Positions 1 to 64,000 of a stretch of DNA of 64,000 bases are shown piece by piece. Where the stretch lies: contig CAIQON010000108.1 of assembly GCA_903873475.1 (NCBI GenBank), forward strand, positions 1,064 through 65,063. Reading direction: 5' to 3'. Both the position numbers and the translations under genes were made by a program. A model generated the notes under the pieces. The model had not been told where the DNA came from, did no database searches, and saw only the letters and a list, made by a program, of their open reading frames with translations. Numbering within the stretch: the stretch's first letter is position 1; every line of letters starts with the position of its first letter. The DNA is from an uncultured bacterium (GTDB lineage: Bacteria > Pseudomonadota > Gammaproteobacteria > Burkholderiales > CAIKXV01).

Positions 1-495
1 GGCGAGTCGCGCCGGCCGTCGAGCGCCGGCGTGATCCAGCTCGGCGAGCTGCTCGAAGCTGGCGTGAAGACCAGCCTGTCGATCGACCACACCGGCACCT
101 ACAGCGTCGACTACTTCAACTGCATGCGGCTGCTCTACAACCTGCACCAGCACCGGATCGGGCCGAAGTTCCGCCTGACCGCGCGCCGGCTGGTGCAGCT
201 CGCGACGCTCGACGGTGCGATCGACCTCGGCATCGCCGACCGCACCGGCTCTCTCACACCGGGCAAACGAGCCGACCTGATCCTGGTGCGTACCCGCGAC
301 GTCAACATCGCGCCCTCGGGCGATCCGTACGAGGCACTGGTGTCGTTCGCGCAGCCGCGCAACATCGATACCGTGATCGCTGACGGACGAGTGCTCTGGC
401 GCGGCGGCCGGTTCACGGCGCTCGACCACGGACGGGTGCTGGAGGAAGCGGAGCAGGCGTCGGTCGCGGTGCGGGCACGGGCGAAGTGGGGGTGA
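1..495 (+). CDS. Metal-dependent amidohydrolase (deaminase-like), C-terminal fragment; 5' end outside window
   Basis: The frame is open from nt 1 with no stop in 1-30. The translation (...TGSLTPGKRADLILV...IDTVIADGRVLWRGG...) resembles the C-terminal barrel/beta-sandwich part of the amidohydrolase superfamily. Stop TGA at 493-495. Confidence 0.65.
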   Translation, partial: GESRRPSSAGVIQLGELLEAGVKTSLSIDHTGTYSVDYFNCMRLLYNLHQHRIGPKFRLTARRLVQLATLDGAIDLGIADRTGSLTPGKRADLILVRTRDVNIAPSGDPYEALVSFAQPRNIDTVIADGRVLWRGGRFTALDHGRVLEEAEQASVAVRARAKWG

Positions 496-497
496 GG

Positions 498-626
498 AAA
501 CCCGGGTCAGACACGCATTCCGCGCTGATCTGGCACGACCGTTTGCACCTGGGGTCTGACCCCATCCAGACCCCAGGGTCTGCCCCAGTCCGGTCCGGCA
601 CGCTAACCCGTGTCTGACCCGGGTTT
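498..626. repeat. REP-like nested palindromic intergenic element (possible bidirectional terminator)
   Basis: Perfect 18-bp inverted repeat AAACCCGGGTCAGACACG (498-515) / CGTGTCTGACCCGGGTTT (609-626). It encloses further copies of the core GGGTCTGAC/CAGACCC at 551-563 and 567-582. It sits exactly between two convergent stop codons (495 and 632). Confidence 0.6.
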
Positions 627-631
627 TGGGA

Positions 632-1918
632 TCAGCCAGCCGCGAGCATCCGCTCGACCCACGCGGCAGCCCGCATCAACCCTGCATCGTTCCCGGCCGC
701 CGCGATCAGCTGCACGCCCAGCGGCAATCCGCCCGGCCCCTTGCCTGCCGGCACGGTGATGCACGGCAGCCCGAGCTGTGTCCACATCAGCCCGAAGGTC
801 GGCTCGCCGGTGCCCTCGATGCCCGGCGCCTCGCCCTGCGTACTCGGTGCCAGCATGATGTCGCAGGCGTCGAAGTACCGGGCCATCAGCGCCATGCAAT
901 GACGGGTGTCGGCCTGGGCCGCCTCGTAGGCGGCGCGGGTCACCGTGCCGCCGGCAGCCAGCCGCGCGGTGAGGCTGGGCGAGATCAGTCCGGGATGCCG
1001 GGTGCGCTCGTGGGTCAGCGCGCGGTAGAACTCGTAGGAGCTGAACGCGATCTGGATCTCGTTCATCCGGTCGAACGCTGGCTCCAGCGACACCGCCGAA
1101 ACCTTCGCGCCGGCCGCGGCAAACCGCGCCGCAGACGACTCGATCAGCGCCTGCGTCGCCGCATCCGCCTTGTCCCACCAGGGCGTACGGCAGAGGCCGA
1201 TACGCGGCGCAACCAAAGTCGGCGTCGCATCCAGCGAAAGCCCGGTCAGCCCCTCGGTCAGCAGCGCTGCGTCGGCCACGGTGCGCGACAGCACGCCCAG
1301 CGTATCGAGCGACTCGGACAGGAACTTCAGCCCCGCCCGGTTGATCAGCCCGAACGTCGGCTTGTAGCCGACCGCGCCGCAATACGCCGCCGGCCGGATG
1401 ATCGACGATGAGGTCTGCGTCCCCAGCGCCAGCGGCACCATGCAGTCGGCCACCGATGCCCCCGACCCGCTCGACGACCCGCCCGGCGTATGCAGCGGCG
1501 AATGCGGATTGCGCGTCTTGTTGGGATGCCGCGTCGCGAACTCGGTCGACACCGTCTTGCCGAGGATCACGCCGCCCAGTTCACGGATCAGCGACACGCA
1601 GGCCGCATCGGCCGCCGGACGATGCCCTGCATAGATCGGTGAACCGTACTGCGTCGGCATGTCGTACGTGTCGATCACGTCCTTGATGCCGACCGGGATG
1701 CCATGCAGCGGCGAGCGCACGCCGTCCTTCGCCCGCTCCGCATCAGCGGCACGCGCCTGCGCAAGCGCAATCGCCGGGTCGATGAACGCCCACGCCTGTA
1801 CCGCATCCTCGCGCTGCGCGATCCGTTCCAGGCAGGCCGAGACCAGCGCCTCCGAAGTGAGCGTGCCGTTCGCGATCGCCCGTGATGCCTGTACCGCCGT
1901 GAGTTCGTTCGCCTTCAT
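632..1918 (-). CDS. Amidase (amidase-signature family, GatA-like)
   Basis: Amidase signature GGSSSGSGASVA and KDVIDT... motifs. ATG at 1918 lies one nt after the upstream Bug stop; an alternative GTG at 1927 overlaps it. Confidence 0.85.
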   Translation of the reverse strand: MKANELTAVQASRAIANGTLTSEALVSACLERIAQREDAVQAWAFIDPAIALAQARAADAERAKDGVRSPLHGIPVGIKDVIDTYDMPTQYGSPIYAGHRPAADAACVSLIRELGGVILGKTVSTEFATRHPNKTRNPHSPLHTPGGSSSGSGASVADCMVPLALGTQTSSSIIRPAAYCGAVGYKPTFGLINRAGLKFLSESLDTLGVLSRTVADAALLTEGLTGLSLDATPTLVAPRIGLCRTPWWDKADAATQALIESSAARFAAAGAKVSAVSLEPAFDRMNEIQIAFSSYEFYRALTHERTRHPGLISPSLTARLAAGGTVTRAAYEAAQADTRHCMALMARYFDACDIMLAPSTQGEAPGIEGTGEPTFGLMWTQLGLPCITVPAGKGPGGLPLGVQLIAAAGNDAGLMRAAAWVERMLAAG

Positions 1919-1919
1919 C

Positions 1920-2897
1920 TCATTCACCAGTGATGTTCGCTGCCTTGATGACCCTGGCCCACTTCACCGTCTCGCTCTCCATCAGCTTCGCGAACTCGGC
2001 GATGGAACGACGCGACGGGTCGATGCCCTGCTCGTCCATGCGCTTCAGCATGTCTGGCGACTCGAGCGAGGTGTTGACTGCCGCATGCATCTGCGCGACC
2101 AGGTTCGCCGGCGTGGTGCGCGGGGCGAACAGACCGAACCAGATATAGGTCTCGTATCCGGGCAACCCAGACTCGTTGATCGTCGGCACATCGGGCAGCA
2201 ACGGGTTGCGCTTCGGCCCGCCGACCGCGATCGCACGCAGCCGCCCTGCGCGCACCTGGCCCAGAACCGAGGGCAGCGACCCGATCTGCACCTGCGTATT
2301 GCCCGCCGAGGTATCGGCCACCGCCGGACCGGCACCCTTGAACGGCACGTGGGCCATGTCCACGCCGGCCATCATCTTGAACAGCTCGGTATTCAGGTGC
2401 GGGAAGCCACCGATGCCCGACGACGAATAGTTCAGTGAACCCGGCTTGCGCTTGGCGAGTGCGACCAGGTCCTTCACGTTCTTCACCGGCAGGCTCGGAT
2501 GCACGACCAGCGCGCTGTCGCCGAATCCGAGCAGCGCCACCGGGGCGAAGCTGTTCACCAGGTCGATCTTCGCCTTGTTGATGATGAAGCCGTAGCCGGT
2601 CGAGGTGAGCATGAAGTTGTGGCCGTCGGGCGGCATCGCGGCGGAGAACTCCATGCCGACGATCGAGCCTGCACCGGCACGGTTCTCGATCACCACTGTC
2701 TGGCCGAGCCGCTTGCCGAGGTCCGCCCCCAGCAGCCGGGCGACGATGTCGGTGCTGCCGCCCGGGGCCCAGGGCACGACGATGCGCAGCGGCTTGTCCG
2801 GCCAGGCGGCCGCGGTCCAGCCGAGGGTCGGTGACAACAGTGCGGTGGCAGCCAGTATCGAAGCCGGCAGGCCGGCACGCAGCGAAACTTTTTTCAT
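1920..2897 (-). CDS. Bug/TctC-family tripartite tricarboxylate transporter substrate-binding protein
   Basis: Signal peptide followed by AWPDKPLRIVVPWAPGGSTD, the hallmark Bug N-terminus. ATG at 2897 with GGAG upstream. The 436-aa track ORF (to 3230) is an Arg-rich over-extension. Confidence 0.9.
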   Translation of the reverse strand: MKKVSLRAGLPASILAATALLSPTLGWTAAAWPDKPLRIVVPWAPGGSTDIVARLLGADLGKRLGQTVVIENRAGAGSIVGMEFSAAMPPDGHNFMLTSTGYGFIINKAKIDLVNSFAPVALLGFGDSALVVHPSLPVKNVKDLVALAKRKPGSLNYSSSGIGGFPHLNTELFKMMAGVDMAHVPFKGAGPAVADTSAGNTQVQIGSLPSVLGQVRAGRLRAIAVGGPKRNPLLPDVPTINESGLPGYETYIWFGLFAPRTTPANLVAQMHAAVNTSLESPDMLKRMDEQGIDPSRRSIAEFAKLMESETVKWARVIKAANITGE

Positions 2898-2952
2898 CAC
2901 TTCTCCAGGAGACAAGATGCAGTGGATGGCCTGCGGGGAAAGCAGGCGCCGA

Positions 2953-4350
2953 TCAGGCCTGCAGCACCGGTTGGCGCTTCGTCCAGCCGGTCGCAGCCTC
3001 GTAGGCCTGCGCCACCCGATAGATCGTCGCCTCGCCGAACGGCCGGCCGACGACCTGCATCCCCAGCGGCAAGCCGCTGGCACTGAAGCCGGTGGGCAGC
3101 GCGAGCGCCGGGTTGCCGGTGAGGTTGAACGGCGCCCGTGCCTGCCGCGCATACGTGTACTCGACCTGCTTCGGATCGTCGATCCGGCAGGCCGGGTCGT
3201 GCGCACTCGCGGTGACCACCACGTCGACATCGTCGAACAGGCTGTTGAAGGCGGCGGTCATCTTCAAGCGCATGCGCGAGGCGTTCACATACTCGGCCGC
3301 GGTGACGAACGCACCCGGGAACAGGCGCTCGCGGGTGAGGTCACCGTAGTCCTGCGGGCGCTCGCGAAGCCAGCGCTCGTGCACCGCATAGGCTTCCGAC
3401 ACCAGCAGCGTGCGGTTGCAGGCGGCGAACTGCTGCAGCGGTAGCGTCTCCACCTCGCGCACCACCGCGCCCAGCGACTCGAGCTGCGACAGCGCCTGTT
3501 CGATCGATGCGCTCATCTCGGCATCGGCGACCAGGTCGCGGGTGTAGAAGTGGCGCACCACGCCGATACGCAGGCCCTCGACGCCACGGTCGAGCAGCGA
3601 CGTGCAGTCGCCACCCGCGCGCGGCACGCTGCCCGGGTCGTGCGGATCATGCCCGGCGATCAGGTCGAGCACGATCGCGTTGTCGCGCACCGTACGGGTG
3701 AGCGGCCCTACATGGTCGAGCGAATACGCGAGCGGGAATACCCCGCGCCGGCTCACGTAGCCGTAGGTCGGCTTCATGCCGGTCACGCCGCACATCGACG
3801 CCGGGTTACGGATCGAGCCGCCAGTGTCGGTACCGATCGCCACCGGCACGAAGCCGGCCGCGGTCGCACTGCCGGAACCGCTGGACGAGCCCCCGCAGAA
3901 ATGATCGCGGTTCCACGGGTTGCGCGCCGGCGGCCAGGGCAGGTCGAAGCACGGACCACCGATCGCGAACTCGTGGGTGGACAGCTTGCCCATGAACACG
4001 CCGCCGGCCGCGCGCAGCTTGCGCGTGACGAAGGCATCGGTGGCCGCCGTGCTGTCCTTCAGGATCGCCGAATGCCCGGTGGTGGGCAGCCCGGCGTAGT
4101 CGACGATATCCTTCAGCCCGTAGGGCACGCCATGCAGCGGGCCGCGCCAGCCGCCGGCCATGATCTCGCTCTCGGCGCGCTGCGCATCGGCAAGCGCGAT
4201 CTCCGGCGTGAAGCGCAGGAAGGCGTTCAGCTTGCCGTCATGGCCCTCGGTGTGTTCGACCAGCGCACGGGTGTACTCCACCGGCGACAGCTTGCGGTCT
4301 CGGATCAGCGTGGAGGCTTCGGACAGGGACAGGGTATGCAGGTCGCTCAT
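2953..4350 (-). CDS. Amidase (amidase-signature family)
   Basis: GGSSSGSGSATAAG signature and LKDIVDYAG motif. ATG at 4350 is preceded by AGGGGGA. Confidence 0.9.
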   Translation of the reverse strand: MSDLHTLSLSEASTLIRDRKLSPVEYTRALVEHTEGHDGKLNAFLRFTPEIALADAQRAESEIMAGGWRGPLHGVPYGLKDIVDYAGLPTTGHSAILKDSTAATDAFVTRKLRAAGGVFMGKLSTHEFAIGGPCFDLPWPPARNPWNRDHFCGGSSSGSGSATAAGFVPVAIGTDTGGSIRNPASMCGVTGMKPTYGYVSRRGVFPLAYSLDHVGPLTRTVRDNAIVLDLIAGHDPHDPGSVPRAGGDCTSLLDRGVEGLRIGVVRHFYTRDLVADAEMSASIEQALSQLESLGAVVREVETLPLQQFAACNRTLLVSEAYAVHERWLRERPQDYGDLTRERLFPGAFVTAAEYVNASRMRLKMTAAFNSLFDDVDVVVTASAHDPACRIDDPKQVEYTYARQARAPFNLTGNPALALPTGFSASGLPLGMQVVGRPFGEATIYRVAQAYEAATGWTKRQPVLQA

Positions 4351-4364
4351 CGCAGGTATCCCCC

Positions 4365-4574
4365 TCAGGCGAGCCGGTAGACATGGGCTGGCTCGTCCGC
4401 CGCCACCAGCGAGCGGGTGTCGAGTACCGAACGGCGCGACTGCGCCACCTGCGCGGCCTTCATGAACTGGCGCAGATCCGCGTCGGTCAGCTTGTCGAGG
4501 CCGAGGGCCTTGGCCTGCGCCCGGATGTCGTCCGGGATCGGTTTATCTTCTGCCACGGCGGCGTCCCCTCTCAT
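4365..4574 (-). CDS. Small AtzG/DUF4089-like (GatC-like) putative amidase partner protein
   Basis: A 69-aa ORF ending 14 nt upstream of the amidase start. Its C-terminal ...DEPAHVYRLA resembles the EPAPVF tail I recall for DUF4089/AtzG-like proteins. The start is uncertain (ATG 4574 has no RBS; in-frame GTG at 4556 follows GAGAGGGGA). Confidence 0.5.
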   Translation of the reverse strand: MRGDAAVAEDKPIPDDIRAQAKALGLDKLTDADLRQFMKAAQVAQSRRSVLDTRSLVAADEPAHVYRLA

Positions 4575-4752
4575 CAGGAAAGAGCCAGTCTAGCAAATGC
4601 ACGCCGACGTCCTTCGGGCGACAACGGAAGAAAGGGGCTGAAAGGGGGCTGCCGGAGGCCCGTGGATAGCCGGTATGATCTGGTTCCCTTGCTGCATCGA
4701 TGAGGCGGCCCGTGCATCGAGACGCCGTCCGCGCCCCCAGGAGGAAATCACC

Positions 4753-5724
4753 ATGAACACCCGCCGCAGCCTTGTCCGGATGTCCGCCGCCCTGCTCGCC
4801 GCAGGCGCGCTGTCCACCCCGGTGCTGGCCCAGCAATTCCCGGCCAAGCCGATCCGCACGATCATCCCGTTCACCCCCGGCTCGACCACCGACGTGATCG
4901 GCCGCATCGTCGCCGAAGGCCTTTCCGCCTCGCTCGGGCAGCCGATCATCATCGAGAACCGCAGCGGTGCCGGCGGTTCCGTCGGTTCGGCGGTAGTCGC
5001 CCGCGCCGACGCCGACGGCTACACCTGGCTGATGAATGCCGCGGCGCACTCGGCCTCGCTGGCCGCCTTCCCGAACGCGCCCTACCATCCCGGCAACGAC
5101 TTCGCCGGCGTTGCCGTGTTCGGCGTGGTGCCGAACGTGCTGGTGATCTCGCCCGAAAAGGGGCTGAAGACGGTGAAGGCGCTGATGGACGCCGCACGGA
5201 AGAACGACATGACCTTCGCCTCGGCCGGCATCGGCAGCGCCACCCACTGGGCCGCCGAGCGGCTGCTGCTGTCTGCCGGCATCAAGGCTACGCACGTGCC
5301 GTTCAAGGGCGGGCCCGAGGCGCTGGCGGACGTCGCCGCCGGCCGCGTCGACTTCCTTTCGATCGGCACCTCTTCCGGGCTGCCGTTCATCAAGTCCGGC
5401 CGCCTGATCCCGCTGGCGGTCAGCACCCGAAGCCGGTCGAGCGTGTTCCCCGACGTGCCGACCACGATCGAAGCCGGCTTCGCCGACAGCGACTACACCT
5501 TCTGGAACGGCCTGCTGCTGCCGGTGAAGACGCCGCGCGCGCTGATCGACCGGCTGCATGCCGAGACGATGGCTGTGCTGAAGCAGCCCGCGGTGATGGA
5601 GCGGCTGGTGAAGATCGGCCTCGAGCCGATGCCGATGGCGCCGAAAGAATTCGATGCGCTGATCGCGGCCGAGATCAAGGCCAACCTCGCGATCGTGAAG
5701 GCGGCGGGATTGAAGTTCAACTGA
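4753..5724 (+). CDS. Bug/TctC-family substrate-binding protein
   Basis: Signal peptide plus QFPAKPIRTIIPFTPGSTTD. ATG at 4753 is preceded by AGGAGGA; the track ORF start at 4675 is an over-extension. Confidence 0.9.
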   Translation: MNTRRSLVRMSAALLAAGALSTPVLAQQFPAKPIRTIIPFTPGSTTDVIGRIVAEGLSASLGQPIIIENRSGAGGSVGSAVVARADADGYTWLMNAAAHSASLAAFPNAPYHPGNDFAGVAVFGVVPNVLVISPEKGLKTVKALMDAARKNDMTFASAGIGSATHWAAERLLLSAGIKATHVPFKGGPEALADVAAGRVDFLSIGTSSGLPFIKSGRLIPLAVSTRSRSSVFPDVPTTIEAGFADSDYTFWNGLLLPVKTPRALIDRLHAETMAVLKQPAVMERLVKIGLEPMPMAPKEFDALIAAEIKANLAIVKAAGLKFN

Positions 5725-5732
5725 GGCAGGGA

Positions 5733-6737
5733 TTGCCCGCCATCGCGAACCACTGGTTCGCGATCCTGTGTGCGTCGGCGTTACTGGTCGGTTGCGAGCG
5801 CAGCACCACACCTTCGCCATCGCAAGCGAACGTGCCGCCACCGTCGGTCAACGACGTCGTCGGACAGCTCGAGGGGCGCCACTGCCGGTTCGCCGTCGAG
5901 CCGCTGGACGCATGCGCGCCGAGGCCGGTTCGAGGGCCCCTCGATTGGGCCTTCACGCGACACGAGGACCGTTGGACCTGCCCGACGGGCGCCGCGCGGT
6001 GCCTCGGCAAGATGGGGCCTTCCGCACGCCCCGCCGTTCCTGCGCTCATCAAGGCCCTGGCCTCGGGCATCAAGGACCATGACACGGGCGACGGCGTGAT
6101 CCCGGTGCGCTCGTCCATCATCGAGGCGCTCGGCCGCACGGGCGACAGGCTCGCAGTCGATCCCGTTGCCGACCTGCTGCCCAATGCGCCCGATGCATAT
6201 GCCGCCCTGGAGGCGCTTGCCGCGCTTGGTCCGCCGGCGGCACGCCGCGCCCAAGACGTGGCGAAGTTCCTCGAGGCCCGTATCGCCGACGAGGAGGGAC
6301 GACAGGCCCGTTGCACGCGCGCAGTGCAGCAGTTCGAGTACCTGCTCGCGAACGACGCAGTCGTCGAACGTCTCCAGCGTGAGCATCCGACACGGACACG
6401 CTTCCTCATATCGCCTCAAGAGCATGCGAGCGCGCTCGCGACGCTCGACCGCACGACGCAGCGCTATCGAGAGGACCGCGAAGGCCGTTGCCGCGATCTC
6501 GTCGGCGAAGCTGCCGTCCAGGCACTGGCGGCGATGCAGTGCGAGGCGTGCCTCGCGACGGTCGTGGCGGCGCTTGCCACACCCGACATCGCGCTGCAGG
6601 CCGCATGGGCCCTTCGTGCACAGCCAGCGTTGCCACAGGGTGCGGAGGGGGCGCTCAGGGACGTGCTTGCATCGCCGATTCATGGGCCACTGGCGAAGCA
6701 GGCAGCGAGGCAAGTACTGGACGGGATCGGCCGATGA
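5733..6737 (+). CDS. Putative lipoprotein with HEAT/PBS-lyase-like repeats
   Basis: TTG start 8 nt after the Bug stop with GAGG upstream. Lipobox LLVGC. Repeated helical units (PAVPALIKAL..., AVDPVADLL..., ALEALAALGPPA...) are typical of HEAT-like repeats. Confidence 0.5.
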   Translation: MPAIANHWFAILCASALLVGCERSTTPSPSQANVPPPSVNDVVGQLEGRHCRFAVEPLDACAPRPVRGPLDWAFTRHEDRWTCPTGAARCLGKMGPSARPAVPALIKALASGIKDHDTGDGVIPVRSSIIEALGRTGDRLAVDPVADLLPNAPDAYAALEALAALGPPAARRAQDVAKFLEARIADEEGRQARCTRAVQQFEYLLANDAVVERLQREHPTRTRFLISPQEHASALATLDRTTQRYREDREGRCRDLVGEAAVQALAAMQCEACLATVVAALATPDIALQAAWALRAQPALPQGAEGALRDVLASPIHGPLAKQAARQVLDGIGR

Positions 6738-7091
6738 TTCGTGCACAACGGCCTTTCCCCAGCGCCTGTATACCTGATGACCAGGACTTCCTGATCGTTT
6801 CAGGATTCGTTTCATTTATAGTCTATCAAGAGCTGTAGTTCGTTCAATATCAATGACTTGAGCGTTTACTGATCGTTTCATGGATGTCGAGCCGCTCCTG
6901 CGACTGCTCAGTGCTGCCGATGCCATCGGAGCAGGACCGGTGGCGGTCGGCGGCGCGGGCAGCCGTCGCGTTCTGGACAGTCGCGGAAGAGGATGAGCGG
7001 ATCAGTCCGGATTTCCGCGGGGTTTGCCGTGCAACGGCCATGAAGATTGCGCGGATCCTGGATCAGCCATAAGGTGGCCGGGCGAAGGAGC

Positions 7092-7784
7092 ATGACGATG
7101 GACGATCAGGACACGGGCATCTGGGCGCTGTGGTACGACCTCGCCGAGGAGACGCGAGACGCGTACTGCGACTGGTTCCACCACGTCCACATCCCGGAGA
7201 AGCTCGCGCGGCCGGGATACCGCTGGGCGGCACACTACCGGCTCGGCCACGGCGGACGCGGCCAGGGGTGGCTGGCGCTGTTCGGCGGCGAGTCGGCGCA
7301 CACCTTCCTCGCCCCGCCGCCTTCAGAGCTCGCCACCCGGCAGAGCGAGCTGACGCGACGCCACATGGCGATGCGCCGGCCGCTGGGCTCGGCGATCTTC
7401 GCGCAGGAGGTGCGCGTCGACGGACCGGAAGCCAGGCATCGCGACCCGCGCGCTTCGGCCCCGGTCGTGCAGTTCGGCCATTACGACGCCCCCGACGCGG
7501 CCACCGACGAGGCGATCGGCAGCTTCTACGCGCAGCAGCGCTTCCCGCTGCTCGCGCGGCTGCCCGGCGTGGTGGCCACGCGCAAGCTGCTCGCGAGCGT
7601 CGGTGGCTGGCGCCACGGCGTCATGTACGAGTTCACCTCGCTCGCCGAGCGCGAATACCACTACGAGCCGCTGGAAGCCGAGGCGCGCGACCCGTCGACG
7701 CGCATGGGACAGGTCGTGCCCAGGCTGCGGCACGCGCCGTTCTCGCCCGCGGTCGGCGTGCGTGCATGGCCGCCCGTCGGCTAA
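7092..7784 (+). CDS. Hypothetical protein, two similar halves (possibly tandem ferredoxin-like/EthD-like domains)
   Basis: ATG at 7092 preceded by GAAGGAG. High-GC3 coding signal throughout. I recognised no confident family motif. Confidence 0.45.
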   Translation: MTMDDQDTGIWALWYDLAEETRDAYCDWFHHVHIPEKLARPGYRWAAHYRLGHGGRGQGWLALFGGESAHTFLAPPPSELATRQSELTRRHMAMRRPLGSAIFAQEVRVDGPEARHRDPRASAPVVQFGHYDAPDAATDEAIGSFYAQQRFPLLARLPGVVATRKLLASVGGWRHGVMYEFTSLAEREYHYEPLEAEARDPSTRMGQVVPRLRHAPFSPAVGVRAWPPVG

Positions 7785-7793
7785 GCTCCGCGC

Positions 7794-8591
7794 TCAGTCG
7801 CCGCTCAGGAACCCCAGCACCGCCTCCGCACACGCCTGCGCATCGCTCGCCGCCACGTGGTACGACTTCCCCGGCAACACCAGCAACCGTGAGTTGGATA
7901 TCTGCGCCTGCCACGCCCGCGTCCGCTCCACCGTCCCCAGCCCGCTCTCCTCGGTGGTGATCACCAGCGTCGGGCACTGGATCTTGGGCAGGTCCGCGCG
8001 GATGTCGGCGTAGTTGATCCCCCGGTTGAACCCGACCAGCGACGACACCGGCGCACGTCCCATGAACTGCGTCCACCACTCGACGCCCTCGGGCGGGAAG
8101 TGTTCACCGAGCCGACCGTCCATCGTCCGCCGTGCCCAGTGCTCGGCGCCCTTCGTCTCGAACTCCTCGATCAGCGCAGGCACCTTCTCGACGCCGGGCC
8201 GCAGCGCCTGCGGCGTGCCCACCACCACCATCGACTTCACTCGATCCGGCCGGCGTGCGGCGAACGCGCGTGCGATCGTGCCGCCGATCTTGGCCGCGAC
8301 GAGGTGGAAGCGTTCGATCTGCAGATGGTCCATCAGCTGGCAGTAATCGTCGATCAGCGCGTCCAGCGTCCACTCATATTCGCGCGGCATCGGCGTCGAT
8401 CGGCCGTAGCCGCGCATGTCCGGGCGCACCACCTTCAGGTGGCGCGCCAGCACCGGCACCCAGGCATACCAGGCGAGCGAGCTCTCGGCGTTGCCGTGGA
8501 GCATCAGCACCGTCTCGGCGTCGGTCCACGGATCGGTGAAATCGTCGAGCTGGTAGAACAGGTCGCAGTCGGGCAGCTTCAGCGTCGGCAT
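7794..8591 (-). CDS. Alpha/beta-hydrolase-fold protein with atypical nucleophile elbow (AAKIGG)
   Basis: N-terminus LFYQLDDFTDPW...VLMLHG...RPDMRGYGRS aligns with four paralogs in the window. The GxSxG position reads A-A-K-I-G, with the Lys codon at 8289-8291. Confidence 0.8.
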   Translation of the reverse strand: MPTLKLPDCDLFYQLDDFTDPWTDAETVLMLHGNAESSLAWYAWVPVLARHLKVVRPDMRGYGRSTPMPREYEWTLDALIDDYCQLMDHLQIERFHLVAAKIGGTIARAFAARRPDRVKSMVVVGTPQALRPGVEKVPALIEEFETKGAEHWARRTMDGRLGEHFPPEGVEWWTQFMGRAPVSSLVGFNRGINYADIRADLPKIQCPTLVITTEESGLGTVERTRAWQAQISNSRLLVLPGKSYHVAASDAQACAEAVLGFLSGD

Positions 8592-8598
8592 GGTCGGT

Positions 8599-10035
8599 TC
8601 ACCGGCCCGACAGCAACTGCATCAACCGGGTAACGCCACCGGCCGTGGCAAGCCCCTGCACTTCCGCCTGCAGCGCATCGACGCGCGCCGCATCGAATCG
8701 CCGCGCCAGTTCCGCCCGGAACCGCGCGACATGGTCGTCCATCGTGAACGGCCGCGACACGCTGCCCTTCGGTGCATCGATGAAGCGCTCGACCACCTTG
8801 CCGTTCTTCAACTGGAACGTGACCTTCGCGCCCACCGACTGCTCGGTGCTGACCCGCTCCGCGTCGTCGTCGAGCTCGCACGATACCCGCGACGAGATCG
8901 CCATCACCGACGGATCGGCGAGCGTGGTCTCGAAGTCGTCGATGTTCAGCGTGAAGCCTTCGGGCACGGCGCGGCCCTGCTTGAGCACCATCGCCATGCA
9001 GAACGGCAGGCTCATCTGCGCCGCCTGGATGTCCCTTGGCTCGTTCACGGTCAGCCGTCCCTGGATCACCTTCGGGATGCCGACGCGGATGGTGTCGATA
9101 TCCTCGATGGTCAGGCCGTGCTCGGTGCACAGCGATGCGGTGGCCTCGATCGCCGACAGCACGCGCGCGCTGCTCGCATGCGGCTTGATCGCGACCTCGA
9201 GCAGCCGCCACTGTTCGCCCAGGCCGGACAGGCCCTTGTCGAAGTCGTGGCCGTCGGCATAGGCGCGCGCGAAGCCGTCCTTGCCTTCGAGGATGTCCGC
9301 CGGGCCGGAGAAACCGGCGGCGGCCAGCAGCGCGGCATGCACGCCCTCGCCCGCTGCATGCGCGGCATGGATGCGCTTGACCGTCGAGCCGGAGTGGTAG
9401 AACTGGGTCAGGCCGCCGCTGAACGAGGCGACCAGGCCGAGCGTCTCGGCGATGCGCTCGGCGCGATCGGGCCCTTCGAACATCAGGCACGCGGCCGCGG
9501 TCGCCGCGCCGAAGCCGCCGCAGGTGGCGGTACTCTGGAAGCCTCGCCTGAAGTGCGAGGGCTGCAGCGACAGGCCGATGCGGATCATGTTCTCGTAGCC
9601 AGCCGCGATCGCGGCCAGGATGCGCTCGCCCGACGCACCGCGCGCCTCGCCCACCGCCAGCGCGGCCGAGATCACGATACAGCCCGGATGCAGCATCGAG
9701 CCGACATGCACGTCGTCGGCGTCGATGCTGCCGGAGAAGGTCGTATTGACGAAGGTCGCGCGCTCCGGGTCGGTACGGTCGGTCGAGAACAGGATCGTCG
9801 ACTGGCCGTTGCCACCGAGCTCGGCGGCGAGCTTCACCGCCCAGCCGCTCCACGGCATGCGCTGGCCGAGCGAGGCGACACGCAGGTAGTCGAGCAGGAA
9901 GAGGGTGAGGTGTTCGCGCACCACCGGCGGCAGGGCCTCGTACGTGAGCCCTGCGGCGAACGTGGCGAAGCGGCGGGTGACGGCATCGTTCCCGGGCATA
10001 GCGGCACCCGGCGCGGCGGGCTGCGGCTGCATCAT
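8599..10035 (-). CDS. MmgE/PrpD-family protein (2-methylcitrate dehydratase-like)
   Basis: Length and sequence (...FAAGLTYEALPPVVREH..., ...HPGCIVISAALAVGE...) are typical of MmgE/PrpD. ATG at 10035 shares 1 nt with the upstream Bug stop (TGATG). Confidence 0.85.
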   Translation of the reverse strand: MMQPQPAAPGAAMPGNDAVTRRFATFAAGLTYEALPPVVREHLTLFLLDYLRVASLGQRMPWSGWAVKLAAELGGNGQSTILFSTDRTDPERATFVNTTFSGSIDADDVHVGSMLHPGCIVISAALAVGEARGASGERILAAIAAGYENMIRIGLSLQPSHFRRGFQSTATCGGFGAATAAACLMFEGPDRAERIAETLGLVASFSGGLTQFYHSGSTVKRIHAAHAAGEGVHAALLAAAGFSGPADILEGKDGFARAYADGHDFDKGLSGLGEQWRLLEVAIKPHASSARVLSAIEATASLCTEHGLTIEDIDTIRVGIPKVIQGRLTVNEPRDIQAAQMSLPFCMAMVLKQGRAVPEGFTLNIDDFETTLADPSVMAISSRVSCELDDDAERVSTEQSVGAKVTFQLKNGKVVERFIDAPKGSVSRPFTMDDHVARFRAELARRFDAARVDALQAEVQGLATAGGVTRLMQLLSGR

Positions 10036-11024
10036 CAGTTGTTCTCCTTGACGCCGGCTGCGGCGATGACCTTGCCCCACTTGTCGTAGTCGGCCTTGTG
10101 GTATGCGGCCAGCGTGGCTGGCGTGCCACCGGCGGGTGCTGCGCCTTCGAGCGCCAGCGCCTTGCGGAACTCCTCGGTGACCAGCGCGCGGTTGGCGGCC
10201 TTGTTCAGCACCTCGACGATCGCGCCCGGCAGGCCGGCCGGGCCATACAGGCCCCACCACTGGCTCGACTCGAAGCCCGGGATGCCGGCCTCGGCGATGG
10301 TCGGCAGTTCCCTGGCCACCGCGATGCGCTGTGCGCTGGTCACCGCCAGCGCACCCAGCCGCCCGGCACGCACCTGCGAGGCCACGCTCGGGAACGCGGC
10401 GAACAGCACCGACACGTTGCCCGCGACGGTATCGATCGTCGCCGGTGCCGCTCCCTTGTACGGTACGTGCAGCATCTTCACGCCTGCGCCCTGCGCGAAC
10501 AGCTCGCCGGTCAGGTGGCTCAGCGTGCCGTGGCCGTTCGACGCGTAGGCGAGCGCATCCGGCCGCTTCTTCGCCAGCGCGATCAGGTCGCGCACGGTCT
10601 TTGCCGGCACCGACGGGTGCACCGCCAGCACGTTCGGCGCATGGCCGACCAGAACGATGGGCGCGAACGCCTTCAGCACGTCGAACGGCGCCTTGCCACC
10701 GAGGTGCGGGTTGATCGACAGCACGCTGGAGGAGGCGAACAGCAGGTTGTAGCCATCGGCCGGCGCGCGCGCGATGTTGTCCGCACCGATGTTGCCGCCG
10801 GCGCCACCGCGGTTGTCGACGACCACTTGTTGGCCCACTGCCTCAGACAACCGGGTCGCGAAATGACGCGCGACGATGTCGGCGGCACCACCCGGGGGAA
10901 AGGGCACGACCATGCGCATCGGCTTGTCGGGGAATCCCTGGCCGTGCACCGGCGTGGTCAGGCACGCGGCGAGCGCCAGCGCGAACGGAACAGAGACGAA
11001 CGGAACCTTCGATTGCAGCGACAC
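10035..11024 (-). CDS. Bug/TctC-family substrate-binding protein
   Basis: Signal peptide plus GFPDKPMRMVVPFPPGGAADI. GTG start preceded by GAAGGAAG. Confidence 0.9.
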   Translation of the reverse strand: MSLQSKVPFVSVPFALALAACLTTPVHGQGFPDKPMRMVVPFPPGGAADIVARHFATRLSEAVGQQVVVDNRGGAGGNIGADNIARAPADGYNLLFASSSVLSINPHLGGKAPFDVLKAFAPIVLVGHAPNVLAVHPSVPAKTVRDLIALAKKRPDALAYASNGHGTLSHLTGELFAQGAGVKMLHVPYKGAAPATIDTVAGNVSVLFAAFPSVASQVRAGRLGALAVTSAQRIAVARELPTIAEAGIPGFESSQWWGLYGPAGLPGAIVEVLNKAANRALVTEEFRKALALEGAAPAGGTPATLAAYHKADYDKWGKVIAAAGVKENN

Positions 11025-11055
11025 GTTGCTTCCTTCGACTTCAGGGACGACGATT

Positions 11056-11562
11056 TCAGTGGCTGTGGCCGGACGGCGGCTTGCCGTCGGTCCGCGGTTG
11101 CTGGACCTGGACGACCACGTCGTGCTCGCCGGCGCGCTCGAACTTCAGGCGTACCGTGAAGCGGTCGCCGTTCTTCAGCGGCGCCTTCAGGCCGATCAGC
11201 ATCAGGTGGATCTCGCCGCCATGGCGGACCTTCAGGTCGGCACCGGGGGGCAGGTCTATCGCGGCGAGCGGACGCATCCGCATCACGTTGTCGACGATGG
11301 TGCTGCTGTGCAGTTCCATCGACTCGGCCACCGTCGTGGTTGCCGAAAGCAGCCGGTCGGCCTCGCGTCCGGTGTTCTTCAGCGTGCGGAAGTACACCGC
11401 GCCAGTACGTGCGCCGCCGGGCGTCGGCGGTGCATACGGATGGTCGATCACGAGCGCGCCGGCACGGAAGCCGTGCGCGACCGCGGACCGCGCCGCGATC
11501 AGGCCGCTGGCCAGCAGGGCCGCCGGTGCCAGCAGCGCGATCGCCCGTCGGCGCGCCTGCAT
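11056..11562 (-). CDS. Periplasmic copper chaperone PCu(A)C (DUF461)
   Basis: Signal peptide, then MELH-x10-M...H-L-M methionine/histidine Cu(I) motif and ...GDRFTVRLKFERAG.... ATG at 11562 overlaps the upstream stop by 1 nt. The 381-aa track ORF is an over-extension. Confidence 0.8.
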   Translation of the reverse strand: MQARRRAIALLAPAALLASGLIAARSAVAHGFRAGALVIDHPYAPPTPGGARTGAVYFRTLKNTGREADRLLSATTTVAESMELHSSTIVDNVMRMRPLAAIDLPPGADLKVRHGGEIHLMLIGLKAPLKNGDRFTVRLKFERAGEHDVVVQVQQPRTDGKPPSGHSH

Positions 11563-12263
11563 CAACCGAGGTGCTTCCGGAAGAAGTCGACCGACAGCGC
11601 CAGCGCACGGTCGGCTTCTTCCTTGCGGTACGGCTTGCCGCCATGGCGCGCGAAGGCGTGGTCGGCTTCGGGATACTTGTGGATCGTCACCAGCGGATTG
11701 GGCGACAGCCGGCGTTCGAGCATCTCGTTGACCTCGGCCTGCACCCAGCGGTCCTTCATCGCCATGTGAAGCATGAACGGCCGGTGCAGGTTCGGCGCCT
11801 CGCGGATGTTGTGCTCGATGTAGGTGCCGTAGTAGGCGACTGCGCAGTCGATGTCGGTGCGGCAGCACATCAGGTAGCAGAGCTTGCCGCCCAGGCAGTA
11901 GCCGACGCTGCCGATCTTGCCGGTGCCACCGGGCACGGTGCGCAGCCACTGCATCGTGTCCTCCATGTCGCGCACGCCGAGGTCGTAGTCGAAGTCGTAG
12001 TAGAGGTCGAAGGCCTTCTGTCCGTCGGCCGGGTTGCGGTCGGACAGTTCGACCCCCGGCTCCTGGCGCCAGAACAGGTCGGGCACGAGGCAGATGTACC
12101 CGGCCTCGGCGAACTCCTGCGCATGCTTGCGCATGGTGTCGTTCACGCCCCAGATTTCCATGATCGCGATGATCGCGCCGGCGGGCTCGCGGTCGGGCCA
12201 CGCAATGTGCGCGCCCATCTCGCCGTCGCGCAGTTTCAGCTTGATGTCTTCGGTCCTGGCCAT
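11562..12263 (-). CDS. Dienelactone hydrolase family protein
   Basis: ...AIIAIMEIWGVNDTMRKHAQEFAEAGYICLVPDLFWR... and GSVGYCLGG nucleophile motif (Cys type). ATG at 12263. Confidence 0.8.
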   Translation of the reverse strand: MARTEDIKLKLRDGEMGAHIAWPDREPAGAIIAIMEIWGVNDTMRKHAQEFAEAGYICLVPDLFWRQEPGVELSDRNPADGQKAFDLYYDFDYDLGVRDMEDTMQWLRTVPGGTGKIGSVGYCLGGKLCYLMCCRTDIDCAVAYYGTYIEHNIREAPNLHRPFMLHMAMKDRWVQAEVNEMLERRLSPNPLVTIHKYPEADHAFARHGGKPYRKEEADRALALSVDFFRKHLG

Positions 12264-12553
12264 TGCGTCGGGCTCCGGATATGCATGGGAAGGCGAGAGT
12301 AATCCAACGCCGGAATTCGTACCGGGCCGGGCTGCCGTTCGTCGGAGGCTGTACACCCCGGACGCGCCAGCCGCGTTGATGGATGCGTAGGGTCAGGAAG
12401 GACGCCAGCGGCGTGGCCGGTTCCCGACTGACAAGTGTTTCGAGACTGTAACCGCGGCAATGTCCGCTTGCATTACTGACGGCTGCGGACGCTGGACCAG
12501 ACTACGCTTGCTGCATTCAGGACCCCTGCCATCCGAGGGTCCGAGGAGGAAAG

Positions 12554-13066
12554 ATGTCTTCACGATCCATCATGTCATCGAGCCCGGGCCGCGCGGCAAT
12601 CGCCGCCTCGCTGCTGGCTGCAGCCGCACTGGCGATACCTGCGCCGGCGATGGCCGACCGTGGGGGACACCGCGGCCATGGCTACGGTCATGGCCATGGT
12701 GGCGGCCACCACTGGAACGGCGGCCCGCGCATCGGCGTGTATGTGCCGGCACCGGTCTACCGGCCGCACTACTATGCCCCGCCGCGCGTGTACTACGCGC
12801 CGCCGCCGGTGTACCACGCACCCCGCCTGATCCATTCGGCGCCGCTCGTGTACGTACCGCCGGTCGTCTATTCATCGCGCAACCATGCGCCGCCGGTCTA
12901 TGTCGAACGCAACGACCTCGGCGCGGCCCCTCCGGCACCCGCTCCCGCAGCAGACACCGCGTTCTGGTTCTTCTGCGCCGATTCCAACACCTACTATCCC
13001 TACGTGACCCAGTGCGCGACGCCCTGGGAACGGGTGGTACCCACGCCGCCTTCGGCGGGGCGCTGA
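12554..13066 (+). CDS. Secreted His/Gly- and Pro/Tyr-rich protein with conserved Cys-containing C-terminal motif
   Basis: RBS GAGGAGGA. Signal peptide ...AIPAPAMA. HRGHGYGHGHGGGHHW tract, PxYY repeats, and C-terminal FWFFCADSNTYYPYVTQCATPWERV. Confidence 0.6.
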   Translation: MSSRSIMSSSPGRAAIAASLLAAAALAIPAPAMADRGGHRGHGYGHGHGGGHHWNGGPRIGVYVPAPVYRPHYYAPPRVYYAPPPVYHAPRLIHSAPLVYVPPVVYSSRNHAPPVYVERNDLGAAPPAPAPAADTAFWFFCADSNTYYPYVTQCATPWERVVPTPPSAGR

Positions 13067-13089
13067 TCCAGCGGATGCCGGAGACACTG

Positions 13090-13536
13090 ATGACCTTTCG
13101 TTCCGTTTGTTCCCAAGCGGCGGCGCTGGCGCTCGCCGTCGGCGCAGTGCTGTGCCTGTCGACCGGGCCGGCGCAGGCGCATGGTGGCTATCGCGGCCAT
13201 GGCGGCTTCGGCGGCCCCCGGGTCGGCGTCTATTTCGGCGCGCCGATCGTGCCGTTCTACTACGGCCCGCGCTACTACTATCCGCCGCCCGCCTACTACT
13301 ACGACTACCCGCCGGTGGTCAGGGTCGTGCCGGCGCCGCCGGTCGTGTATGTCGAGCGCGGCGATGCGCAGGCGCCCGCGCCCGACTACGTGCCGGCACC
13401 GTCGGCGCAACCCCAGCCCGCGCAGGGGCCGGAGTGGTTCTTCTGCAACGATTCCAACACCTACTACCCGTACGTGCGCGAATGCGCGTCGCCCTGGCAG
13501 CGCGTGCCGGCGCAGCCGTCGACGGCTCCGCGGTAA
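13090..13536 (+). CDS. Paralog of the preceding secreted Pro/Tyr-rich protein
   Basis: Signal peptide ...GPAQA. HGGYRGHGGFGG tract, YYYPPPAYYYDYPP, and C-terminal EWFFCNDSNTYYPYVRECASPWQRV. ATG at 13090 after GGAGA (alternative ATG 13075). Confidence 0.6.
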   Translation: MTFRSVCSQAAALALAVGAVLCLSTGPAQAHGGYRGHGGFGGPRVGVYFGAPIVPFYYGPRYYYPPPAYYYDYPPVVRVVPAPPVVYVERGDAQAPAPDYVPAPSAQPQPAQGPEWFFCNDSNTYYPYVRECASPWQRVPAQPSTAPR

Positions 13537-13552
13537 CCGCAGGAGACATGCC

Positions 13553-14155
13553 ATGAGACCTGCCTTGATCCCCCTGCGCCGTGTGCGCACCGGCGCGCTG
13601 GCCGCAGCCCTGCTGGCGCTCGGCGGCTGCGTGTCGATCCCCACCGGGCCGAGCGTGGCGACCTTCCCCGGCACCGGGCGCAGCTTCGACCAGTTCCGCG
13701 CCGACGAGGCCGACTGTCGACGTCATGCATCCGATTCCATCGGCGGCAGCGATCCGTCGCGGGCGCAGGCCAGCAGTGCGGTCACCAGCGCCGCGGTCGG
13801 CACGGCAGTGGGGGCGCTGGCCGGAGCCGCACTCGGTGGCAGCCAGGGTGCGGCCGCCGGGGCTGGCATCGGACTGCTGTTCGGTGGCGCAGCCGGCGCA
13901 GAGGCGGCGAACACCTCCGGCCACGCCACCCAGCGGCGCTACGACAACGCGTTCGTGCAGTGCATGTATGCGAAGGGCAACAAGGTACCGTCCACCGGGC
14001 TGTCGCGCAGTGCACCCCCCCTGGCGGCCGTCCGGCCACCGGCCCCTGCCGTGTACGCGCCACCACCACCACCACCACCGAAGGCGGGCTTCTACGGGCC
14101 GCCCGCCGGTTACGATCCGCGCTATCCGCCACCGCCGCCGCCTGCCCGGTACTGA
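13553..14155 (+). CDS. Lipoprotein with glycine-zipper segment and poly-proline tail
   Basis: RBS AGGAGA. Lipobox LALGGC. GTAVGALAGAALGGSQGAAAGAGIGLLFGGAAGA glycine zipper. (CCA)6CCG run at 14060-14080 encodes P7, with a second PPPPPP near the C-terminus. Confidence 0.6.
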   Translation: MRPALIPLRRVRTGALAAALLALGGCVSIPTGPSVATFPGTGRSFDQFRADEADCRRHASDSIGGSDPSRAQASSAVTSAAVGTAVGALAGAALGGSQGAAAGAGIGLLFGGAAGAEAANTSGHATQRRYDNAFVQCMYAKGNKVPSTGLSRSAPPLAAVRPPAPAVYAPPPPPPPKAGFYGPPAGYDPRYPPPPPPARY

Positions 14156-14200
14156 GCACAGGCGCAACGCGCGACGCACCACCGGCAAGACACGCTCAGG

Positions 14201-15553
14201 TCACGGCTGCGCGCCCTGGCGCAGTGCCTCCAGCAGCGGCGCCATCGACGACCACTGTTCGCAATGGTCGACCGCATGCTCGACGGCAGCCACGCCATCG
14301 GGGGCAAGCACCAGGCCGGCCAGCTCACGGAACTTCTCGCGTACCGGCAACTCGTCCAGCGCCTGTCCGGCGCGCCGGTCGTCCTGCACGGACCGCACAT
14401 CCCGACGACCGTCCTTCAGGACCAGCGTCACCCTGGCCGGCTTCGAACCCGGCAGCAGCGCGGTCATGGCCGGATCCTCGACCACGCTCACGCGCTGGCG
14501 CAGGGCCGAGAGTACCGGGTCGCGCACTGCGGCATCGGTGAACGACGCATATCCCAGGTGCCCGTTCACCGCCAGGGCGGCTGCCGCATGCGGCAGCGAA
14601 TAGCGCGCGCCGAAATGCCCCGGGGGGTTGCACACGCCGAGTCCGGCCGCGAAGTCGTAGGTCTCGACCGCGATGTGCTCGATCTCGTCGGGCCTGGGCT
14701 GCAGCGCCGCCAGCGCATCGCCGAGCGCGTCGAGCGCCGGGTAGATGGGATTGCAGCAGGCCCGCAGCCGGAACAGCACCTGTGCGATCTCCCAGCGCGA
14801 TCCGAGCCCGTCGAACACCGGCGTATCGTCGAAGCCGACCGACAGCAGTTCGGTCATCGCCTGCTCGATCGCATCGTCCTGCGCGGTAAAGCCGGCAAGT
14901 ACGAGTTCCGGCGCGGTCACCGCCGCCATCGCGGACATGCCTCCGACCGAATTCAGCGTGGTCGCACCGGCCACCACGTTGCCGTATCCCGCGGTCACCA
15001 TCAGGTTGCCGCCGATGCGGATGGCCGTACCCGTCGCCGTCGCGTCGAACCCGCGCAGGCGCGCACCCGCGGCGATCGCACCGAGCATGCCCGCCTGGCC
15101 CAGCGGATGCGCCAGCGGCCGGCGGGTGGTCGCCGCGCCGAGCCGGATCGCCACGTCGTAGCCAGCGACCAGCGCCTCCAGCAGGTCGCGTCCGTTGCAG
15201 CCGGCCCGCTCGGCTACGGCCAGCGCCCCGGGCACGATCTGGATCGCGGCCTGGCAGGACACCTTGCCATGGGTTTCGCACATCTCGATCGCGCGACCGG
15301 CAACCCCGTTCAGGAAGGCCGCACGGCCTGGATCGTTGATCGCCCAGCCGCGCGCCAGCACGGTGGCGCCGCTGCCCGCACCAGCAGACAGGCCTGCGCG
15401 CAACCGGGCCACCTCGGGTTGCTCGGAACCACCGAGGATCACCCCGAGCGTGTCGAGCAGGACCAGGCGCGCCAGCCGCTGCACCGCGGCAGGCAATTCG
15501 TCCCAGCGGGTGTGCACCACCATCGCCGCCAGTGCATCGATCGTTCTGCTCAT
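14201..15553 (-). CDS. MmgE/PrpD-family protein
   Basis: 450 aa with typical MmgE/PrpD N-terminus (...ALAAMVVHTRWDELPAAVQRLARLVLLDTLGV...). ATG preceded by AAGGAG. Confidence 0.85.
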   Translation of the reverse strand: MSRTIDALAAMVVHTRWDELPAAVQRLARLVLLDTLGVILGGSEQPEVARLRAGLSAGAGSGATVLARGWAINDPGRAAFLNGVAGRAIEMCETHGKVSCQAAIQIVPGALAVAERAGCNGRDLLEALVAGYDVAIRLGAATTRRPLAHPLGQAGMLGAIAAGARLRGFDATATGTAIRIGGNLMVTAGYGNVVAGATTLNSVGGMSAMAAVTAPELVLAGFTAQDDAIEQAMTELLSVGFDDTPVFDGLGSRWEIAQVLFRLRACCNPIYPALDALGDALAALQPRPDEIEHIAVETYDFAAGLGVCNPPGHFGARYSLPHAAAALAVNGHLGYASFTDAAVRDPVLSALRQRVSVVEDPAMTALLPGSKPARVTLVLKDGRRDVRSVQDDRRAGQALDELPVREKFRELAGLVLAPDGVAAVEHAVDHCEQWSSMAPLLEALRQGAQP

Positions 15554-15564
15554 CGTCGTCTCCT

Positions 15565-16458
15565 TCAGTCGAAGCCGTACAGCCGGCGCGGATTGTCGAC
15601 CAGGATCCGGCGCCGCATCGCTTCATCGGGCGCCCACTCGCCCAGCATGTCGGCGAGGTCGCCATCGTCGGGCATCTTCGAGCGCGCGCTCGGATGCGGC
15701 CAGTCGGACCCCCACACCACGCGGTCAGGTGCGACCTCGATCATCGCGCGCGCGAACGGCACGAGGTCGGGATAGTACGGCACCGCGTCCGACACGAAGT
15801 ACGGACCCATCAGCTTGGCCCACACGTTGTCGCGCGCGAGCAGTCGCAGCAGCGCACGAAAGGCCGGCGACTGCAGACCCTCGGCCGTCGAGATGCGCGC
15901 GAAATGATCGATCACGACGTCGATGTCGAGTGTCTCCAGCGCCTGCTCGATCTGCGGCATCGCGCGCAGGTCGAGGTAGAACTGCAGGTGCCAGCCGAGT
16001 GGCCGGATACGCTCGGCCAGCCGCGGTGCATCCTCGATGCGCAGACCCGGCGTGGCCGATGCGGTGTTGATGCGGATGCCGCGGAAACCCAGTGCGTGCA
16101 TCCGCTCGAGTTCGCGGTCGTCGATATCCGCCGACACCACGGCCACTGCGCGCAGGTCGAACGTGCCCGATTGCAGGGCCTCTTCGATCAGCGTGTTGTC
16201 GGTGCCGTAGACGCTCGGCTGCACCAGCACGCCGCGCTCGCAGCCGAGGGTGCGCAGCATCTGCACATAGGCAGGCAGCGGCGTCTCGTGCGGCACGAAA
16301 TGCGTCTTCGGCAGCAGGCGGTAGCGCGACTGCGGGCCGAACACATGGGCATGGCAGTCGCAGGAGCCGGGCGGGAACGCGCGACTGGGCGCATGCGGCG
16401 CCGCCGCAGGCGGCGGGATGTCGGGTGTTCGTATCGTCGCGTCGGTCATCGCAGTCAT
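15565..16458 (-). CDS. Amidohydrolase-2 family protein (LigI/2-pyrone-4,6-dicarboxylate lactonase-like)
   Basis: ...GSCDCHAHVFGP...YRLLP... metal-binding start and ...VVWGSDWPHP... end motif typical of PF04909-type hydrolases. Start ATG at 16458 or 16449 (the track start 16509 is less likely). Confidence 0.8.
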   Translation of the reverse strand: MTAMTDATIRTPDIPPPAAAPHAPSRAFPPGSCDCHAHVFGPQSRYRLLPKTHFVPHETPLPAYVQMLRTLGCERGVLVQPSVYGTDNTLIEEALQSGTFDLRAVAVVSADIDDRELERMHALGFRGIRINTASATPGLRIEDAPRLAERIRPLGWHLQFYLDLRAMPQIEQALETLDIDVVIDHFARISTAEGLQSPAFRALLRLLARDNVWAKLMGPYFVSDAVPYYPDLVPFARAMIEVAPDRVVWGSDWPHPSARSKMPDDGDLADMLGEWAPDEAMRRRILVDNPRRLYGFD

Positions 16459-16507
16459 TTCCAGGGTTACCCTTGCGACGGACGATATCACTCCGGGAGC
16501 ATCCCCC

Positions 16508-16912
16508 ATGCAAGTCGACGGCCAGTGTCATTGCGGCCACATCCGCTACGAGGCAGAAGCCGACCCGACGAAGGTCGCGATCTGCCACTGCACCGACTGC
16601 CAGGTGCTGACGGGTTCGCCGTACCGCGTGTCGGTCGTGGTGCCGGCATCCGACTTCCGGCTGCTCGCTGGCGAGCCGACCATTTACATGAAGACCGCCG
16701 AGAGCGGCAACCGGCGTGCGCATGCGTTCTGCCCGGTCTGCGGCACGCCGGTGTACGCCCGGCCGGACAGCGATTCGCCGCAGACCTTCACCCTGCGCAT
16801 CGGCGGACTGGCGCAACGCGCAAGCCTGCCGCCGCGGCGGCGGATCTGGTGCCGCTCGGCCGTCGACTGGTCGATCGACATCGGCGCGCTGCCGGCGGCG
16901 GCGCAGCAATGA
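16508..16912 (+). CDS. GFA-family (glutathione-dependent formaldehyde-activating/CENP-V-like) zinc protein
   Basis: Cys clusters CHCGHIRY...CHCTDCQ...FCPVCGTP. ATG at 16508 after GGGAG. Confidence 0.8.
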   Translation: MQVDGQCHCGHIRYEAEADPTKVAICHCTDCQVLTGSPYRVSVVVPASDFRLLAGEPTIYMKTAESGNRRAHAFCPVCGTPVYARPDSDSPQTFTLRIGGLAQRASLPPRRRIWCRSAVDWSIDIGALPAAAQQ

Positions 16913-17057
16913 TGCAGGCCGCGCACACTGCCCGGAACGTCGTGGCGGCCGTCAGATTGTTCCGCGCCGAATCGGGTAGCTGGCGATCCCGTCGTTCCAC
17001 GGCGGCACGCTTTTGGGTAGATTGACGCACTCTGGAACCCAGCAGGGCGACCCCGTC

Positions 17058-17753
17058 ATGTCCGAACGTATCCTCGTCATCAACCCGAACAGCACGCATG
17101 CGGTCACCGAGCAGATGAGCGCAGCCGTATCGGCCATGCGCCTGCCGGGCGGCCCGCAGATCACCTGCGAGACGCTGCACGAAGGCCCACCCGGTGTCGA
17201 GACGCAGGCACAGGTCGATGCGAGCACCGGGCTGCTGCTCGACTGGCTGGCACGGCGTCCCGAGATGGCCGCAAGCGATGCCATCATCATCGGCTGCTTC
17301 TCCGACCCGGGCCTTCACGCGCTGCGCGAGGTGTACCGCCAGCCGGTGCTGGGCATTGGCGAGTCGGGCTTCAACACCGCCTCGGCACTGGCCGAGCGCT
17401 TCGCATCCATCGCGATCGTCGCCGGATCGCTCACCCGCCACCGGCGCAAGATCCGCGCGATGGGCTTCGAACACCGCTACTGCGGTGGCCTTGCGGTCGA
17501 CATGGGCGTGACCGCCCTGGCGGACGTGCAGCGCACCCGGGAACGGCTCGAAGGCGTCGGCCGGCGGCTGCGCGACGAGATGGGTGCGCAGGCGATCGTC
17601 CTCGGCTGCGCGGGTTTCTCCATGCACCGAGAGGGGCTGGAACAGGTGCTTGGCGTGCCGGTGGTCGAACCTACCCAGGCTGCCGTCGCGCTCGCCCTCG
17701 GGCAGGTGCTGTCGCGGCGCGCGCTGGCCGAGCCGAGCCGCGCCGCGGCCTGA
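17058..17753 (+). CDS. Asp/Glu/hydantoin racemase family protein
   Basis: MSERILVINPNST..., ...AIIIGCFSDPGL... and ...IVLGCAGF... with the paired catalytic Cys segments of this family. Confidence 0.8.
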   Translation: MSERILVINPNSTHAVTEQMSAAVSAMRLPGGPQITCETLHEGPPGVETQAQVDASTGLLLDWLARRPEMAASDAIIIGCFSDPGLHALREVYRQPVLGIGESGFNTASALAERFASIAIVAGSLTRHRRKIRAMGFEHRYCGGLAVDMGVTALADVQRTRERLEGVGRRLRDEMGAQAIVLGCAGFSMHREGLEQVLGVPVVEPTQAAVALALGQVLSRRALAEPSRAAA

Positions 17754-17783
17754 AGAAGACCCGCCTGTCCGCGCCCTGCCGGC

Positions 17784-18767
17784 TCACTCGGCCTTGATCT
17801 TCGCGGCCCGGATTACTTCGCCCCACTTCAGGTATTCACGCTCGACGAACACGGCCGCTTCCTTCGACGTGGTGCCCAGCGGTTCGATCGCGGCCTTCTC
17901 CAGGCCGGCCCTGACCTCGGGCTCGCGCAGGACCTTCACGAACTCGGCGTTGAGCCGCGACACGATCGGCGCAGGCGTTGCCACCGGCAAGAAGATGCCG
18001 CCCCAGACGCTCACCACAACGCCAGGGAATCCGGCTTCGACCAGCGTCGGCAGGTCGGGCAGCGCCGGCGAACGCTTCTCGCCGGTGGTCGCCAGCCCGC
18101 GCAACCGCCCGTCGCGGATGAAGGCCTCGGTACCAGCCAGGCTGCCGAACACGAGCTGCACCTGGCCGGCGATCACCGCGGTGACCGCGGGGCCGATACC
18201 CTTGAAGGGGACATGCAGGATGTCGAGCTTCGCGCGCGCATTGAACAGTTCGCCCGCCATATGCGGCGTGCTGCCGAGGCCAGCGGAACCGTAGGCGAGC
18301 TTCGTCGTCTTCGAGAGATCGGCGAGTTCCCGCGCCGACTTCGCCGGGACCTTCGAATTGACAGCCAGCACCAGCGACGCGGTGGTGAAGATGGTCACCG
18401 CCGCGAAGTCCTTCAGCCGGTATTTCGGATCCTGCTGCAGGTGCAGGTTGATCACCAGCGAAGGGTCGGCCAGCAACACCGTATAGCCGTCGGGGATCGC
18501 ATTGCCCGCCGTCTGCATCGCGATCATGCCGCCACCACCGGGACGGTTGTCGATGATCACGCTCTGGCCGATCGATTCGGACAGCTTCGGGCTGGCGAGC
18601 CGCCCGACGAAATCGAAGATGCCGCCAGGCGCGAACGGGACCAGCAGCCGGACTGGCCGCGACGGGTAGGCGTCCGCGGCATGGCCGCCGCCTGAAGCCG
18701 CGAGCAGCATGGCGGTCGTGGTCGCCGTCGCGACGGCCATCGAAAGGTCGGATAAACGAAGGTCCAT
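17784..18767 (-). CDS. Bug/TctC-family substrate-binding protein
   Basis: AYPSRPVRLLVPFAPGGIFD after a signal peptide. ATG at 18767 after GGAG. The 580-aa track ORF runs on antisense to the next gene. Confidence 0.9.
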   Translation of the reverse strand: MDLRLSDLSMAVATATTTAMLLAASGGGHAADAYPSRPVRLLVPFAPGGIFDFVGRLASPKLSESIGQSVIIDNRPGGGGMIAMQTAGNAIPDGYTVLLADPSLVINLHLQQDPKYRLKDFAAVTIFTTASLVLAVNSKVPAKSARELADLSKTTKLAYGSAGLGSTPHMAGELFNARAKLDILHVPFKGIGPAVTAVIAGQVQLVFGSLAGTEAFIRDGRLRGLATTGEKRSPALPDLPTLVEAGFPGVVVSVWGGIFLPVATPAPIVSRLNAEFVKVLREPEVRAGLEKAAIEPLGTTSKEAAVFVEREYLKWGEVIRAAKIKAE

Positions 18768-18905
18768 GTGTGCTCCGTTGTTGTTTGACGGCAAGGTTCG
18801 TACCACTGCAATCACAGATTCCATCCCGCTCGGCGTCAATCTTGACCGTGACCGGGCCCGGGTGTAAAGCTGCCTGCACTGGAAACTCACGCAAGGAGCA
18901 CGGCC

Positions 18906-19505
18906 ATGGTCCAGAAAGTGAAGCTCGTCCAGCCGAAGGACGCTGCCGGAGAAGTCGCGCGCATCTTCGAAGATATCCGCAAGACCAAGGGCGACAAGTT
19001 CCTGACGCCCACGTGGGGCTTCTTCGCCCAGGACGTCGAACTGCTGCGCCACTGGTGGGGCCTCACCAAGCGCCTGCAGATGACCGAAGGCGCGATCGAG
19101 AAAACGCTGCTCAATTCGATCTCGCTGGTCTGCGCGGCCGAGGTGAATTGCCCGCGCTGCATCAACAACCACCAGACCCACCTGATCGAGCACTTCGGCA
19201 TGTCGACCGACGACGTGATGGAAGTGCTCGACTTCGAGAATTCGACGAAGGTCGACGAACGCGCGAAAGCGGTGCTGCGCTTCGCGCGCAAGACGGCTTT
19301 CAACGAGCCAATGGACGAATCCGACTTCGCGGCGCTGCGCAGCCACGGCATCACCGACGTGGGCGTGGCCGAGATCGTGTCGATGGCGATGCTCGAGTCC
19401 GGCATGGCCCGCCATGCCGTCGGCGTCGCCCAGTTCGAGAACGGCGACGACTGGCCGCGCGACAATCTGCCCTCGAAGACCTACGCCGAGAACGTCAACG
19501 CCTGA
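18906..19505 (+). CDS. Carboxymuconolactone decarboxylase (AhpD-like) family protein with CPRC motif
   Basis: RBS AAGGAG. ...SLVCAAEVNCPRCINNHQTHL... CxxC in an AhpD-like helix context. Paralogous to 21366-21974. Confidence 0.7.
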   Translation: MVQKVKLVQPKDAAGEVARIFEDIRKTKGDKFLTPTWGFFAQDVELLRHWWGLTKRLQMTEGAIEKTLLNSISLVCAAEVNCPRCINNHQTHLIEHFGMSTDDVMEVLDFENSTKVDERAKAVLRFARKTAFNEPMDESDFAALRSHGITDVGVAEIVSMAMLESGMARHAVGVAQFENGDDWPRDNLPSKTYAENVNA

Positions 19506-19524
19506 CCGGAACACGCCTGCCGCC

Positions 19525-20046
19525 ATGCCGATCGCACCGATACAAGGTACCGCCGCGGTCTTCGGGGATCATGTCTCCGCCGACTCGATGCTGCCCGCCC
19601 GCCACTCCTTCCTGCCGCCCGACCAGATGGCCGAGCAGGTCCTGATGGACGTCGGCCCGGAGGCGAACCGCAAGGTACGCACCCATCCGGTGATCGTCGC
19701 TGGCGACGCGTTCGGCTACGGCACCGGGCGCGAGTCGCCGTCGCGCGCACTGCGCGCAGCAGGCGTACGCGCGGTGATCGCCCGCAGCTTCTCACGGCTG
19801 TTCTTCCGCAATGCACTGAACAACGGGATCGTGGTGATCCAGTGCCCGGCGCTCGCCGCAATGTCGGTGCAGGACGGCGATCCGGTCACCATTGCACTCG
19901 AGGAGGGCAAGGTGCACTGGAACGGGCAGTCGTTCGACTTTCCACCGATGAGCGGTGTCGTCTCAGAGATCGTCGCAGCGGGCGACCTGATCAGCTACGG
20001 ACGCGCGCTGCTGGCGAAGTCCGCGTCGTCCGGCGCGGGAGCATGA
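19525..20046 (+). CDS. Aconitase-family small subunit (LeuD/HacB-like)
   Basis: ...VIVAGDAFGYGTGRESPSRAL...IARSFSRLFFRNALNNG... swivel-domain motifs. 4-nt ATGA overlap with the large subunit. Confidence 0.8.
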   Translation: MPIAPIQGTAAVFGDHVSADSMLPARHSFLPPDQMAEQVLMDVGPEANRKVRTHPVIVAGDAFGYGTGRESPSRALRAAGVRAVIARSFSRLFFRNALNNGIVVIQCPALAAMSVQDGDPVTIALEEGKVHWNGQSFDFPPMSGVVSEIVAAGDLISYGRALLAKSASSGAGA

Positions 20047-21311
20047 CCATGGGCAGGACGCTTGCACAGAAGGTACTCGAACGAACGAGCGGGCGTACCG
20101 GGCTGGTACCGGGGACGATCGTCGAGGCAAAGCCCGACTTCAGCTATTCGCACGACTACGCCGCCTGGGCGATCGATGCCTTCGAGAAGATGGGCGCCAC
20201 CCGCGTCCACCGCCCGGAACGGATCGCGGTGTGCTTCGACCACGGCATCCCGCCCAACAGCGCACGCGATGCCAACAGCCTCAAGCGGGTGCGCGACTTC
20301 GTCAAGAAGCACGGCTTCGCGCAGTTCTACGAGGCCGGCACCGGCGTCGCCCACCAGGTGATGGTCGAGCAGGGCTGGATCGTCCCGGGGTCGCTGTCGA
20401 TCTGCAACGACTCGCACGCCTGCTCCGGCGGGTCGGTGGGCGCGCTCGCGCTCGCGGTGGGCGAGACGGAAGTCGGCTTCCTGTGGGCGATCGACCGCCT
20501 CTGGTTCCGGGTGCCGGTCACGCGGAAGATGGTGCTCGACGGCCGCCTGCGCCCGGGCGTCTATGCGAAGGACCTGATGCTGGTCATCGCGAAGCAACTC
20601 GGCGTGCTCGGCGCGCTGTACGAGATTCTGGAGTTCCACGGCGAGGGCGCGAAGACCCTGTCGGTGTCGGAACGCTTCACGCTTTGCAATATGGCCACCG
20701 AAGTCGGCGCCAAGGGCGGCGTGTTCCCGCATGACGAGGTGACCGCGAAGTTCATGGCCGGGCGCGCGAAGTTCGCGTTCGAGCCGGTGCATTCCGACCC
20801 GGACGCCGAGTTCACCGCCGAGATGCATTTCGACCTCGATTCACTGCAGCCGATGGTCGCCCTGCCGGGACGCGAAGACTACGGCGTGCCGGTGTCCGAG
20901 GTCGCAGGCCAGCACATCGACCAGGTGTTCATCGGCTCGTGCACCAATGCGCGAGCGGACGACCTGGCCATCGCGGCGAACATCCTGCGCGGACGCAAGG
21001 TGCACCCGGGCATCCGGCTGATCGTGACGCCGGCCTCGCGCCAGGCCGAACTCGATGCCCTGCGCAGCGGCGACATCGAGGCGCTGGTGGAAGCCGGTGC
21101 GATACTGATGCCCTCGGGCTGCGGCGTCTGCGCGGGCACGCACCAAGGCGTGTCTGCGGACGGCGAGCGTTGCCTGTCCACCAGCAACCGCAACATGCCG
21201 GGGCGCATGGGCAACCCGAAGTCCGAGATCCTGCTGTGCAGTCCGGCGACCGCGGCGGCCAGCGCGATCGCCGGCTGCATCGCCGACCCGCGCGACGCCG
21301 CCATCGCCTGA
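20043..21311 (+). CDS. Aconitase-family large subunit (type-II LeuC/HacA-like, ~420 aa)
   Basis: ...TLAQKVLER..., DSHACSGG, GSCTNAR and SGCGVCAG Fe-S ligand motifs, STSNRNMPGRMG. Confidence 0.85.
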   Translation: MTMGRTLAQKVLERTSGRTGLVPGTIVEAKPDFSYSHDYAAWAIDAFEKMGATRVHRPERIAVCFDHGIPPNSARDANSLKRVRDFVKKHGFAQFYEAGTGVAHQVMVEQGWIVPGSLSICNDSHACSGGSVGALALAVGETEVGFLWAIDRLWFRVPVTRKMVLDGRLRPGVYAKDLMLVIAKQLGVLGALYEILEFHGEGAKTLSVSERFTLCNMATEVGAKGGVFPHDEVTAKFMAGRAKFAFEPVHSDPDAEFTAEMHFDLDSLQPMVALPGREDYGVPVSEVAGQHIDQVFIGSCTNARADDLAIAANILRGRKVHPGIRLIVTPASRQAELDALRSGDIEALVEAGAILMPSGCGVCAGTHQGVSADGERCLSTSNRNMPGRMGNPKSEILLCSPATAAASAIAGCIADPRDAAIA

Positions 21312-21339
21312 TCCAGGCTGGTTCGGCGAACAGTGCAAC

Positions 21340-21358
21340 CCGGGCAGGCGGTGCCCGG
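21340..21358. terminator. Weak GC hairpin between convergent genes
   Basis: CCGGGCA-GGCGG-TGCCCGG (7-bp stem, 5-nt loop) between stop codons at 21311 and 21366. No U-tract. Confidence 0.25.
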
Positions 21359-21365
21359 TGGCGGC

Positions 21366-21974
21366 TCAGTGGTTGATCACCTTGCGGTACTCGGGCGACG
21401 GGGTATGGCGCGCCGGCCAGTTCACGCCATCCTCGAAACGCGCGAACACCGCCGCATGGCGGGCGAAACCGCCTTCGAGCAGCGCGACCGAGACGATCTC
21501 GGTGATGCCGGCATCGTCGTAGCCGGCATCGCGCAGCGCAATGAATTCCTCGTCGGTGATCTGCTCGTTCAGCGTGAGCTTGCGCGCCACGCGGTACACC
21601 GCCTTCTCCGCCTCGGGTAGGTCCGAGGACTCAAAGTCGTGAAGCTTGTCGACCTCGGCCGCGGACAACTGCATCCGTTCGATCAGGTCCGACTTGTGGA
21701 AGTTCACGCAGCGCGGGCAGTCTGTGGCGACCGCGCACACCATCGCGATCTTGTTGGTCAGGTCGCGCGGCACATGCCCGTCGAGCACTTCCAGCTGCTT
21801 CTGCAGTTCCCACCAGGCCTTGAGCAGCGGCGGCACGTTCGCGAAGAAGCCGAACAGCGGGCCCAGCCAGCGCGGGTCCTTCATCCGGCAGATTTCCTGA
21901 AAGACCTGCTCGACGTCGCTCGATGCCTCGCCGGGCTTCACCAGCTTCACGATGTGCATGGCCTTGTCACTCAT
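21366..21974 (-). CDS. Carboxymuconolactone decarboxylase (AhpD-like) family protein with CPRC motif
   Basis: ...AMVCAVATDCPRCVNFHKSDL.... Collinear similarity to 18906-19505. ATG after GGAG. Confidence 0.7.
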   Translation of the reverse strand: MSDKAMHIVKLVKPGEASSDVEQVFQEICRMKDPRWLGPLFGFFANVPPLLKAWWELQKQLEVLDGHVPRDLTNKIAMVCAVATDCPRCVNFHKSDLIERMQLSAAEVDKLHDFESSDLPEAEKAVYRVARKLTLNEQITDEEFIALRDAGYDDAGITEIVSVALLEGGFARHAAVFARFEDGVNWPARHTPSPEYRKVINH

Positions 21975-22007
21975 AGTCCTGCTCCAGGGTGGTTGTTGGA
22001 AACGGGT

Positions 22008-22382
22008 TCAGGCCGGCCGGAAGCCGCCCTCGGCCGGCAGCGGCGGACTGTAGATCACGACCACCTTCGCCGGCCCGTCCACCGCGCGCGCGCCGTGCAC
22101 GCACTTCGGCGGGATGCGGATCACGCTGCCCGGGCCGCAGCGCTGCGGCGGCAGGCCGGGCTCGGAATGCTCCAGGAAGCCCTCGATAACCATCACGATC
22201 TGCCAGGCGGTGTCATGCGAATGCGGATGCGCCGCGCCTCCGGCTGCGACCTCGCCCAGCACCATCTCGAGCCCCGCACCGAGCGAGGCTTCGACCAGCC
22301 GCCGATTGACAGTGCCACCATGACCGGGCGGGGAGTAGGACGGCAGCGTGTCGGGGTGGACGATGCGCGGGGGCTGTTCCAT
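22008..22382 (-). CDS. Cupin domain protein
   Basis: ...AAHPHSHDTAWQIVMVIEG...GSVIRIPPKCVHGA... two-motif cupin signature. RBS AGGAGA. Confidence 0.7.
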   Translation of the reverse strand: MEQPPRIVHPDTLPSYSPPGHGGTVNRRLVEASLGAGLEMVLGEVAAGGAAHPHSHDTAWQIVMVIEGFLEHSEPGLPPQRCGPGSVIRIPPKCVHGARAVDGPAKVVVIYSPPLPAEGGFRPA

Positions 22383-22439
22383 CGAGGGTCTCCTGCAGGG
22401 TCGTTCTGTGCGGCCTGGCCATGGCCGGCCGCAGGGATC

Positions 22440-23642
22440 TCAGGCGAGCGCGCGTGCGCCGCCAGAGGCGAGCAGCACGGCGATGCCGGCCTCGTCGTAG
22501 CCCGCCTCGCGCAGCAGCACGCGAGTGTGCTCGCCCAGCCGCGGTGCGTTCATCGGATGCCGCGCCGCGACGCCGTCGAAGAAGCCCGGCGAGGACAGGT
22601 GCTTCACGGGTCCGATGCCGGCGAACTCGCGCGTCTCGGTCGCGCCGCTGCGTTCCAGCTGTACGTCACCGGCGACATCGGCCAGCGACACCACGGGCAT
22701 CGCCGGCATGCTCAGCTCGCGCGCGAGCGTGATCCATTCGGCGACGGTGCGGGTATGCGCGACCGACTCGACCACGTCGTACAGTTCGTGGAAACGGGTG
22801 CCGCGCACCGCCGGGTCGGTGACGCGCGGGTCGGTCGCCATGTCGGGCCGGCCCACGGCGATGAAGAAGCGCGCCCACTGCTCGTTGCTGTAGGGCGTCA
22901 TCGACACATGGCCGTCCTTCGCGCGGTAGATGCGCCGGCCCTCGCGCGTCACGCGGGTGTATCCGACGCTACCCTCCGGAGAGAAGGTCGCACCCTGCAG
23001 GTGCTCGACCAGGCAGAAGGAGGCGAGCGTCTCGTACATCGGCACGTCCACCGTGCCGCCCTGCCCGGTCGTGCGCTGGCGCACCAGCGCGGCGAGCATC
23101 GCGGTGGCGAGCGCGAGGCCGGCGACCTTGTCGGCGATCAGGCTCGGTACCAGCCGCGGCGTGCCGTCGGCATCGGCATTCAACCCCGACAGGCCGACCG
23201 CGCACTGGATCACGTCGTCGATCGCCGGTGCGTCGGCAAGCTCATGCGCTTCGGCGAAGCCGGTCGCCGCGCAATACAGGAGCCGCGGGTTCAGCGCCGC
23301 GCAGGCCTGCGGCGAGAAACCCAGCCGTGCCATCGGCTTGCGCCGCACGTTGTGCACCAGCAGGTCGGCGCCCCGGATCAATGCCTCGAGTGCAGCCTTG
23401 CCGTCGGGCTTGCGGATGTCGAGCACGATGGACCGCTTGCCGCGGTTCAGGTTCACGAACACCGGGCCCATGCCGCGCTCGGGCGCATGGCCGGCGTAGC
23501 GCATGATGTCGCCCTCGGGGACCTCGACCTTGACCACGTCGGCACCATAGTCGGCCAGGATCTGCGTCGAGTACGGGCCGAACACGACCGAAGTGAGGTC
23601 GATCACCCGCACCCCGTCTAGCATCTTCGCTGCTGCTGTCAT
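22440..23642 (-). CDS. Family III CoA-transferase (CaiB/BaiF type)
   Basis: MLDGVRVIDLTSVVFGPYSTQILADYGADVVKVE... is the canonical N-terminus of this family. About 400 aa. Confidence 0.9.
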   Translation of the reverse strand: MTAAAKMLDGVRVIDLTSVVFGPYSTQILADYGADVVKVEVPEGDIMRYAGHAPERGMGPVFVNLNRGKRSIVLDIRKPDGKAALEALIRGADLLVHNVRRKPMARLGFSPQACAALNPRLLYCAATGFAEAHELADAPAIDDVIQCAVGLSGLNADADGTPRLVPSLIADKVAGLALATAMLAALVRQRTTGQGGTVDVPMYETLASFCLVEHLQGATFSPEGSVGYTRVTREGRRIYRAKDGHVSMTPYSNEQWARFFIAVGRPDMATDPRVTDPAVRGTRFHELYDVVESVAHTRTVAEWITLARELSMPAMPVVSLADVAGDVQLERSGATETREFAGIGPVKHLSSPGFFDGVAARHPMNAPRLGEHTRVLLREAGYDEAGIAVLLASGGARALA

Positions 23643-23773
23643 TGCCGATCCGGGATCAGTCGTTATGCAGGCCGTGATGGTACCTCAGCACATCGCGGAC
23701 CCCGACGATGCTGCGAAGACTGCGCAGGGCCGCCGGCGTATCATCGGCGCTCTTCGCCAAGGATGAAACGATC

Positions 23774-24770
23774 GTGATCCGTCCCGACCCCGCCCGCCGT
23801 GCCGCGCTTGCAGCGGCCTTCGCGGCCGCGCTGTTGCCAGCCCCGGTAATGGCGCAGAACGCCGACGCGGCCGCCTTCCCGTCGCGGCCGATCCGCATGG
23901 TGGTGCCATACGTGCCCGGCGGCCTGCCCGATACCCTCGGGCGTATCGTCGCTCAGCGCCTCGGCGATGCCTTCAAGCGTCCGGTACTGATCGACAACAG
24001 GCCGGGCGCGGGCGGCATCATCGGCACCGAACTGGTCGCGCGCGCTGCCCGACGGCTACACGCTGCTGGTGGCCGACCTCGGGCAGACGGCAATCACCCC
24101 GGCGATGACGCCCAAGCTGCCCTACGACATCCGGCGCGACTTCGCACCCGTGAGCCTGCTCGGCACCTCGCCGTTCTTCCTGGCTGTGAACAGCAGCACC
24201 GGCGTCTCGACGCTGAAGGAGTTCGTCGCCTACGCACGCGCACGCAACGGCAGCGCGTCATACGGCTCCTCCGGCGTGGGCAGCCCGCACCACCTGGCGA
24301 TGGAGATGCTGCGCCTGCGGCTGGGCATCGAGCTGGTGCACGTGCCGTACAAGGGCAGTGGCCAGTCGACGCCGGCGATCGTCTCGGGCGAGGTGCCAGC
24401 GCTGTTCACGGTGCTGCCGACGGTATCGGCCCATGTGAAGTCGGGCACCATCAGGCTGCTCGGCGTGGCGAGCGCCACGCGCAGCGCGCAGGCGCCCGAC
24501 GTGCCGACGTTCGCCGAACTCGGGGTGAAGGACTTCGTGCTGCTGCCCTCGGTCAGCGTGCTCGCGCCGTCCGGTACGCCGGGCCAGGTAATCGACCGGC
24601 TGGCCGCCGAGATCGGCAAGGCGGTCAGGCATCCGGACTCGATGCAGAAGCTCGCCGCGATGGGCATCGACCCGGTCGGCAGCACGCCGGCCGAGTATGC
24701 GAAGCAGCTGCGCGCCGACATCGAGCTGTTCGTGCAGGCGGTGCGCGCCTCGGGTGTGAAGGCGGAATGA
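23774..24770 (+). pseudogene. Bug/TctC-family gene interrupted by a +1 frame change near 24041-24050
   Basis: The first frame gives ...AFPSRPIRMVVPYVPGGLPD...GGIIGTELVARAA, then turns into Arg/Ala-rich nonsense. The Bug sequence continues in the +1 frame from ...PDGYTLLVADLGQTAITPAM... to the stop at 24770. Start uncertain (GTG 23774 or track start 23708). Confidence 0.7.
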
Positions 24771-25291
24771 CCGGCCCGGCCTCCGGGGACGGCGCGCACA
24801 CCGGGGACGCGACCGGAGACAGCCAGCTCTACTTCGAGGATTTCGCGCCCGGCCAGCACTGGCCCGGGCAGGAACGCCGCCTCGATGGCGCCGCATTCCG
24901 CGCCTTCGCCACCCTAACCGGCGATGCCCACCCGATCCACTACGACGCCGACTACGCGCGCGGCACCCGCTTCGGCGCACCGGTCGCGCACGGGCTGCTG
25001 GTGGCGGCGATCGGCGCGCTGGGCGCCACCGCCCTGTCGCCGCGGCTGGAGTCGTCGATGGTCGCCTTCCTGGAGCAGGGCATGCGCTTCCTCGCTCCGG
25101 TACTGGAGGGCGACACGATTCGCACTGCGTTCGAGGTGGAGAGCACCCGGCCCTCGCGCGACGGCAGCCGCGGCGTGGTGCGCTTCATCGTGCGCGTGAG
25201 CAATGCGGCCGGCACGCTGGTCGCCGAAGGCTTCCACGCATACCTGATCTCCGGCCGGCCGCAGCCTCGTCCCCGGCCAGCCACACCCTAG
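24767..25291 (+). CDS. MaoC-like (R)-hydratase/hotdog-fold protein
   Basis: ...FATLTGDAHPIHYDADYARGTRFGAPVAHGLL... MaoC dehydratase motif. ATGA overlap with the Bug stop. Confidence 0.8.
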   Translation: MTGPASGDGAHTGDATGDSQLYFEDFAPGQHWPGQERRLDGAAFRAFATLTGDAHPIHYDADYARGTRFGAPVAHGLLVAAIGALGATALSPRLESSMVAFLEQGMRFLAPVLEGDTIRTAFEVESTRPSRDGSRGVVRFIVRVSNAAGTLVAEGFHAYLISGRPQPRPRPATP

Positions 25292-25302
25292 AGGAGCCCG
25301 AC

Positions 25303-25698
25303 ATGGCCAAGCCCTTCACCGCAGTCGTGCCGCCCGGCGGCTGGAATCCGCGCTACACCTTCTCCGCCGGCGTACGCGCCGGCAACCTGCTGTTCATCTC
25401 CGGCATGACCGCCGCGAACGAGCAGGGCGAGATCGTCGGCGAAGGCGACATCGTCCGGCAGACCGAATACATCTTCGAGAAGATGGGCCGCGTGCTGGAG
25501 GCGGCTGGCGCCTCGTTCGCCAACGTGGTCGAGACCACCGAGTACTACCTGACGCTGGACGGATACGCCGGCACCGCAGCGATACGCCGCAAGGTCTTCG
25601 GCGACGCGCCCTGGCCCGCGGCGACCGGCGTGCAGGTCGCCGGGCTGATCCGCCCGGGTGCGCTGATCGAGATCAAGGCGACCGCGCTGCTCGACTGA
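25303..25698 (+). CDS. RidA/YjgF/L-PSP family protein
   Basis: ...GNLLFISGMTA...GDIVRQTEYIFEKMGRVLEAAGASFANVV...IEIKATA. RBS GAGGAG. Confidence 0.85.
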   Translation: MAKPFTAVVPPGGWNPRYTFSAGVRAGNLLFISGMTAANEQGEIVGEGDIVRQTEYIFEKMGRVLEAAGASFANVVETTEYYLTLDGYAGTAAIRRKVFGDAPWPAATGVQVAGLIRPGALIEIKATALLD

Positions 25699-25717
25699 GC
25701 CGTGGCGCGCCGGTCGC

Positions 25718-26725
25718 TCAGTTGATGCCGGCGCCGGAGGCGCGCACCACCTTTTCCCATTTCACCAGTTCGCTGCGGATCAGCGCACCCAGCTGCTCGG
25801 GCGTACCCGGCGCGGGTTCGTCGATGCCCTGCCCGGCCAGCTGTGAGCGCACCTCCGGGTCGGCAAGCACCTTGCGCAGTTCGGCGTTCAGCCGGTCGAT
25901 GACCGGCCGCGGCGTGCCGCCGGTAGCGGCCAGCCCGTACCAGGTGGTCGCGACGAAGCCGGGTACGCCCGCCTCCTGCACCGTCGGCAGGTCGGGCGCA
26001 GCGGCGCTGCGTTTCGCGCTGGTCACCGCGAGCGCGCGTACCTTGCCGGCACGGGCGATCGGCAACAGGGTGCCGATGCTGCTGATCACGATCTGCACCT
26101 CGCCCGACATCAGCGCGGTCAGCGCCGGCGGCGCGCCCTTGAACGGCACGCGTACCGTCTGGATGCCGGCGAGCGTGTTCAGCAGTTCCGTCGCCAGATG
26201 GGTCGGGCTGGACGTGGCGCCGTAGAACAGGCCGCCCTTCTTCGCGCGTGCCAGCACGAGCAGCTCCTGCATCGTGTTCGCCGGCAGCCCGTTGTGCACC
26301 GCGACGATGTTCGGCGACTCGCCGATCAGGCTCACCGGTGCGAAGTCCTTGATCGGGTCGAACGGTACCTTGCCGTAGAGCGGCGGATTGATCGCCACGC
26401 CCGGCTGGATCAACAGAAGCGTGTGGCCGTCCGGGCTCGCCCGCGCGACCACTTCCATCGCGATGTTCGCATCCGCGCCCGGCCGGTTCTCGACGATGAC
26501 TGGCTGGCCGAGCGGCACCGCCAGGCGTGGTGCCACGATGCGCGCGACGAGGTCGACCGGACCGCCAGCGGTGAAGCCGACGACGATGCGCAGCGGCCGC
26601 GACGGCCAGGCCTGTGGCTGCGCCTGCACAGGCAGGCTCGACAGCAGGAAGGGCACGGCGGAAAGTGCGGCGAGGACCGGAAGGGCGGCCAGTGTCTTGC
26701 GTCGGGTCTGCATCGACTCATCCAT
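25718..26725 (-). CDS. Bug/TctC-family substrate-binding protein
   Basis: AWPSRPLRIVVGFTAGGPVD after a signal peptide. Start ATG at 26725 or 26713. Confidence 0.9.
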   Translation of the reverse strand: MDESMQTRRKTLAALPVLAALSAVPFLLSSLPVQAQPQAWPSRPLRIVVGFTAGGPVDLVARIVAPRLAVPLGQPVIVENRPGADANIAMEVVARASPDGHTLLLIQPGVAINPPLYGKVPFDPIKDFAPVSLIGESPNIVAVHNGLPANTMQELLVLARAKKGGLFYGATSSPTHLATELLNTLAGIQTVRVPFKGAPPALTALMSGEVQIVISSIGTLLPIARAGKVRALAVTSAKRSAAAPDLPTVQEAGVPGFVATTWYGLAATGGTPRPVIDRLNAELRKVLADPEVRSQLAGQGIDEPAPGTPEQLGALIRSELVKWEKVVRASGAGIN

Positions 26726-26752
26726 CGGGTTGCGTTGAAGGGCGTGCGGCGT

Positions 26753-27808
26753 TCAGTCCGGGCGGATGCCCACGCGCGGGATCACCTCGCGCCACTGCGC
26801 GATCTCGGCATGCACCCGCTTGGTGAAGGCTGGCGGCGGCACCAGCAGCGAGCGTGCGCCCTGCGCGGCGAACAGGTCGCGCAGCCGCGGCCGGCCCGCC
26901 GCGCGCACGATCTCGGCATGCAGCCGGTCGAGCCGGTCGGCAGGCAGCCCCGCCGGGCCGATGATGCCGAACCAGATCGGCATGTCGTAGTCGCCGAAGC
27001 CGGATTCGGCGAAGGTGGGCACCTCGGGCAGCAGCGGGTTGCGCTCCTTGCCGGTCACGGCCAGCGCACGCATCCGGCCCGCCTGGATCGGACCGGCGGC
27101 GCTGGCGATGCTCGAGGTACCGACGTCGACGCGCCCGGCGACGATCTCGGCGATCGAACCGGCCACGCCCTTGAACGGCACGTGCACCATCTTCAGCTTG
27201 TTGCGGTCGATGAACAGCTCGGCGGCCAGGTGCGAGGAGGTGCCGTTGCCGCCGGTGGCGAAGGTGACCTCGCCCGGCCGGTTGCGCGCGAGCTGCACCA
27301 GGTCCTTCGGGCTGCGCGCCGGGAACTCGAGCCGGCTGAACCAGACGGTCGGGGCCTCGGCGATCAGCGTGACCGGCTGGAAATCGCGCACCGGATCGTA
27401 GGTCATCTGCTTGCCGTACAGCGCCGGCGCGATGGAAAACGAGTTCTCGGTCATCAGCAGCGTGTAGCCGTCGGGCGTTGACTTCGCGACGGTGGCCGCA
27501 CCGATGGTGGTGCCGGCACCGGCCCGGTTCTCGACCAGCACCGACTGGCCGAGCGATTCGCCCATGTCTGCAGCCAGCCCGCGCGCGACCACGTCGGTGA
27601 ACGACCCGGGCACCACCGGTACCACGATGCGCATCGGCTTCACCGGCCACTGCGCCTGGGCAGCGGCCTGGGGCATGAGCACCACTGCCACGGCAGCGAG
27701 GCCTGCGGCAGCCACCAGGGCGCGCAGCCCGCTGCAAGGGACGATCGACGGCGCGCCGCCGGCATACAATCGGGTCAAGGTCTTCCCTGCCTCTCGAACT
27801 GTGATCAC
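26753..27808 (-). CDS. Bug/TctC-family substrate-binding protein
   Basis: QWPVKPMRIVVPVVPGSFTD. Start ambiguous: GTG at 27808 (only 1 nt from the divergent ATG at 27810) or in-frame TTG at 27778 after GAGGCAGGGAAG. Confidence 0.85.
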   Translation of the reverse strand: MITVREAGKTLTRLYAGGAPSIVPCSGLRALVAAAGLAAVAVVLMPQAAAQAQWPVKPMRIVVPVVPGSFTDVVARGLAADMGESLGQSVLVENRAGAGTTIGAATVAKSTPDGYTLLMTENSFSIAPALYGKQMTYDPVRDFQPVTLIAEAPTVWFSRLEFPARSPKDLVQLARNRPGEVTFATGGNGTSSHLAAELFIDRNKLKMVHVPFKGVAGSIAEIVAGRVDVGTSSIASAAGPIQAGRMRALAVTGKERNPLLPEVPTFAESGFGDYDMPIWFGIIGPAGLPADRLDRLHAEIVRAAGRPRLRDLFAAQGARSLLVPPPAFTKRVHAEIAQWREVIPRVGIRPD

Positions 27809-27809
27809 G

Positions 27810-28265
27810 ATGACATCCTACTACGAAGACTTTGCCGTCGGCGCCCGCTACCCCACCTACAGCCGCACGGTGACCGAAGGCGACCACTCCCTGTTCTGCG
27901 CGCTGGTCGGCTACCACGTGCCGTTGTTCATCGACGAAGAGTTCGCGAAGAAGACGCCCTATGGCGGCCGCATCTGCCCGAGCCACCTGATCATGTCGTT
28001 CTCCACCGGCATGACCGAGAGCCTGTTCCGCACCTCGGTGGTCGGCCTGCTGGCGCTCGATGGCGGCCGGTTCTTCGCGCCGGTGCGCATCGGCGACACC
28101 ATCCGCACCGACGTCGAGGTCCTGTCCAAGCGCGAGACTTCGAAGCCCGACCGCGGGCTGGTCGTGTTCCGCGACCTGGTCTACAACCAGCGCGACGAGC
28201 TGGTGTTCCAGATGGACAAGACCGTGCTGATGCGCACCCGCGCCAGCCTGCCGCCCGCGGCCTGA
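27810..28265 (+). CDS. MaoC-like hydratase/hotdog-fold protein
   Basis: ...TVTEGDHSLFCALVGYHVPLFIDEEFAKKTPYGGRICPSHL.... Confidence 0.8.
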   Translation: MTSYYEDFAVGARYPTYSRTVTEGDHSLFCALVGYHVPLFIDEEFAKKTPYGGRICPSHLIMSFSTGMTESLFRTSVVGLLALDGGRFFAPVRIGDTIRTDVEVLSKRETSKPDRGLVVFRDLVYNQRDELVFQMDKTVLMRTRASLPPAA

Positions 28266-28279
28266 TACGGAGAGCACCC

Positions 28280-29491
28280 ATGGCAACGCATGCAACCGGC
28301 ACGATCGACGCCTTCGGCGACCCGCTCGCCTTCCGCGCCCGGCAGGGCACCGCACGGCCGGCGGTCGTGCGCAATGTCGCCGGCCATGACGTGTTCACGG
28401 TCGAGGCGCGCCAGATGGCGCACCACCAGAAGGAAGCCGTGGTCACCGAGGGCGATGCCGGCAGCGCCTGGCGCATCACCAGCGACGAGGGACGGCACCT
28501 GTCCGGCACCGACCTCGCGCCGTTCCCGCTCGGGGTGTTCAATGCGGGCCTGCATGGCGACCTTTACAACCGGCTGCTGGCCTCGGCACCGGTGGCCGGC
28601 ATCGACATCGACGACCTGCGCATCCACCTCGACAACCGCTACAGCCTGACCGGCTCGTTCGTGCGCGGCGATGCGGTCGGGCAGGCGGAACCGACACGGG
28701 TGACGGTCAAGGTGAAGTCGCCCGCCGCGCCCGCCGCGGTGCGCGGCTGGGTCGAGGCTGCGGTCGTCGCCTCGCCCGCGATGGCCGCACTGAGCACCCC
28801 GCTCGAGAACACCTTCGCGATCTACGTGAACGGACGCCGGCGCAGCGTCACTGCGCTGCCCGCCTCCACGGCGCCGGATGCAGCGGATCCCTACCGGGTC
28901 CATGCCAGCCCACCACGGCCGGTGCCCGGTCCGGATCCGCTGCAGCCGCTGATCCTGCGCACCGGTGAACAGCGCCCGGGCGTGTCGCAACCGGCACAGG
29001 CCTCGCCGACCGGGCGCGTGCTGCGCCTGATTGTCGGCGACAGCCACCTGCTCGACCCCGCCGGTGTCACCAGCACGGATACCTGGCTCGAGCTTCCCGC
29101 AGCCAGCCACTTTGCACTGCGCACCGACGAGCGGCCCGGCACCGGCAGCGCCGGCGACCAGGGGCCGTGCGGGCTGTCGCTGCTGTCGGCTGGCATCGTC
29201 TTCTGCTACATGACCCAGCTCTCGCGCTACATCGAGAACATGAAGCTGGACATCGGCGGCGTGCGCGTCGTGCAGTACACGCCGTTCGCCCTGGAGGGCA
29301 GCCTGGCCGCCGGCACCCTCGCGGGACGGGCGCTGCCGGTGGACACCCACCTGTTCCTCAACGGCGGTGCCGCAGACGAAGTGTTCGAGCGGCTGCAGAA
29401 GATCGCCGCCATCACCTGCTACCTGCATGCGACGCTCGCCACGCCGCTGCCGCCGGAAGTGGCCGTCGAGCACGAGGGCACGGCACGCTGA
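28280..29491 (+). CDS. Hypothetical protein with two OsmC-like segments
   Basis: N-terminal ...ITSDEGRHLSGTDLAPFPLGVFNAGL... and C-terminal ...GPCGLSLLSAGIVFCYMTQL... both resemble the OsmC/Ohr core (xDEP..G.D.gP.P.ell..al..C). They are joined by a Pro-rich linker. Confidence 0.4.
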   Translation: MATHATGTIDAFGDPLAFRARQGTARPAVVRNVAGHDVFTVEARQMAHHQKEAVVTEGDAGSAWRITSDEGRHLSGTDLAPFPLGVFNAGLHGDLYNRLLASAPVAGIDIDDLRIHLDNRYSLTGSFVRGDAVGQAEPTRVTVKVKSPAAPAAVRGWVEAAVVASPAMAALSTPLENTFAIYVNGRRRSVTALPASTAPDAADPYRVHASPPRPVPGPDPLQPLILRTGEQRPGVSQPAQASPTGRVLRLIVGDSHLLDPAGVTSTDTWLELPAASHFALRTDERPGTGSAGDQGPCGLSLLSAGIVFCYMTQLSRYIENMKLDIGGVRVVQYTPFALEGSLAAGTLAGRALPVDTHLFLNGGAADEVFERLQKIAAITCYLHATLATPLPPEVAVEHEGTAR

Positions 29492-29567
29492 CCATCAGCG
29501 ATCGCTGCCCTGCCGTCGACCCTTCCACGATCGCGTATCGCCCCACCATCCTTCACGGGAGACCGCC

Positions 29568-30377
29568 ATGCCCCATGTGACCGCCGACGACGGCATCAAG
29601 CTCGCCTACCAGGTCGACGACTTCAGCGACCCGTGGCTGCCGGACGATCCCCTGCTGCTGCTGCATGCCGCCATCGGCAGCACGAAGCGCTGGTACTCGA
29701 TGGTGCCAGCCCTGTCGCGCCACCACCGGATCATCCGCATGGACCTGCGCGGGCACGGCGCTTCCGACGTGCCTGACCCGTCCTCGCCGTTCTCGCTGGC
29801 GCGGCTGGCGAAGGACACGCTGACGCTGATGGATGAACTCGGGCTGGGGAAGGTGCACATCCTCGGCAACTCGGCTGGCGGCTACGTCGGCCAGCGGCTC
29901 GCGATCGACAACCCCGAGCGGGTGAAGAGCCTGGTGCTCTACGGATCGACACCCGGACTGACCCGCAGCCAGGTCAGCACCTGGGTGCCTCACATGGGCG
30001 CGATCGGCATCCGCCCGTTCCTGGCCGAGACGATCTCGGACCGCTTCCCGGTGGACGCGGTCGATCCGCGCTTCGTCGAGTGGTTCCTCGACGAGGCGGC
30101 GAAGAACGACCTCGCGTTCATCCAGCGCTTCGTCGGCCACATGTCGACGGTGGACATGATGGAGGAGATCCGCGCGATCCGCTGCCCGGTGCTGATGATC
30201 GCGCCCGGCGCCGAGCCGGTCGGGCATGCCTCGACCTACGAGGACATGAAGGTGCGCATCCCCGACAACGAACTGGTGTACTACGACGGCGCGCGCCACA
30301 ACATCTGCGACTACCTGCCGGACCGCTGCGCAGCCGACACGCTCGCCTGGCTGCAGCGGCGGTTCCCGCGCGGCTGA
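29568..30377 (+). CDS. Alpha/beta hydrolase (3-oxoadipate enol-lactonase-like subgroup)
   Basis: ...LAYQVDDFSDPW...LLLLHA...RMDLRGHGAS, nucleophile elbow GNSAGG, C-terminal GARHN. ATG after GGGAGA. Confidence 0.8.
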   Translation: MPHVTADDGIKLAYQVDDFSDPWLPDDPLLLLHAAIGSTKRWYSMVPALSRHHRIIRMDLRGHGASDVPDPSSPFSLARLAKDTLTLMDELGLGKVHILGNSAGGYVGQRLAIDNPERVKSLVLYGSTPGLTRSQVSTWVPHMGAIGIRPFLAETISDRFPVDAVDPRFVEWFLDEAAKNDLAFIQRFVGHMSTVDMMEEIRAIRCPVLMIAPGAEPVGHASTYEDMKVRIPDNELVYYDGARHNICDYLPDRCAADTLAWLQRRFPRG

Positions 30378-30398
30378 GGCTCGGCTGCGCGGTACGGA

Positions 30399-31205
30399 TC
30401 AGGCCGCGTGCTTCAGCAGAAAGCGCTTGAGCTCCTGTGCACAACGGTCGGGCTCAGCATCGGTGATGTTGTGCGGCAGGCCATCGTAGACCACGAACTC
30501 GCAGCCCGGAACCCGCTCGGCGATCGGCCGGTATTCGTCGGCCGGATGCAACGGGTCGGCGCCTGGCACCACCACCAGCATCGGACAGGCGATCTTCGGC
30601 AGGTCGTCCTGCAGGTCGACGGTAGCCATCATCGGCACGAAGCGCGCGAGCACCTCGACCGGGGTACGCGCCGACTCGGCGATGAACCAGTCGACGAAGC
30701 CCGGCTTGGCAGTCGACAGGTCGACGCGGTCGGCGATCGTCTCGCGCAGGAAGGTGGCCACGCCCTTGGCGCCGATGCGCGACACCCAGCCGGCGTAGTC
30801 GGTCGCGACCTTCTTCATGCCAGGTACCGATGCGAAGCTCGCCAGCGTGCGCACCCGAGACGGGTGGTGAATGGCCATGCCCTGCGAGACGATGCCGCCG
30901 GCAGACGAGCCGGCGAGGTGCGCCTTGTCCACGCCCAGGTGATCGAGCAGTTCCACCACGTCCTGCATCAGCCGCGGGAACGACAGCTGGTCGGGACCGG
31001 GGATGCCGGTTTCGCCATGCCCGCGCTGGTCGATCCGCACCACCCGGAAGTGGCGGGCGAGGTGCGGCACCCAGGCGTAGAAGCGGCGCGAGCTGCCCAT
31101 GGCAGCATGGACCAGCACCAGCGTCTCTGCCTTGCGCCAGGGATCGGTGCAGTCATCGACGACGTAGCGCAGTTCGAGGCCATCGCTGGCGACCAGGGTT
31201 TGCAT
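30399..31205 (-). CDS. Alpha/beta hydrolase paralog
   Basis: ...LRYVVDDCTDPW...LVLVHA...RIDQRGHGET, GSSAGG, GLPHN. ATG at 31205 after AAGGA. Confidence 0.8.
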   Translation of the reverse strand: MQTLVASDGLELRYVVDDCTDPWRKAETLVLVHAAMGSSRRFYAWVPHLARHFRVVRIDQRGHGETGIPGPDQLSFPRLMQDVVELLDHLGVDKAHLAGSSAGGIVSQGMAIHHPSRVRTLASFASVPGMKKVATDYAGWVSRIGAKGVATFLRETIADRVDLSTAKPGFVDWFIAESARTPVEVLARFVPMMATVDLQDDLPKIACPMLVVVPGADPLHPADEYRPIAERVPGCEFVVYDGLPHNITDAEPDRCAQELKRFLLKHAA

Positions 31206-31215
31206 GTCCGTTCCT

Positions 31216-31998
31216 TCAGTAGGCTGACCGGCCACCGTCGGCCGGGATCGTTGCACCAGTGATCATGCGCGACTCGTCGCTCGCCAGGAACAGCGCGATG
31301 TTGGCGATGTCCTCCGGGCGCCCGACCCAGAACGGGTAGTCGCGTACCCGGCCAGCGGCATCCTGCCGGTCGGCGACCGGTCCGGGTGCGCCGGCGGTGC
31401 CGTAGTTGTTCAGGATGCGGTCGGTGAGGATGCGCCCGGCGCAGATCGCATTCGCCCGGATATTGTCCTTCGCGTAGCTGCCGGCCAGTGCGCGGGTGAA
31501 CGACAGGATCGCGCCCTTGGCCGCGGTGTAGACATGCTTCGGACTGCTGCCGCGCAGCGCGGCGCCGGAAGACATGTTGACCACCGAACCGCCACCCGCC
31601 TTCACGAGTTCCGGGATGCCGTGCCGGCAGACCAGCATCGCCCCGCGCACGTCGAGCGCCATCGTGCGGTCCCAGACGTCGAGCTCGACCTCGGTGACCA
31701 GGCTGTCCTCGTTGAGCGAGCCACCGGCGCAGTTGAACAGGATATCGAGCCGGCCATGGCGGGCCACGGCCGCGCCGACGGCCGCGCGTACGCTCGCTTC
31801 GTCGGTGACGTCGGTGCGTACCGCCATCGCGTCTCCACCCGCATCGGCCACGTCGCGCGCCGTGGCCTCGCCCAGCGCGCCGTCGATCTCGGCCACCACC
31901 ACCTTCGCGCCCTCGCGTGCGAACAGCAGCGACGCGGCACGTGCGATGCCGGAACCACCGCCCGTGATGAACGCGACCTTGCCGTCGAGCCGGTTCAC
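31216..31998 (-). CDS. Short-chain dehydrogenase/reductase (SDR)
   Basis: GKVAFITGGGSGIARA (TGxxxGxG), NCAG, and YTAAK (YxxxK). GTG start. Confidence 0.9.
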   Translation of the reverse strand: MNRLDGKVAFITGGGSGIARAASLLFAREGAKVVVAEIDGALGEATARDVADAGGDAMAVRTDVTDEASVRAAVGAAVARHGRLDILFNCAGGSLNEDSLVTEVELDVWDRTMALDVRGAMLVCRHGIPELVKAGGGSVVNMSSGAALRGSSPKHVYTAAKGAILSFTRALAGSYAKDNIRANAICAGRILTDRILNNYGTAGAPGPVADRQDAAGRVRDYPFWVGRPEDIANIALFLASDESRMITGATIPADGGRSAY

Positions 31999-32011
31999 GC
32001 GACTGCCGCGC

Positions 32012-32833
32012 TCACGGCCGCAGTTCCGGGAAGTGCTGGCGCAGGAAGCGCAGTACCTCGGCCACGCAGCGGTCGGGCTGGTAGTCGTACAGGTTGTGCC
32101 GGCCGTTCTCGTACACGACCCGCTCGCTGTTCGGGATCAGGCGTGCCATCTCGGCGAACGCCGATCCGGTGCCGATCGGATGCGCACCGGGTTCGACGAT
32201 CAGCGTCGGGCAGGCGATGCGATGCACCTGGTCCATGAAGTCGGTGTCGGTCCAGTGGCCGATGAAGCGCTTCAGAAACTCGAGGTCGTTCTTGCAGATC
32301 TCGTCGAGCACCCATGCGACCAGCCGCGGATCGGCCTCGCCCACCGGCAGGCGTTCGTCGATGGTCTCGCCGAACACGGCACGCATGCCACGCACCGAGG
32401 CCTCTGCCAGCCAGCGCTTGCCCTGGTCGCCCTTGAAGCCCGGCGTCGAGCTGAACAGCGACAGGCTCTTCACCCGCGACGGGTGGTGGATCGCCAGCAG
32501 CTGACCGGTATAGCCGCCGGCCGAGCCGCCCAGGATGTGTACGCTGTCGAGCTTCAGCACATCGAGCAGCTCGAGCACGTCCTGGCTCAGCCGCTCCTTG
32601 TCGTGCGGCACGCTGGCTGGCGGCACCTGCGACTCGCCATGGCCACGCGAGTCCATGCGTACCACCCGCAGGTGGCGCGAGAGCCCTGGCACCATCGAGA
32701 AGAAGCGCTTCGAGCTGCTCATCGCCGAATGCAGCATCAGCAGCGTCGGCGCATTGCGCCACGGATCGGTGAAATCGTCGACGTGGCAGGCGATGCGCAC
32801 GCCATCGCTGGTGGTGAAGGTTTCCATGCTCAT
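32012..32833 (-). CDS. Alpha/beta hydrolase paralog
   Basis: ...IACHVDDFTDPW...LLMLHS...RMDSRGHGES, GGSAGG, NGRHN. Its ATG overlaps the upstream paralog's stop (ATGA). Confidence 0.8.
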   Translation of the reverse strand: MSMETFTTSDGVRIACHVDDFTDPWRNAPTLLMLHSAMSSSKRFFSMVPGLSRHLRVVRMDSRGHGESQVPPASVPHDKERLSQDVLELLDVLKLDSVHILGGSAGGYTGQLLAIHHPSRVKSLSLFSSTPGFKGDQGKRWLAEASVRGMRAVFGETIDERLPVGEADPRLVAWVLDEICKNDLEFLKRFIGHWTDTDFMDQVHRIACPTLIVEPGAHPIGTGSAFAEMARLIPNSERVVYENGRHNLYDYQPDRCVAEVLRFLRQHFPELRP

Positions 32834-33639
32834 GGCTCGACCTTTTCGAGGAACTTCAGGTATTCGAGCGCGCAGGCATCCGGGATCTCCGCGGTCATGC
32901 CATGGCTCGCGCCCGGGAAGGTGACGAAGGTGCAGTCGCGGATGTAGCCGAGCATGCGCTCGTACTCACTGCGCTCGACCATCGGGTCAGGGTCCGGCAC
33001 CCCCATCATGACGGGGAATCGGAAGTCGGCCAGGCGCTCGGTCCAGTCCTCGCTCGCCATCAGCGGCACGAAGCGCGACAGGTACTCGACCGTGAGCCCA
33101 TCGGCGGAGTCGAGGTACCACTTCACCTGTTCCGGCGAGGCATCGCCGATACGGTCGCGCACCGTCTGCTCCAGGAAGCCACGTACGCCGGCCTTGCCGA
33201 CGCGCGCCATCCAGTCGCCCTTCTGCGGGCGGCTGGGTGGGATGCCGGCGGTGGCTGCATAGAGGGCGAGGCTGCGGAAGCGACCTGGCTCGCGGATCGC
33301 CGCCTGACCGGCGATCATCCCGCCGGCGGAAGAGCCCATCACATGTGCGGATGCGATCCCCAGGTGGTCGAACAGTTCGAACAGGTCGAGCGACAGCCGG
33401 TCGTGCCCGACCCCGTCCAGCGGGCCCGGCTCAGACTGGCCGTGGCCGCGGGTGTCCGGACGCACCACGCGGAACCGGCGCGCCAGGTGCGGCACCCATC
33501 CGAACAGGCGCAGCGAACTGCCCATGCCCGGATGCAGCAGCACGACCGTCGGCGCGCGGGTCCACGGATCGGTGAAATCGTCGATGCGGTAGAACAGGCG
33601 AGTGCCGTCGCTCGCGGTCCAGTGGTGTTCGGCGGTCAT
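32830..33639 (-). CDS. Alpha/beta hydrolase paralog
   Basis: ...LFYRIDDFTDPW...VVLLHP...RPDTRGHGQS, GSSAGG, GASHG. ATG at 33639 after GGGAGGA. Confidence 0.8.
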   Translation of the reverse strand: MTAEHHWTASDGTRLFYRIDDFTDPWTRAPTVVLLHPGMGSSLRLFGWVPHLARRFRVVRPDTRGHGQSEPGPLDGVGHDRLSLDLFELFDHLGIASAHVMGSSAGGMIAGQAAIREPGRFRSLALYAATAGIPPSRPQKGDWMARVGKAGVRGFLEQTVRDRIGDASPEQVKWYLDSADGLTVEYLSRFVPLMASEDWTERLADFRFPVMMGVPDPDPMVERSEYERMLGYIRDCTFVTFPGASHGMTAEIPDACALEYLKFLEKVEP

Positions 33640-33804
33640 CTGCTGTGTCCGTCCTCCCGGCCACGGACGCATCGCGGGTCCGCGCAGGCTTCGATGAAGG
33701 AAACGCATGGATGCTTCTGCATCGATGCATGATCTCCAGCCAGATTATCACAAGGCGTCTGCTACCATTTTGCATCCGGCACCCACCACAGGCCACGCAC
33801 GATC

Positions 33805-34767
33805 ATGAACAGCCGCGCTGCATTGCCGTCCCTTCTCGCCGCACTGCTCGTGCCTGCTGCAGCCACCGCCGCCGAGTTCCCCGTCAAGCCGATCCGCTGG
33901 ATCGTGCCGTTCGCCCCGGGCGGCAGTGCCGACGCGCTCGCGCGCACGGTACAGCCGGCGTTCGCCGAAGCCTTCGGCCAGCAGTTGCTGATCGACAACC
34001 GCGCCGGTGCCAGCAGCACCATTGGCTCCGAGATGATGGTGAAGGCGCCGCCCGACGGCTACACCCTGCTGCTGATCACCACCACCCACACGATCAACCC
34101 GAGCCTGATGAAGCTGCCGTTCGATCCGGTGAAGGATTTCGCTCCGGTCTCGCTCATCCTGTCGCAGCCGAACATCCTCGTGGTGCACCCGTCGGTGCCG
34201 GTGAAGTCGGTAAAGGAGCTGGTGGCTCTGGCGCGAGCGAAGCCCAGCTCGCTCAGCTACGCCTCCGGCGGCAGCGGCAGCTCGCCGCACCTGTCCGGCG
34301 AACTGTTCAAGCTGGTCGCGGGCATCGACCTGGTGCACATTCCCTACAAGAGTTCCGGCCCGGGCGTGAACGACCTGCTCGGCGGCCATGTCCCGATGAT
34401 GTTCGTCGGGCCGCTGGCGGTCGACGGCTTCGTGAAGACCGGCCGGCTCAGGGCACTGGCCGTGGCGGACGTGCGGCGTAATGCGGTGGTGCCGAACGTG
34501 CCGACGATGAAGGAGGCCGGCTTCGGTGGGGTCGAGACCGGCACCTGGTTCGGCATCACTGCGCCGCCTGCAACGCCGCGCGCAATCATCACCACGGCGA
34601 ACGCGGCGATGGTGAAGGCGCTGGCCGGCCGTGACCTCAAGGCCAAGCTCGATGCGATCGGCGTGGATATCGTCGCCAGCACCCCGGAGGCGTTCGGTGC
34701 CCATATCAGCGCCGAGATCGCCAAGTGGGCCGCAGTGGTGCGCAAGGCCAACGTGAAGATGGACTGA
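33805..34767 (+). CDS. Bug/TctC-family substrate-binding protein
   Basis: EFPVKPIRWIVPFAPGGSADA after a signal peptide. Confidence 0.9.
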   Translation: MNSRAALPSLLAALLVPAAATAAEFPVKPIRWIVPFAPGGSADALARTVQPAFAEAFGQQLLIDNRAGASSTIGSEMMVKAPPDGYTLLLITTTHTINPSLMKLPFDPVKDFAPVSLILSQPNILVVHPSVPVKSVKELVALARAKPSSLSYASGGSGSSPHLSGELFKLVAGIDLVHIPYKSSGPGVNDLLGGHVPMMFVGPLAVDGFVKTGRLRALAVADVRRNAVVPNVPTMKEAGFGGVETGTWFGITAPPATPRAIITTANAAMVKALAGRDLKAKLDAIGVDIVASTPEAFGAHISAEIAKWAAVVRKANVKMD

Positions 34768-34772
34768 AGCGC

Positions 34773-35879
34773 ATGCCGATCACCGCCGCCTCGCCCCTGC
34801 CCGCAGGCCCCAAAGGCGGAAAGCCGCGCATCGCCTTCATCGGCGCGGGCGCAGTTGGCGGCTACGTCGGTGCCCACCTGTTCCGGGCGGGTCACGACGT
34901 GACGCTGATCGACCCCTGGCCGGCGCATGTGGAGGCGATCCGTCGCGACGGGCTCGCGTTCAGCGGCACGGTCGGTGAATACAGGATTCCAGTGCCGGCC
35001 CTGCACATCCACGAAGCGCAGCAGGTCTCAGGCCGACGTCCAGTGGACATCGCCTTTGTATGCACCAAGCTCTACGACACCGCCTGGGCGGCGTCGCTCG
35101 CCGGCAGTTGCCTGAAGCCCGACGGCTTCGTGGTCACCATGCAGAACTGCCTGGTCGAGGGGCTGGTCGCCGGTATCGTCGGTGCCGACCGCACGCTCGG
35201 CTGCATCGCCAGCACGCTCAGCGCCGAGGCCCATCGGCCCGGCGGCATCGTGCGTACGCGCCAGCCCGGCGGCGGCGGCTACACGATCTTCCGCGCCGGC
35301 GAGCTGCACGGCCGGATCACGCCGCGGCTGCAATCGCTGGTCGAGATGCTCGGCCAGGTCGACAGCGCGCGTGCCACGTCCAACCTGTGGGGCGAGCGCT
35401 GGTCGAAGCTGGTGGCCAACACGATGACCACCGCGCTGTCGGCCAGCACCGGCATGACGCTGAAGTCGATCGTCGCCGGGGCAGACACGCGCGCGATCAT
35501 GGTCCGGCTGGCCGCCGAGGCGATCCGTATCGGCGTCGCCCTCGGTTACGCCCTCGAGCCGATCCGCACGCTCGACGCACAGGCCTGGCTCGACTGCGCC
35601 GCAGGCGACGCTGCAGCCCGGGAAGCCGTCGACGCCGCGTTCGACAATGAACTGATGCGTATGACCGACCGGGGCTATTCAGGCATGGCACAGGATCTGC
35701 GCAAGGGCCGGCGGACCGAGAACGATTTCATGAACGGCCATGTCGCGCGGCGTGGCCGCGAGGCCGGCTTGCCAGCCCCGACCCACGAAACGCTGTCGCT
35801 GCTGATCAGCCGGATCGAGCGCGGAGAAGCAGCGATGGATCCAGCCCACCTCGATTCGCTGGTGGATGCGGCTGCCTGA
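34773..35879 (+). CDS. Ketopantoate reductase (PanE/ApbA) family oxidoreductase
   Basis: RIAFIGAGAVGGYVGAHLFRAGHDVTLI Rossmann motif and ...CTKLYDT.... Confidence 0.8.
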   Translation: MPITAASPLPAGPKGGKPRIAFIGAGAVGGYVGAHLFRAGHDVTLIDPWPAHVEAIRRDGLAFSGTVGEYRIPVPALHIHEAQQVSGRRPVDIAFVCTKLYDTAWAASLAGSCLKPDGFVVTMQNCLVEGLVAGIVGADRTLGCIASTLSAEAHRPGGIVRTRQPGGGGYTIFRAGELHGRITPRLQSLVEMLGQVDSARATSNLWGERWSKLVANTMTTALSASTGMTLKSIVAGADTRAIMVRLAAEAIRIGVALGYALEPIRTLDAQAWLDCAAGDAAAREAVDAAFDNELMRMTDRGYSGMAQDLRKGRRTENDFMNGHVARRGREAGLPAPTHETLSLLISRIERGEAAMDPAHLDSLVDAAA

Positions 35880-35969
35880 CTGCACGAGAAAGGGCTGGCC
35901 TGGACAATCAGGGCAAGGCAGCCGCAAGGGCGCACGACGCAACGAATGATCGACAGGGGAGAACAGGCA

Positions 35970-37034
35970 ATGGCAGCACAGGCAGCAAAGAAGAAGACGA
36001 GCCGGCCAGCGGCGAAGAAGAAGGCCGCGCAGCCACGCCGCCGGCGGATCGACGTACACAGCCATGTCGTGCCGCCCGAACTGCTTGATGCGATCGAACG
36101 CGACCCGGCACGATTCCAGATGAAGATCGAATCGAGCCAGGGCGGCCAGAAGATCGTGCGTGAGGGTGGCCATGGATTCCCGGTCTATCCGGAGTTCTCC
36201 GATGCGGCGATGAAAGTGGCCGGCATGGATCGCAAGGGGCTCGACGTCTCGTTCATCTCGCCGGCGCCGATCGTGATGATGTACTGGCTCGGCGTCGATG
36301 CTGCGGCCGACGCGGCCCGCATCACCAATGACGGCATCGCACGGATGGTCGCCACCCATCCGGATCGGCTCAAGGGCATGGGTACGCTGCCGATGCAGCA
36401 CCCCGACGCCGCGATCGCCGAGCTGGAGCGGATCGTGCGCGACCACGGCTTCCGGTCGGTAGAGCTGGGCACTTCAGTCGAGCACGAGCAGTTATCCGAA
36501 CCGCGCTTCCGTCCCGTACTGAAGCGCGCGCAGGACCTCAAGGTGTTCATCTTCGCGCACCCGAACGCGACGACGCCGGAATGCGGCACCGAGAAGTACT
36601 AACTGCGCAACCTGATCGGCAATCCGCTGCACAGCACGATCATGGCGGCCAACCTCATGTTCAGCGGTGCGCTCGACGACCTCAAGACGCTGAAGATCGT
36701 GCTCTCCCACGGCGGCGGCTACATCCCGTACCAGATCGGGCGTTTCGTGCACGGACACAAGGTGCGCAAGGATACGAAGCAGGAAACCCGTACCTCGCCG
36801 GAAAAGATGCTGCGCCGATTCTGGTACGACGCGCTGGTGCATGACGAGGCCGCGCTGCGCTACCTGATCGAGCGCGTCGGTGCGGATCGGGTAGTGCTCG
36901 GGACTGATGCCCCGTTCGACATGGGCGAGGAGAACCCCCTCGAGCGCCTGAAGGCGGTGAAGCGGCTGTCGATCGCAGACCGTGAACTTATCTGCAGCGG
37001 CAATGCGATGAAGCTTTATGGCGGAAAGCTGTAG
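35970..37034 (+). pseudogene. Amidohydrolase-2 (ACMSD-like) gene with an in-frame TAA at 36600-36602
   Basis: ORFs 35946-36602 and 36642-37034 are in the same frame. Read-through gives ...IFAHPN...EKY*LRNLIGNPLHSTIMAANLMFSGALDDLKTLKIVLSHGGG..., a continuous PF04909-type sequence. RIDVHSHV metal motif at the N-terminus. Confidence 0.7.
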
Positions 37035-37104
37035 CGACCGCGTGACTGTCGAGTAGCAGACACCCGGATGTATACTTCATGGCCAGTTAAACGGGAGGTC
37101 TGAC

Positions 37105-38133
37105 GTGGCAGCAGGGCCGGAGAAGAGCGCCCGCAAGGTTCGCTGGGGCGTGGTGGGCCTGGGCCGCCTGGTCGAGCAGTGGATGGTGCCGGCAATCGCG
37201 CAGAGCCCCGGCTCTGAACTGGTCGCCTGCCTGGGCAGCTCGCCGGAGAAGACGCGCGAGTTCGCCGCACGCCACGGTATCGCCGGCGTGCACGACGACC
37301 CGGAATCGCTCGCTGCCGATCCCTCGGTCGACGCGATCTACGTCTGCACGCCCAATGCACTGCACGGCGCCGCCGTGTTCGCCGCCGCGCGGCATCGCAA
37401 GCATGTGCTGTGCGAGAAGCCGCTGTCGATCGACCTGGCCGAAGCCGTTGCGATGACCGCCGCCTGCCGCGACGCCGGCGTGGTACTGCGTGTCGCACAC
37501 CAGATCCGCCTTGAACCCGTGATCCGCCGGCTGCGCGAGCTGGTGCAGTCGGGCGAGCTGGGCGAGCTGCGCGCGATCTCGCTCGAGCGTAACGGCCCGA
37601 TGGGCGGCACGCGGGCGCCGTGGCGACTCGACGTGCGCCAGGGCGGCGCACTGTTCGACATGGCGGTACACCTGCTCGACCTGGTGCAGTGGGTGTCGGG
37701 CCTGCCCTACACCGAGGTGTCCGCGCTGTCGCATCCCGACCGGCGTGCCGGCCTGCCCGACGAAACGGTGACCGTGCTGGCGATGCTGGGCACCGGCTGC
37801 CAGGCGGTGGTGCGCGCCACGCGTGAGATGCCGACGGTACGCAACGACTTCGTGCTGCAGGGCACGCGCGGCATGGCGAGCACCTCGGCACTGCGCTGGA
37901 CAGACCGCCATGTGCTCACCATCGCCACGCCCGAAGGCAGCCGGGAAGAGACGTTCACCGCCGCACCCTCGGCCTACCGCCTCGAGATCGATGCGTTCGA
38001 GGCGGAACTTGCCGGGCGCCGTACCGACCTGCCCGACGGCGCGTCGGGCGTGGCCCTGGTCGAGGTGACCCGCGCGATCATGCAGTCGATCGATGAACGC
38101 CGCACCGTGCCGGTCACCGGCGCGCGGCACTGA
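37105..38133 (+). CDS. Gfo/Idh/MocA-family oxidoreductase
   Basis: VRWGVVGLGRL...AIYVCTPNALH...HVLCEKPL motifs. GTG start after GGGAGG. Confidence 0.85.
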   Translation: MAAGPEKSARKVRWGVVGLGRLVEQWMVPAIAQSPGSELVACLGSSPEKTREFAARHGIAGVHDDPESLAADPSVDAIYVCTPNALHGAAVFAAARHRKHVLCEKPLSIDLAEAVAMTAACRDAGVVLRVAHQIRLEPVIRRLRELVQSGELGELRAISLERNGPMGGTRAPWRLDVRQGGALFDMAVHLLDLVQWVSGLPYTEVSALSHPDRRAGLPDETVTVLAMLGTGCQAVVRATREMPTVRNDFVLQGTRGMASTSALRWTDRHVLTIATPEGSREETFTAAPSAYRLEIDAFEAELAGRRTDLPDGASGVALVEVTRAIMQSIDERRTVPVTGARH

Positions 38134-38174
38134 CCGGCCCGGCGCGGCCGAATCGAACCGAACCGGAGCAACAG

Positions 38175-39266
38175 ATGTACACGCCCTTCCCCGTCCACGA
38201 GATCGAAGGCAGTGCGCACGACTGCGGCGAGGCCCATGGCCGGCTCGCCGCCGAGCGCGTGCAGCAGACCCTCGACATCTACCTGCCTTCGTTCGAGCGA
38301 CAGGCCGGGCTCTCGCTCGCCGACACCCGCGCGCGGGCGCGCACCTTCGCGCAATCGATCCGCGAGATAGACCTCGACATCCTGCATGAACTGGAGGGCA
38401 TCGCCGCCGGCTCGAAGCAGGCCTTCGAGGACATCGTCGCGGTGAACTGCCGCACCGAGCTGCTGTACGGCAGCGCGATGGGCCTGAAGCCGGCCACCGA
38501 GTGCACGACGATCGCCGTGCTGCCCGAGGCCGCGCGCGAGGGTGGCGTGATCGTCGGCAAGAACTGGGACTGGCGCAACGGCTGCGTCGACAGCATCGTG
38601 GTGCTGAAGATCCGCCAGCAGCGCAAGCCGGCGCTGACCCTGATCGTCGAGGCCGGCATGGTCGGCCGCGACGGCTTCAACGAGGAAGGCATCGCGATCT
38701 GCGGCAACCTGCTGGTGTCGAACGAAGACCGCGGCCACGTCGGCGTGCCGATCCCCATCCTGCGCCGGCAGGTGCTCAACGCGCACCACTACTACGAAGC
38801 GATCGATCGGCTGGTACGCGCCCCGCGCGGCGCCTCCGGCAACTACCTGATCGCCCATCGCGGCGGCGTGGCGATCGACTTCGAGCTCTCCCCGAAGCAG
38901 GCCTTCCCGGTCTACCCCGAGCGCGGGCTGCTGACCCATTCCAACCACTTCCAGTCGGTGGTCGCGCAGTCCACCGGCGTAGCGAAGTTCTACACCGGCG
39001 ACAGCCTGTACCGCGACTTCCGTGCGCGCCAGCTGCTCGAGCCGAAGATCGGTTCGATCACCGTCGACGACGTGAAGGACACGCTGCGCGACCACTTCGG
39101 GCACCCGCGCTCGATCTGCCGCCATCCGCACGACTACCCGGGCAGCGAGCCGACGATGACCGTGTCCTCGCAGGTGTTCGACCTCAAGAACAACCGGGTG
39201 CATATCGCCGCAGGCCAGCCGTGCCAGTCCGAGTACCACTCGGTCGGCCTGCCCGGCAGCGACTGA
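38175..39266 (+). CDS. C45-family Ntn hydrolase (acyl-CoA:6-APA acyltransferase-like)
   Basis: ...KPATECTTIAV...GKNWDW...TLIVEAGMVGRDGFNEEGIAICGN...ASGNYLIA.... The pattern matches peptidase C45/AAT proteins with a Cys nucleophile. Confidence 0.7.
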   Translation: MYTPFPVHEIEGSAHDCGEAHGRLAAERVQQTLDIYLPSFERQAGLSLADTRARARTFAQSIREIDLDILHELEGIAAGSKQAFEDIVAVNCRTELLYGSAMGLKPATECTTIAVLPEAAREGGVIVGKNWDWRNGCVDSIVVLKIRQQRKPALTLIVEAGMVGRDGFNEEGIAICGNLLVSNEDRGHVGVPIPILRRQVLNAHHYYEAIDRLVRAPRGASGNYLIAHRGGVAIDFELSPKQAFPVYPERGLLTHSNHFQSVVAQSTGVAKFYTGDSLYRDFRARQLLEPKIGSITVDDVKDTLRDHFGHPRSICRHPHDYPGSEPTMTVSSQVFDLKNNRVHIAAGQPCQSEYHSVGLPGSD

Positions 39267-39277
39267 AGGGAGCACAG

Positions 39278-40090
39278 ATGAAGGGACGTTACCGCTGGCC
39301 CGACGGCGTACGCTGCGCCGTCTGCCTGACCGTGGACTTCGACGGTCCGTCGCACGAGACCGGGCGCAAGCTGCGTCCGCTCGGCGCGAACGCAGTCGGC
39401 CGCTACTCCGGCCGCTGCGGCATGCCGCGCTACATGGATCTGTTCGAGCGCCACGGCGTGCCGACCACCTTCTTCATGCCCGGCTTCGACGCCGAGTGCT
39501 ATCCGGAACTGGTGCAGGAAGCACACCGCCGCGGCTTCGAGATCGGCTCGCACGGCTACCTGCACGAGAGCTGGGAACTGGGCGACGAGGAGGAAGCACT
39601 GCTCGAGCGTACCCACGACATCCTCACCGGGCTGATGGGTACGCCGCCGACCGGCTGGCGCTCGCCGTCTGGCCGCAAGAGCGCGCGCACGATGCGCGTG
39701 CTGCGCCGCCTCGGCTACCGCTACGACTCCAGCGACAAGGACTACGACCTGCCGTACATGGTCGAGATCGACGGCCAGCGCCAGGACGACATGCCGGAGC
39801 TGCCAAGCAGTGCCTACAGCCTCGACGACTTCCCGTTCTACCGATTCAGCATGACGCCGCCTTCGGAAGTGCTGGAACACTGGAAGCAGGAGTTCGACAC
39901 CCTGTACCACGAGAACGGCTACTACATGCTGATGGTGCATGCACGCAGCGGCTGGGGTTCCGGCACGCCGGCGCGCGCGCGCATCGTCGAGGAACTGATC
40001 ACCTACATCAAGCGCCATGAAGGCGTGCGCTTCTTCAGTGTCGGCGGCCTCGCCGACTGGGTGAGGGAAAACCATGCCAGCTTCGACTAG
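39278..40090 (+). CDS. Polysaccharide deacetylase (CE4/PuuE-like) family protein
   Basis: ...VCLTVDFDG...GVPTTFFMPG...GFEIGSHGYLHE...GWRSPSG... Confidence 0.8.
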   Translation: MKGRYRWPDGVRCAVCLTVDFDGPSHETGRKLRPLGANAVGRYSGRCGMPRYMDLFERHGVPTTFFMPGFDAECYPELVQEAHRRGFEIGSHGYLHESWELGDEEEALLERTHDILTGLMGTPPTGWRSPSGRKSARTMRVLRRLGYRYDSSDKDYDLPYMVEIDGQRQDDMPELPSSAYSLDDFPFYRFSMTPPSEVLEHWKQEFDTLYHENGYYMLMVHARSGWGSGTPARARIVEELITYIKRHEGVRFFSVGGLADWVRENHASFD

Positions 40091-40928
40091 TTCCCTGCCG
40101 CGGCTCGCCAGCCCGCGCTGGCCCGGCAACGCGCAATGCGTGGTGCTGGTCACCGTCAACTTCGATGCCGAGTCGGTCGACCTGACCGAGACGCGCGAAG
40201 AGAACCTGTACGGCCGCTACTCCTATGGTCGCTACGGCATGCGTGCCGGCCTCGCGCGCCTGCTCGATGCATTCGCGAACACCGGCACGAAGGCGACCGT
40301 GTTCGTGCCTGCCACCGACGCGCAACGCCACCCCGCCGCGCTCGACGCGGTGCTGAAGGGCGGCCACGAAGTCGGGGCACGCGGCTACGCGTTCGAGGAC
40401 CATGGCAGCCTGGGCGATGCCGAGTTCGAAACCCTGCAGCGTGCGCATGAAGCCCTCACCGCCGCCACCGGCAGCGCGCCGGCGGGCTGGCGCGCGCCGC
40501 GCGGCCTGCTCTCGCCCGCCACGCTCGGTCATCTCGCCCGACTGGGCTACCTGTACGACGCCAGCTTCGAAGACGACGACTGGCCCTACATCGTGCAGGC
40601 CGACGGCGGCCGGCGCCTGGTCGAACTGCCACAGTTCCAGCCCATGCAGGACGCGACCTTCTATGAGCCACGTCACTCGCACGTCCGCGTGCTGAAGACG
40701 TGGAAGGAGGAATTTGACGCGATGCACGCCGAGGGCACGCTGGTCACGCTGACCGTGCATCCGCGCGGCGACTACGGCTCGGGCCGGGCGACGCGGGCGC
40801 GCGTGGTCGAGGATTTCCTCGGCTACATGGCGGCACGCCCGGGCACCTGCTTCATGACCTGCCGCGAACTGGCGACCTGGTGGCTGGCGAACCAGCCGGG
40901 CACGCTGGAAGGCATGCCGCCGGGCTGA
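40074..40928 (+). CDS. Polysaccharide deacetylase (CE4/PuuE-like) family protein, paralog
   Basis: ...VVLVTVNFDAES...GTKATVFVPA...GHEVGARGYAFED...GWRAPRG.... 17-nt overlap with the preceding paralog. Confidence 0.8.
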   Translation: MPASTSSLPRLASPRWPGNAQCVVLVTVNFDAESVDLTETREENLYGRYSYGRYGMRAGLARLLDAFANTGTKATVFVPATDAQRHPAALDAVLKGGHEVGARGYAFEDHGSLGDAEFETLQRAHEALTAATGSAPAGWRAPRGLLSPATLGHLARLGYLYDASFEDDDWPYIVQADGGRRLVELPQFQPMQDATFYEPRHSHVRVLKTWKEEFDAMHAEGTLVTLTVHPRGDYGSGRATRARVVEDFLGYMAARPGTCFMTCRELATWWLANQPGTLEGMPPG

Positions 40929-40943
40929 AGCACCGCGTGCGGG

Positions 40944-41945
40944 TCAGATGTCCTTCGCGATGCGCTTGACGAGCTTGCCGTAGGACTCGTAGTCGGCGCG
41001 TAGCAGCGCGCCGAACTGCTCGGGCGTGAGCACCGTCGGCTCCATGCCCTGCCGCGTCCACGCATCACGCCCGTCGGTCGAGGCCAGCACCTTGCCGATA
41101 GACCCGTTGAGCCGCGCCACCACCTCGCGCGGGGTGGACACCGGCGCGACGATGCCCTGCCAGCCAGTCATCGAGTAGCCGGGCAAGCCGGACTCGGCGA
41201 TCGTCGGTGTGTCGGGCAGCGCCGGGATGCGCTTCGGGCCGGTGACCGCGATCGGGCGCAGGCGCCCCGACTTCACATGCGGCAGCAGGAACACCGGGCT
41301 GTTCCACATCAGGTGGATGCTGCCACCGGTGAGGTCGACCAGCGCCGAGTTGCCGCCACCACGGTAGGGCACATGCAGGATCTCTACATTGCCCATCGCA
41401 CCGAACAGCACGCCGGCCAGGTGGAACGCACTGCCGACACCGTTCGAGCCATAGGCCATCTCGCCCGGACGCTTGCGCGCCAGCGCCAGCACTTCACGCA
41501 CGTTCTTCGCCGGCAGCGACGGATGCGCCACCATCAGGAACGAGAACTCGCCGATCAGCGCCACCGGAGCGAAGTCGCGCAGCGGATCGAACTGCACCTT
41601 CTGCAGCCATGGCGTGGCGACCATGCCCGACCCCGGACCGGCGAGCAGCGTGTAGCCGTCGGGTGCTGCCTTCGCCACCGCCTCGGCGGCGATCGCGCCG
41701 GTGGCGCCCGGGCGATTCTCGACCACCACCGGCTGCCCGTACTCCTCCGACAGGCGCTGCGCGAGGAAGCGGCCGTTGATGTCGATCGACGTGCCAGGCG
41801 CGTAGCCGATCAGGATGCGGATCGACTTGACCGGCCACTTGTCGGAGGACTGCGCCGCCACGGGCTGGCTGGCGCAGAGCGCGCCCAGTGCGCCAGCGCC
41901 CAGCATCGCGGCGGCAATCGGAAATGTTCGGTACATGCGGATCAT
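40944..41945 (-). CDS. Bug/TctC-family substrate-binding protein
   Basis: KWPVKSIRILIGYAPGTSID after a signal peptide. Start ATG at 41945 or 41936. Confidence 0.9.
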   Translation of the reverse strand: MIRMYRTFPIAAAMLGAGALGALCASQPVAAQSSDKWPVKSIRILIGYAPGTSIDINGRFLAQRLSEEYGQPVVVENRPGATGAIAAEAVAKAAPDGYTLLAGPGSGMVATPWLQKVQFDPLRDFAPVALIGEFSFLMVAHPSLPAKNVREVLALARKRPGEMAYGSNGVGSAFHLAGVLFGAMGNVEILHVPYRGGGNSALVDLTGGSIHLMWNSPVFLLPHVKSGRLRPIAVTGPKRIPALPDTPTIAESGLPGYSMTGWQGIVAPVSTPREVVARLNGSIGKVLASTDGRDAWTRQGMEPTVLTPEQFGALLRADYESYGKLVKRIAKDI

Positions 41946-42039
41946 GGAGGGCCTGCCGAAGACGAAGGTTTGATCGGGCCACGATACAAGGGCCCTGCGC
42001 GCAGCGTCAAATGCGCTGCGATCACCGCGAGGCCAAGGC

Positions 42040-43053
42040 TTACTCCTGCTCCACCCCTGCCCGCTTGATCACTTTCGCCCACTTCACGATCTCGGCGTTC
42101 ACGAACGCCTGGAACTGCTCGGGCGAGCCGCCCCCGGCATCCCCGCCCTGGCTGCGCACCATCTCGCGCACCTTTGCATCGCCCAGCGCACGCACCATCT
42201 CGGCGTTGACCTGGCGTACCAGGTCCGCCGGCATCGCGGCCGGTCCGAACAGGCCGAACCAGGCCAGTGCTTCATAGCCGGACAGCGTCTCCGAGATGGC
42301 GGGAACCTCGGGCAGCACGTCCGAGCGTTTCGACGAGGTCACCCCGAGCGCGCGCAGGCGGCCGGTCTTCAGGTGCGGCATCGCGGTGGTGATGTTGGGG
42401 AACATGCTCATCACGTTGCCGCCGATGACATCGGTCATGCCGGGCGTGCTGCCCTTGTACGGGACGTGCAGCATGTCGACACCGCCGAGGTCGGCGAACA
42501 GCACGCCCGCCAGGTGCTGCGAGAAGCCAGTGCCGGCCGATGCATAGGTGACCTGCCCTGGCTTCGCCCGCGCCAGCGCGACCATGTCCTTCACCGACCG
42601 TGCCGGGAACGACGGGTGCACCACGAGCGCGTTGGGCACGCTCGCCACCAGCATCAGCGCCGTGAAGTCGCGCACCGGATGGTAGGACAGCGTCTTGCGC
42701 AGGCTCAGGTTGATCGCATGCGTGCCGCTGTGGCCCATCAGCACCGTGTAGCCGTCGGGCGGTGCGCGCATCGCCAGTTCGACGCCGATGATGCCGCTGC
42801 CACCGGCACGGTTCTCGACGATGAACGGCTGGCCGAGGTTCTCGGCCATCTTCTGCACCACCGCGCGCGTGAGGATGTCGGTGCCGCCGCCCGGCGGACC
42901 GGGCACGATCGCACGCACCGGGCGGTTCGGCCAGGCTTGCGCGGAGGCCGTACTGCAGGTCAAAGGCAGCAAGAGCACAGTCCCGAGGACAGCCAGCACG
43001 GGGACCGTGCGCGACCGTCGAGCACCAGCCGCCAGAACGTCGAATACCTTCAT
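42040..43053 (-). CDS. Bug/TctC-family substrate-binding protein
   Basis: AWPNRPVRAIVPGPPGGGTD. ATG at 43053 preceded by GGAGGAG. Confidence 0.9.
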   Translation of the reverse strand: MKVFDVLAAGARRSRTVPVLAVLGTVLLLPLTCSTASAQAWPNRPVRAIVPGPPGGGTDILTRAVVQKMAENLGQPFIVENRAGGSGIIGVELAMRAPPDGYTVLMGHSGTHAINLSLRKTLSYHPVRDFTALMLVASVPNALVVHPSFPARSVKDMVALARAKPGQVTYASAGTGFSQHLAGVLFADLGGVDMLHVPYKGSTPGMTDVIGGNVMSMFPNITTAMPHLKTGRLRALGVTSSKRSDVLPEVPAISETLSGYEALAWFGLFGPAAMPADLVRQVNAEMVRALGDAKVREMVRSQGGDAGGGSPEQFQAFVNAEIVKWAKVIKRAGVEQE

Positions 43054-43133
43054 GTGACTCCTCCAGGGCCGGTCGTCCCAGACCATGCAGACGTTCCGTG
43101 CTGCCCGCTGCGGTTGCCGAAATCACGCCACGG

Positions 43134-44606
43134 TCAGATCACCTTTCCGGGATTCATGATGCCCTGCGGATCGAGGACACGCTTGAGCCGGTGCATCACC
43201 TCGAGTTCCACCGCACTCTTGTAGTGCGGCAGCTCGGCCACCTTGGCCTGACCGATGCCGTGTTCGGCACTGATCGAGCCGGAACGTTCGTGTACCAGGC
43301 GGAACACCACCTCGTTGACGTCGGTGGCTGCGATGGCGACAGGATCGTCGCGCATCCGTCCGGGCACATAGCAGTTGTAGTGCAGGTTGCCGTCGCCGAT
43401 GTGTCCGAAGCAGACGATACGTACGCCGGGAAACGCAGCTTCCAGCCGTGCACCAGCCTCTTCGATGAACGACGGAATGTCGCTGGTCGGCACGGATATG
43501 TCGTGCCGATAGAGCAACCCCTCGCTCTTCGATGCATCCGGGATGGATTCGCGGATCCGCCACAGGGCCTGTGCCTGGGCATCGCTCTCCGCCAGCGCCG
43601 CATCGGTGACGAGCGCTTCCTCGACCGCATCTCCCAGCGCCTGTTCGAGCGCCGACCTGAGATCCGATTCAGTGCGAGGATCATCGACATTGGTGAGCAC
43701 ATACCAGGGCGATGGAGCAGCGAGCGGATCGCGCGTCCCCGGTATGTGCGCCAGGACCAGTTCGATGCTGCGTCTGGAGATCAGTTCGAATGCACTGACG
43801 CGGTTGCCCACCTGCTCGCGCAGGCGGCCGAGGAGCGCAATCGCAGCGGAAGGGTCGGGCACGGCAGCGAACGCAGTCACCGAAGTACGCGGCATCGGAA
43901 ACACCTTCAGAACCGCGCCGGTGATCACGCCCAGCGTACCCTCGGAACCGATGAACAGTTGCTTGAGGTCGTAGCCGGTATTGTCCTTACGCAGCCCGCG
44001 CAATCCACCGAGCACGCTGCCATCGGCCAGCACCACCTCGAGCCCGAGCGTGAGGTCGCGCGTGTTGCCATAACGCAGGACGTTCACGCCGCCTGCATTG
44101 GTCGCGAGGTTGCCGCCGATCTGACAACTGCCTTCAGCACCGAGGGACAGCGGGAACAGGCGGCCGGCCGCCGATGCCGCCTGCTGAACGGTCGCCAGTA
44201 CGCAACCGGCCTCGACCGTGATCGTATCGTTGAGCGGGTCGAGTGCGAGCACCCGGTTCATGCGCGCAAGGGACAACACGATCGTGCGTCCATCCATGGT
44301 CGGGGTAGCGCCACCGCACATCCCCGTGTTGCCGCCCTGGGCAACGACCGCGACTCCGGCATCGGAACACAGACGCACGACTGCCGAAACCTCCGACGTG
44401 CTGGCGGGGCGGACCACCGCCATCGCGCGCCCCTTGTAGAAGCCACGCCAATCGCTCAGTGCCGGCGCGACGTCTGCCGTATCGGTCAGTACGTTCGCGT
44501 CGCCGACCGCCTGCGCCAGCCGCTCGACGAATGCCGCCGCCGCGGCCGACGGATATTCCATGTCTGGTTTCATGACTGCCTGCATGACTGGTTCAACATC
44601 ACTCAT
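43134..44606 (-). CDS. FAD-linked oxidase (GlcD/D-2-hydroxyacid dehydrogenase-like)
   Basis: ...AMAVVRPASTSEVSAVVRLCSDAGVAVVAQGGNTGMCGG... FAD-binding PCMH domain and ...ISAEHGIGQAK... near the C-terminus. Start uncertain (in-frame ATGs at 44606, 44585, 44573, 44561). Confidence 0.85.
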   Translation of the reverse strand: MSDVEPVMQAVMKPDMEYPSAAAAAFVERLAQAVGDANVLTDTADVAPALSDWRGFYKGRAMAVVRPASTSEVSAVVRLCSDAGVAVVAQGGNTGMCGGATPTMDGRTIVLSLARMNRVLALDPLNDTITVEAGCVLATVQQAASAAGRLFPLSLGAEGSCQIGGNLATNAGGVNVLRYGNTRDLTLGLEVVLADGSVLGGLRGLRKDNTGYDLKQLFIGSEGTLGVITGAVLKVFPMPRTSVTAFAAVPDPSAAIALLGRLREQVGNRVSAFELISRRSIELVLAHIPGTRDPLAAPSPWYVLTNVDDPRTESDLRSALEQALGDAVEEALVTDAALAESDAQAQALWRIRESIPDASKSEGLLYRHDISVPTSDIPSFIEEAGARLEAAFPGVRIVCFGHIGDGNLHYNCYVPGRMRDDPVAIAATDVNEVVFRLVHERSGSISAEHGIGQAKVAELPHYKSAVELEVMHRLKRVLDPQGIMNPGKVI

Positions 44607-44817
44607 TACCGAGGGCAATGATAGTACCGGGACGAGAAAGCGTCCGGGCGATCGACCGCAGTATGCTGCTTCGGGTCGATCTACCCTGCGCTGCGTGCAG
44701 TCGTACTTGACGCCGCCCGAACGTCTGTCCCACCATCGCCCACAGGATCCAGACACACACCGGAGCTTCAGCCTGATGCGCCATGTCACTTTGCATCCAG
44801 AGGGCATCCTCAGCCGG

Positions 44818-45774
44818 ATGTCCGCGCGCATTGCTGCAGCCGCCGCGATCGCTTTCCTGGCCACCCCCGCACACGCCGGCTGGCCCGACAAGCCGATCCG
44901 CATCGTCGTGCCCTTCCCCGCCGGCGGCAGCACCGACAGCGTCGCACGCCTCAGCGCCGAGTGGCTGGCTCGCGTGCTCGCGCAGCCGGTCACGGTCGAG
45001 AACCGCACTGGCGCAAGCGGCACCATCGCCGCCGAGTTCGTCGCGCAGTCGCCGCCCGATGGACACACGCTGTTCATGGCCTCGCTCGCGCAGATGTCCA
45101 TCGTGCCGCAGATGGGCAAGGTGCGTTACGACCCGTTCAAGAGCTTCGCGCCGATCTCGGTGATCTCAACCAGCTTCTTCGCGCTGGGCGTGCATCCGAG
45201 CCTGCCGGCGAAGAACATCCCGCAGCTGGTCGCGCTGGCGAAGGCCAATCCGGACAAACTGTCCTACGGCTCGTCGGGCACCGGCTCGGCGGCACACCTG
45301 ACCATGGCCCTGTTCCTGTCGCGCGCCGGGGTGAAGATGACGCACGTGCCGTACAAGGGCGTCGCGCCGGCGATCGCCGACCTGGTCGGCGGCCATGTAC
45401 CGATGGTGTTCGGCAGCGTGTCGGAGGTGCTGCGCTACTACAAGGGCGGCAAGCTGCGCGTGCTGGGCGTGTCGAGCGACAGGCGGCTGGCGCAGATGCC
45501 GGAGGTACCGACCGTGGCCGAACAGGGATTCCCCGGCTACCGCGTGATCACCTGGAACGGACTGGTCGCACCAGCAGCCGTGCCGCGCGACGTGCTGTCG
45601 GTACTGGTCAACGCGATCCGCCCGGCGTGCAAGGATGCCGGGTTCAACGCGAAGTTCGACGCGATGGACGCCGACGCCTGGTGCAGCACGCCTGCGGAGT
45701 TCTCGGACATGCTGCGCGCCGACTGGACGAAATGGGGCGAGGCGGTGAAGTTCTCGGGCGCGACAACGGAGTAG
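44818..45774 (+). CDS. Bug/TctC-family substrate-binding protein
   Basis: GWPDKPIRIVVPFPAGGSTD after the signal peptide MSARIAAAAAIAFLATPAHA. Alternative ATG at 44776. Confidence 0.9.
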   Translation: MSARIAAAAAIAFLATPAHAGWPDKPIRIVVPFPAGGSTDSVARLSAEWLARVLAQPVTVENRTGASGTIAAEFVAQSPPDGHTLFMASLAQMSIVPQMGKVRYDPFKSFAPISVISTSFFALGVHPSLPAKNIPQLVALAKANPDKLSYGSSGTGSAAHLTMALFLSRAGVKMTHVPYKGVAPAIADLVGGHVPMVFGSVSEVLRYYKGGKLRVLGVSSDRRLAQMPEVPTVAEQGFPGYRVITWNGLVAPAAVPRDVLSVLVNAIRPACKDAGFNAKFDAMDADAWCSTPAEFSDMLRADWTKWGEAVKFSGATTE

Positions 45775-45801
45775 GCGAGCGGCCGTCGCGCTGGCCTCCG
45801 A

Positions 45802-46269
45802 TCAGGCAGGCTCGAACTTGACCACGCCGACACCCTCGGCAACGGTTTCGAACAAGGCCTTCACCGGCATCCCCACCCGGACGGCGTCCGGCGCGCAGTT
45901 GATGAGGTTGCTCATCAGCCGCCCGCCTTCGTCGAACTCGACGATCGCGATCACGTAGGGCAGGTCGGCGCGAAACGCCGGGTCGGGCGCACGGTGCACG
46001 ACGGTGTGCGAGAACACCGTCCCGCGTCCGGCCACCTGCACCCACTCGAAGGTGACGCTGCCGCAGTCGCAAGCGGCGCGCGTGGGCGCATGGTGTCGGC
46101 TGCACTTGAGGCATCGGCGCAGGCGCAGCACGCCTTCGGCGCAGCCAGCAAAGAACGGACGGTTGGCGTCGGTGGGCGTAGGTATCGGCTTCGACGGTGG
46201 CGGGCCGGCGGGACGCGCGGGCTTCGCAGCGTCCGCGGAGGGCTTCGTGCCAGGGACAGGATCGGTCAT
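45802..46269 (-). CDS. DUF35-type Zn-ribbon/OB-fold protein (thiolase partner)
   Basis: ...LRLRRCLKCSRHH.PTRAACDCGS...EWVQVAGRGTVFSHTVVH...VIAIVEFDEG.... The rubredoxin-like Cys4 plus OB fold is typical of DUF35. RBS GAGGAG. Confidence 0.75.
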   Translation of the reverse strand: MTDPVPGTKPSADAAKPARPAGPPPSKPIPTPTDANRPFFAGCAEGVLRLRRCLKCSRHHAPTRAACDCGSVTFEWVQVAGRGTVFSHTVVHRAPDPAFRADLPYVIAIVEFDEGGRLMSNLINCAPDAVRVGMPVKALFETVAEGVGVVKFEPA

Positions 46270-46279
46270 CGGAATCTCC

Positions 46280-47422
46280 TCATTTACCCAGGATCAGCGT
46301 GCAGGACAGCGACATCGGTCCACCGATGCCGTGTGCGAGTGCGAGCTTCGCGCCCTGTACCTGATTGATGCCCGCGTCTCCGCGCACCTGCCGCACCGCC
46401 TCCGGCAGGACGATGATGTGCGCGTTGCCCCAGGTCATCATGCCGCCAGTGGTGTTGGTCGGGATCGAGCCGCCGAGCGCAGTGTGGCCGTCGGCGAACA
46501 GACGTCCGGACTGGCCGCGTTCGCAGAACCCGAGTTCCTCCATCGCGATCAGTGCGGCGATGCTGAAGGCGTCGAACACCTGTGCGGTGTCGATGTCGGA
46601 CGGCTTCACCCCGGCGATGCCGAACGCGGCTTCCGCCGACTGCCGCGCAGCACCTGGCGGCAGGTCGTCGTTCTCGTTCAGGTGGTAGGGGCCATGGCCT
46701 TCGCCACCGCCGATCAGGCGCACCGCCGGCTGGCGCATGTCGCGCGCGCGCTCGAGCGTGGTCACGATCACCGCACCGCCCCAGTCGGCCACCGGGCAGC
46801 AGTCGAGCGCCCGCAATGGCGAGGCGATCGGCTGCGAGGCGAGAATCGCCTCGACGGTCAGCGGGTCGCGCTTCGGGGCATGCGGCTGGCGCCGGGCATG
46901 CTCGCGCGCCGCCACGCCCACCGCAGCGAGGTCTTCCGGACGTCCGCCATGGCGGTGCATCCAGCGCTGCGCGATCAGTGCGTACTTGCCGGGCACGGTC
47001 AGGCCGAACGGGTCTTCATAGTCGTCGGTCCAGGGACGGGCGGCGCGCATGGCCTGGATCTTGTCGCCCTTGAACCGCGCACCCCGGCTGTCGCTCTCGC
47101 AGACCAGCACCGTGTGCGCCTCGCCGGCGGCGATCGCGCGCGCGGCATAGAGCACGCCCATGCAGGGTGATGCGCCGGCGTCCTGGATCGCGGTGTTGAT
47201 GCGCGCCGGGATGTTCAGCGCCTCGGTCACCAGAGAGCTGAACATGAAGTGGGGATCCCCCGCCGGGCTGGCGGTGATCACGCCGTCGATGTCGCGCGGG
47301 CCGATGCCGGCATCGGCCATCGCAGCCAATGCAGCCTCGACCGCGAGGTCCTGTGCCGTGCGCACCCGGTCGGGCCCCACGGCGGCCTCGCCGACCCCGG
47401 CAAATGCAATCGAACCGTACAT
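46280..47422 (-). CDS. Thiolase-like (SCP-x/nonspecific lipid-transfer type) protein
   Basis: ...IAFAGVGEA..., ...AGASPCMGV..., ...NTTGGMMTWGNA..., ...LAHGIGGPMS.... ATG at 47422 after GAGGAA (alternative ATG 47434 overlaps the upstream stop). Confidence 0.8.
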   Translation of the reverse strand: MYGSIAFAGVGEAAVGPDRVRTAQDLAVEAALAAMADAGIGPRDIDGVITASPAGDPHFMFSSLVTEALNIPARINTAIQDAGASPCMGVLYAARAIAAGEAHTVLVCESDSRGARFKGDKIQAMRAARPWTDDYEDPFGLTVPGKYALIAQRWMHRHGGRPEDLAAVGVAAREHARRQPHAPKRDPLTVEAILASQPIASPLRALDCCPVADWGGAVIVTTLERARDMRQPAVRLIGGGEGHGPYHLNENDDLPPGAARQSAEAAFGIAGVKPSDIDTAQVFDAFSIAALIAMEELGFCERGQSGRLFADGHTALGGSIPTNTTGGMMTWGNAHIIVLPEAVRQVRGDAGINQVQGAKLALAHGIGGPMSLSCTLILGK

Positions 47423-47430
47423 GTCGTTCC

Positions 47431-48897
47431 TCATCGCGTGTTGCGTCCCAGGGTCAGGTTGAAGCCGGGGCGGCTGATGTGCACGGTCGTGTTGCCGGCG
47501 ATGCGCGACAGCTCGCCCACCAGGTGCACCAGCGAATCGCCGCGCGTCTCGTATTCTCGCACCGGGCCGGCAGCGGCACGCATGCGGTCGATGTCATCCT
47601 TGCGCAGCAGGTAGCGCAGCAGCAGGTCTTCCTCGGACAGGTCTTCCGCGCCCAGCTCGCGGCGGATCTGCGCCTCGCTCATGGGGTCGTGGTCGATCGC
47701 CGCCAGTTCGCGCGCGCGTGGCCGGTCGAGGATCTTCGCGCGCACTGCCGGATCCATCAGCGCCTCGACGTCGCCGCCGAAATGGCCGAGCGCATAACGG
47801 ATCGACTGGTCGGTTACCTGCGCATAGCGCTGCCCGGTCATCACGTTGAGCGCCGCCTGGCTGCCGACGAACTGCGACAGTGGCGTCACCATGATCGGAT
47901 AGCCGTACTCGGCGCGCACCTGCACCGTCTCCTCCAGCGCGGCAGGCAGCTTGTCCTCGGCCCCGACCTCGCGCAGCTGGTTGCGCAGGTTCGAGATCAT
48001 CCCGCCGGGCACCTGGTGCACGTACTGCGCATGGTCGTACTCGACCGGGCGCCCGATGGCGAAGCCCTCGCGGCGGGCCACCACCGAGAAATGGTCGACC
48101 ACCGGCCGCAGCAGCTCTTCGTCCAGCCCCGAGGTGTCGTAGCCGAGCGCGCGCAGGTTCGCCGCCACGTTGAACACGGACGGCAGCGAGGCATCTTCCG
48201 CGAGCGGCGGAATCGCGGTGTTCACGATGCGCAGGCCCTGCTGCACCGCCTCGAGCACGCACAGCGGGCCGAGGCCGGTCAGGCAGTGCGTGTGCATCTC
48301 GATCGGGATGCCACCGGCGGCCTCGATCATCAGCGGCACCAGCGCCCGCGTGCGCTCGGGGGTCAGCAACCCGCCCGGATCCTTCAGGCACAGCCGCCAG
48401 GGCTTGAGCTTCGCCGCGGCGCGCGTGCGCTCGACGAAGTAGCGGTCGGTATGCCGGGGCGAGATCGAATAGGTGACGTTGATGATCGGCCGCACGCCCG
48501 CGGCGGCGGCGGCACCGGCCCGGCGCTTCCAGACCTTTTCGTCGTTCCAGGCATCGGAGACGCGCACCTCCGCGATGCCCGCCGCCTTCATCACCCGCCA
48601 GAACAGCTCCACCATGCACTGCTGGTCTGATCCGAACAGGTTCAGGCCACCGCCATTCATGCGCAGCGGCGTGCGTCCGCCGCGCGCGGCGAGCAGCCGC
48701 ACGCGCTCGATCGGGTCTTCGCGCAGGTCGCGCACGCACTTGCCGATGAAGGACGGTGCCAGCACTTCGAGCGCGCCGAACCCGGCACGGTCGAGCCGGT
48801 CGACCACCGGCAGCATCATGCCGGTCGTCATCCACTCGGCCCACAGGCTCTGCTGGCCGTCGCGCAGCGTGACGTCGACGAATTCGATCTTTTCCAT
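47431..48897 (-). CDS. Carboxyltransferase of the pyruvate carboxylase B / oxaloacetate decarboxylase alpha type, without biotinyl domain
   Basis: MEKIEFVDVTLRDGQQSLWA... (HMGL-like TIM barrel), IEMHTHCLTGLG metal site, and a PYC_OADA-like region. It ends without an AMKM motif. Confidence 0.8.
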   Translation of the reverse strand: MEKIEFVDVTLRDGQQSLWAEWMTTGMMLPVVDRLDRAGFGALEVLAPSFIGKCVRDLREDPIERVRLLAARGGRTPLRMNGGGLNLFGSDQQCMVELFWRVMKAAGIAEVRVSDAWNDEKVWKRRAGAAAAAGVRPIINVTYSISPRHTDRYFVERTRAAAKLKPWRLCLKDPGGLLTPERTRALVPLMIEAAGGIPIEMHTHCLTGLGPLCVLEAVQQGLRIVNTAIPPLAEDASLPSVFNVAANLRALGYDTSGLDEELLRPVVDHFSVVARREGFAIGRPVEYDHAQYVHQVPGGMISNLRNQLREVGAEDKLPAALEETVQVRAEYGYPIMVTPLSQFVGSQAALNVMTGQRYAQVTDQSIRYALGHFGGDVEALMDPAVRAKILDRPRARELAAIDHDPMSEAQIRRELGAEDLSEEDLLLRYLLRKDDIDRMRAAAGPVREYETRGDSLVHLVGELSRIAGNTTVHISRPGFNLTLGRNTR

Positions 48898-48911
48898 CGG
48901 GGGCTCCAGCC

Positions 48912-50294
<1,383 letters not shown>

Positions 50295-50316
50295 GGTCAG
50301 GGCTTCGGCCTGATCA

Positions 50317-50853
50317 TCAGGATGCCCTCACCCGGAACAGCACCTGTCCATACTCGACCAGGGCGGCATCCTGCACGCAGATCTCGGTGATCACGCCGGC
50401 AAGACCCGCATGCACGGCGTTGAACATCTTCATCGCCTCGACCAGCCCGACCGTGCTCTCCGGGCCGACCGTCGAACCGATCGACACATACGGGGCAGCG
50501 CCCGGCTCCGACTGCGAGTAGAAGCGGCCGATCATCGGCGACACGATGGCGACCGTGCCGTCGTCGGGCCGTGCGGCAGCGGCAGCAGCCGGGGTGGCCG
50601 TCGCGGGCGCCGGGGAGGACCCGGCAGCCGCTGCAGGCGGTGCTGCAGCAACGCTCGACACGATGGCCGGCGGCGGCGCGCTGGCCACGGCCGCTGCAGC
50701 CGGCGCAAGGCCTTGTCCACCCTTTGCCAGCGTGAGCTTCAGGTCCCCGAACTCGAGTTGCAGGTAATCGAACGTCGAGGCGTTCAGGGTTTCGATGAGG
50801 CGGCTGATCTGCCGGACTTCGTCTTCGCTCAGCGGTACGTCTTGTTCGGCCAC
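50317..50853 (-). CDS. Biotin carboxyl carrier protein
   Basis: Ala/Pro-rich linker and the biotinylation motif VEAMKMFN (Lys codon 50428-50430). GTG start after AGGAG. Confidence 0.85.
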   Translation of the reverse strand: MAEQDVPLSEDEVRQISRLIETLNASTFDYLQLEFGDLKLTLAKGGQGLAPAAAAVASAPPPAIVSSVAAAPPAAAAGSSPAPATATPAAAAAARPDDGTVAIVSPMIGRFYSQSEPGAAPYVSIGSTVGPESTVGLVEAMKMFNAVHAGLAGVITEICVQDAALVEYGQVLFRVRAS

Positions 50854-50880
50854 GCGATTGCTCCTGGAGTTCGGTTCATG

Positions 50881-51573
50881 TCACTGCTGCAGCTTCGCGC
50901 CGTTGGCGGCCGTCTCCGGCACTTCCATCTCGCGGAAGTCCGGCGCCACGATCAGCACCGCTTCCGTCTTCGCCTGCACCGCCGCAGGATCGAATCCGGG
51001 CATCGCCTCGCGCAGCACCAGTCCGTCAGCGGTGACGTCGACGATCGCGATATCGGTGTAGATGCGCTTCACGCAGCGACGGGCGGTCAGCGGCGCGGTG
51101 CACGTCTTCACGATCTTCGGCTTGCCCTTGTTCGTGACATGGGACATCGCGATCAGGATGTTGGGGGCGCCGACCGCGAGATCCATTGCGCCGCCCACGC
51201 CGGGCACGGCTTCGCCCGGCACCTTCCAGTTGGCGAAGTCGCCGTTCTGCGCCACCTCGATCGCACCCAGCACCGCGTGGGTCAGGTGGCCACCGCGCAT
51301 CATCGCGAACGAGATCTGCTGGTCGAAGATCGCGGCGCCGAGCGCCAGGGTGCAGAAGCCCTTGCCTGCGCTGATCAGGTCGAGGTCGATGTCGTCGCCC
51401 TTCGGCACGGGGCCGACGCCCAGGATGCCGTTCTCGCTGTGGAGAAAGATCTCCTGGGTGCGGTCGAGGTAGTTCGAGACCAGCACCGGGATGCCGACGC
51501 CGAGGTTCACGTAGGCGCCTTCGTGCAGGTCGCGCGCGATGCGCCAGGCGATGCCGTCACGGGTGAGGATCAT
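50881..51573 (-). CDS. 3-oxoacid CoA-transferase subunit B
   Basis: ...GAYVNLGVGIP...LHSENGILG...GGAMDL.... ATGA overlap with subunit A. Confidence 0.9.
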   Translation of the reverse strand: MILTRDGIAWRIARDLHEGAYVNLGVGIPVLVSNYLDRTQEIFLHSENGILGVGPVPKGDDIDLDLISAGKGFCTLALGAAIFDQQISFAMMRGGHLTHAVLGAIEVAQNGDFANWKVPGEAVPGVGGAMDLAVGAPNILIAMSHVTNKGKPKIVKTCTAPLTARRCVKRIYTDIAIVDVTADGLVLREAMPGFDPAAVQAKTEAVLIVAPDFREMEVPETAANGAKLQQ

Positions 51574-52274
51574 GAATGGCCTCCCGGTTTTGGCAGCTTG
51601 ATCAGTTCGGGGTGGCGTTCGACCTGTACGACATGGTCGACGAAGATGCCGGGGGTGTGCACGTGTTCGGGATGGATCTCGCCTGCCGGCACGATGCGAT
51701 CGACTTCCGCGATCACCGTATCGCAGGCCGTGGCCATCACCATGTTGAAGTTGCGCATCGTGCCGCGATACATCAGGTTGCCGAAGCGGTCGCCGAGGTG
51801 GCCCTTGAGCAGCGCGAAGTCCGCGCGCAGCGCCTTCGCGAACAGATACTCGCGCCCGTCGATCTCGCGCACTTCGCCGCCCTCCGCGAGTTCGGTGCCC
51901 ACGCCGGTCGGGGTGTAGAAGCCGCCCAGGCCGCAGCCGCCGCAACGGATGCGCTCCACCAGCGTCCCCTGCGGCACGAGTTCGAGTGCGACCTCGCCCT
52001 TGAGGTAGCGCTCACGGAACTGCGCAGCCGACGGCGCGGGAAAAGAGGCGATCAGCTTGCGCGCGAGCCCGTCGCCAAACAGCGATCCGAGCGCGAACGG
52101 GCCGGTACCGGCGCCATTGCTCACGATGGTGAGATCGCGCGCACCGTGTTCGCGCAGGGCCTCGATCAGTTGCCCGGGCATGCCGGCATTGCCGAAGCCG
52201 CCGAACATGATCGTCGCGCCGTCGAACACCTTCTCTACGGCCTCCCTGCACGTGGAGAGCGTCTTGTCGATCAA
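51570..52274 (-). CDS. 3-oxoacid CoA-transferase subunit A
   Basis: ...DGATIMFGGFGNAGMPGQLIEAL...LTIVSNGAG...ELVPQGTLVERIR.... TTG start at 52274 preceded by GGAGGA (no in-frame ATG near the conserved N-terminus). Confidence 0.85.
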   Translation of the reverse strand: MIDKTLSTCREAVEKVFDGATIMFGGFGNAGMPGQLIEALREHGARDLTIVSNGAGTGPFALGSLFGDGLARKLIASFPAPSAAQFRERYLKGEVALELVPQGTLVERIRCGGCGLGGFYTPTGVGTELAEGGEVREIDGREYLFAKALRADFALLKGHLGDRFGNLMYRGTMRNFNMVMATACDTVIAEVDRIVPAGEIHPEHVHTPGIFVDHVVQVERHPELIKLPKPGGHS

Positions 52275-52317
52275 CCCTGTCCTCCGATCCCGGTGGTGTT
52301 GCGCTGGCGGAACATGC

Positions 52318-52347
52318 TTGACAAGAACCGCGCGCGATGCCGAATAT
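52318..52347 (+). promoter_or_regulatory. Candidate sigma70-type promoter in the divergent intergenic region
   Basis: TTGACA (52318-52323), 18-nt spacer, GAATAT (52342-52347), about 150 nt upstream of the Bug ATG at 52496. Pattern match only. Confidence 0.25.
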
Positions 52348-52495
52348 GCCACCGACCGCGTGCTGCATTCGTGCCGATTGCTGCCGAAGCCCGAGTTTGC
52401 CATCTTCGGGCCATCGGGTGATTGCCTCGCGGGAAATTCGTGATCACAGCAGGTTGCGTCTCCGCCGCCGCATGCAGGTCCATCCGAGGGCTACC

Positions 52496-53540
52496 ATGAA
52501 CATCGATCGCACCGGTTCAATCGTTCCCAGCCATCCAGGCCGGGCCCGGGACGGGTTCCCGCAGCGCACGCTCGCCCTGGCAGCCAGCCTCGCGACCGGC
52601 CTGGCGCTGACCATGGCTGCACCGGACGGCATCGCCCAGGGCGCAGCCGCATACCCGGTGAAGCCAGTCACGCTGATCCTCCCCTACGCACCGGGCGGCA
52701 CCATCGACATCCAGGGACGCCTGCTCGCATCCGGCCTCAGCGCCCGCCTCGGCCAATCCTTCATCGCCCGCAACATGCCGGGTGCCACCGGCGCGATCGC
52801 GACCGAGTACGTGGCGCGATCGGCACCGGACGGCTATACGCTGCTGTTCGGCTCGTCCGCACAGACCACCAGCGTGCCGATGACCGACAAGGTCAACTAC
52901 CGACTGGAGGATCTGGTGCCGGTCAGCGCGTCTGGCCGGGGCGCGATGGTACTCGCCATCAGCTCGCAACTGCCGTCGAAGACGCTCAAGGAGTTCATCG
53001 AACACGCGCGCGCGGTGCCGGGCAAGCTCAACTACGGCTCCCCGGGCGAAGGCTCCGTCGGCCACCTGGTTGCTGCGCTGTTCGTCGCGCGCGCAGGACT
53101 CAGCGTCGTGCACGTGCCGTACAAGGGCGGTGGTCCGGCGATGGCCGACCTGCTGGGCGGCCAGATTCCCATGCTCTTCGGAAACTCCGGCGAAGTCATG
53201 GCGAACGCCAAGAGCGACCGTATCCGCATCATCGCGGTGTCGACCGCTCAGCGCATGCGGCAACTGCCCAACATCCCGACCGTCGCCGAGTTCCTGCCGG
53301 GTTTCGAGATGACCGCATGGCAGGGGTACGCTCGCACCGGCGCGCACGCCGCGCGCGATCGTGGAAACGCTGTCGAACGCCATCCAGGCGCTGTCGAAGG
53401 AACCGGCCGTGATCGAACGCCTGGAACAGTTCGGAGTCGAATCGACCACGACCACGCCCGAACAGATGGCGGCGATCATCCGCGCCGAGCAACCGGTGTA
53501 CGCGGAAGCCGTGAAAGCGGCCGGCCTGGGCGGCCGCTGA
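52496..53540 (+). pseudogene. Bug/TctC-family gene with a +1 frame change at 53324-53330 (G4 run)
   Basis: The frame gives ...AYPVKPVTLILPYAPGGTID...FEMTAWQG, then junk. The +1 frame continues with TLAPARTPRAIVETLSNAIQALSKEPAVIERLEQFGVESTTTTPEQMAAIIRAEQPVYAEAVKAAGLGGR and stops at 53538-53540. Confidence 0.7.
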
Positions 53541-53597
53541 TGCCGCGTGTCGGCGGCTGCGAAGGGATGGAGGCGCTGCTTCGGCTGCTGCCAGCCG

Positions 53598-53634
53598 GGG
53601 CGCTGGCGCACGCAAACGGCACAGGCCAGCGCCC
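53598..53634. terminator. GC hairpin between convergent genes
   Basis: GGGCGCTGGC (53598-53607) / GCCAGCGCCC (53625-53634), a 10-bp stem with a 17-nt loop. It abuts the stop of the minus-strand kinase gene. No U-tract. Confidence 0.3.
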
Positions 53635-54246
53635 TCAAGCGCGAGCCGAAAGCGCCTTCACCACCTGCCGGGCCACGACCTCCGGGCCGGCGAGCCCGTC
53701 CACCACGATATCGGCGCCGGGCCGGACCCTTTCCCGCTGCACCCGAAGCAGCGCCTCCACGCCTTCCAGATAGTTCGCCAGGTACTCGCGCAGCCACGGT
53801 GCCAACGACGCCGGTGGCCCGTCGAATGTCGCCACCAGCTGCCGAACCTTGCGTGCGAGCGCGATATCGAGCGGTGTGTCGATCCATACCAGGGTGTCGA
53901 TGTACCGACCGGACTCGGCGTGCCATCGGCCGAAGGGCGTCTCGAAGATCACGTGTTGGCGCGGCGCGAGCTGCGCTCCCGTGAGCGGGTCCTGCACGGC
54001 ATGGCCCGCCTTCAGTCGGGCCAGCGCCTGCGAAAGTCCAGGCACGCGCAGCCGCTCGGGATCGGCGCCCGACAGCATCCAGTCGCAGGCCTCGGCAAGC
54101 GGCCGCTCGGTCATCTCCTCGAAGTGATCGAACGCGAGTACGTCGCGCTCGCCGAGCGCCTGCGCCAGCGCCTGCACCAGCGTGGACTTTCCGCCGCCCA
54201 CACCCGAGGCAACCGCGATCACCCGACGCGCTGCAATGTCACTCAC
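53635..54246 (-). CDS. P-loop kinase (uridine kinase/PRK-like NTPase)
   Basis: Walker A VIAVASGVGGGKST and later ...DTLVWIDTPLDIALARKV.... GTG at 54246 overlaps the upstream stop by 8 nt; the upstream part of the track ORF is Arg/Ser-rich and unlikely to be coding. Confidence 0.6.
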   Translation of the reverse strand: MSDIAARRVIAVASGVGGGKSTLVQALAQALGERDVLAFDHFEEMTERPLAEACDWMLSGADPERLRVPGLSQALARLKAGHAVQDPLTGAQLAPRQHVIFETPFGRWHAESGRYIDTLVWIDTPLDIALARKVRQLVATFDGPPASLAPWLREYLANYLEGVEALLRVQRERVRPGADIVVDGLAGPEVVARQVVKALSARA

Positions 54247-55033
54247 GTGCGGCACCGGCGCCGTCGAGGTAGAACGTCGCGAACGCCGCCCCACTTCGGC
54301 TGCGACCGCCCGAGACATGCCCGAGGCAGGCCTCCCGTGCCCCGCCGTAGAAACCGTCGAATGCGGCCGGCGGCACGCGGAAGTACGACAGGAGCCCCCG
54401 CAACTGCGGCTCGACATCGCGCAGATGGAGACCGGACGGATGGACGTTGAGGTCGAAGGACGCGCGCGGGTTGCCGTCCTCGCAGACCTCGAGATACATC
54501 AGCGGCTCCGGGCTGCGCGCCGCAGCCAGCGCCGCCACATCCATCAACAGGGCCGCCCCGCGCGCGTCGCAGAGTCGGCCGATGCGTTCCCCTATCGCTG
54601 CGGCGTTCACGCCGGGCAGATAGCGATAGCGCGCAATGGCCTGGCGACCGGGATCCGCCGGAGACCACTTCCACGCCAGATGCAGCAGGACCGGGCCGGT
54701 CGCCAAGTCGATGCGCCTCGCATACTCCAGATAGACCTTGAACAGCAGGCCATCGGGGCCTGCCTCGTAACCGAAGTGCACGATATCGGCCTGCAGCGCA
54801 TGCCGCTCGAACGCCGTACGTTCGGCATCCGGGAACCCGATCGCCCGAAAGACAGCACTCAACCAGGCGGTATCGACGACCGCCAGGGAAATCCCCGCCA
54901 GCAGACGCTCGCCGATCAGTTGGCCGGGCGCCAGCTTGAAGGATCGCTCCACTCCCTGCAGCGGCGCCGCGCGCAGGAACTCGATCAGCGGCGCGGTGCC
55001 GACCGGAACTACCGCTGGAAGCGTACCGTGCAC
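54239..55033 (-). CDS. Hypothetical protein (264 aa), repeated beta-hairpin-like segments
   Basis: Good GC3 coding signal. Recurrent strand-turn-strand-like segments (IVHFGYEAGPDGLLFKVYLEY; VLLHLAWKWSPADPGRQAIARYRYL; LMYLEVCEDGNPRASFDLNVH; LGHVSGGRSRSGAAFATFYLDG). I recognised no family. The GTG start overlaps the upstream gene by 25 nt. Confidence 0.5.
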   Translation of the reverse strand: MHGTLPAVVPVGTAPLIEFLRAAPLQGVERSFKLAPGQLIGERLLAGISLAVVDTAWLSAVFRAIGFPDAERTAFERHALQADIVHFGYEAGPDGLLFKVYLEYARRIDLATGPVLLHLAWKWSPADPGRQAIARYRYLPGVNAAAIGERIGRLCDARGAALLMDVAALAAARSPEPLMYLEVCEDGNPRASFDLNVHPSGLHLRDVEPQLRGLLSYFRVPPAAFDGFYGGAREACLGHVSGGRSRSGAAFATFYLDGAGAARE

Positions 55034-55821
55034 TTGATTCCAGCGGGGATGCGTCCTTCGGAATTCGCCAGATGCAGGCGCACGCCGAACGTGCCGCTGG
55101 CCGCGTCGACCACCCTGTCCACGACCACCACGTTCGCGCGATAGCTGCCCGGCAACTGCGAGCCGAACCGTACGTCGCCGGACATCCCCACCCGGATCCG
55201 CCCGAGCAGTTCCACCGGCGCAATCACCTCGACGTTGAGCGGGTCGATCCGCGCGATCTTGACGATCCTGCCATCACCCACGCGCTCGCCCGGCGCGAGC
55301 ATGCGCTCCACCACCACGCCGTTCACGGGGCTGCGGATGGTCCTCTGCTCGAGCACCTGGCGCTGCTGTGCGAGTTCGAGGCCGGCGAGGCGCATCTGGG
55401 TCTCGAGCTCATCCCTTTCGCTGGCGGAAATGAGCTGATTCTTGAACAGTTCCTCGCTGCGCTCCACCCTGCGCCTGGCGAACTCCTCCTGTGCGGTCTT
55501 GAGCCGGACGCTGGCCTCTTCAACCTTCGAGTGAAGCCGCGCGATCTCCTGGCCCTGGGTGACCACGCTGCCCCGCTCGACCAGCACCTCGTGCAGCGTA
55601 CCCTCCACCGGGCTGCCCAGGCTGGTGATCAGGCTGGGCTCGACCATGCACTCCATGGCATCGCCCAGCTGGCGACCGGTGTTCCCGCTCAGCGCAGGGA
55701 GCCGTGCCGGGAGTGCCGGCGCCTCGAGTCGCAGGGGCATGCCGCCCGGCGGCGGCGTCTGCGCGAACGCTGCGCCAACCGACAGCGCAACGATCAGCAG
55801 ATACGGAAGGGGTTGGACCAT
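55009..55821 (-). CDS. Short secreted membrane-fusion protein (HlyD/RND-adaptor-like)
   Basis: Signal peptide MVQPLPYLLIVALSVGAAFA. Lipoyl-like hairpin ...GTLHEVLVERGSVVTQGQEIARL..., coiled coil, ...IRSPVNGVVVERML.PGE... and a beta-barrel tail. ATG at 55821 after GGAG. Confidence 0.7.
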   Translation of the reverse strand: MVQPLPYLLIVALSVGAAFAQTPPPGGMPLRLEAPALPARLPALSGNTGRQLGDAMECMVEPSLITSLGSPVEGTLHEVLVERGSVVTQGQEIARLHSKVEEASVRLKTAQEEFARRRVERSEELFKNQLISASERDELETQMRLAGLELAQQRQVLEQRTIRSPVNGVVVERMLAPGERVGDGRIVKIARIDPLNVEVIAPVELLGRIRVGMSGDVRFGSQLPGSYRANVVVVDRVVDAASGTFGVRLHLANSEGRIPAGIKCTVRFQR

Positions 55822-55859
55822 GCTGGATACTCCACGAAAAGAGGCCGTGCCCGGACTGA

Positions 55860-57851
55860 TCATTCCGGCTGGCCGGTAAAGGACAGGATTGTCTTCGCCT
55901 GCCGGTCCGCCTGCAGCAACTGGCGGCGCACCTTCGAGTGCATGCCCTCCGTGCGCCGCTGGGCGAAGCGGATCCAGGCTCGCCGCAGCAGCTGCCCGAC
56001 ATCCGAGCGTTCGGGCACGCACCGGACCAGCCATTCCACGGGCCCGCCACGATAGGGTTCCAACAGTGGATCCTCCATCGACAGCACAGCCTCGAAATGA
56101 CCGGCGTCTCCCTGGCGCGAGCAGCGCCCCGCCAGCTGCCGGTCGATGCGACCCGCCTCGTGGCGCTCCGAGAGGATGATATGCAGCCCGCCGCTGTCGC
56201 CCACCCCCGGCGCAAGCTTGATGTCCGTACCCCGCCCCGCCATGTTCGTGGCTATGGTAATGCAGCCCGGCTCTCCCGCGCGGGCGACGATCGCCGCCTC
56301 CTCTTCATCCTGCTTCGCGTTGAGTACCTGGTGGGCGAGGCCCCTCTCGGCGAGCAGCGCACTGGCCCGCTCAGAAGACGCCACCGAGCGCGTTCCGAGC
56401 AGCACCGGCACACGGCTGGCATGCAGTACGGCGACCCGCTCCGCGATCTGGCGCCACTTCGCATCCTCGGTCTCGAGGACACGATCGGCACGCCGGACCC
56501 GCCTGCTCGGGCGATGCGTGGGCACGCGTACGACCGGCAGGTTGTAGACCGATCCGAGTTCGCCGGCCACCTCCGCCGCGGTGCCCGTCATTCCGCCCAG
56601 GTGAAGGTAGCGGCGGAAGAAGCGCTGGTAACTGATGCGTGCCAGGGATTCCTTGCGCGGCGTGATCTCCACGCCCTCCTTGGACTCGATCAGCTGGTGC
56701 AGCCCCTGGCTCCAGGACCGATCGGCCATGACCCGACCGGTGTGCTCGTCGACGACCTGGATCTTGCCCTCCCGGATCACGTAATGATCGTCCAGCAGGA
56801 ACAGATGCAGCGCAGAGAGCGCTTGCCTGACCAGTTCCTCGCGCCTCAGCGCGCCAGCCCATACGCCACCCATCGCCTTGCACAGGTCGATCACCCGTCC
56901 GTGTCCCGCTTCGGTAAGGGCGATCCGACGCTCGGACTTGAGGATGACGAAATGCTCGCCAGGGGAGAGCTGGCGCGCGATCCCGAGCGCCTGAGTCGCG
57001 ACGAGCGCCTCATCGGCGGCGGGAACCTCCGCTGAAATGATCAGCGGCGTGCGCGCCTCGTCGACCAGCACGCTGTCGGCTTCGTCGACGATGGCGAAGT
57101 GCAGTCCCTGCAACAGCAGCTTGCGGCGCCTCGCATGCTCGCCATAGGCCTTGTCGAGCTGCAGGTGAAGCGGATAGCCTCCCTTGGCCAGCATGAGCCG
57201 GTCGCGCAGGTAGTCGAACACCAGCGTCTTGTTGCTGCAGTAGACGACGTCGTGCGCGTACGCGGCGCGGCGCGCGTCGGGGTTCATCTCGATCGTCACG
57301 TATGCAACCCGGATACCCAGCACCTCGTAGAGCGGGCGCAGTGTCTTGAAATCGCGCTCGACCAGGTAATCGTTCACCGTGATGACATGGACCGGGATGC
57401 CCGCCAGGGCAGCGGTGCAGGCAGCCAGCGTGGCCGTCAGGGTCTTGCCCTCGCCGGTCTGCATCTCGGCCACCATGCCGTTGAGCATGATCCAGGCGCC
57501 CCTGAGCTGGACGTCGAAATGACGCATGCCGAGCGTCTGATCTGCCGCCTCCCGTACCAGGGCGAACGCACATGCGGCAAGCGCCTCGGTGAGACCCTCC
57601 CGCCGCAGGCGCAACCGGAGCTCACGCGCCTCGGCCGCCAACTGGACCGGATCGTGGTGACGATAGCGGTCACCCACTGCGGCGACCTTCGCAACGATAC
57701 GGTTCCCGCCTGCTGCGCGCGCACGCAGCGCCCGCAGGACACGGCCGGTAGCCGCCTTTCCGGTACGGTCGAGCCAGGTCTCGTCGGTCGCATCAGGCCG
57801 CTCCGGATAGACGTCGTCGAGCAGCGGTGCAGGGATCACGAGGCGCGCCAT
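55860..57851 (-). CDS. SecA-like ATPase, truncated (663 aa; motor domains only)
   Basis: GMRHFDVQL, Walker A MQTGEGKT (57441-57461), VHVITVNDYLVERD, DEADSVLVDEARTPLIIS, GGMTGTA, TNMAGRGTDIKL, GGLHIILSERHEAGRIDRQLAGRCSRQGDAG. The sequence ends about 70 aa after NBD2. Confidence 0.85.
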   Translation of the reverse strand: MARLVIPAPLLDDVYPERPDATDETWLDRTGKAATGRVLRALRARAAGGNRIVAKVAAVGDRYRHHDPVQLAAEARELRLRLRREGLTEALAACAFALVREAADQTLGMRHFDVQLRGAWIMLNGMVAEMQTGEGKTLTATLAACTAALAGIPVHVITVNDYLVERDFKTLRPLYEVLGIRVAYVTIEMNPDARRAAYAHDVVYCSNKTLVFDYLRDRLMLAKGGYPLHLQLDKAYGEHARRRKLLLQGLHFAIVDEADSVLVDEARTPLIISAEVPAADEALVATQALGIARQLSPGEHFVILKSERRIALTEAGHGRVIDLCKAMGGVWAGALRREELVRQALSALHLFLLDDHYVIREGKIQVVDEHTGRVMADRSWSQGLHQLIESKEGVEITPRKESLARISYQRFFRRYLHLGGMTGTAAEVAGELGSVYNLPVVRVPTHRPSRRVRRADRVLETEDAKWRQIAERVAVLHASRVPVLLGTRSVASSERASALLAERGLAHQVLNAKQDEEEAAIVARAGEPGCITIATNMAGRGTDIKLAPGVGDSGGLHIILSERHEAGRIDRQLAGRCSRQGDAGHFEAVLSMEDPLLEPYRGGPVEWLVRCVPERSDVGQLLRRAWIRFAQRRTEGMHSKVRRQLLQADRQAKTILSFTGQPE

Positions 57852-57860
57852 CGGATTCGC

Positions 57861-60011
57861 TCAGACGTTGAATTGCTTGAGGAACGCGCGCCTTAACGCT
57901 CGATACCACTGGGTCGCCAGCGGCTCCGGCAGGTGTTCGAACCGCACATGGATCCGACCGCCCAGGTAATTGGTCTGCTCGCCCCGCGGCAGTTCCAGGT
58001 CGAGCACGAACAGTTTCTCGAGTGCGCGTCCATCGTCGCCCTTCGTCGGGTCCAGCCCGATCTTGCCACCGCCCTGGAGACTCAGTGCGAGGCTGGGTAG
58101 CTCGTTGGTCGCAGCAGGGACCTCGCGCGCGATGCGCGCTTCGAACGGCTGGCCGATCCGCTCCACCGGACGGATCTCCACTCGCCGGGTACGCGTGGCG
58201 ACCTGCGCGCCTTCCGCCGCCGACACCACGACACGTACGGTCTTCGCCGTGCGATCGACCACGTGGGCAAGCAACTCGCCGCGCTGGACGTACCGGCCCG
58301 GCAGGTTGTCCGGATCCTGCATCACGAAAACACCGCTGGTTGGCGCGCGGATGAGCAGTTCCGCCTGCCGGCGGCGCGCCTGCCTGAGTGCTTCGCGCAC
58401 GTGCTCGCGCTGCTCGTCGATCAGTTCCACCTGCACCCGATTGCTCACGCGCGCCAGCTGATGACGCGCATCCAGTTCCGCGAGTTGCGCCTGCAGAACG
58501 CGGGTACGGGCTTCCAATTCCGGATCATGGCACTCGATCAGTGGCTGTCCTGCGACGACCGGTTGCTCCGGCTTCACCAGGACACGTCCGACCACGCCGT
58601 CGATCGCGGCGCGCACATGCGCCTGCTCCGGAGCCCAGATCACCCCTTCCGCGCGTGTCGATGAAGGCGCGGGCACCCATGCCACGATGCCCACGATGCC
58701 TGCCAGCATCACGCCGGTGACGAACAGCGCTCGCGGGCGCTTGCCGGCGATCCGGGGGTTGAAGAAAAGATAGTGGATCTTCTTGCCGATCGGGATGACC
58801 AGCATGCTTGCGACCGCCCAGAGCGCGAGCACGACCCCGATAAAGAAGAACTGCGTTGCGACCAGCACGGCGATCGAAACCATCATGCCGATGCGGTAGA
58901 AGAAGGAAAGCACCGCATAGCCGGCGAGCCAGCCTCGCTCGGCGTCCGTCTCCGCAGGCGATGCGTCCCCCTGCACGCCGAACAGGTAGCGGCGAACAAG
59001 GTAGCCGAGATAGTCGTTGGCACGCTGGCCGAGGTTGGGCGATTCGATCCAGTCGGCCAGGATGTAATAGCCGTCGAACCGCAGCAGCGGGTTCGCGTTG
59101 AACAGGATCGTGGTGATGCCCGCGATCAGGATGATGTTATAGATGACCGCCCGGGTAAATCCGGGTTCGAGATTGATCCAGACGAACACCGCCAGCGATG
59201 CGAGGAACAGCTCCACCAGCATGCCTGCCGCGCCCACGAGCATTCGACTCCGCTTGTCGCGGAAGGCCGTGGCAGCCGAGGCATCGACGTACGGGATGGG
59301 GACCAGCACCAGCAGCATGACGCCCATCTCGTGCACTTCCCCACCGCCCGCCTTGATGGCCACCGCATGGCCCAGTTCGTGCAGCAGCTTGATCAGCGGG
59401 AAGACGACCCAGGCGAGCAGCAGGTTCTCCAGGGTGAACACGCGATCGACGACATCGCTAGACAGTTCCTTCCAGTGCATTCCCACCAGGATCGCCGCGC
59501 TGGTCGCAACCGCGAGCCAGAGCAGGGCTCCAGGCCAGCCCATGAGCGGCCGCAGGAACGGCATCGCCCGGTCCAGGAACCGGTCCGGATCAACCAGCGG
59601 GAACCGGATCGACAGCGGATTGCCGACGTACTGCTTGAGCTTCGTGCGCCGGTGCCGCAGCCGGCGCTCCTCGCGTTCCCGCGCATCCGGAGACGCGTCG
59701 CCCTGCAGCGCATCGGCTGCGTGCAGGTCGGACATCAGCTTGATGACCTCGTCCTGCGACGGCGCCGCCTCACCGAGCCGGGCGCAGGCGATGTTCCAGA
59801 TGTCCTGGAGCGTACGCTGGCCATCCATCAGCCCGATGACCAGGTTGGCGACCGGCGTGAACCGATGGAACTTGCCGGTCGAGTGATTCTGCATCACGTA
59901 CCACACCGCCTGGCGATAGACATGACGGTGGATCTGCGCATGACTGCGCAACCGCGGCCTGAGCGTCGCCACGCGATACCAGGAATCGCTGAACAGGGAT
60001 ATCGACTGCAT
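57861..60011 (-). CDS. Three-part fusion: PqqD/RRE-like N-domain, M50 (site-2 protease-like) membrane metalloprotease, C-terminal HlyD-like domain
   Basis: HELGH at 59367-59381 and NANPLLRFDGYY (the second S2P motif) within multiple hydrophobic spans. N-terminal ...WYVMQNHSTGKFHRFTPVANLVIGLMDGQRTLQDIWNIA...QDEVIKLMSDLHAADAL is PqqD-like. The C-terminus carries ...IDGVVGRVLVKPEQPVVAGQPLIE... plus coiled-coil HlyD features. Confidence 0.8.
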   Translation of the reverse strand: MQSISLFSDSWYRVATLRPRLRSHAQIHRHVYRQAVWYVMQNHSTGKFHRFTPVANLVIGLMDGQRTLQDIWNIACARLGEAAPSQDEVIKLMSDLHAADALQGDASPDAREREERRLRHRRTKLKQYVGNPLSIRFPLVDPDRFLDRAMPFLRPLMGWPGALLWLAVATSAAILVGMHWKELSSDVVDRVFTLENLLLAWVVFPLIKLLHELGHAVAIKAGGGEVHEMGVMLLVLVPIPYVDASAATAFRDKRSRMLVGAAGMLVELFLASLAVFVWINLEPGFTRAVIYNIILIAGITTILFNANPLLRFDGYYILADWIESPNLGQRANDYLGYLVRRYLFGVQGDASPAETDAERGWLAGYAVLSFFYRIGMMVSIAVLVATQFFFIGVVLALWAVASMLVIPIGKKIHYLFFNPRIAGKRPRALFVTGVMLAGIVGIVAWVPAPSSTRAEGVIWAPEQAHVRAAIDGVVGRVLVKPEQPVVAGQPLIECHDPELEARTRVLQAQLAELDARHQLARVSNRVQVELIDEQREHVREALRQARRRQAELLIRAPTSGVFVMQDPDNLPGRYVQRGELLAHVVDRTAKTVRVVVSAAEGAQVATRTRRVEIRPVERIGQPFEARIAREVPAATNELPSLALSLQGGGKIGLDPTKGDDGRALEKLFVLDLELPRGEQTNYLGGRIHVRFEHLPEPLATQWYRALRRAFLKQFNV

Positions 60012-60024
60012 GGCTATGCGCGCT

Positions 60025-61866
60025 TCACGCCCAGGACCACACGGCCAGACGCAGCCAGTCGAAGAACCGGTGGGTGATCATCCAGAACAGGCTGCGCCGT
60101 CCTGCCTCGATCTTCGCCACGCCCTCCATCCCGGGTCGCAGCCGATCGGAACGCTGCTCGAGCAGCGCCTCCACGCGGAAATAGCTCCGGCCTTCCCGCG
60201 AGGTCACCACGGGCGTCACGGTGCTGATGACAAACGGATACACCTCCCCGGGCAGCGAGCTGAGCAGCAACCGTCCCTTCTGCCCGGCACGCACATTGCC
60301 GATCGCGGTCTCCGGCACTTCGAGCACGACGCGGTAGCCGTCGAGCGGCGACACCTCGAAAAGCACCTGGCCGCGCTTGACCGCCGCGCCGAGCGACTGG
60401 TGCAGGTCGCCGCTGACCACGACGCCGTGGAATGGCGAGACGATATGCGTGCGCTGCAGTTGCTCCGCGAGCAGGCTGACCTGCGCCTCGGCTTGCTGTA
60501 CCTGCGCGAGGATGATGCTGGCCAGCGCGCGGTCATACTTGGCAACCGCCTCCTGGTACTGGCGCGTGTATTGAGTGCGCTGGCTCTGCCATTTGTAGTA
60601 TTCGAGCCGCAGGTCCCGCTGATCCAGCGTCGCGAGCACGTTGCCCGCTTTCACGACGTCCCCCGCGCGATGCGTCGCAGTTGCCACGTAGCCATCGATC
60701 GGTGCGATGAGCACGCGGCGCACCGAGCCCTCGAGGGATGCCTGCGCGCCTACCCGGTGGTTGCCGGTTGCCAGGCTGAAGAACACGACCAGTGCGATCA
60801 GCGAAAGGGCCACGAGCTTGCGTCCGAAATACTTCGGCCCGATGAGCTTCGTGAGTTGCTCTCGGGAAGCGTCCCGGAAACGGCTCAGGAAGTGTCTGTC
60901 GTTGAGGCGTTTGGCCTCGAGGATGCGGCTGGTCAGCGCCACCGTCGCCTGGCAGAGCTCGATGGTGGACGCATCGAACGGTCGACTGGCGGGACGCTCG
61001 AGGGTGAAGGCCCCACCGCGTCGCTCGTCCGGCTGGAACGGAATCGTGAGGATGCTGCCGCTGCCGAACTGGCGGGCAAGCGCATCGTGGTCGCGCGTGA
61101 CCAGCGGCGCGCCCGTACCTGCAGGCACGACGATGATCGATCTCTGGTCCAGTGCCTCATCCATCGCCATTCCGATGGCGCGGGTAAGGTTCATCCTCTG
61201 GCCGAATTCCGCGCTGTGCGAGACCGCGGCAACGTCCACATGGCCATTCTTCTGGAACCCGATGCTGACCCGGTCGCAATCGAGCCGTACTGCCAGGTCC
61301 GTCGCGAGCGCGTTCGCCGCCGCCGGGAAACGCTCCTCCGCGAGCGAGGTGGCCAGCAGGTCCAGCGTACTCATCAGCCTTTCGCGCGTCGCCTGTTCTT
61401 CCTCCGACTGAGCGGCTCGCAGCGATGCTTCGATCGCGTAAAGCGCCCAGGACAAGCGCGGCACGAGCGCCTGCACCGCGGCCGCCTCCCGAGGCTCGAA
61501 CTCGACGGCCACGAGACCGTGCAACTGGCCATCGATCATCAGCGGACAACTCACGCATGCGCCGTCCGGACGGGACGATACGATGCTGCGGCGTCCTTCG
61601 AGCGTACGCGTGGCGACATCGGCCAGCAGCTCGCTCGGCCCCTGGCCCGCCGGCCAGAACGCCGCGGGCGAGAACGGGCCTGCGTCAGGGGCGCCCAGGA
61701 GCAGTACCGCGCGCCGAGCCTCGGGCAGCGAGGCACAGCACGACGCGAGCCAGTCGCGCTGGAACGCTTCGGGACTGGCGCCGGGTGCCGTGGCCTGCAT
61801 CCCGGTCGCGGTGCTCGCGGTGACGGTCTCGGTCATGGCACGCGGACCGCCCGGCTCAACGGTCAA
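60025..61866 (-). CDS. Cytoplasmic GAF-like region, single TM span, periplasmic HlyD-type membrane-fusion domain
   Basis: TM span LVALSLIALVVFFSLA. Downstream ...IDGYVATATHRAGDVVKAGNVLATLD..., coiled coil, ...IVSPFHGVV... (HlyD). The ~330-aa N-terminal part has two GAF-like blocks (...PLMIDGQLHGLVAVEF...; ...SILTIPFQPDERRGGAFTLER...). TTG start overlaps the upstream stop (TTGA); alternative ATG at 61836. Confidence 0.7.
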   Translation of the reverse strand: MTVEPGGPRAMTETVTASTATGMQATAPGASPEAFQRDWLASCCASLPEARRAVLLLGAPDAGPFSPAAFWPAGQGPSELLADVATRTLEGRRSIVSSRPDGACVSCPLMIDGQLHGLVAVEFEPREAAAVQALVPRLSWALYAIEASLRAAQSEEEQATRERLMSTLDLLATSLAEERFPAAANALATDLAVRLDCDRVSIGFQKNGHVDVAAVSHSAEFGQRMNLTRAIGMAMDEALDQRSIIVVPAGTGAPLVTRDHDALARQFGSGSILTIPFQPDERRGGAFTLERPASRPFDASTIELCQATVALTSRILEAKRLNDRHFLSRFRDASREQLTKLIGPKYFGRKLVALSLIALVVFFSLATGNHRVGAQASLEGSVRRVLIAPIDGYVATATHRAGDVVKAGNVLATLDQRDLRLEYYKWQSQRTQYTRQYQEAVAKYDRALASIILAQVQQAEAQVSLLAEQLQRTHIVSPFHGVVVSGDLHQSLGAAVKRGQVLFEVSPLDGYRVVLEVPETAIGNVRAGQKGRLLLSSLPGEVYPFVISTVTPVVTSREGRSYFRVEALLEQRSDRLRPGMEGVAKIEAGRRSLFWMITHRFFDWLRLAVWSWA

Positions 61867-62213
61867 GCATCCGTCTTCAATTCACCGAAACGGGACTCAT
61901 ACTCCTTGAGTACCCGCTCCAGGAGAACGCCGAGGCGCTTGGCCGCATGGGGATTGAGTACGATCCGGTCGGACAGCATGACCTTGACTTCTTTCTGACC
62001 TGCGTGCCACGCCTGATTCGCCCCGAACAGCAGAGTGATTTCCTCGCGCGATCCAAGGACATTGCAGACGTTGGAATAGGAGGTCTCCATTCGCGAATCG
62101 TCCCAGATGATTCGCTGAGGATCGCCGCTGCGCGTATTCGTGTCCGGGGTATTGTCTTCGCCGCTCGCTGAGACACTCGCTGAGGGAGTCCTGCTCATCG
62201 CGATTCCTGTCAT
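61863..62213 (-). CDS. Small DUF3467-like protein
   Basis: ...ETSYSNVCNVLGSREEITLLFG... resembles the YxN..v..t.eEf.LdFG core I recall for DUF3467. Visibly more A/T-rich than its surroundings. Start ATG at 62213 or 62198. Confidence 0.5.
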   Translation of the reverse strand: MTGIAMSRTPSASVSASGEDNTPDTNTRSGDPQRIIWDDSRMETSYSNVCNVLGSREEITLLFGANQAWHAGQKEVKVMLSDRIVLNPHAAKRLGVLLERVLKEYESRFGELKTDA

Positions 62214-62347
62214 CGATAGGGTTGGTCTGATGGCACCGCGCGTGCAGAGCCAGGTAGCACTGTCTTATATCCTAATCCCACCGGTCGATCGCGCCCGCGG
62301 AACGGGCGACAGCGGCGCGAACAGCGGCAGTCTCGATCTGCGTGGCG

Positions 62348-64000
62348 TCAGCCCGCACGCGGGTCTTTGGCCCAGTCGATGCGCGGGGAGGCCTGCAGCG
62401 CGTGCCGGATGTCCACGGTATCGACGGTGACCGGCAAGCCTCTGGTTCCGTCCATCCAATGGCCCGCGGTCGATTCGATGGCGCCCGGCGCAAGCCCGGG
62501 CGCAGCCATCCCGGGACGGACTTGCCGACGGCGCTCCAGCATGACACGGCCGTCAGCCGTGAACCAGACACCCTTGCTGCCCGCGCCAAGCACTTGCGCT
62601 CCCAACAGCCCGGCGAGCGCGAGTTCATGCGACTGCTCATCCCGCACCGGAGCCACCTCTCGCCCGACGCTCGACCAGTCGACACGCACGGCCGGGCCGG
62701 ATTCCGGCAGTGAACGCAAGAAGGCTGCAATCTCGGCGGATTCTGTCAGTGCCGCGGCGTCGGCTGGCGACGGGCTGCCAGCTGCCTCGCCGGCCGGTTG
62801 CTGCACGCCCCCCTCGGGTGGCACCCCGCCCGGCGGCGACGACGACGGCGACGGCGGCGGAGTCGTGGGTGCCTGGTCCGGTCCCATGGTGGACGCGGCC
62901 GGAGGCGCACTGTCCGCGCCGAACCGTGGCGCATCGGAGAACTGGAAGCCGAGGATCGTGGGCATCACCGCCGTCGATGACCCGTCAGTCGCATACAGGC
63001 GGCGCGTATCGCTCGCCGCGTCTCCGATCAGGATGTCGGCCGGTCGAGAGACGTTGGGCATTTCCCGGACGATGTTCTCGACGCGCTCGATGAACTCATC
63101 TTCGTTCGAATCCGCGGGCAGGTCGGCACCCGCCCCGTGGAAACGGATCACCTGCTCCACGCGGCTATCGGGCTTGAAGTACACCACCAGATAGTCGCCG
63201 GCCATGATGTCGAAATCCAGGTTCCCGTACAGCAGGTCGTCGTCAGGACCGCCGATGACCACGTTGTAGCCACCGCCCCCCGACACGACATCCTGAGAGC
63301 CGATGGTCATGTCGATGGACTCGACCTGGGACGGACGCGCACCGGTCGGGAAGTAGAACACACGGCCGCTGTCGCCGATGACCAGGTCATCATCGCCTTC
63401 GCCCCAGAGACGATCGCTTTCGTAGCCACCGATCAGGATGTCGTTGCCGTCGCCTGCGAACACCACGTCGCGGCCGCCCAGTCGCGGGAAGGACGACGAG
63501 ACGAGCTGCGGGTCTCCGGACACGCCATTGAAGGTCGCAAACGCATTGTCACCGACGATCACGTCGCGCCCTGCACCGGTGACGACCGAATCGTCGCCCA
63601 TGCCACCGAAGACGAGCGAATCGCCGCCGGCGGCGCTGATACGATCGTCTCCGCCGTACCCGATCTCGGTGGTCTCCACGAACTGGAGGATGCCCGACCC
63701 GCTGTAGTCGAGGAAGCCGTTGTCGGCCAGCACGACGTGCGTTCCCGTGCCCAGGCGCACCTCGTCGCTTCCGATACCGGCGACGACGGTCTTCGAGCCA
63801 TCGCCCGCGACGATGATGTCGTCACCACCCTCGAGCCTCACCGTGCTGGTGATGGCATCGAGGAAGCGGCCAGTCGGATCCCGCAGGATGATGCCGTTGT
63901 CGCCGAGGATCACATCGGATCCGCTGGAGGTCGTGACGCGATCGGCACCCATGCCCGTGGCGATCAGGTTTTCACCGTTCCCGGCGAAAACGATGTCATC
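62348..64000 (-). CDS. Large repeat protein, RTX/Ca-binding-like Gly-Asp repeats, Pro-rich linker and C-terminal domain; 5' end outside window
   Basis: The frame is open to nt 64000 (...DDIVFAGNGENLIATG precedes the track Met). Many degenerate G-x-G-x-D/GDD-I-x-G units (GGDDIIVAGDGSKTVVAGIGSDEV..., GGMGDDSVVTGAGRDVIVGDN..., GDGNDILIGGYESDRLWGEGDDDLVIGD...). PTTPPPSPSSSPPGGVPPEGG linker, then a ~170-aa non-repeat tail. Confidence 0.7.
   Translation of the reverse strand, partial: DDIVFAGNGENLIATGMGADRVTTSSGSDVILGDNGIILRDPTGRFLDAITSTVRLEGGDDIIVAGDGSKTVVAGIGSDEVRLGTGTHVVLADNGFLDYSGSGILQFVETTEIGYGGDDRISAAGGDSLVFGGMGDDSVVTGAGRDVIVGDNAFATFNGVSGDPQLVSSSFPRLGGRDVVFAGDGNDILIGGYESDRLWGEGDDDLVIGDSGRVFYFPTGARPSQVESIDMTIGSQDVVSGGGGYNVVIGGPDDDLLYGNLDFDIMAGDYLVVYFKPDSRVEQVIRFHGAGADLPADSNEDEFIERVENIVREMPNVSRPADILIGDAASDTRRLYATDGSSTAVMPTILGFQFSDAPRFGADSAPPAASTMGPDQAPTTPPPSPSSSPPGGVPPEGGVQQPAGEAAGSPSPADAAALTESAEIAAFLRSLPESGPAVRVDWSSVGREVAPVRDEQSHELALAGLLGAQVLGAGSKGVWFTADGRVMLERRRQVRPGMAAPGLAPGAIESTAGHWMDGTRGLPVTVDTVDIRHALQASPRIDWAKDPRAG

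Follow-up and report, generated by a model that had tools for sequence, protein, structure and literature searches.

The locus raised the question of which pathway would be encoded by an operon in which a 3-oxoacid CoA-transferase, a split biotin-dependent carboxylase and a thiolase-like/DUF35 pair are combined. The window, i.e., the whole 64,000-nucleotide stretch of DNA that was analysed, came from an uncultured freshwater/soil betaproteobacterium. Seven co-directional genes were located on the minus strand at 45802–52274, as had been proposed from the sequence alone, and their overlaps or gaps were at most 27 nt (−4, +27, +22, +14, −4 and +10 nt in gene order; Table 1). GC3 was 0.74–0.86 across all seven frames, and neither a terminator-like nor a promoter-like site was found in the operon interior on its own strand. 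All seven genes were under purifying selection, with dN/dS values of 0.03–0.12 relative to L001. The same seven genes occurred in the same order in L001 and L002 (97–98% identity of the carboxyltransferase, CT) and in L035–L037 (66%), and this recurrence is far above chance. The operon is thus real and conserved as a unit, and the doubt raised in the sequence-only reading, that the arrangement might not be conserved in other genomes, was removed by the recurring order.

Table 1. Genes of the operon and the adjoining binding-protein genes (window coordinates).
Feature	Position	Strand	Description
ctfA	51570..52274	-	family-I 3-oxoacid CoA-transferase subunit A, 234 aa; TTG start after GGAGG
ctfB	50881..51573	-	CoA-transferase subunit B, 230 aa; SENG catalytic-Glu motif
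BCCP	50317..50853	-	178 aa; N-terminal segment, Ala/Pro linker, biotinyl domain with EAMKM
BC (biotin carboxylase)	48912..50294	-	460 aa; dedicated extra copy
CT (carboxyltransferase)	47431..48897	-	488 aa; PYC_OADA/HMGL fold, no biotinyl domain, ketone-carboxylase-like clade
Thiolase-fold protein	46280..47434	-	384 aa; has none of the catalytic residues of thiolases or of the known aldolases
DUF35 protein	45802..46269	-	155 aa; zinc ribbon and OB fold; pairs with the thiolase-fold protein
Cognate TctC-family solute-binding protein	52646..53528	+	divergent from ctfA; PF03401
Second TctC-family binding protein	44875..45774	+	convergent with the DUF35 gene; start approximate (tblastn and Pfam extents)

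The nature of the carboxylase was explored through its subunits. The CT, which is the sole PYC_OADA-type gene in the genome, matched the PYC_OADA and HMGL-like domains, and the domain searches agreed with the earlier view that its biotinyl domain is supplied by a separate BCCP, in which the AMKM biotinylation motif was read at 50436..50425 (TIGR00531, 123.8 bits against a cut-off of 115.2; PF00364, Biotin_lipoyl). The BC was full-length (Biotin_carb_N, CPSase_L_D2 and Biotin_carb_C; NF006367, 631.5 bits against a cut-off of 597), and three more BC homologues elsewhere in the genome make it an extra copy. The best PDB match of the CT was the beta chain of the two-subunit pyruvate carboxylase of Methylobacillus flagellatus (5ks8, E = 1.1e-70). 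The CT shared the fold of this enzyme, of OadA (2nx9) and of transcarboxylase 5S (1rqb), and it kept the metal ligands (Asp, the carbamylated-Lys position and His-x-His) and the catalytic Thr of Thr-Pro-x-Ser. However, the pyruvate/oxaloacetate-binding Arg of their LLRGQN motif was replaced (NGGGLN), with Gly at the position equivalent to Arg606 of LlPC, and FDAMND and KDMAG had become SD(A/S)WND and KDPGG, respectively. Arg606 contacts pyruvate/oxaloacetate, and its mutation abolished pyruvate carboxylase activity (PMC9581989). Moreover, the CT scored under every PycB/OadA cut-off of NCBIfam: it reached 320 where the PycB domain model requires 402, and it fell far short of every equivalog cut-off.

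In the tree, a branch with 100/100 support and a length of 1.37 united the clade of the window CT with the CTs of two clusters (L049 and L050) that consist of kinase, BCCP, BC, CT and phosphatase genes, and an AU test rejected its grouping with PycB/OadA/5S (p = 2.6e-8). This layout matches the published Hpe/Acv/MarK layout (PMC9618137, PMC12624787), and the two clusters served as proxies for the Hpe/Acv enzymes, to which they are tied by gene layout and annotation alone. The scores, the missing pyruvate-binding Arg and the tree thus show that the CT does not belong to the B subunits of pyruvate carboxylase, and the tight clustering with PycB that was once considered possible was not recovered. 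The carboxylase is instead related to the aromatic-ketone carboxylases that were discovered recently, and the suggested kinship of the CT with PycB/OadA, which act on free 2-oxo acids, needs correction. The identity of the window CT to the CTs of that layout was 34–40%, and its own clade was separate, very large and environmental.

The CoA-transferase subunits were readily assigned. The family PF01144 (CoA_trans) was matched by ctfA (E = 4.9e-62; TIGR02429, 297.6 bits against a cut-off of 128.5) and by ctfB (E = 3.5e-38; TIGR02428, 281.2 bits against 243.55). The best PDB match of ctfA was the A subunit of succinyl-CoA:3-ketoacid CoA-transferase (3cdk, E = 5.6e-63); the two genes overlapped by 4 nt, and the catalytic-Glu stretch FLHSENGILG was readable in the ctfB translation. 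The cognate TctC gene is frameshifted in this assembly near 53322–53326, so that its match was spread over two frames in the window and stood in one frame in L001. Its orthologues accompanied the module in at least six contexts; those that adjoin it in L004, L035, L038, L055 and L056 were 60–71% identical, whereas paralogues were 33–44% identical. The second TctC gene (PF03401, E = 2.4e-65) had a 97% identical copy at the same place in L001/L002; it adjoined the operon in close relatives only, and the TctC genes at more distant loci were not its orthologues.

The thiolase-fold protein carried a Thiolase_C_1 domain, and its PDB matches were led by an uncharacterised 'Thiolase' entry (4u4e), followed by Ltp2 (6ok1_A). 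A thiolase-type reaction had been proposed for it, but the nucleophilic Cys was Gly, FDAF stood in place of HDCF/YDHF, and TW----GNAH stood in place of GHP (GNA for GHP). These replacements were kept throughout 55 clusters. Its DUF35 partner (PF01796, E = 1.1e-26; PF12172; OB_ChsH2_C and a CxxC...CxC zinc ribbon) was closest in the PDB to the DUF35 subunits that accompany Ltp2 (6ok1_B) and Sal (9myr_B). The pair resembles the steroid side-chain retro-aldolases Ltp2–ChsH2 and Sal–Shy, which likewise combine a zinc-ribbon/OB DUF35 protein with a thiolase-fold partner whose nucleophile is replaced by Gly. Unlike in these enzymes, the base Tyr of YDHF/YDCY was Phe and the acid (Tyr344 or Cys304) was Asn/Ala (PMC12329534); the GHP loop had a four-residue deletion, and the operon contained neither a MaoC hydratase nor steroid genes. 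The protein thus lacked the catalytic residues of thiolases and of both known aldolase types, so that a catalytic role for it is an assumption. The assumption draws solely on the strong constraint of the gene, whose dN/dS was the lowest in the operon (0.027; again the most constrained in a second estimate, 0.10), and on clade-specific invariant polar residues (E109, K146, Y246, H335 and others), which sit in loops lining the active sites of thiolases.

The module was kept down to about 65% CT identity, yet it was modular. Its stable core comprised the CoA-transferase, the CT and one cognate TctC binding protein; ctfAB adjoined the CT in 7/8 lineages of the subclade at or above 65% identity in which the upstream side was visible. 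The thiolase-fold/DUF35 pair was present in 6/10 lineages and missing from the module in L055, L034 and L054. In L004 and L056, a Citrate_synt-family (citryl-CoA-lyase-like) gene with a GFGHP motif stood where the pair would stand, and this replacement by a probable enzyme suggests an enzymatic step at that position. An intact BC was found in the window operon and in five of ten lineages. In several others (L038 and the P0032 context), ctfAB, CT, thiolase-fold and DUF35 genes had no BC/BCCP nearby, and L034 retained an N-terminal BCCP remnant only; BC and BCCP may act in trans at such loci, or the CT may work without them. The whole module was accessory, occurring in 6/11 genomes of the genus, 2/167 genera of the order and 0/400 other genomes of the class.

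Taken as a whole, these features are best explained by a four-part module for the catabolism of an organic acid that is imported, a reading based on sequence to which about an even chance is given. The operon would probably add CO2 beside a keto group and combine this with CoA-ester chemistry, so that the broad outline drawn by the sequence-only reading (carboxylation beside a keto group, CoA activation and a C–C step) is judged to hold. The dedicated TctC-family protein would bring in a carboxylate. BC, BCCP and CT would then act as the three components of an ATP- and biotin-dependent carboxylase that places CO2 on the carbon beside the keto group and yields a beta-keto acid; homology and active-site residues show the ketone-carboxylase class, and we infer the substrate. 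The CoA-transferase would make the CoA thioester of a pathway acid at no cost in ATP; the unstable beta-keto acid formed by the carboxylase is its likeliest substrate, and the imported acid may be another. Judging from the tightest gene linkage, this enzyme would take over from the AMP-forming ligase of known ketone-carboxylation routes. The thiolase-fold/DUF35 heteromer would carry out a C–C step on a CoA ester, which cannot be classical thiolysis and may be a lyase-type cleavage in a remodelled active site. This step may precede the carboxylase, splitting a beta-hydroxyacyl-CoA into acetyl-CoA and the ketone to be carboxylated, or it may follow it and cleave the beta-ketoacyl-CoA. Candidate substrates, which are speculative, are aliphatic methyl-ketone acids (e.g., levulinate, 5-oxohexanoate or acetoacetate) or tertiary beta-hydroxy acids from which such ketones arise.

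The conversion of a ketone via a beta-keto acid and its CoA ester to cleavage has precedents in HacABC/AcsA1/TioL1 (PMC10715001), HpeCBA/HpeE/HpeF (PMC9618137) and acetophenone carboxylase with benzoylacetate-CoA ligase (PMC4729919). The closest relatives are the biotin-dependent (phospho)aryl methyl-ketone carboxylases HpeCBA of Rhodococcus rhodochrous GD02, AcvCDE of Sphingobium SYK-6/Novosphingobium (with MarK) and HacABC (XccABC) of Aromatoleum aromaticum EbN1. They share with the operon a separate E. coli-type BCCP, a BC, a CT of roughly 490 aa without a biotinyl domain and on the same deep branch (by proxy), and the expected fate of the product (PMC9618137, PMC10715001, PMC12624787). In contrast to them, about 12 contexts showed no kinase (PPDK-like or UPF0261/MarK) and no phosphatase within or beside the operon, which means that the aryl-phosphate handle of the characterised relatives is absent; furthermore, the protein at the cleavage step corresponds neither to a thiolase such as TioL1 nor to a beta-keto hydrolase such as HpeF/VceB. 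The operon is best read as a variant of the ketone-carboxylation pathway that serves a carboxylate, needs no kinase and is linked to a CoA-transferase. An ordinary member of the Hac/Hpe/Acv pathway, degrading 4-hydroxyacetophenone or acetovanillone-type aryl ketones, is very unlikely despite the sister position of the CT clade, the common three-subunit architecture and a DUF35/thiolase pair after the CT in a Rhodococcus oxybenzonivorans cluster: kinase and phosphatase are missing, the CT identity is low, a CoA-transferase holds the place of the ligase, and the cognate TctC implies an anionic carboxylate and not a neutral phenol.

Three further explanations were weighed against the catabolic module. 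The thiolase-fold/DUF35 pair may be a non-catalytic scaffold that ties the CoA-transferase to the carboxylase and channels the labile beta-keto acid, while a housekeeping thiolase from another locus performs the cleavage. The loss of the thiolase Cys/His/His and of the aldolase sets Tyr/Tyr and Tyr/Cys, four further thiolase-fold paralogues in the genome, the lineages without the pair, and the DUF35 scaffolds known from thiolase/HMGCS and Shy–Sal complexes (PMC12329534, PMC11321319) would suit this idea; it is nevertheless considered unlikely in view of the exceptional constraint, the invariant residues and the enzyme-like substitute in L004/L056. A CT that decarboxylates or transcarboxylates in the manner of OadA/5S, removing CO2 from a beta-keto diacid derived from a citrate-like tricarboxylate via CoA-transferase/lyase steps, with BC auxiliary or sometimes needed, would account for the loci without BC/BCCP, the TctC (tricarboxylate-type) proteins and the citryl-CoA-lyase-like genes, which also occur on a Sulfitobacter plasmid (L046), and it recalls the logic of citrate lyase and oxaloacetate decarboxylase. 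The intact and constrained ATP-grasp BC, the missing oxaloacetate-contacting Arg and the failure to find OadB/OadG-type membrane subunits or a 12S-type partner CT in any context make it quite unlikely. Most improbable is a split anaplerotic pyruvate carboxylase (PycA/PycB with a free BCCP) beside acetoacetate-utilisation genes, i.e., CoA-transferase and thiolase. The 5ks8 match, the lack of another PYC_OADA-type gene and the similarity of ctfAB to succinyl-CoA:3-ketoacid transferases point that way, but the CT falls outside PycB/OadA/5S by score, residue and tree, the operon 'thiolase' cannot perform thiolysis, the seven genes co-vary as a single unit, and the sparse distribution is at odds with a core anaplerotic enzyme.

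Beyond the biotin enzymes, the acetone and acetophenone carboxylase routes (Acx; Apc with benzoylacetate-CoA ligase) follow the same pathway logic, in that an inert ketone is carboxylated with ATP to a beta-keto acid that is then activated with CoA and cleaved (PMC4729919, PMC5214803); Apc and Acx are, however, biotin-independent hydantoinase-family enzymes that are unrelated in sequence. The union of a thiolase/DUF35 pair with a biotin carboxylase in one operon had been thought undescribed, but it is found on plasmid pRB98 of R. oxybenzonivorans S2-17, whose uncharacterised cluster encodes a ligase, a PPDK-like kinase, BCCP, BC, CT, DUF35, a thiolase and a Tyr-phosphatase; such an operon therefore exists in a cultured, annotated genome. 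The Aromatoleum HacABC–AcsA1–TioL1 route, with a biotin carboxylase and a thiolase, is also published (PMC10715001). The pRB98 cluster shares BCCP–BC–CT followed by the DUF35/thiolase-fold pair with the window operon, but it includes kinase, phosphatase and ligase genes, and its DUF35 gene precedes the thiolase gene. Its thiolase retains the Cys (ENACASG), HDAF and GHP, which indicates a true thiolase.

The seven-gene operon that the sequence-only reading had proposed at 45802-52274 was borne out, and every domain named in it was recovered with Pfam and NCBIfam, including the AMKM biotinylation motif of the biotin carboxyl carrier protein (BCCP). GC3 was 0.74-0.86 across the seven minus-strand ORFs, which is of the coding type, and each ORF had a credible start codon with a purine run resembling a Shine-Dalgarno sequence ahead of it; the G+C content of the window was 68%, and long spurious ORFs were frequent. 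Terminator-like and promoter-like sites were looked for on the operon's own strand in its interior, and none were found. A sigma-70 promoter scan of the intergenic region between ctfA and the upstream TctC gene gave zero matches in this 68% GC DNA.

Gene model of the operon, in order of transcription (negative gaps denote overlaps)
Feature	Coordinates	Strand	Remarks
ctfA	52274..51570	-	coding-type GC3; purine-rich SD-like run before start
ctfB	51573..50881	-	gap to ctfA -4 nt
BCCP	50853..50317	-	gap to ctfB +27 nt; AMKM biotinylation motif 50436..50425
Biotin carboxylase (BC)	50294..48912	-	gap to BCCP +22 nt
Carboxyltransferase (CT)	48897..47431	-	gap to BC +14 nt
Thiolase-fold gene	47434..46280	-	gap to CT -4 nt
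DUF35 gene	46269..45802	-	gap to thiolase-fold gene +10 nt

The upstream neighbour of the operon was a divergent gene for a TctC-family solute-binding protein. A convergent TctC gene (44560-45774) was located downstream, followed by a GlcD-like FAD-linked oxidase (43134-44540). Two more TctC-family genes were observed downstream in the window (40944-41945 and 42040-43086); such crowding of TctC genes is usual in Burkholderiales. Directly next to the operon there was no gene for a regulator, kinase, phosphatase, hydratase or dehydrogenase. The window belongs to contig C108, one of 407 contigs in a metagenome-assembled genome (MAG) of 4.5 Mb. This genome held three additional biotin-carboxylase homologues, and the operon BC is therefore an extra copy. 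It also held four other thiolase-fold paralogues, and no second PYC_OADA-type carboxyltransferase was found in it.

The predicted folds of the operon proteins were fixed by matches to solved structures, and the catalytic motifs of BC, BCCP and CtfB were intact. BCCP carried (E)AMKM with a predicted biotinyl-Lys, BC had a full ATP-grasp domain with the GGGGRG loop, and the SENG catalytic Glu was present in CtfB. CtfA and CtfB both exceeded their curated cut-offs (TIGR02429 and TIGR02428). Judged by sequence, CtfAB is a family-I 3-oxoacid CoA-transferase and a close relative of the succinyl-CoA:3-ketoacid transferases.

The CT contained a PYC_OADA domain (PF02436, E=8e-28) and an HMGL-like TIM barrel (PF00682, E=1e-12). 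Among solved structures it matched the beta chain of a two-subunit pyruvate carboxylase (5ks8, E=1.1e-70), together with OadA (2nx9) and the transcarboxylase 5S subunit (1rqb). It scored below every curated PycB/OadA cut-off, at 320 versus 402 bits for NF006761, 288 versus 756 for TIGR01108 and 278 versus 734 for NF010644. The alignments to the PycB/OadA models ended at about position 430 of 591, and a profile search gave no Biotin_lipoyl match in the CT, the C-terminal biotinyl domain being absent. The metal ligands and catalytic Thr were kept in the alignment (RDGQQS, LKDPGG, MHTHC and VTPLSQ). The metal-ligand and Thr-Pro-x-Ser segments aligned with Asp534, carboxylysine 703, His732/His734 and Thr867/Ser870 of the Lactococcus pyruvate carboxylase LlPC (PMC9581989). 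The LLRGQN loop of the canonical rows was replaced by NGGGLN in the window CT and by N[GSA]GGLN across the ctfAB-linked subclade of at least 65% identity. The Arg of this loop was kept in all canonical rows and was missing in the window CT subclade. In LlPC this residue is Arg606, which contacts pyruvate and oxaloacetate and whose mutation is reported to abolish pyruvate carboxylase activity (PMC9581989); the window CT has thus lost its pyruvate-binding Arg. Other motif changes were FDAMND to SD(A/S)WND and KDMAG to KDPGG. The His-to-Gln change in RDGHQS was rejected as a specificity marker or clade feature, since it varied inside the subclade. The CT tail (47431-47570, about 45 residues, ...VHISRPGFNLTLGR) loosely resembled the BCCP N-terminus (50720-50853, ...LQLEFGDLKLTLAKG). 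BLASTP between the two found nothing, and hhalign paired exactly these segments with P=0.008 and a probability of 5%. If the two segments are homologous, they could share a mode of docking on BC.

The relatives of the CT were then sought on plasmids by tblastn, and CTs of 34-40% identity were found on catabolic plasmids. The cluster on Sphingomonas bisphenolicum pBAR1, UPF0261 (Tm-1-like)-BCCP-BC-CT-HAD, is arranged like marK-acvCDEF, a layout known from the catabolism of acetovanillone and 4-hydroxyacetophenone (PMC12624787). The cluster on Rhodococcus oxybenzonivorans pRB98 (L049, 554465-564501) reads ligase-PPDK-like kinase-BCCP-BC-CT-DUF35-thiolase-Tyr-phosphatase. It combines kinase, carboxylase and phosphatase in the manner of the Hpe pathway (PMC9618137), with DUF35 and a true thiolase where that pathway has the hydrolase HpeF, and an enzyme of the Tyr-phosphatase family where it has the HAD phosphatase. 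It is apparently an undescribed variant of the Hpe-type pathway. In both a quick tree and a careful mixture-model tree, the window CT clade and the plasmid-cluster CTs were united by a fully supported branch (100/100; length 1.37), and PycB, OadA, 5S and single-chain pyruvate carboxylase fell outside. Tight clustering of the CT with bona fide PycB, the outcome that would have spoken against the original proposal, did not occur, and the AU test rejected a grouping of the window clade with PycB/OadA/5S at p=2.6e-8 for a group chosen after the first tree had been seen. The clade and the AU rejection indicate that the nearest functionally understood relatives of the CT are the biotin-dependent ketone carboxylases; the published HacABC, HpeCBA and AcvCDE sequences were represented in the tree by layout-matched proxies, namely L049 and a second kinase/phosphatase-linked cluster (L050). 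The window clade was sister to the kinase/phosphatase-linked CTs and was not nested within them. Like Hac, Hpe and Acv, the operon encodes BCCP, BC and a carrier-less PYC_OADA-type CT as three separate subunits. Unlike them, it has neither an aryl kinase (HpeHI/AcvAB or MarK) nor a phosphatase (HpeD/AcvF), both of which were absent from the window and from all related contexts read.

The thiolase-fold protein matched Thiolase_C_1 (E=9.6e-45), and the adjoining DUF35 protein had an OB_ChsH2_C domain and a CxxC...CxC zinc ribbon. The structural matches of the former were, in order, 4u4e (an uncharacterised structural-genomics 'thiolase'), Ltp2 (6ok1), an archaeal-type thiolase (7yvy), Sal (9myr) and BbsB, and the DUF35 protein most resembled the DUF35 chains that accompany Ltp2 and Sal. 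The orthologous group was sharply bounded in the protein collection, with about 55 clusters at 65-100% identity and the next matches at no more than 45%. In alignments based on sequence, the nucleophile position was Gly (DAGASP) in the window protein versus Cys (AACASG) in thiolases, and it was Gly in 55/55 clusters of at least 65% identity. Furthermore, the thiolase motif HD[CA]F was changed to FDAF, and GHP to TW----GNAH with a four-residue deletion, in the window protein and its orthologues. All group members had G, FDAF (FDGF in one) and GNAH, and the next relatives mostly had YDCF, the Sal/SLP-type motif. With Ltp2 and Sal the window protein shares both the Gly in place of the nucleophile and the pairing with DUF35. 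PMC12329534 states that Gly at this position rules out thiolysis, of which the window protein is thus incapable, and assigns base Tyr294 (YDHF) and acid Tyr344 to Ltp2 and Tyr302 and Cys304 (YDCY) to Sal. The base Tyr (YD[HC][FY]) was Phe in every member of the operon clade, and the aligned acid positions of Ltp2 Tyr344 and Sal Cys304 were Asn and Ala in the window clade. These missing residues indicate that the protein is neither a thiolase nor a recognisable Ltp2/Sal aldolase. All three thiolase motifs were intact in the R. oxybenzonivorans thiolase, unlike in the window protein. A Cys four residues past the nucleophile position (SPC) was considered as a displaced nucleophile and rejected, as it is Gly or Met in the orthologues and the alignment is ungapped there.

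The thiolase-fold gene was nevertheless the most constrained gene of the operon. Its dN/dS was 0.027 against L001 and 0.10 against L003, two related loci, and that of the CT was 0.05 and 0.16, respectively. Two dozen clade-specific invariant polar residues were found in the protein, many of them in loops that form thiolase-fold active sites, with E109, K146, Y246 and H335 among the invariant positions. Such constraint without the known residues of thiolases or the two aldolases points to a catalytic solution that would be new to this well-studied superfamily, or to an enzyme turned scaffold. From its sequence, the protein is predicted to be an enzyme whose active site has been remodelled, or else a scaffold kept under precise conservation.

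The conservation of the module was evaluated with a pattern scan of species-representative genomes, which gave 11 loci at 51-98% CT identity. Beyond these, a few paralogous CT copies occurred at 48-54%, and identity then dropped to 38% or less, which corresponded to ordinary OadA/PycB genes. Six of the 11 genomes in the window's genus carried the module. At the order level, it was present in 2 of 167 genera, the second at just 42-43% identity, and neither the CT nor the thiolase-fold protein was found in 400 other genomes of the class. In species-representative genomes it is a rare, accessory module. CT homologues of about 488 residues numbered in the thousands in the protein collection, nearly all metagenomic and none with an informative name; CT homologues as a whole came to about 5,800.

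Neighbourhoods were read for ten lineages of the subclade of at least 65% CT identity, about a dozen contexts sampled among thousands; several of the loci came from lake water. The full seven-gene order was present at 97-98% CT identity (L001, L002, L039) and at 66% (L035-L037). L003 (79-80%) had BCCP-BC-CT-thiolase-fold-DUF35 and the short loci L040 and L041 had BC-CT-thiolase-fold, the available sequence stopping before ctfAB in each. L038 and the P0032 context (65% and 68%) had ctfAB-CT-thiolase-fold-DUF35 without BC or BCCP, and L055 (69%) had ctfAB-BCCP-BC-CT only. L004 and L056 (75%) had ctfAB-BC-CT-BCCP with a Citrate_synt-family gene (Pfam) between CT and BCCP. In L034 (78%), ctfAB was followed by a 73-residue N-terminal BCCP remnant (7792-8013) and then CT; the locus is intact for ctfAB and CT but has lost BC and the biotinyl domain by deletion. 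L054 (67%) had a lone CT with TctC genes. Overall, ctfAB adjoined CT in 7/8 lineages with a visible upstream side, and BC and BCCP occurred in 5/10 lineages. The linkage of CT to the thiolase-fold/DUF35 pair recurred in 6/10. UbiD-family genes (prFMN decarboxylases) were neighbours of the module in four contexts, those of L034, L035, L051 and P0032, and seven paralogues were found in the window's own genome on contigs C57, C88, C138, C184, C221 and C387; with this many paralogues and none on the window's contig, UbiD was rejected as a pathway partner and its proximity is probably due to chance.

One TctC orthologue adjoined the module in L001, L004, L035, L038, L055 and L056, regardless of the other genes. 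Identity to the upstream TctC of the window was 60-71% in L004, L035, L038, L055 and L056, and TctC paralogues reached only 33-44%. CtfAB, CT and this TctC orthologue are inherited together.

At 51-59% CT identity, the partner genes were entirely different, with, for example, BC-BCCP-CT beside a luciferase-like oxygenase and hydrolases. On a Sulfitobacter plasmid (L046), genes for a TRAP transporter, a family-III CoA-transferase and a citryl-CoA lyase lay in the vicinity of BCCP-BC-CT. Citrate_synt-family genes resembling citryl-CoA lyase stood beside clade CTs in L004 (9634-10446), L056 (8610-9422) and L046 (1-688), each locus being accompanied by a family-I or family-III CoA-transferase. In a Binatia MAG (L008, 1108-7439), BCCP-BC was followed by three tandem paralogous CTs, 52-54% identical to the window CT; a single BC/BCCP pair may serve several substrate-specific carboxyltransferases there. 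An odd pairing was seen in L052 (7482-11254), where BCCP, CT, an Amdase (arylmalonate decarboxylase family) gene and TctC lay in a row with no BC nearby, which places a carboxyltransferase beside a cofactor-free decarboxylase/racemase-family enzyme.

In the general model, a carboxylate would be imported, the carboxylase would turn a keto compound into a beta-keto acid, and CtfAB would make the CoA ester of this labile product, with a C-C step in either order. The CoA-transfer step would stand in for the ligases AcsA1, HpeE and Bal of published routes (PMC10715001, PMC9618137, PMC4729919). We give this model an even chance. Two orders of reaction were weighed. In one, an imported beta-hydroxy acid would be activated by CtfAB and split by the thiolase-fold/DUF35 pair into acetyl-CoA and a ketone, which the carboxylase would salvage. 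This order fits the Ltp2/Sal ancestry of the thiolase-fold protein and its replacement in L004 and L056 by a citryl-CoA-lyase-like enzyme, a type that also splits beta-hydroxyacyl-CoA into acetyl-CoA and a keto compound. In the other, carboxylation would be followed by CoA transfer and cleavage of the beta-ketoacyl-CoA, in parallel with the Rhodococcus and Aromatoleum systems, both in logic and in the order of the genes; this scheme needs cleavage chemistry that is not known for Cys-less thiolase-fold proteins. Cleavage before carboxylation is slightly ahead. On chemical reasoning only, levulinate, 5-oxohexanoate, acetoacetate and tertiary beta-hydroxy acids are candidate substrates.

A more specific version of the cleavage-first order would be an undescribed route for carboxylates blocked in beta-oxidation. 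The family-I CoA-transferase would first activate the imported acid, and the thiolase-fold/DUF35 pair, with a third catalytic solution using neither the Cys nor the Ltp2/Sal Tyr sets, would convert the beta-hydroxyacyl-CoA into acetyl-CoA and an aliphatic keto compound, as the citryl-CoA-lyase-like enzyme would in some lineages. The carboxylase, acting on non-aromatic, non-phosphorylated ketones or keto acids, would then yield a beta-keto acid, to be recaptured by the same CoA-transferase. CtfAB activation, cleavage of a new type, aliphatic keto carboxylation and recapture are rather unlikely to hold jointly; if they did, this would be the first biotin-dependent aliphatic ketone or keto-acid carboxylase of the clade, combined with new thiolase-superfamily chemistry. 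That the pair serves as a scaffold, in favour of which the lost catalytic residues speak and against which the invariant polar residues of the active-site loops speak, we consider quite improbable.

The view that a biotin carboxylase had not been described in one operon with a thiolase/DUF35 pair did not survive, as the row BCCP-BC-CT-DUF35-thiolase is already present in the annotated Rhodococcus plasmid. The CT architecture that had been singled out is that of the published HpeCBA/AcvCDE/HacABC type, and the carboxylase-plus-thiolase logic is already published. A full-text literature search returned no paper joining DUF35, biotin carboxylase, CoA transferase and thiolase. The literature searched describes neither a branch free of kinase and phosphatase nor the constant association of this branch with a family-I CoA-transferase and a cognate TctC, its thiolase-fold partner lacking both Cys and Tyr, or its abundance among uncultured bacteria of soil and freshwater. 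To our knowledge, biochemical proof of biotin-dependent ketone carboxylases dates only from 2022 and is limited to phosphorylated aromatic ketones derived from lignin. The operon stands for a much larger sister clade of these enzymes, with thousands of CT sequences from soil and freshwater metagenomes and a range covering Betaproteobacteria, Binatia, Rhizobiales and a marine Sulfitobacter plasmid. The clade lacks kinase and phosphatase and is accompanied by a CoA-transferase and a carboxylate-binding protein of its own. Identification of its substrate would widen the known scope of ketone and keto-acid carboxylation in biology, a process in which CO2 is fixed onto small molecules at the cost of ATP.

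Ligand screening of the cognate TctC protein would be an inexpensive experimental approach to this substrate. In the window (52646-53528, plus strand), the orthologue match was split over two reading frames with a break near 53322-53326, and the 97% identical copy in L001 was in a single frame. The break is either a real frameshift, which would leave this strain with an inactive binding protein, or an assembly error of the MAG.

What the first reader, a model, noticed from the sequence alone, without database searches (positions are those of the whole stretch)
53635..64000. Candidate undescribed export/processing system: truncated SecA-like motor, RRE-M50-HlyD fusion, GAF-HlyD fusion, short MFP, DUF3467-like protein and adjacent RTX-like repeat protein
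Eight co-directional minus-strand genes are packed with tiny gaps or overlaps: TTGA overlap at 61863-61866, 13-nt gap at 60012-60024, 9-nt gap at 57852-57860, 38-nt gap at 55822-55859, 25-nt overlap at 55009-55033, and 8-nt overlap at 54239-54246. That spacing argues for one operon. The order is RTX-like repeat protein, DUF3467-like, GAF-TM-HlyD, PqqD/RRE-like-M50-HlyD, SecA-like ATPase lacking the C-terminal translocation elements, secreted short MFP, unknown 264 aa, P-loop kinase. There are three separate membrane-fusion modules but no ABC transporter, RND pump, TolC-like or SecY/E/G gene in the visible part. Described MFP-dependent systems (T1SS, tripartite efflux) are energised by ABC, RND or MFS partners, not by a Sec-type DEAD motor. 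SecA homologues, in turn, are normally tied to SecYEG. Hypothesis (inference): a dedicated envelope-spanning machine in which a SecA-derived ATPase powers export through MFP-fusion scaffolds, with an S2P-like protease processing cargo. The cargo could be the adjacent repeat protein or a peptide recognised by the RRE-like domain.
Basis: partly seen in the sequence, partly recalled or inferred. Interest (0 to 1): 0.9.

Follow-up and report, generated by a model that had tools for sequence, protein, structure and literature searches.

The report
SecA-like, HlyD-based giant-protein export module
This is a real, widely conserved operon that pairs a shortened SecA-type ATPase with three membrane-fusion proteins and a membrane protease next to a giant repeat protein; its core was described by computer analysis in 2015, but its function has never been tested.

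Summary
The eight minus-strand genes exist as described, and nearly all domain calls hold. The order DUF3467 / GAF-HlyD / RRE-like-M50-HlyD / truncated SecA-like is almost invariant in 80 loci from at least eight phyla. The SecA-like gene follows the M50-HlyD gene in 67 of 69 loci.

It is not undescribed. Kamneva, Poudel and Ward (PLoS One 2015, PMC4452313) reported the same four-gene core and the same idea, that a SecA_DEAD ATPase replaces the type I ABC transporter. I found no experimental follow-up.

New here:
- The adjacent RTX-like gene is the 3' end of a giant protein (9,292 and 15,258 aa in relatives).
- These proteins carry a conserved C-terminal tail found only on genes beside the module.
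- The "unknown 264 aa" protein has an ABBA prenyltransferase fold. In other genomes it is fused to DUF3467 or to a tryptophan halogenase.
- Tailoring genes recur around the core: kinase, radical SAM, O-methyltransferase, SapC.
- One locus has a TolC-like gene inside the operon.

Best reading: a dedicated envelope-spanning exporter and processor for the giant protein, without an ABC transporter or SecY. This is inferred, not shown. A type I system at the unseen ends of the giant gene is not excluded.

The parts
62348..64000 (-). g8: C-terminal 550 aa of an RTX-like beta-roll repeat protein, cut by the window end. The last ~100 aa (about 62351-62650) form a conserved C-terminal tail (LALAGLLGAQ ... 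GAIESTAGHWMDG ... IDWAK).
   Evidence: HemolysinCabind 5.9e-15. The ORF is open to base 64000. Orthologous genes encode 15,258 aa (L005) and 9,292 aa (L006). The upstream ORF runs off the 10-kb flank in most loci. An HMM of the tail hits only ORFs directly upstream of DUF3467.
61863..62213 (-). g7: small cytoplasmic DUF3467 protein (116 aa), proposed adaptor or chaperone for the cargo.
   Evidence: PF11950 1e-22, 80 bits against a cut-off of 25. Present upstream of GAF-HlyD in 53 of 64 loci. Naturally fused to the g2-type protein in L060, L064, L070, P0140 and P0141. Fold unresolved: pLDDT 64.5 and no significant Foldseek hit.
60025..61866 (-). g6: GAF - one TM helix - HlyD membrane-fusion protein. 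Alternative start at ATG 61836.
   Evidence: GAF 1.4e-8, HlyD_3 8e-20, HlyD_D23 3e-16. Single hydrophobic segment at residues 351-369. Directly upstream of g5 in 68 of 71 loci. Start codons shown.
57861..60011 (-). g5: N-terminal RRE/PqqD-like domain - polytopic M50-like HExxH metalloprotease domain (~7-8 hydrophobic segments) - C-terminal HlyD membrane-fusion domain.
   Evidence: NF041824 daptide intramembrane metalloprotease 3e-43 (148 bits, below its 300-bit cut-off). PqqD 7e-4, HlyD_D23 7e-9. HExxH kept in 80 of 80 homologues. A profile of the N-terminal domain hits only PqqD in the PDB, E 0.12-0.9. TM scan. The family has 4,445 representatives at E<=1e-30; the 150 best listed are almost all ~715 aa.
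55860..57851 (-). g4: truncated SecA-like ATPase (NBD1-PPXD-NBD2 plus the start of the scaffold helix). It lacks the wing domain, two-helix finger and C-terminal linker.
   Evidence: SecA_DEAD 9e-98, SecA_PP_bind 5e-24, P-loop_SecA 2e-49. Below every NCBIfam SecA/SecA2 cut-off. Aligns to B. subtilis SecA 14-601 only. GEGKT, DExD and GRGTD motifs kept in 60 of 62 homologues; 61 of 62 are 645-708 aa, and one called ORF is 1,013 aa. Hundreds of ~660-aa homologues.
55009..55821 (-). g3: secreted (signal-peptide) periplasmic membrane-fusion protein, 270 aa.
   Evidence: HlyD_D23 5e-18, TIGR01730 RND_mfp 3e-31. N-terminal MVQPLPYLLIVALSVGAAFA|Q. A 270-277 aa gene sits at the same position in relatives. 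The ORF cluster is present in 45 of 80 loci.
54239..55033 (-). g2: compact ABBA (PT-barrel) aromatic prenyltransferase-fold protein, 264 aa.
   Evidence: No Pfam or NCBIfam hit. AlphaFold2 pLDDT 93.8 with five (beta-beta-alpha-alpha) repeats. The top 50 Foldseek PDB hits are all indole or peptide prenyltransferases, e.g. 6zrx E 2.4e-7, PriB 5inj TMq 0.62, LimF, PatF, DciF. One weak profile hit to a LynF/TruF/PatF enzyme, E 0.48. Fused to a Trp halogenase in L085 and to DUF3467 elsewhere.
53635..54246 (-). g1: P-loop nucleoside/nucleotide-kinase-like protein, 203 aa. Last gene of the operon.
   Evidence: NF006085 4.9e-26 (below cut-off) and PRK family 6e-3. Uridine kinase 3w8r E 5e-5. Found by tblastn in ~31 loci, including the inverted arrangement in Alphaproteobacteria. 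Collinearity with the relative L002 ends 47 nt after its stop.

Best explanation
The locus is a member of the conserved 'secondary SecA_DEAD / type-I-like' module of Kamneva et al. 2015. I read it as a dedicated envelope-spanning export and processing machine for the giant RTX-like repeat protein encoded next to it.

Shown here:
- The gene set, the domain content and the loss of the SecY-interacting parts of SecA.
- Conserved ATPase and HExxH motifs.
- Near-invariant gene order across phyla.
- Adjacency to giant repeat proteins that carry a module-specific C-terminal tail. In the alphaproteobacterial arrangement they also have a conserved basic N-terminus with no hydrophobic signal peptide.
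- A TolC-family gene inside one operon.
- An ABBA prenyltransferase-fold protein and other tailoring enzymes in the neighbourhood.

Inferred mechanism:
1. The unfolded giant protein is recognised in the cytoplasm through its terminal signal by DUF3467 and by the RRE-like domain of the M50-HlyD protein.
2. It may be modified by the prenyltransferase-like enzyme, the kinase and, in other genomes, radical SAM, methyltransferase or halogenase enzymes.
3. The SecA-like ATPase docks on the cytoplasmic GAF and RRE domains and pushes the chain through a conduit built from the polytopic M50-like domain.
4. The two membrane-anchored membrane-fusion proteins and the soluble one form a tunnel to a TolC-like outer-membrane duct encoded elsewhere.
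5. The HExxH protease removes the signal tail, and Ca2+-driven folding of the beta-roll repeats outside the cell completes export.
For: - Domain calls.
- SecA truncation.
- Motif conservation (HExxH 80 of 80; Walker A, DExD and motif VI 60 of 62).
- Synteny in 80 loci from Beta-, Gamma- and Alphaproteobacteria, Desulfobacterota, Acidobacteriota, Planctomycetota, Rokubacteria, Methylomirabilia and Latescibacterota.
- Cargo of 15,258 and 9,292 aa directly upstream. Upstream ORF open beyond the 10-kb flank in most loci.
- C-terminal tail HMMs hit 31 + 11 ORFs. All lie immediately upstream of DUF3467, or of a DUF3467-g2 fusion.
- All 12 metagenome loci found through the cargo N-terminus carry SapC directly upstream of the cargo, usually preceded by radical SAM and the prenyltransferase-like gene. 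Where sequence allows, the cargo ORF stays open for >3,100 aa (five loci >3,400 aa). None has an ABC signature. Two show the divergent DUF3467-GAF-M50 core.
- OEP/TolC-like gene between M50-HlyD and SecA-like in L080 (E 6e-55).
- Signal peptide on g3, one TM helix in g6, polytopic g5.
- The same core and hypothesis were reached independently in PMC4452313.
- Truncated SecA domains are embedded in giant Omnitrophota and actinobacterial proteins (bioRxiv 10.1101/2023.11.21.568195).
Against: - There is no experimental evidence of any kind.
- No recognisable protein-conducting channel is present. A pore role for the M50-like domain is speculation.
- The 5' flank of the giant gene in the window's own (betaproteobacterial) arrangement, and the 3' flank in the alphaproteobacterial one, were never seen. 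A classical ABC/OMF pair could therefore sit there.
- Six Sulfuritalea-type loci do have an ABC exporter right after the kinase gene.
- In M. extorquens AM1 most module genes were reported as not or only weakly expressed in exponential growth.
- The tailoring enzymes and the RRE-like protease resemble a peptide natural-product cluster more than a secretion system.
- The RRE assignment is weak (E 7e-4; PDB E 0.12).
Confidence: 0.5

Rival explanations
1. This is a peptide natural-product (RiPP-like) maturation and export cluster. The real product would be a small modified peptide, for example the Trp-containing C-terminal tail released by the RRE-M50 protease, or an unannotated precursor. It would be prenylated, halogenated or methylated by the tailoring enzymes and pumped out through the HlyD proteins. 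On this view the giant protein is only a carrier, or is unrelated.
For: - g5 is most similar to the daptide and YydH/LiaK RiPP intramembrane proteases and has a PqqD/RRE-like N-terminus.
- g2 has the fold of indole and cyanobactin peptide prenyltransferases.
- Radical SAM, O-methyltransferase, WelO5-like and Trp-halogenase genes recur around the core.
- DUF3467 is fused to the prenyltransferase-like enzyme in the way an RRE is fused to RiPP enzymes.
- The tails contain conserved Trp residues.
Against: - No short precursor gene was found.
- A SecA-type polypeptide motor with a preprotein cross-linking domain has no known role in RiPP export.
- The strongest conserved neighbour is a giant repeat protein.
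- g5 scores below the NCBIfam cut-offs (148 against 300 bits).
- The tailoring set varies between clades, whereas the four-gene core does not.
Confidence: 0.2
2. The giant RTX-like protein is exported by an ordinary type I system (ABC-MFP-TolC) encoded elsewhere or at the unseen end of the gene. The operon would then be an accessory envelope complex for regulation, quality control or release of the adhesin. That role would combine regulated intramembrane proteolysis by the S2P-like protease with GAF-domain sensing, in analogy to LapD/LapG control of LapA.
For: - RTX repeats near the C-terminus are typical of type I substrates.
- SapC, known from the Campylobacter fetus sapCDEF type I S-layer locus (my own knowledge), sits directly before the cargo gene in the alphaproteobacterial arrangement.
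- An ABC exporter follows the operon in six loci.
- The GAF domain suggests signalling, and GGDEF-EAL genes neighbour five Herminiimonas-type loci.
- The flanks of the giant gene are only partly visible.
Against: - No ABC signature occurs within 10 kb in about 72 of 80 genome loci or in any of 14 further loci.
- In the alphaproteobacterial arrangement the 10 kb upstream of the cargo start holds only module genes.
- A regulatory complex would not obviously need three membrane-fusion proteins, a TolC gene inside the operon and a polypeptide-translocating ATPase.
Confidence: 0.2
3. This is a tripartite efflux pump for a small molecule, for example a prenylated or halogenated indole made by the neighbouring enzymes. 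The SecA-like protein would have an unrelated or regulatory role.
For: - The HlyD/RND_mfp-type adaptors are those of efflux pumps.
- The GAF domain could bind a small ligand.
- The tailoring enzymes resemble indole-alkaloid chemistry.
Against: - There is no RND, MFS or ABC pump protein.
- The conserved preprotein-binding domain in g4 points to a polypeptide substrate.
- So does the module-specific tail on the neighbouring giant proteins.
Confidence: 0.05

Closest known systems
Secondary SecA_DEAD / type-I-related conserved module (Kamneva, Poudel & Ward, PLoS One 2015, PMC4452313)
   Same: Same four core proteins in the same order: GAF-HlyD, M50-like-HlyD, SecA_DEAD lacking the wing/scaffold, and an HlyD/biotin-lipoyl MFP. 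The Methylobacterium/Methylorubrum loci of that paper are homologous to loci L083-L086 retrieved here. Their S2 Table also lists SapC and a 'conserved hypothetical' at the DUF3467 position.
   Different: That paper did not identify a cargo, giant or RTX proteins, DUF3467 by name, the RRE-like domain, the relation to RiPP proteases, or the prenyltransferase-like and other tailoring genes. It was purely computational, as this analysis is.
Type I secretion systems for giant RTX adhesins (ABC transporter - HlyD-type MFP - TolC, e.g. LapA/LapBCE, SiiE)
   Same: HlyD-family adaptors, an RTX-like beta-roll giant substrate without an N-terminal Sec signal peptide, a conserved C-terminal element, and a TolC-family gene in one locus.
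   Different: There is no ABC transporter in the operon or in most relatives. Instead there is a SecA-derived ATPase, two adaptors fused to cytoplasmic and membrane domains plus a third soluble one, and an intramembrane HExxH protease.
Accessory Sec systems of Gram-positive bacteria (SecA2-SecY2-Asp, exporting large glycosylated serine-rich adhesins)
   Same: A dedicated SecA paralogue encoded with modification enzymes next to a very large repeat adhesin. This is an analogy from established knowledge.
   Different: No SecY2 or Asp proteins. The SecA paralogue here has lost the wing domain, two-helix finger and C-terminal region. The setting is a Gram-negative envelope with membrane-fusion proteins. 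g4 scores far below the NCBIfam SecA2 cut-offs.
SecA_DEAD + SecA_PP_bind domains embedded in giant Omnitrophota and actinobacterial proteins (West-Roberts et al., bioRxiv 10.1101/2023.11.21.568195)
   Same: A truncated SecA motor lacking the scaffold/wing, associated with giant proteins and proposed to help export the giant protein itself.
   Different: There the SecA-like domain is part of the giant polypeptide, and the neighbours are type II / type IV pilus genes. Here it is a separate 663-aa protein in an HlyD/M50 operon.
RiPP intramembrane HExxH (M50-type) leader peptidases (daptide protease NF041824; YydH/LiaK NF058609) and RRE/PqqD domains
   Same: The best NCBIfam match of g5 residues 19-404, a conserved HExxH motif, and a PqqD-like N-terminal domain.
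   Different: Scores are below the family cut-offs. g5 is fused to an HlyD domain. No short precursor peptide was found, and the likely substrate is a giant protein.
ABBA (PT-barrel) aromatic prenyltransferases (DMATS-type indole prenyltransferases; cyanobactin LynF/TruF/PatF, LimF)
   Same: The predicted fold of g2. g2 is fused or co-located with Trp-directed enzymes.
   Different: There is no detectable sequence-family membership. At 264 aa it is shorter than the known enzymes. Donor, acceptor and activity are unknown.

Membership tests
Kamneva-2015 secondary SecA_DEAD / type-I-related module | SecA_DEAD-domain protein that has lost the wing/scaffold domain | tested here: met
   Pfam SecA_DEAD, PP_bind and P-loop_SecA only. 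The alignment to solved SecA ends at about residue 601.
Kamneva-2015 secondary SecA_DEAD / type-I-related module | Adjacent transmembrane Peptidase_M50-like protein with an HlyD domain | tested here: met
   g5. It is adjacent to the SecA-like gene in 67 of 69 loci.
Kamneva-2015 secondary SecA_DEAD / type-I-related module | GAF-domain protein with HlyD/biotin-lipoyl domains, plus a separate HlyD/biotin-lipoyl MFP | tested here: met
   g6 and g3. Same order as MexAM1_META1p2402-2399.
Kamneva-2015 secondary SecA_DEAD / type-I-related module | The SecA_DEAD protein is a second copy, in addition to a canonical SecA in the same genome | not testable with these tools
   Only a 64-kb window is available, and it holds no canonical secA.
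Type I secretion system | Dedicated ABC transporter as the inner-membrane energiser | tested here: not met
   None in the operon or window. Absent from about 72 of 80 related loci and from 14 further loci. Present only in six Sulfuritalea-type loci. The far ends of the giant gene were not seen.
Type I secretion system | HlyD-family membrane-fusion protein | tested here: met
   Three HlyD-domain proteins.
Type I secretion system | TolC-family outer-membrane factor | tested here: inconclusive
   None in the window. One lies inside the operon of L080, and 'some' loci had one in PMC4452313. TolC is often encoded elsewhere.
Canonical SecA / SecA2 translocase ATPase | NBD1-PPXD-NBD2 motor with intact ATPase motifs | tested here: met
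Canonical SecA / SecA2 translocase ATPase | Helical scaffold, wing domain and two-helix finger that couple to SecY; score above the NCBIfam equivalog cut-offs | tested here: not met
   The protein ends in the first scaffold helix. Its score is 576 bits against a cut-off of 814 for PRK12904, and it is below every SecA2 cut-off.
RiPP intramembrane HExxH protease (daptide / YydH type) with RRE | HExxH active site in a polytopic domain | tested here: met
   HELGH motif, conserved in 80 of 80 homologues.
RiPP intramembrane HExxH protease (daptide / YydH type) with RRE | Family-level score, and an adjacent short precursor peptide | tested here: not met
   148 bits against a cut-off of 300. No short conserved precursor ORF was seen in the loci inspected.
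RiPP recognition element (PqqD-like) | Winged-helix PqqD-like domain | tested here: inconclusive
   Pfam PqqD 7e-4 at 20.3 bits against a cut-off of 23.4. The only PDB profile hits are PqqD, at E 0.12-0.9.
ABBA (PT-barrel) prenyltransferase superfamily | Ten-stranded antiparallel barrel made of five alpha-alpha-beta-beta units | tested here: met
   AlphaFold2 pLDDT 93.8. All top 50 Foldseek hits are ABBA prenyltransferases.
ABBA (PT-barrel) prenyltransferase superfamily | Prenyl-diphosphate binding and transferase activity | not testable with these tools
   Only conserved K/R/Y/E positions on the strands were noted.
DUF3467 (PF11950) | Pfam score above the gathering threshold | tested here: met
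   80.4 bits against a cut-off of 25.

The most novel reading that the evidence does not exclude
This would be a separate type of Gram-negative protein secretion system. A SecA-derived ATPase that has lost its SecY-coupling parts, an RRE-bearing intramembrane protease and three membrane-fusion proteins would export giant beta-roll proteins (up to more than 15,000 aa) through TolC, with neither an ABC transporter nor SecYEG. The substrates would be marked by a dedicated terminal sorting signal that is recognised by DUF3467 and the RRE-like domain. That signal may be prenylated or otherwise modified before the protease cleaves it.
Probability: 0.35. Interest if true: 0.9.

Novelty: new member of a known kind. 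Interest (0 to 1): 0.62.

Why it matters
If the module exports the neighbouring giant proteins, it is a secretion route outside the current numbered systems. It would show how bacteria move polypeptides of 10,000-15,000 residues across two membranes using a SecA motor uncoupled from SecY.

The module is common. The M50-HlyD protein alone has 4,445 representatives at 50% clustering. It occurs in cultivable, genetically tractable bacteria: Methylorubrum here, and Ruegeria pomeroyi, Bordetella avium and Achromobacter xylosoxidans in the 2015 table. Yet I found no experimental follow-up since 2015.

The links found here turn a ten-year-old genomic observation into specific experiments. These are the module-specific tail on the giant proteins, the DUF3467-prenyltransferase fusions, SapC directly before the cargo gene, and a TolC gene inside one operon. 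They also connect the module to the recent finding of truncated SecA domains inside giant Omnitrophota proteins.

Tried and rejected
- **DUF3467 as a SecB-like chaperone.** AlphaFold2 with only four sequences gave pLDDT 64.5. Foldseek found nothing significant (best E 0.3, PC4/Sub1-like; SecB absent). A PDB profile search found nothing. Not supported; the fold is unresolved.
- **Looking upstream of a giant gene via homologues of g8.** The search returned only 16 fragments. The apparently complete 709-aa cargo in L087 is an artefact of a scaffold N-gap inside the repeats. L088 is a frameshifted assembly.
- **Concatenated g7+g2 query.** This was meant to save a search. It retrieved g2 homologues but only one DUF3467 protein.
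- **My first tblastn query for g3 was one base out of frame** (55822 instead of 55821). The g3 counts are void. ORF clustering gives the short MFP in 45 of 80 loci.
- **Promoter and terminator scan of 52-64 kb.** Uninformative.
- **Extending the window's contig through identical proteins.** This found only short contigs or contigs that break in the repeats.
- **Early literature searches.** SecA+HlyD+M50+GAF, DUF3467+SecA and SecA-like+HlyD all returned nothing. Only the Pfam-style term 'SecA_DEAD' found the 2015 paper.
- **Simple hydropathy scan of g5.** It could not settle whether g5 has seven or eight TM helices.

Full report
**1. Observation**

The window is 68% G+C. Between 53635 and 64000 it carries eight co-directional minus-strand ORFs.
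- g7/g6 overlap as TTGA at 61863-61866. Relatives start g6 at the ATG at 61836 instead.
- Gaps of 13, 9 and 38 nt follow.
- Overlaps of 25 and 8 nt close the series.
- The 38-nt gap needs g3 to start at 55821. That start gives a signal peptide and matches the 270-aa calls in relatives.

Profile searches confirm almost every domain call:
- g4: SecA_DEAD, SecA_PP_bind and P-loop_SecA.
- g5: an HExxH intramembrane-protease region most like the daptide protease family, a weak PqqD match and HlyD.
- g6: GAF plus HlyD.
- g3: HlyD/RND_mfp.
- g7: DUF3467.
- g8: RTX nonapeptide repeats.
- g1: a P-loop kinase-like protein.

Against solved structures, g4 aligns with B. subtilis SecA residues about 14-601 and stops in the first scaffold helix. 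The wing domain, the two-helix finger that enters SecY and the C-terminal tail are therefore absent. A hydropathy scan gives a cleavable signal peptide for g3, one TM helix for g6 after a ~350-aa cytoplasmic part, and seven or eight hydrophobic segments for g5 between the N-terminal domain and the HlyD domain.

**2. Is it a system?**

Homologues of g4 are numerous, and nearly all are 645-708 aa. Three diverged neighbourhoods showed the same order.

I scanned one genome per species with an alignment of g5. It found 123 relatives, and the best 80 loci were kept. They come from Beta-, Gamma- and Alphaproteobacteria, Desulfobacterota, Acidobacteriota, Planctomycetota, Rokubacteria, Methylomirabilia and Latescibacterota. 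They include cultured Herminiimonas, Actimicrobium, Aminobacter and Methylorubrum.

Mapping the window's proteins onto these loci gave the following:
- The SecA-like gene directly follows M50-HlyD in 67 of 69 loci with room.
- GAF-HlyD directly precedes M50-HlyD in 68 of 71.
- DUF3467 precedes GAF-HlyD in 53 of 64.

Clustering all 961 called ORFs adds the short MFP in 45 loci. HExxH is kept in 80 of 80 g5 homologues. The Walker A, DExD and motif VI sequences are kept in 60 of 62 g4 homologues, so both enzymes look active. An exhaustive search places g5 in a family of 4,445 representatives at E<=1e-30, and the 150 best listed are almost all ~715 aa matched end to end.

**3. Prior art**

Several keyword searches found nothing. 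The Pfam-style term 'SecA_DEAD' retrieved Kamneva, Poudel and Ward, PLoS One 2015 (PMC4452313).

That paper reports 'secondary SecA_DEAD domain proteins' that have lost the wing/scaffold domain. [quoted passage not shown] They lie in a conserved locus with a Peptidase_M50-like/HlyD protein, a GAF/HlyD protein and an HlyD/biotin-lipoyl protein, and sometimes an OEP gene.

The authors propose that the SecA_DEAD protein supplies the ATPase in place of an ABC transporter, and that the M50-like membrane domain might form the pore. Their example operon is M. extorquens AM1 META1p2402-2399, which has the order of g6-g5-g4-g3. My loci L083-L086 are from the same genus.

Their S2 Table also lists SapC and a 'conserved hypothetical' at the DUF3467 position, but the text does not discuss either. 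The paper names no cargo, RTX protein, PqqD domain or tailoring enzyme. Only five papers in the library hold the term at all, and none is a functional follow-up. The module is thus described but uncharacterised, and the window holds a new member of it.

**4. The neighbouring repeat protein is giant and carries module-specific signals**

g8 is open to the window edge. Its orthologues encode 15,258 aa (L005) and 9,292 aa (L006). In most loci the ORF upstream of DUF3467 runs off the 10-kb flank, at more than 2,000-2,700 aa. The last 6 kb of one such gene consist of tandem ~132-146-aa units.

After a Pro/Ser/Ala-rich linker these proteins end in a conserved tail. The beta-type tail reads LAxAGLxGxQ ... 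LLDRR ... GAIExTAxxWLD ... IDWG. The delta-type reads AGLxGWG ... RRFxRWRxGRF. HMMs of the two tail types hit 31 and 11 ORFs in a six-frame search of all held sequence. Every hit is the ORF immediately upstream of DUF3467 or of a DUF3467-g2 fusion.

In Aminobacter and Devosia the giant gene is not upstream of DUF3467. Its 5' end lies at the end of a divergent operon: kinase, g2-like, an unknown ~290-aa protein, radical SAM, SapC, then cargo.

I scanned metagenomes with that N-terminus and recovered 12 loci:
- All carry SapC directly before the cargo start, usually preceded by radical SAM and the g2-like gene.
- Where the contig is long enough, the cargo ORF stays open for more than 3,100 aa, and for more than 3,400 aa in five loci.
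- Two loci show the divergent DUF3467/GAF-HlyD/M50-HlyD core.
- None has an ABC signature within 10 kb upstream.

The N-terminus reads MAFPFKSEG..GRP.S.RR...LEPRLLLNADLN. It is basic and has no hydrophobic signal-peptide core. That argues against ordinary Sec export.

**5. The 'unknown' protein and the tailoring context**

g2 has no Pfam or NCBIfam hit. With 22 sequences AlphaFold2 gives pLDDT 93.8 and five beta-beta-alpha-alpha units. All 50 best Foldseek matches in the PDB are ABBA prenyltransferases: DMATS-type indole enzymes and the cyanobactin-type peptide enzymes LimF, PatF and DciF. The only profile hit in PDB sequences is a LynF/TruF/PatF enzyme at E 0.48.

The g2 domain is naturally fused to DUF3467 in L060, L064, L070, P0140 and P0141. 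In Methylorubrum it is fused to a tryptophan halogenase.

Genes that recur around the core:
- the kinase g1 (~31 loci);
- a ~300-aa radical SAM and an unknown ~290-aa protein (19 sequences each, same set);
- an O-methyltransferase (16 loci);
- WelO5-like oxygenases and B12-radical SAM enzymes (6 loci each);
- SapC.

The window's clade has only g1 and g2.

The fusions suggest that DUF3467 presents a substrate to the prenyltransferase-like enzyme, much as RRE domains do in RiPP pathways. The conserved Trp residues in the tails are candidate acceptors. Both points are inference.

**6. Outer membrane and energy source**

There is no ABC, RND, MFS, SecY or TolC gene in the window. Six Sulfuritalea-type loci carry an ABC exporter right after the kinase gene. 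One Latescibacterota locus (L080) has a TolC-family gene (PF02321, 6e-55) between M50-HlyD and the SecA-like gene. That agrees with the OEP genes noted in 2015, and it supports an adaptor-to-TolC architecture.

**7. Interpretation**

The most economical reading is a dedicated export and processing machine for the neighbouring giant protein. The proposed steps are:
1. Cytoplasmic recognition of a terminal signal by DUF3467 and the RRE-like domain.
2. Optional modification of the protein.
3. Threading by the SecA-like motor through a conduit that involves the M50-like domain.
4. Passage through a tunnel of three adaptors to TolC.
5. Cleavage of the signal by the HExxH protease.

Only the parts list, its conservation and its linkage to the giant proteins are shown. 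Every mechanistic step is inferred.

The rivals are a RiPP-like peptide pathway, an accessory or regulatory complex for a substrate exported by a classical type I system, and a small-molecule pump. The second cannot be dismissed, because the far flanks of the giant genes were never visible.

A useful parallel comes from West-Roberts et al. (bioRxiv 10.1101/2023.11.21.568195). They report truncated SecA domains inside giant Omnitrophota and actinobacterial proteins and propose a role in exporting the giant protein itself.

**8. Verdict**

- The claim of an undescribed system is not upheld.
- The module remains functionally unknown and widespread, and it is now tied to specific, testable cargo and modification hypotheses.

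Noticed in passing
window 44645-53587: The close relative contig L002 (95-96% nt identity) is collinear with the window from 64000 to 53588 and then jumps to 44644. So about 8.9 kb directly downstream of the operon is an insertion or deletion difference between close relatives. It holds a thiolase-like gene (46280-47434), a PYC_OADA/HMGL-like carboxylase (47431-49278) and several unannotated ORFs.
   Followed up: partly
L060:4345-5469, L064:17474-18688, L070:1397-2521; P0140, P0141: Natural fusion proteins with DUF3467 at the N-terminus and the g2-type prenyltransferase-fold domain at the C-terminus. In L060 and L070 they lie directly after an ORF that carries the delta-type cargo tail.
   Followed up: yes
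L085:3198-5618 (Methylorubrum aminovorans): An 806-aa protein combines a flavin-dependent tryptophan halogenase (PF04820, 4e-92) with a C-terminal g2-like domain. This probably explains why JGI names some stand-alone g2 homologues 'tryptophan halogenase'.
   Followed up: partly
L080:12155-16937 (Latescibacterota chromosome OZ252100): Three genes are inserted between M50-HlyD and the SecA-like gene: an unknown 561-aa protein, an Ig-like/invasin-D3 protein and a TolC-family OEP protein.
   Followed up: partly
L011, L013, L014, L016, L017, L024 (Sulfuritalea-type loci), e.g. L016:11469-13256: A 595-aa ABC exporter (ABC_membrane + ABC_tran) sits directly after the kinase gene in this clade only. 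It is absent from the window.
   Followed up: partly
L062:1027-1794 (-), L037:8009-8785, L089-L100: A SapC-family gene (PF07277) lies immediately before the start of the giant cargo gene in the alphaproteobacterial arrangement and in all 12 metagenome loci. A 2026 preprint also reports SapC next to the giant genes of Chlorobium chlorochromatii.
   Followed up: partly
L062:1-933 (-), L065:1-912 (-), L089-L100 match starts: The cargo N-termini share a conserved basic segment ending in LEPRLLLNADLN and have no hydrophobic signal peptide. I could not assign a function to this motif.
   Followed up: partly
L062:2820-3680 (-), L025:16962-17855 and 17 other loci: A conserved ~290-aa protein with no Pfam hit always accompanies the ~300-aa radical SAM gene. 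Its strand-like aromatic motifs (ISWELYFYDY, YFMFSIDL, NFYFFFD, KSAYYG) hint at a second barrel-type enzyme. It is not present in the window.
   Followed up: no
L040:7100-7438 and 7699-8010: Two tandem DUF3467 genes precede GAF-HlyD in this Desulfobacteraceae locus. A further SecA-like match lies about 6 kb downstream, at 20613-22133.
   Followed up: no
P0065, P0093: NCBI records name some of these truncated SecA-like proteins 'prepilin peptidase'. This looks like an annotation error.
   Followed up: no
L027:19892-22138 (-) and four related Herminiimonas-type loci: A PAS-GGDEF-EAL protein recurs about 6 kb downstream of the module. This could link it to c-di-GMP control.
   Followed up: no
L087:9900-10000: A run of N (scaffold gap) inside the repeat gene makes the gene caller report a false 709-aa 'complete' cargo, plus spurious antisense genes upstream.
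   Followed up: yes

What the first reader, a model, noticed from the sequence alone, without database searches (positions are those of the whole stretch)
55860..57851. SecA paralog reduced to the two nucleotide-binding domains
All motor motifs are intact: GMRHFDVQL, MQTGEGKT, VNDYLVERD, DEADSVLVDEARTPLIIS, GGMTGTA, TNMAGRGTD, RIDRQLAGRCSRQGDAG. The protein is only 663 aa. After NBD2 just ~70 residues remain (...AQRRTEGMHSKVRRQLLQADRQAKTILSF...), which looks like the first helix of the helical scaffold domain. The helical wing domain, the two-helix finger that inserts into SecY, and the C-terminal Zn/SecB-binding tail therefore appear absent. The segment between the DEAD box and ...HYVIREGKIQVVDEHTG... 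(preprotein cross-linking domain) also looks shorter than in housekeeping SecA. The protein is unlikely to act as a SecYEG-coupled translocase, and its position in a non-Sec operon suggests repurposing.
Basis: partly seen in the sequence, partly recalled or inferred. Interest (0 to 1): 0.8.

Follow-up and report, generated by a model that had tools for sequence, protein, structure and literature searches.

The report
Short SecA motor beside giant-protein exporter genes
This is a real, conserved, C-terminally shortened relative of the protein-export motor SecA that always sits in an operon with TolC-type secretion-duct parts and a giant surface-type protein, so it probably powers a so-far undescribed export machine for giant proteins rather than the ordinary Sec pathway.

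Summary
A 663-aa SecA homologue lies on the minus strand at 55860-57851. It has an intact DEAD motor and preprotein cross-linking domain, and it ends about 35 residues into the scaffold helix. The wing domain, IRA1/two-helix finger and Zn tail are absent.

It is not a relic. More than 100 homologue clusters are almost all about 660 aa long, dN/dS is 0.08-0.13, and the family is monophyletic against three canonical SecAs.

In every related locus with readable flanks, across five bacterial lineages, it sits in one module:
- a giant protein of 4,468 to 15,258 aa;
- usually a DUF3467 protein;
- a GAF-TM-HlyD adaptor;
- a 715-aa PqqD-like/site-2-protease/HlyD fusion;
- the short SecA;
- a third HlyD adaptor;
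- in at least seven loci, TolC.

No ABC transporter is present. All six giants whose N-terminus I could read carry the LEPR-XLL motif.

Best reading, from context only: it is the ATPase of an ABC-less, type-I-like tripartite exporter for giant proteins. I found no paper describing it. Two things were not tested: the direction of transport, and whether this genome also has a housekeeping secA.

The parts
55860..57851 (-). Short SecA-like ATPase, 663 aa. It comprises an N-terminal extension with a YPER motif, NBD1 (with a family-specific insert of about 20 aa between DYLRD and the DEAD box), PPXD, NBD2, about 35 residues of the scaffold helix, and a conserved tail ...ILSFTGQPE.
   Evidence: ORF and translation. 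Pfam and NCBIfam hits. Alignment to B. subtilis and E. coli SecA. AF2 model plus Foldseek. Family-specific features conserved across classes. dN/dS 0.08-0.13.
57861..60011 (-). 716-aa fusion protein. A cytoplasmic PqqD/RRE-like domain (about residues 24-100) is followed by an M50/site-2-protease-like membrane domain (about 8 TM, HELGH at 211, NANPLLRFDG at 304-313) and a periplasmic HlyD/MexA-type adaptor with an alpha-hairpin (about 450-716).
   Evidence: Pfam HlyD_D23 and HlyD_3; PqqD is weak, below its cut-off. NCBIfam daptide_HExxH E=3e-43, below its cut-off. Catalytic motifs and TM segments. Catalytic residues invariant in 41 homologues. AF2 and Foldseek match to MexA/AcrA/MacA. RefSeq names for homologues: 'PqqD family protein', 'site-2 protease family protein', 'peptidase M50'.
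60025..61866 (-). 613-aa protein with a cytoplasmic GAF-containing N-terminal half, one TM (351-369) and a periplasmic HlyD-type adaptor. The listed start is TTG; an ATG 10 codons downstream (Met 11) is an alternative.
   Evidence: Pfam GAF 1.4e-8, HlyD_3 8e-20, HlyD_D23. NCBIfam RND_mfp above its cut-off. TM prediction. Present in all related loci.
55009..55863 (-). Third adaptor, about 284 aa, with a signal-peptide-like N-terminus (...VGAAFA/QTPPP). Its ATG overlaps the secA-like stop codon (ATGA).
   Evidence: Pfam HlyD_D23 5e-18; NCBIfam RND_mfp 108 bits against a cut-off of 95. Junction sequence. Conserved downstream of the short SecA in most loci.
61863..62213 (-). DUF3467 protein, 116 aa. 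Small cytoplasmic protein, candidate chaperone or adaptor for the cargo.
   Evidence: Pfam DUF3467 E=1e-22. Sits between the giant gene and the adaptor genes in most loci. Starting from two DUF3467 homologues on Mb-size contigs leads back to the same module.
62348..64000 (-). C-terminal 550 residues of a large RTX-like repeat protein whose ORF runs off the window end. This is the presumed cargo. Its C-terminal region has a hydrophobic LALAGLLGAQ segment and an ...IDW motif.
   Evidence: No stop codon before the window end. HemolysinCabind repeats E=6e-15. Homologous position to the giants of 4,468 to 15,258 aa in related loci. C-terminal alignment.
54239..55033 (-). 264-aa protein with no family match. 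Accessory gene kept downstream of the module in part of the family.
   Evidence: Coding-type GC3. Homologues in L002-L005, L007, L012, L013. No Pfam hit. Not SapC-like.
53635..54417 (-). P-loop kinase-like protein (uridine-kinase/PRK-like). The start is uncertain because the ORF overlaps the previous gene. Accessory gene.
   Evidence: NCBIfam PRK08233 5e-26, below its cut-off. Homologues downstream of the module in L001-L005 and L012.

Best explanation
The gene encodes the cytoplasmic motor ATPase of a dedicated, type-I-like (tripartite, TolC-dependent) exporter for a giant extracellular protein. A SecA-derived motor takes the place of the ABC transporter.

Proposed working:
1. The giant cargo is made without a Sec signal peptide. 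The cargo in the window is RTX-like; related loci carry LEPR-XLL proteins of 4,468 to 15,258 aa.
2. The small DUF3467 protein and the PqqD/RRE-like domain of the 716-aa protein bind a terminal signal on the cargo.
3. The short SecA holds the unfolded chain in its PPXD-NBD2 clamp and uses ATP to feed it into an inner-membrane platform. That platform is built from the site-2-protease-like membrane domain and the TM anchor of the GAF adaptor.
4. The three HlyD-type adaptors form the periplasmic duct to TolC.
5. The intact M50 active site cuts off or releases the signal.
6. The GAF domain gates the process.

Shown here: the domain content, the truncation, purifying selection, the conserved gene order, the absence of an ABC gene, TolC genes inside some clusters, and the LEPR-XLL motif in six cargoes. 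Inferred: every physical interaction, the ATP-driven threading, the cleavage, and the direction of transport (N-first or C-first).
For: - The motor is intact. The Walker A, DEAD, TGT and arginine-finger motifs are invariant in 42 family members, and PPXD is present. The AF2 model superposes best on SecY-bound, substrate-engaged SecA: 6ITC (TMq 0.78, rmsd 3.8 A) and 5EUL.
- The parts used to couple to SecY and SecB are absent: two-helix finger/IRA1, HWD and Zn tail. The truncation point and a C-terminal (L/M)(S/A)F(S/T)G.xE tail are the same in Alpha-, Beta-, Gammaproteobacteria and Desulfobacterota.
- dN/dS is 0.08-0.13. The family is monophyletic in 100/100 bootstraps.
- The module GAF-HlyD / RRE-M50-HlyD / short SecA / HlyD is found in all 27 loci with readable flanks. 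Start and stop codons overlap or nearly abut.
- TolC/OEP genes lie inside the cluster in L011, L014, L015, L018, L020, L028, and probably L016, where the ORF in the same position was not scanned.
- No ORF with an ABC signature lies within 10 kb in any locus, and none is annotated in the RefSeq records.
- A giant gene lies directly upstream: 9,292, 15,258, 15,183, 4,468, 8,847, 10,518, about 9,000, 12,918, 10,603 and 8,148 or more aa.
- All 6 readable N-termini carry LEPR-XLL (NF012209, 31-34 bits against a cut-off of 17) and no hydrophobic Sec signal. The motif occurs in no other ORF of the loci.
- The M50 catalytic motifs are invariant. The C-terminal part folds like MexA/AcrA/MacA with a TolC-docking-type hairpin.
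- An independent parallel exists: giant Omnitrophota and Actinobacteria proteins carry fused SecA_DEAD+PPXD domains that also lack scaffold and wing, proposed to export the giant itself (bioRxiv 10.1101/2023.11.21.568195).
Against: - Everything about function rests on gene neighbourhood and domain content. No experiment and no complex prediction was available.
- No TolC gene is in this window's cluster.
- The membrane conduit is not identified. A site-2 protease is not known to form a protein channel.
- The PqqD-like assignment is weak by HMM in this protein (20.3 bits against a cut-off of 23.4) and has low confidence in the model.
- The LEPR-XLL link was verified only for alphaproteobacterial cargoes. 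The N-terminus of this window's cargo lies outside the window.
- A few loci have a smaller protein or no obvious giant upstream (L011, L012, L014, L018).
- The two features of the cargo point in opposite directions. RTX repeats near the C-terminus suggest C-first export as in T1SS. SecA and RiPP-type leaders normally work from the N-terminus.
Confidence: 0.6

Rival explanations
1. Accessory SecA (SecA2-like) that still uses SecYEG. The short SecA, alone or as a heterodimer with the housekeeping SecA, targets the giant protein to SecYEG for inner-membrane crossing. The adaptors and TolC then take it from the periplasm in a two-step route.
For: It is a bona fide SecA homologue with PPXD and clamp. 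Known accessory SecA2 proteins are also shortened; the M. tuberculosis SecA2 structure 4UAQ is among the matches. Mycobacterial SecA1 and SecA2 interact in vitro (PMC4457860, title listed).
Against: IRA1 and the two-helix finger are lacking altogether; to my knowledge the known SecA2 proteins keep IRA1, which was not checked here. All SecA2 models score far below their cut-offs. The three cargo N-termini read directly show no hydrophobic Sec signal. There is no secY2 or accessory Sec gene nearby. The strict coupling is to membrane-anchored adaptors, as in one-step systems.
Confidence: 0.12
2. Substrate feeder for the protease rather than a translocase. The SecA-like motor unfolds and threads the cargo's leader, or another substrate, into the M50 active site, like the ATPase partner of a protease. 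It thereby controls maturation or release of a surface-tethered giant protein. Export itself is driven otherwise, for example by Ca2+-dependent folding outside the cell.
For: The short SecA gene directly follows the RRE-M50-HlyD gene in most loci, with a 9-nt gap here and an 8-nt overlap in others; in a few loci one to several genes intervene. The M50 catalytic residues are invariant. The GAF domain suggests regulated processing. RTX repeats could provide a folding ratchet.
Against: No other energy source for moving 10,000-aa chains is encoded in the module. Site-2 proteases are not known to need ATPase partners (my knowledge, not tested here).
Confidence: 0.12
3. Export and maturation system for a small ribosomally made peptide (RiPP or bacteriocin). 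The RRE plus M50 leader peptidase plus HlyD adaptors resemble daptide/epipeptide clusters. The giant gene is merely a frequent neighbour.
For: The closest named HMMs for the membrane domain are the daptide and YydH/LiaK RiPP metalloproteases. Radical-SAM, methyltransferase and 2OG-oxygenase genes follow the module in L001 and L002.
Against: Those tailoring genes are not conserved across loci. No conserved small precursor ORF was seen. The giant gene is the constant upstream neighbour across phyla, and DUF3467 look-ups lead back to giants. The scores to the RiPP protease models are below their cut-offs.
Confidence: 0.06
4. Decaying or truncated secA pseudogene, or an assembly artefact.
For: It is shorter than any housekeeping SecA.
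Against: The same length of about 660 aa is seen in more than 100 clusters. The end point is identical, with a conserved tail. dN/dS is 0.08-0.13. The catalytic motifs are invariant. The AF2 model is confident.
Confidence: 0.01

Closest known systems
Housekeeping SecA (E. coli / B. subtilis), motor of the SecYEG translocon
   Same: The DEAD motor (NBD1/NBD2), the PPXD and the start of the helical scaffold helix are shared, at 38-42% identity. All ATPase motifs are present. The predicted fold superposes on translocating SecA.
   Different: It lacks about 245 C-terminal residues: the rest of the HSD, the HWD, IRA1/two-helix finger and the Zn/SecB-binding tail. It has an N-terminal YPER extension, an insert of about 20 aa before the DEAD box, and its own conserved C-terminal tail. 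It scores 576 bits against the 814-bit equivalog cut-off. It is encoded in an MFP/TolC-type operon, not with Sec genes.
E. coli SecA-N68 / DEAD-motor laboratory truncations (PDB 5K9T, 3BXZ)
   Same: Almost the same domain content as the natural protein: NBD1-PPXD-NBD2 without the C-domain. Both are structural matches.
   Different: N68 is an engineered fragment. From my knowledge of the SecA literature, not tested here, removing IRA1 deregulates the ATPase. The natural protein keeps about 35 residues of the scaffold helix plus a conserved tail, and it is under purifying selection.
Accessory SecA2 of Gram-positive bacteria and mycobacteria
   Same: A second, specialised SecA paralogue dedicated to a few substrates. 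Some are shortened.
   Different: All four SecA2 models are far below their cut-offs. To my knowledge the known SecA2 proteins keep IRA1 and the two-helix finger, work with SecYEG or SecY2, and occur in monoderms and mycobacteria; these three points are from memory and were not checked here. The present family is in diderms and is linked to MFP/TolC genes.
Type I secretion systems for RTX proteins and giant adhesins (HlyBD-TolC, LapBCE, SiiCDF)
   Same: HlyD-type membrane fusion proteins, TolC in several clusters, cargo encoded next to the machinery, RTX-like repeats near the cargo C-terminus, and no Sec signal peptide.
   Different: There is no ABC transporter. There are three different adaptors, one fused to a site-2-protease-like membrane domain and an RRE-like domain, and one fused to GAF. 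The only ATPase is SecA-like. The cargo has an N-terminal LEPR-XLL motif. A 2021 review of tripartite systems lists only ABC, RND and MFS energisers (PMC8277102 abstract).
SecA_DEAD+PPXD domains embedded in giant proteins of Omnitrophota and Actinobacteria (bioRxiv 10.1101/2023.11.21.568195)
   Same: SecA motor and preprotein-binding domains without scaffold or wing, associated with giant proteins, and proposed to help export the giant itself. Normal SecA coexists in those genomes.
   Different: There the SecA part is a domain inside the giant polypeptide, next to TM segments. Here it is a stand-alone 660-aa protein in an operon with MFP, S2P and TolC genes. I did not test whether the two are sequence relatives.
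RiPP leader-peptide machinery: PqqD-type RRE plus M50-like intramembrane metalloprotease (daptide MpaP-type, YydH/LiaK)
   Same: An N-terminal PqqD-like domain, and a membrane HExxH plus NxxPxxxxDG protease domain.
   Different: Below the family cut-offs (148 against 300 bits). Fused to a periplasmic adaptor. The neighbour is a protein of about 10,000 aa, not a short peptide.

Membership tests
SecA, housekeeping (NCBIfam NF009538 / TIGR00963 equivalogs) | DEAD-type motor with NBD1 and NBD2 and all ATPase motifs | tested here: met
   Pfam SecA_DEAD 9e-98 and P-loop_SecA 2e-49. Motifs invariant in the family.
SecA, housekeeping (NCBIfam NF009538 / TIGR00963 equivalogs) | Preprotein cross-linking domain inserted in NBD1 | tested here: met
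   SecA_PP_bind 5e-24, residues 286-389.
SecA, housekeeping (NCBIfam NF009538 / TIGR00963 equivalogs) | Helical scaffold plus wing domain and IRA1/two-helix finger (Pfam SecA_SW) | tested here: not met
   No SecA_SW hit in this protein or in the 120 best homologues. Nothing aligns to E. coli 656-901. The model ends after one helix.
SecA, housekeeping (NCBIfam NF009538 / TIGR00963 equivalogs) | Whole-protein score above the curated equivalog cut-off | tested here: not met
   576 against 814 bits, and 561 against 800 bits.
SecA, housekeeping (NCBIfam NF009538 / TIGR00963 equivalogs) | Works with SecYEG; essential single-copy gene | not testable with these tools
   No genome-wide view of this organism. 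The only indications are indirect: plasmid-borne members in rhizobia.
Accessory SecA2 (TIGR03714, TIGR04221, TIGR04397, NF012136) | Score above any SecA2 model cut-off | tested here: not met
   454/930, 420/725, 505/1085 and 379/1100 bits.
Accessory SecA2 (TIGR03714, TIGR04221, TIGR04397, NF012136) | Context with SecY2/Asp genes, or a monoderm or mycobacterial host | tested here: not met
   The hosts are Proteobacteria, Desulfobacterota and Verrucomicrobiota. The neighbours are HlyD, M50 and TolC genes.
Type I secretion system (ABC + MFP + OMF) | HlyD-family membrane fusion protein(s) | tested here: met
   Three adaptor genes. RND_mfp is above its cut-off for two of them. MexA/MacA fold for the third.
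Type I secretion system (ABC + MFP + OMF) | TolC-family outer-membrane factor | tested here: inconclusive
   None in the window cluster. OEP genes lie inside the cluster in six related loci, and probably a seventh (L016, not scanned).
Type I secretion system (ABC + MFP + OMF) | Dedicated ABC transporter as inner-membrane energiser | tested here: not met
   No ORF with Walker A plus LSGGQ within 10 kb in any locus or in the window. None is annotated in the RefSeq loci.
Type I secretion system (ABC + MFP + OMF) | Cargo with Gly/Asp-rich Ca-binding repeats near the C-terminus and no N-terminal Sec signal | tested here: met
   HemolysinCabind repeats in the window cargo. The three cargo N-termini read directly lack a hydrophobic signal.
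RiPP M50-type leader peptidase (NF041824 daptide_HExxH; NF058609 YydH/LiaK) | HExxH and NxxPxxxxDG motifs in a polytopic membrane domain | tested here: met
   HELGH at 211 and NANPLLRFDG at 304-313, about 8 TM. Invariant in the family.
RiPP M50-type leader peptidase (NF041824 daptide_HExxH; NF058609 YydH/LiaK) | Score above the curated cut-off; short precursor peptide gene nearby | tested here: not met
   148 against 300 bits, and 32 against 225 bits. No conserved small precursor was seen; the conserved neighbour is a giant gene.
LEPR-XLL domain-containing proteins (NF012209, 'LEPR-8K'), as cargo | N-terminal LEPRxLL motif in a very long repetitive protein | tested here: inconclusive
   Met in 6 of 6 related alphaproteobacterial cargoes. 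The N-terminus of the window's own cargo lies beyond the window end.
SecB-like chaperone (for the DUF3467 neighbour) | Detectable sequence or profile similarity to SecB | tested here: not met
   hhalign probability 0.3-0.8%. No PDB hit. The only aligned piece is IL(N/S)P(F/Y)AAKRL against SecB ILFPYARECI.

The most novel reading that the evidence does not exclude
The operon encodes a new type of envelope-spanning protein secretion system. A SecA-derived motor, a site-2-protease/adaptor fusion with a RiPP-type recognition domain, two further adaptors and TolC together export LEPR-XLL giant proteins of about 4,500 to 15,000 aa without any ABC transporter or SecYEG. The LEPR-XLL leader is recognised by the PqqD-like domain and cut by the M50 domain. 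If so, the Sec motor was recruited a second time in evolution for a different channel, and this would be the missing exporter for a large class of bacterial giant proteins.
Probability: 0.45. Interest if true: 0.92.

Novelty: new variant of a known kind. Interest (0 to 1): 0.85.

Why it matters
How bacteria move proteins of 10,000 or more residues across two membranes is largely unknown. For many giant genes no cognate exporter has been identified; one example is the giant proteins of the Chlorochromatium epibiont, for which no ABC partner was found.

If the reading here is right, SecA is not restricted to SecYEG, and tripartite TolC-based machines have a fourth kind of energiser besides ABC, RND and MFS. 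That energiser would be coupled to an intramembrane protease.

The system is common. The search returned 5,457 representatives at E<=1e-30 for the 715-aa fusion protein (these are 50%-identity clusters). It occurs on plasmids of cultured rhizobia, roseobacters and a methanotroph, so it is directly testable by genetics.

There is also a practical point. RefSeq names these proteins inconsistently: 'prepilin peptidase', 'DEAD/DEAH box helicase', 'SecA' and 'hypothetical'.

Tried and rejected
- **DUF3467 as a SecB homologue.** phmmer and hmmsearch against PDB found nothing. hhalign against E. coli SecB gave 0.8% and 0.3% probability. The idea is not supported and is kept only as a lead.
- **Anti-phage defence.** No PADLOC family matches the SecA, the fusion protein, the GAF adaptor or DUF3467.
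- **Pseudogene or artefact.** Rejected by conserved length, dN/dS and invariant motifs.
- **Downstream 264-aa gene as a divergent SapC.** No similarity.
- **Exact look-up of the window protein in the cluster table.** It failed, probably because I trimmed the start codon instead of the stop codon on the minus strand. The same slip means that positions in alignments A1, A2 and A4 and in both AF2 models are the true position minus 1.
- **Literature.** Ten searches, using the terms SecA, HlyD, PqqD, SecA-like, SecA_DEAD, M50, site-2 protease, DUF3467, LEPR-XLL and SecA paralog, found no description of this operon. One search was too broad to be useful. The supplement of the Chlorochromatium preprint that is held says nothing on Cag_1676.
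- **Promoter and terminator scan of 53000-56200.** It found nothing.
- **Foldseek of the 716-aa model.** Adaptor hits dominated, so it gave no independent structural confirmation of the S2P part.


Full report
**1. The observation**

The window has 68% G+C. An ATG-to-stop ORF of 663 codons lies at 55860-57851 on the minus strand, and its GC3 pattern is that of a real gene.

Pfam finds SecA_DEAD (E=9e-98), the preprotein cross-linking domain (5e-24) and the SecA P-loop domain (2e-49). It finds no SecA_SW wing/scaffold domain. NCBIfam's SecA equivalogs match only their first 490-600 positions. They score 576 and 561 bits against cut-offs of 814 and 800. All four SecA2 models are also far below their cut-offs.

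phmmer against PDB aligns residues 56-650 to B. subtilis SecA residues 26-601. A MAFFT alignment with E. coli SecA (fetched) aligns residues 27-656 to E. coli 1 to about 655 and leaves E. coli 656-901 unmatched. Using the usual E. coli domain borders, which I quote from memory (scaffold helix 621-672, HWD 673-755, IRA1/two-helix finger 756-829, C-tail 830-901), the protein keeps about two thirds of the long scaffold helix and nothing after it.

An AlphaFold2 model built with 42 family members has pLDDT 81.5 and pTM 0.78. It ends in one long helix followed by about 11 disordered residues. All top Foldseek matches are SecA structures. The best superpositions are the SecY-bound, substrate-engaged forms 6ITC and 5EUL (TM 0.77-0.78, rmsd 3.8-3.9 A). 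The engineered E. coli fragments SecA-N68 (5K9T) and the DEAD motor (3BXZ) also match.

**2. Not a relic**

The 120 best database clusters share 58-98% identity. Nearly all are 650-708 aa (most are 659-664; three are shorter, 573-644 aa), and none carries SecA_SW.

Across Alpha-, Beta-, Gammaproteobacteria and Desulfobacterota the proteins stop at the same place, with a conserved tail (L/M)(S/A)F(S/T)G.xE. They also share an N-terminal extension with a (Y/H)PER motif and an insert of about 20 residues between DYLRD and the DEAD box. The Verrucomicrobia versions stop slightly earlier. All ATPase motifs are invariant.

dN/dS against close relatives is 0.08 and 0.13. In a neighbour-joining tree (644 columns) the 16 short proteins are monophyletic in 100/100 bootstraps against E. 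coli, Neisseria and Priestia SecA. Identity to canonical SecA is 38-42%, whereas canonical SecAs share 59-66% with one another. The outgroup sample is small.

**3. Surroundings in the window**

All genes lie on the minus strand and are tightly packed:

- **62348 to beyond 64000.** The C-terminal 550 residues of an RTX-repeat protein whose ORF runs off the window.
- **61863-62213.** A DUF3467 protein (E=1e-22).
- **60025-61866.** A protein with a GAF domain, one TM and a HlyD-type adaptor.
- **57861-60011.** A 716-aa protein with three parts. First is a weak PqqD-like N-terminus (below the Pfam cut-off here, though RefSeq calls homologues 'PqqD family'). Next is an M50/site-2-protease-like membrane domain with both catalytic motifs (HELGH at 211, NANPLLRFDG at 304-313) and about 8 TM segments. 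Last is a HlyD-type adaptor whose model matches MexA/AcrA/MacA, including the alpha-hairpin.
- **55860-57851.** The short SecA.
- **55009-55863.** A third adaptor with a signal-peptide-like start, whose ATG overlaps the secA stop codon.

Two further genes follow in part of the family: a 264-aa protein of unknown family, and a P-loop kinase-like protein.

**4. The module is conserved**

Look-ups of two homologues, a scan of one genome per species (16 loci), tblastn against plasmids, and reciprocal look-ups that started from DUF3467 proteins gave 27 loci.

The loci come from Beta-, Gamma- and Alphaproteobacteria, Desulfobacterota/Syntrophales and Verrucomicrobiota. Wherever the flanks are present, the short SecA is accompanied by the GAF adaptor and the 715-aa fusion, and almost always by the third adaptor. 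DUF3467 is present in most loci, but not in L007, L013, L026, L031 or L033. A SapC-family gene is inserted in two alphaproteobacterial loci.

TolC-family genes lie inside the cluster in L011, L014, L015, L018, L020 and L028, and probably in L016, where the ORF in the same position was not scanned. No ORF with Walker A plus LSGGQ is found within 10 kb in any locus, and the annotated records show no ABC exporter.

A profile of the 715-aa fusion finds 5,457 cluster representatives at E<=1e-30 among 1.84 billion. The best 150 are nearly all full-length, about 715 aa. The family is therefore large.

**5. The cargo**

A very large gene lies directly upstream: 9,292 aa (Actimicrobium), 15,258 and 15,183 aa (MAGs), 4,468 aa, 8,847 aa (Methylosinus plasmid), 10,518 aa (Mesorhizobium ciceri plasmid), about 9,000 aa (Ensifer adhaerens chromid), 12,918 aa (Pseudosulfitobacter), 10,603 aa (Pontibrevibacter) and 8,148 or more aa (Alisedimentitalea).

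All six N-termini I could read carry the LEPR-XLL motif (NCBIfam NF012209 'LEPR-8K'):

- Two score 31-34 bits against a cut-off of 17.
- Two are named so by RefSeq.
- One was seen by eye.
- One lies in frame just upstream of the annotated start.

The motif follows a basic stretch of 35-60 residues. In the three cargoes whose N-terminal sequence I read from the start (Methylosinus, Mesorhizobium, Ensifer) there is no hydrophobic Sec signal. A regular expression for the motif hits no other ORF of 100 or more aa in any locus or in the window. All six cargoes are alphaproteobacterial; the N-terminus of the window's cargo is outside the window.

The C-termini share RTX-like repeats, a hydrophobic Ala/Gly-rich segment, and a [D/N/E]W motif within about 25 residues of the end in 10 of 11 cargoes. 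Four loci (L011, L012, L014, L018) have smaller or unclear cargo.

**6. Mechanism**

The only ATPase in the conserved module is the short SecA. It keeps the polypeptide clamp (PPXD-NBD2) but has lost the elements that insert into SecY or regulate coupling to it. The other components are those of a tripartite duct: three adaptors, and TolC. One component adds a membrane domain with an intact protease site and a RiPP-type peptide-recognition domain.

I therefore think the short SecA most likely drives the unfolded giant chain into this dedicated duct, taking the role that the ABC transporter has in type I secretion. In this reading the RRE-like domain and DUF3467 recognise a terminal signal, the M50 domain removes or releases it, and GAF provides regulation. 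My confidence is about 0.6.

Every interaction and the threading itself are inferred. The direction is open. The RTX repeats and C-terminal motifs argue for C-first export as in T1SS, in which case the LEPR-XLL leader could be a cytoplasmic retention or release handle. The N-terminal leader, the RRE-plus-protease logic and SecA's usual polarity argue for N-first, possibly co-translational, export.

The rivals are a SecA2-like helper of SecYEG (0.12), an ATP-dependent feeder for the protease (0.12), a RiPP export system (0.06) and a pseudogene (0.01).

**7. Comparison with what is known**

The protein is a SecA homologue, but it fails the defining wing/scaffold feature and the curated cut-offs for SecA and for SecA2. 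The operon resembles a T1SS but fails the ABC-transporter criterion.

The nearest published parallel is the observation that giant proteins of Omnitrophota and Actinobacteria contain SecA_DEAD+PPXD domains that lack scaffold and wing, suggested to export the giant itself (bioRxiv 10.1101/2023.11.21.568195). There the motor is a domain fused into the cargo; here it is a stand-alone subunit of an MFP/TolC operon.

A 2021 review of tripartite systems lists ABC, RND and MFS energisers only (PMC8277102). Ten full-text searches found no description of this operon. DUF3467 occurs in one unrelated paper and LEPR-XLL in two passing mentions. The library does not hold most subscription-journal papers, so prior description cannot be excluded.

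**8. Verdict**

The likely function, the motor of an ABC-less, TolC-type exporter for giant LEPR-XLL/RTX proteins, would be a new variant of tripartite secretion and a second, independent use of the Sec motor. Interest 0.85.

Noticed in passing
L020:13788-15704, L031:19677-21701, L021:13755-15716, L032:19719-21704, L033:19722-21680: RefSeq names members of the short-SecA family inconsistently: 'prepilin peptidase', 'DEAD/DEAH box helicase', 'preprotein translocase subunit SecA', 'hypothetical protein'. The 'prepilin peptidase' name is clearly wrong for a SecA-fold ATPase.
   Followed up: partly
L022:184-26727 (-), L029:2983-, L030:22725-49808, L031:1-14705, L032:1-15446, L034:1-750 (-): The giant proteins next to the module carry the N-terminal LEPR-XLL motif (NF012209). 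In Alisedimentitalea the motif lies in frame just upstream of the annotated start, so that start codon is probably mis-called.
   Followed up: yes
L026:12858-13688; L031:18863-19684: A SapC-family gene is inserted between the S2P-adaptor fusion and the short SecA in two alphaproteobacterial loci. In the Chlorochromatium epibiont, sapC and tolC flank giant genes for which no ABC exporter was identified, and that genome has a horizontally acquired 'secA' (Cag_1676) and hlyD (bioRxiv 10.64898/2026.03.19.712371). These might be the same kind of system.
   Followed up: partly
window 62348-62900 and the C-termini of giants in L001, L002, L005, L007, L009, L010, L013, L018, L020: The cargo C-termini share a hydrophobic Ala/Gly-rich segment (LALAGLLGAQ-like), an internal W(L/F) and a [D/N/E]W motif within about 25 residues of the end (10 of 11). 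This may be a second, C-terminal signal.
   Followed up: partly
window 55860-55890 (C-terminal tail of the short SecA) and 57800-57851 (N-terminus): The last residues (...ILSFTGQPE) and an N-terminal YPER motif are conserved across classes, yet they are disordered or of low confidence in the AF2 model. They are candidate docking peptides for a partner.
   Followed up: no
L001:13426-16260; L002:14327-18640: Methyltransferase, radical-SAM/B12-binding and 2OG-oxygenase genes follow the module in two betaproteobacterial loci but not elsewhere. They may be lineage-specific cargo-modifying enzymes.
   Followed up: no
L027:10544-12046; L014:5920-11991: An IS (DDE transposase) is inserted between DUF3467 and the GAF adaptor in L027. 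In L014 the adaptor, fusion and SecA genes are each split into two ORFs, which means either decay of the module or assembly errors.
   Followed up: no
window 53635-55033 (-): Two accessory genes, a 264-aa protein of unknown family and a P-loop kinase-like protein, are kept downstream of the module in L001-L005, L007, L012 and L013.
   Followed up: partly
window 48912-52403 (-) and 52337-53773 (+): Ordinary metabolic genes lie next to the operon, apparently unrelated to it: biotin carboxylase, two CoA-transferase subunits and a TctC-type receptor. Tct transporter and CoA-transferase genes also lie near the Pseudosulfitobacter locus (L031).
   Followed up: no
window whole; P0135/P0126 (contig of 67,845 nt): The 716-aa protein is 100% identical to a protein of a 'MAG: Proteobacteria bacterium' contig of 67,845 nt. 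The window probably comes from that or a near-identical metagenome-assembled betaproteobacterial contig; L003 is 98% identical.
   Followed up: no
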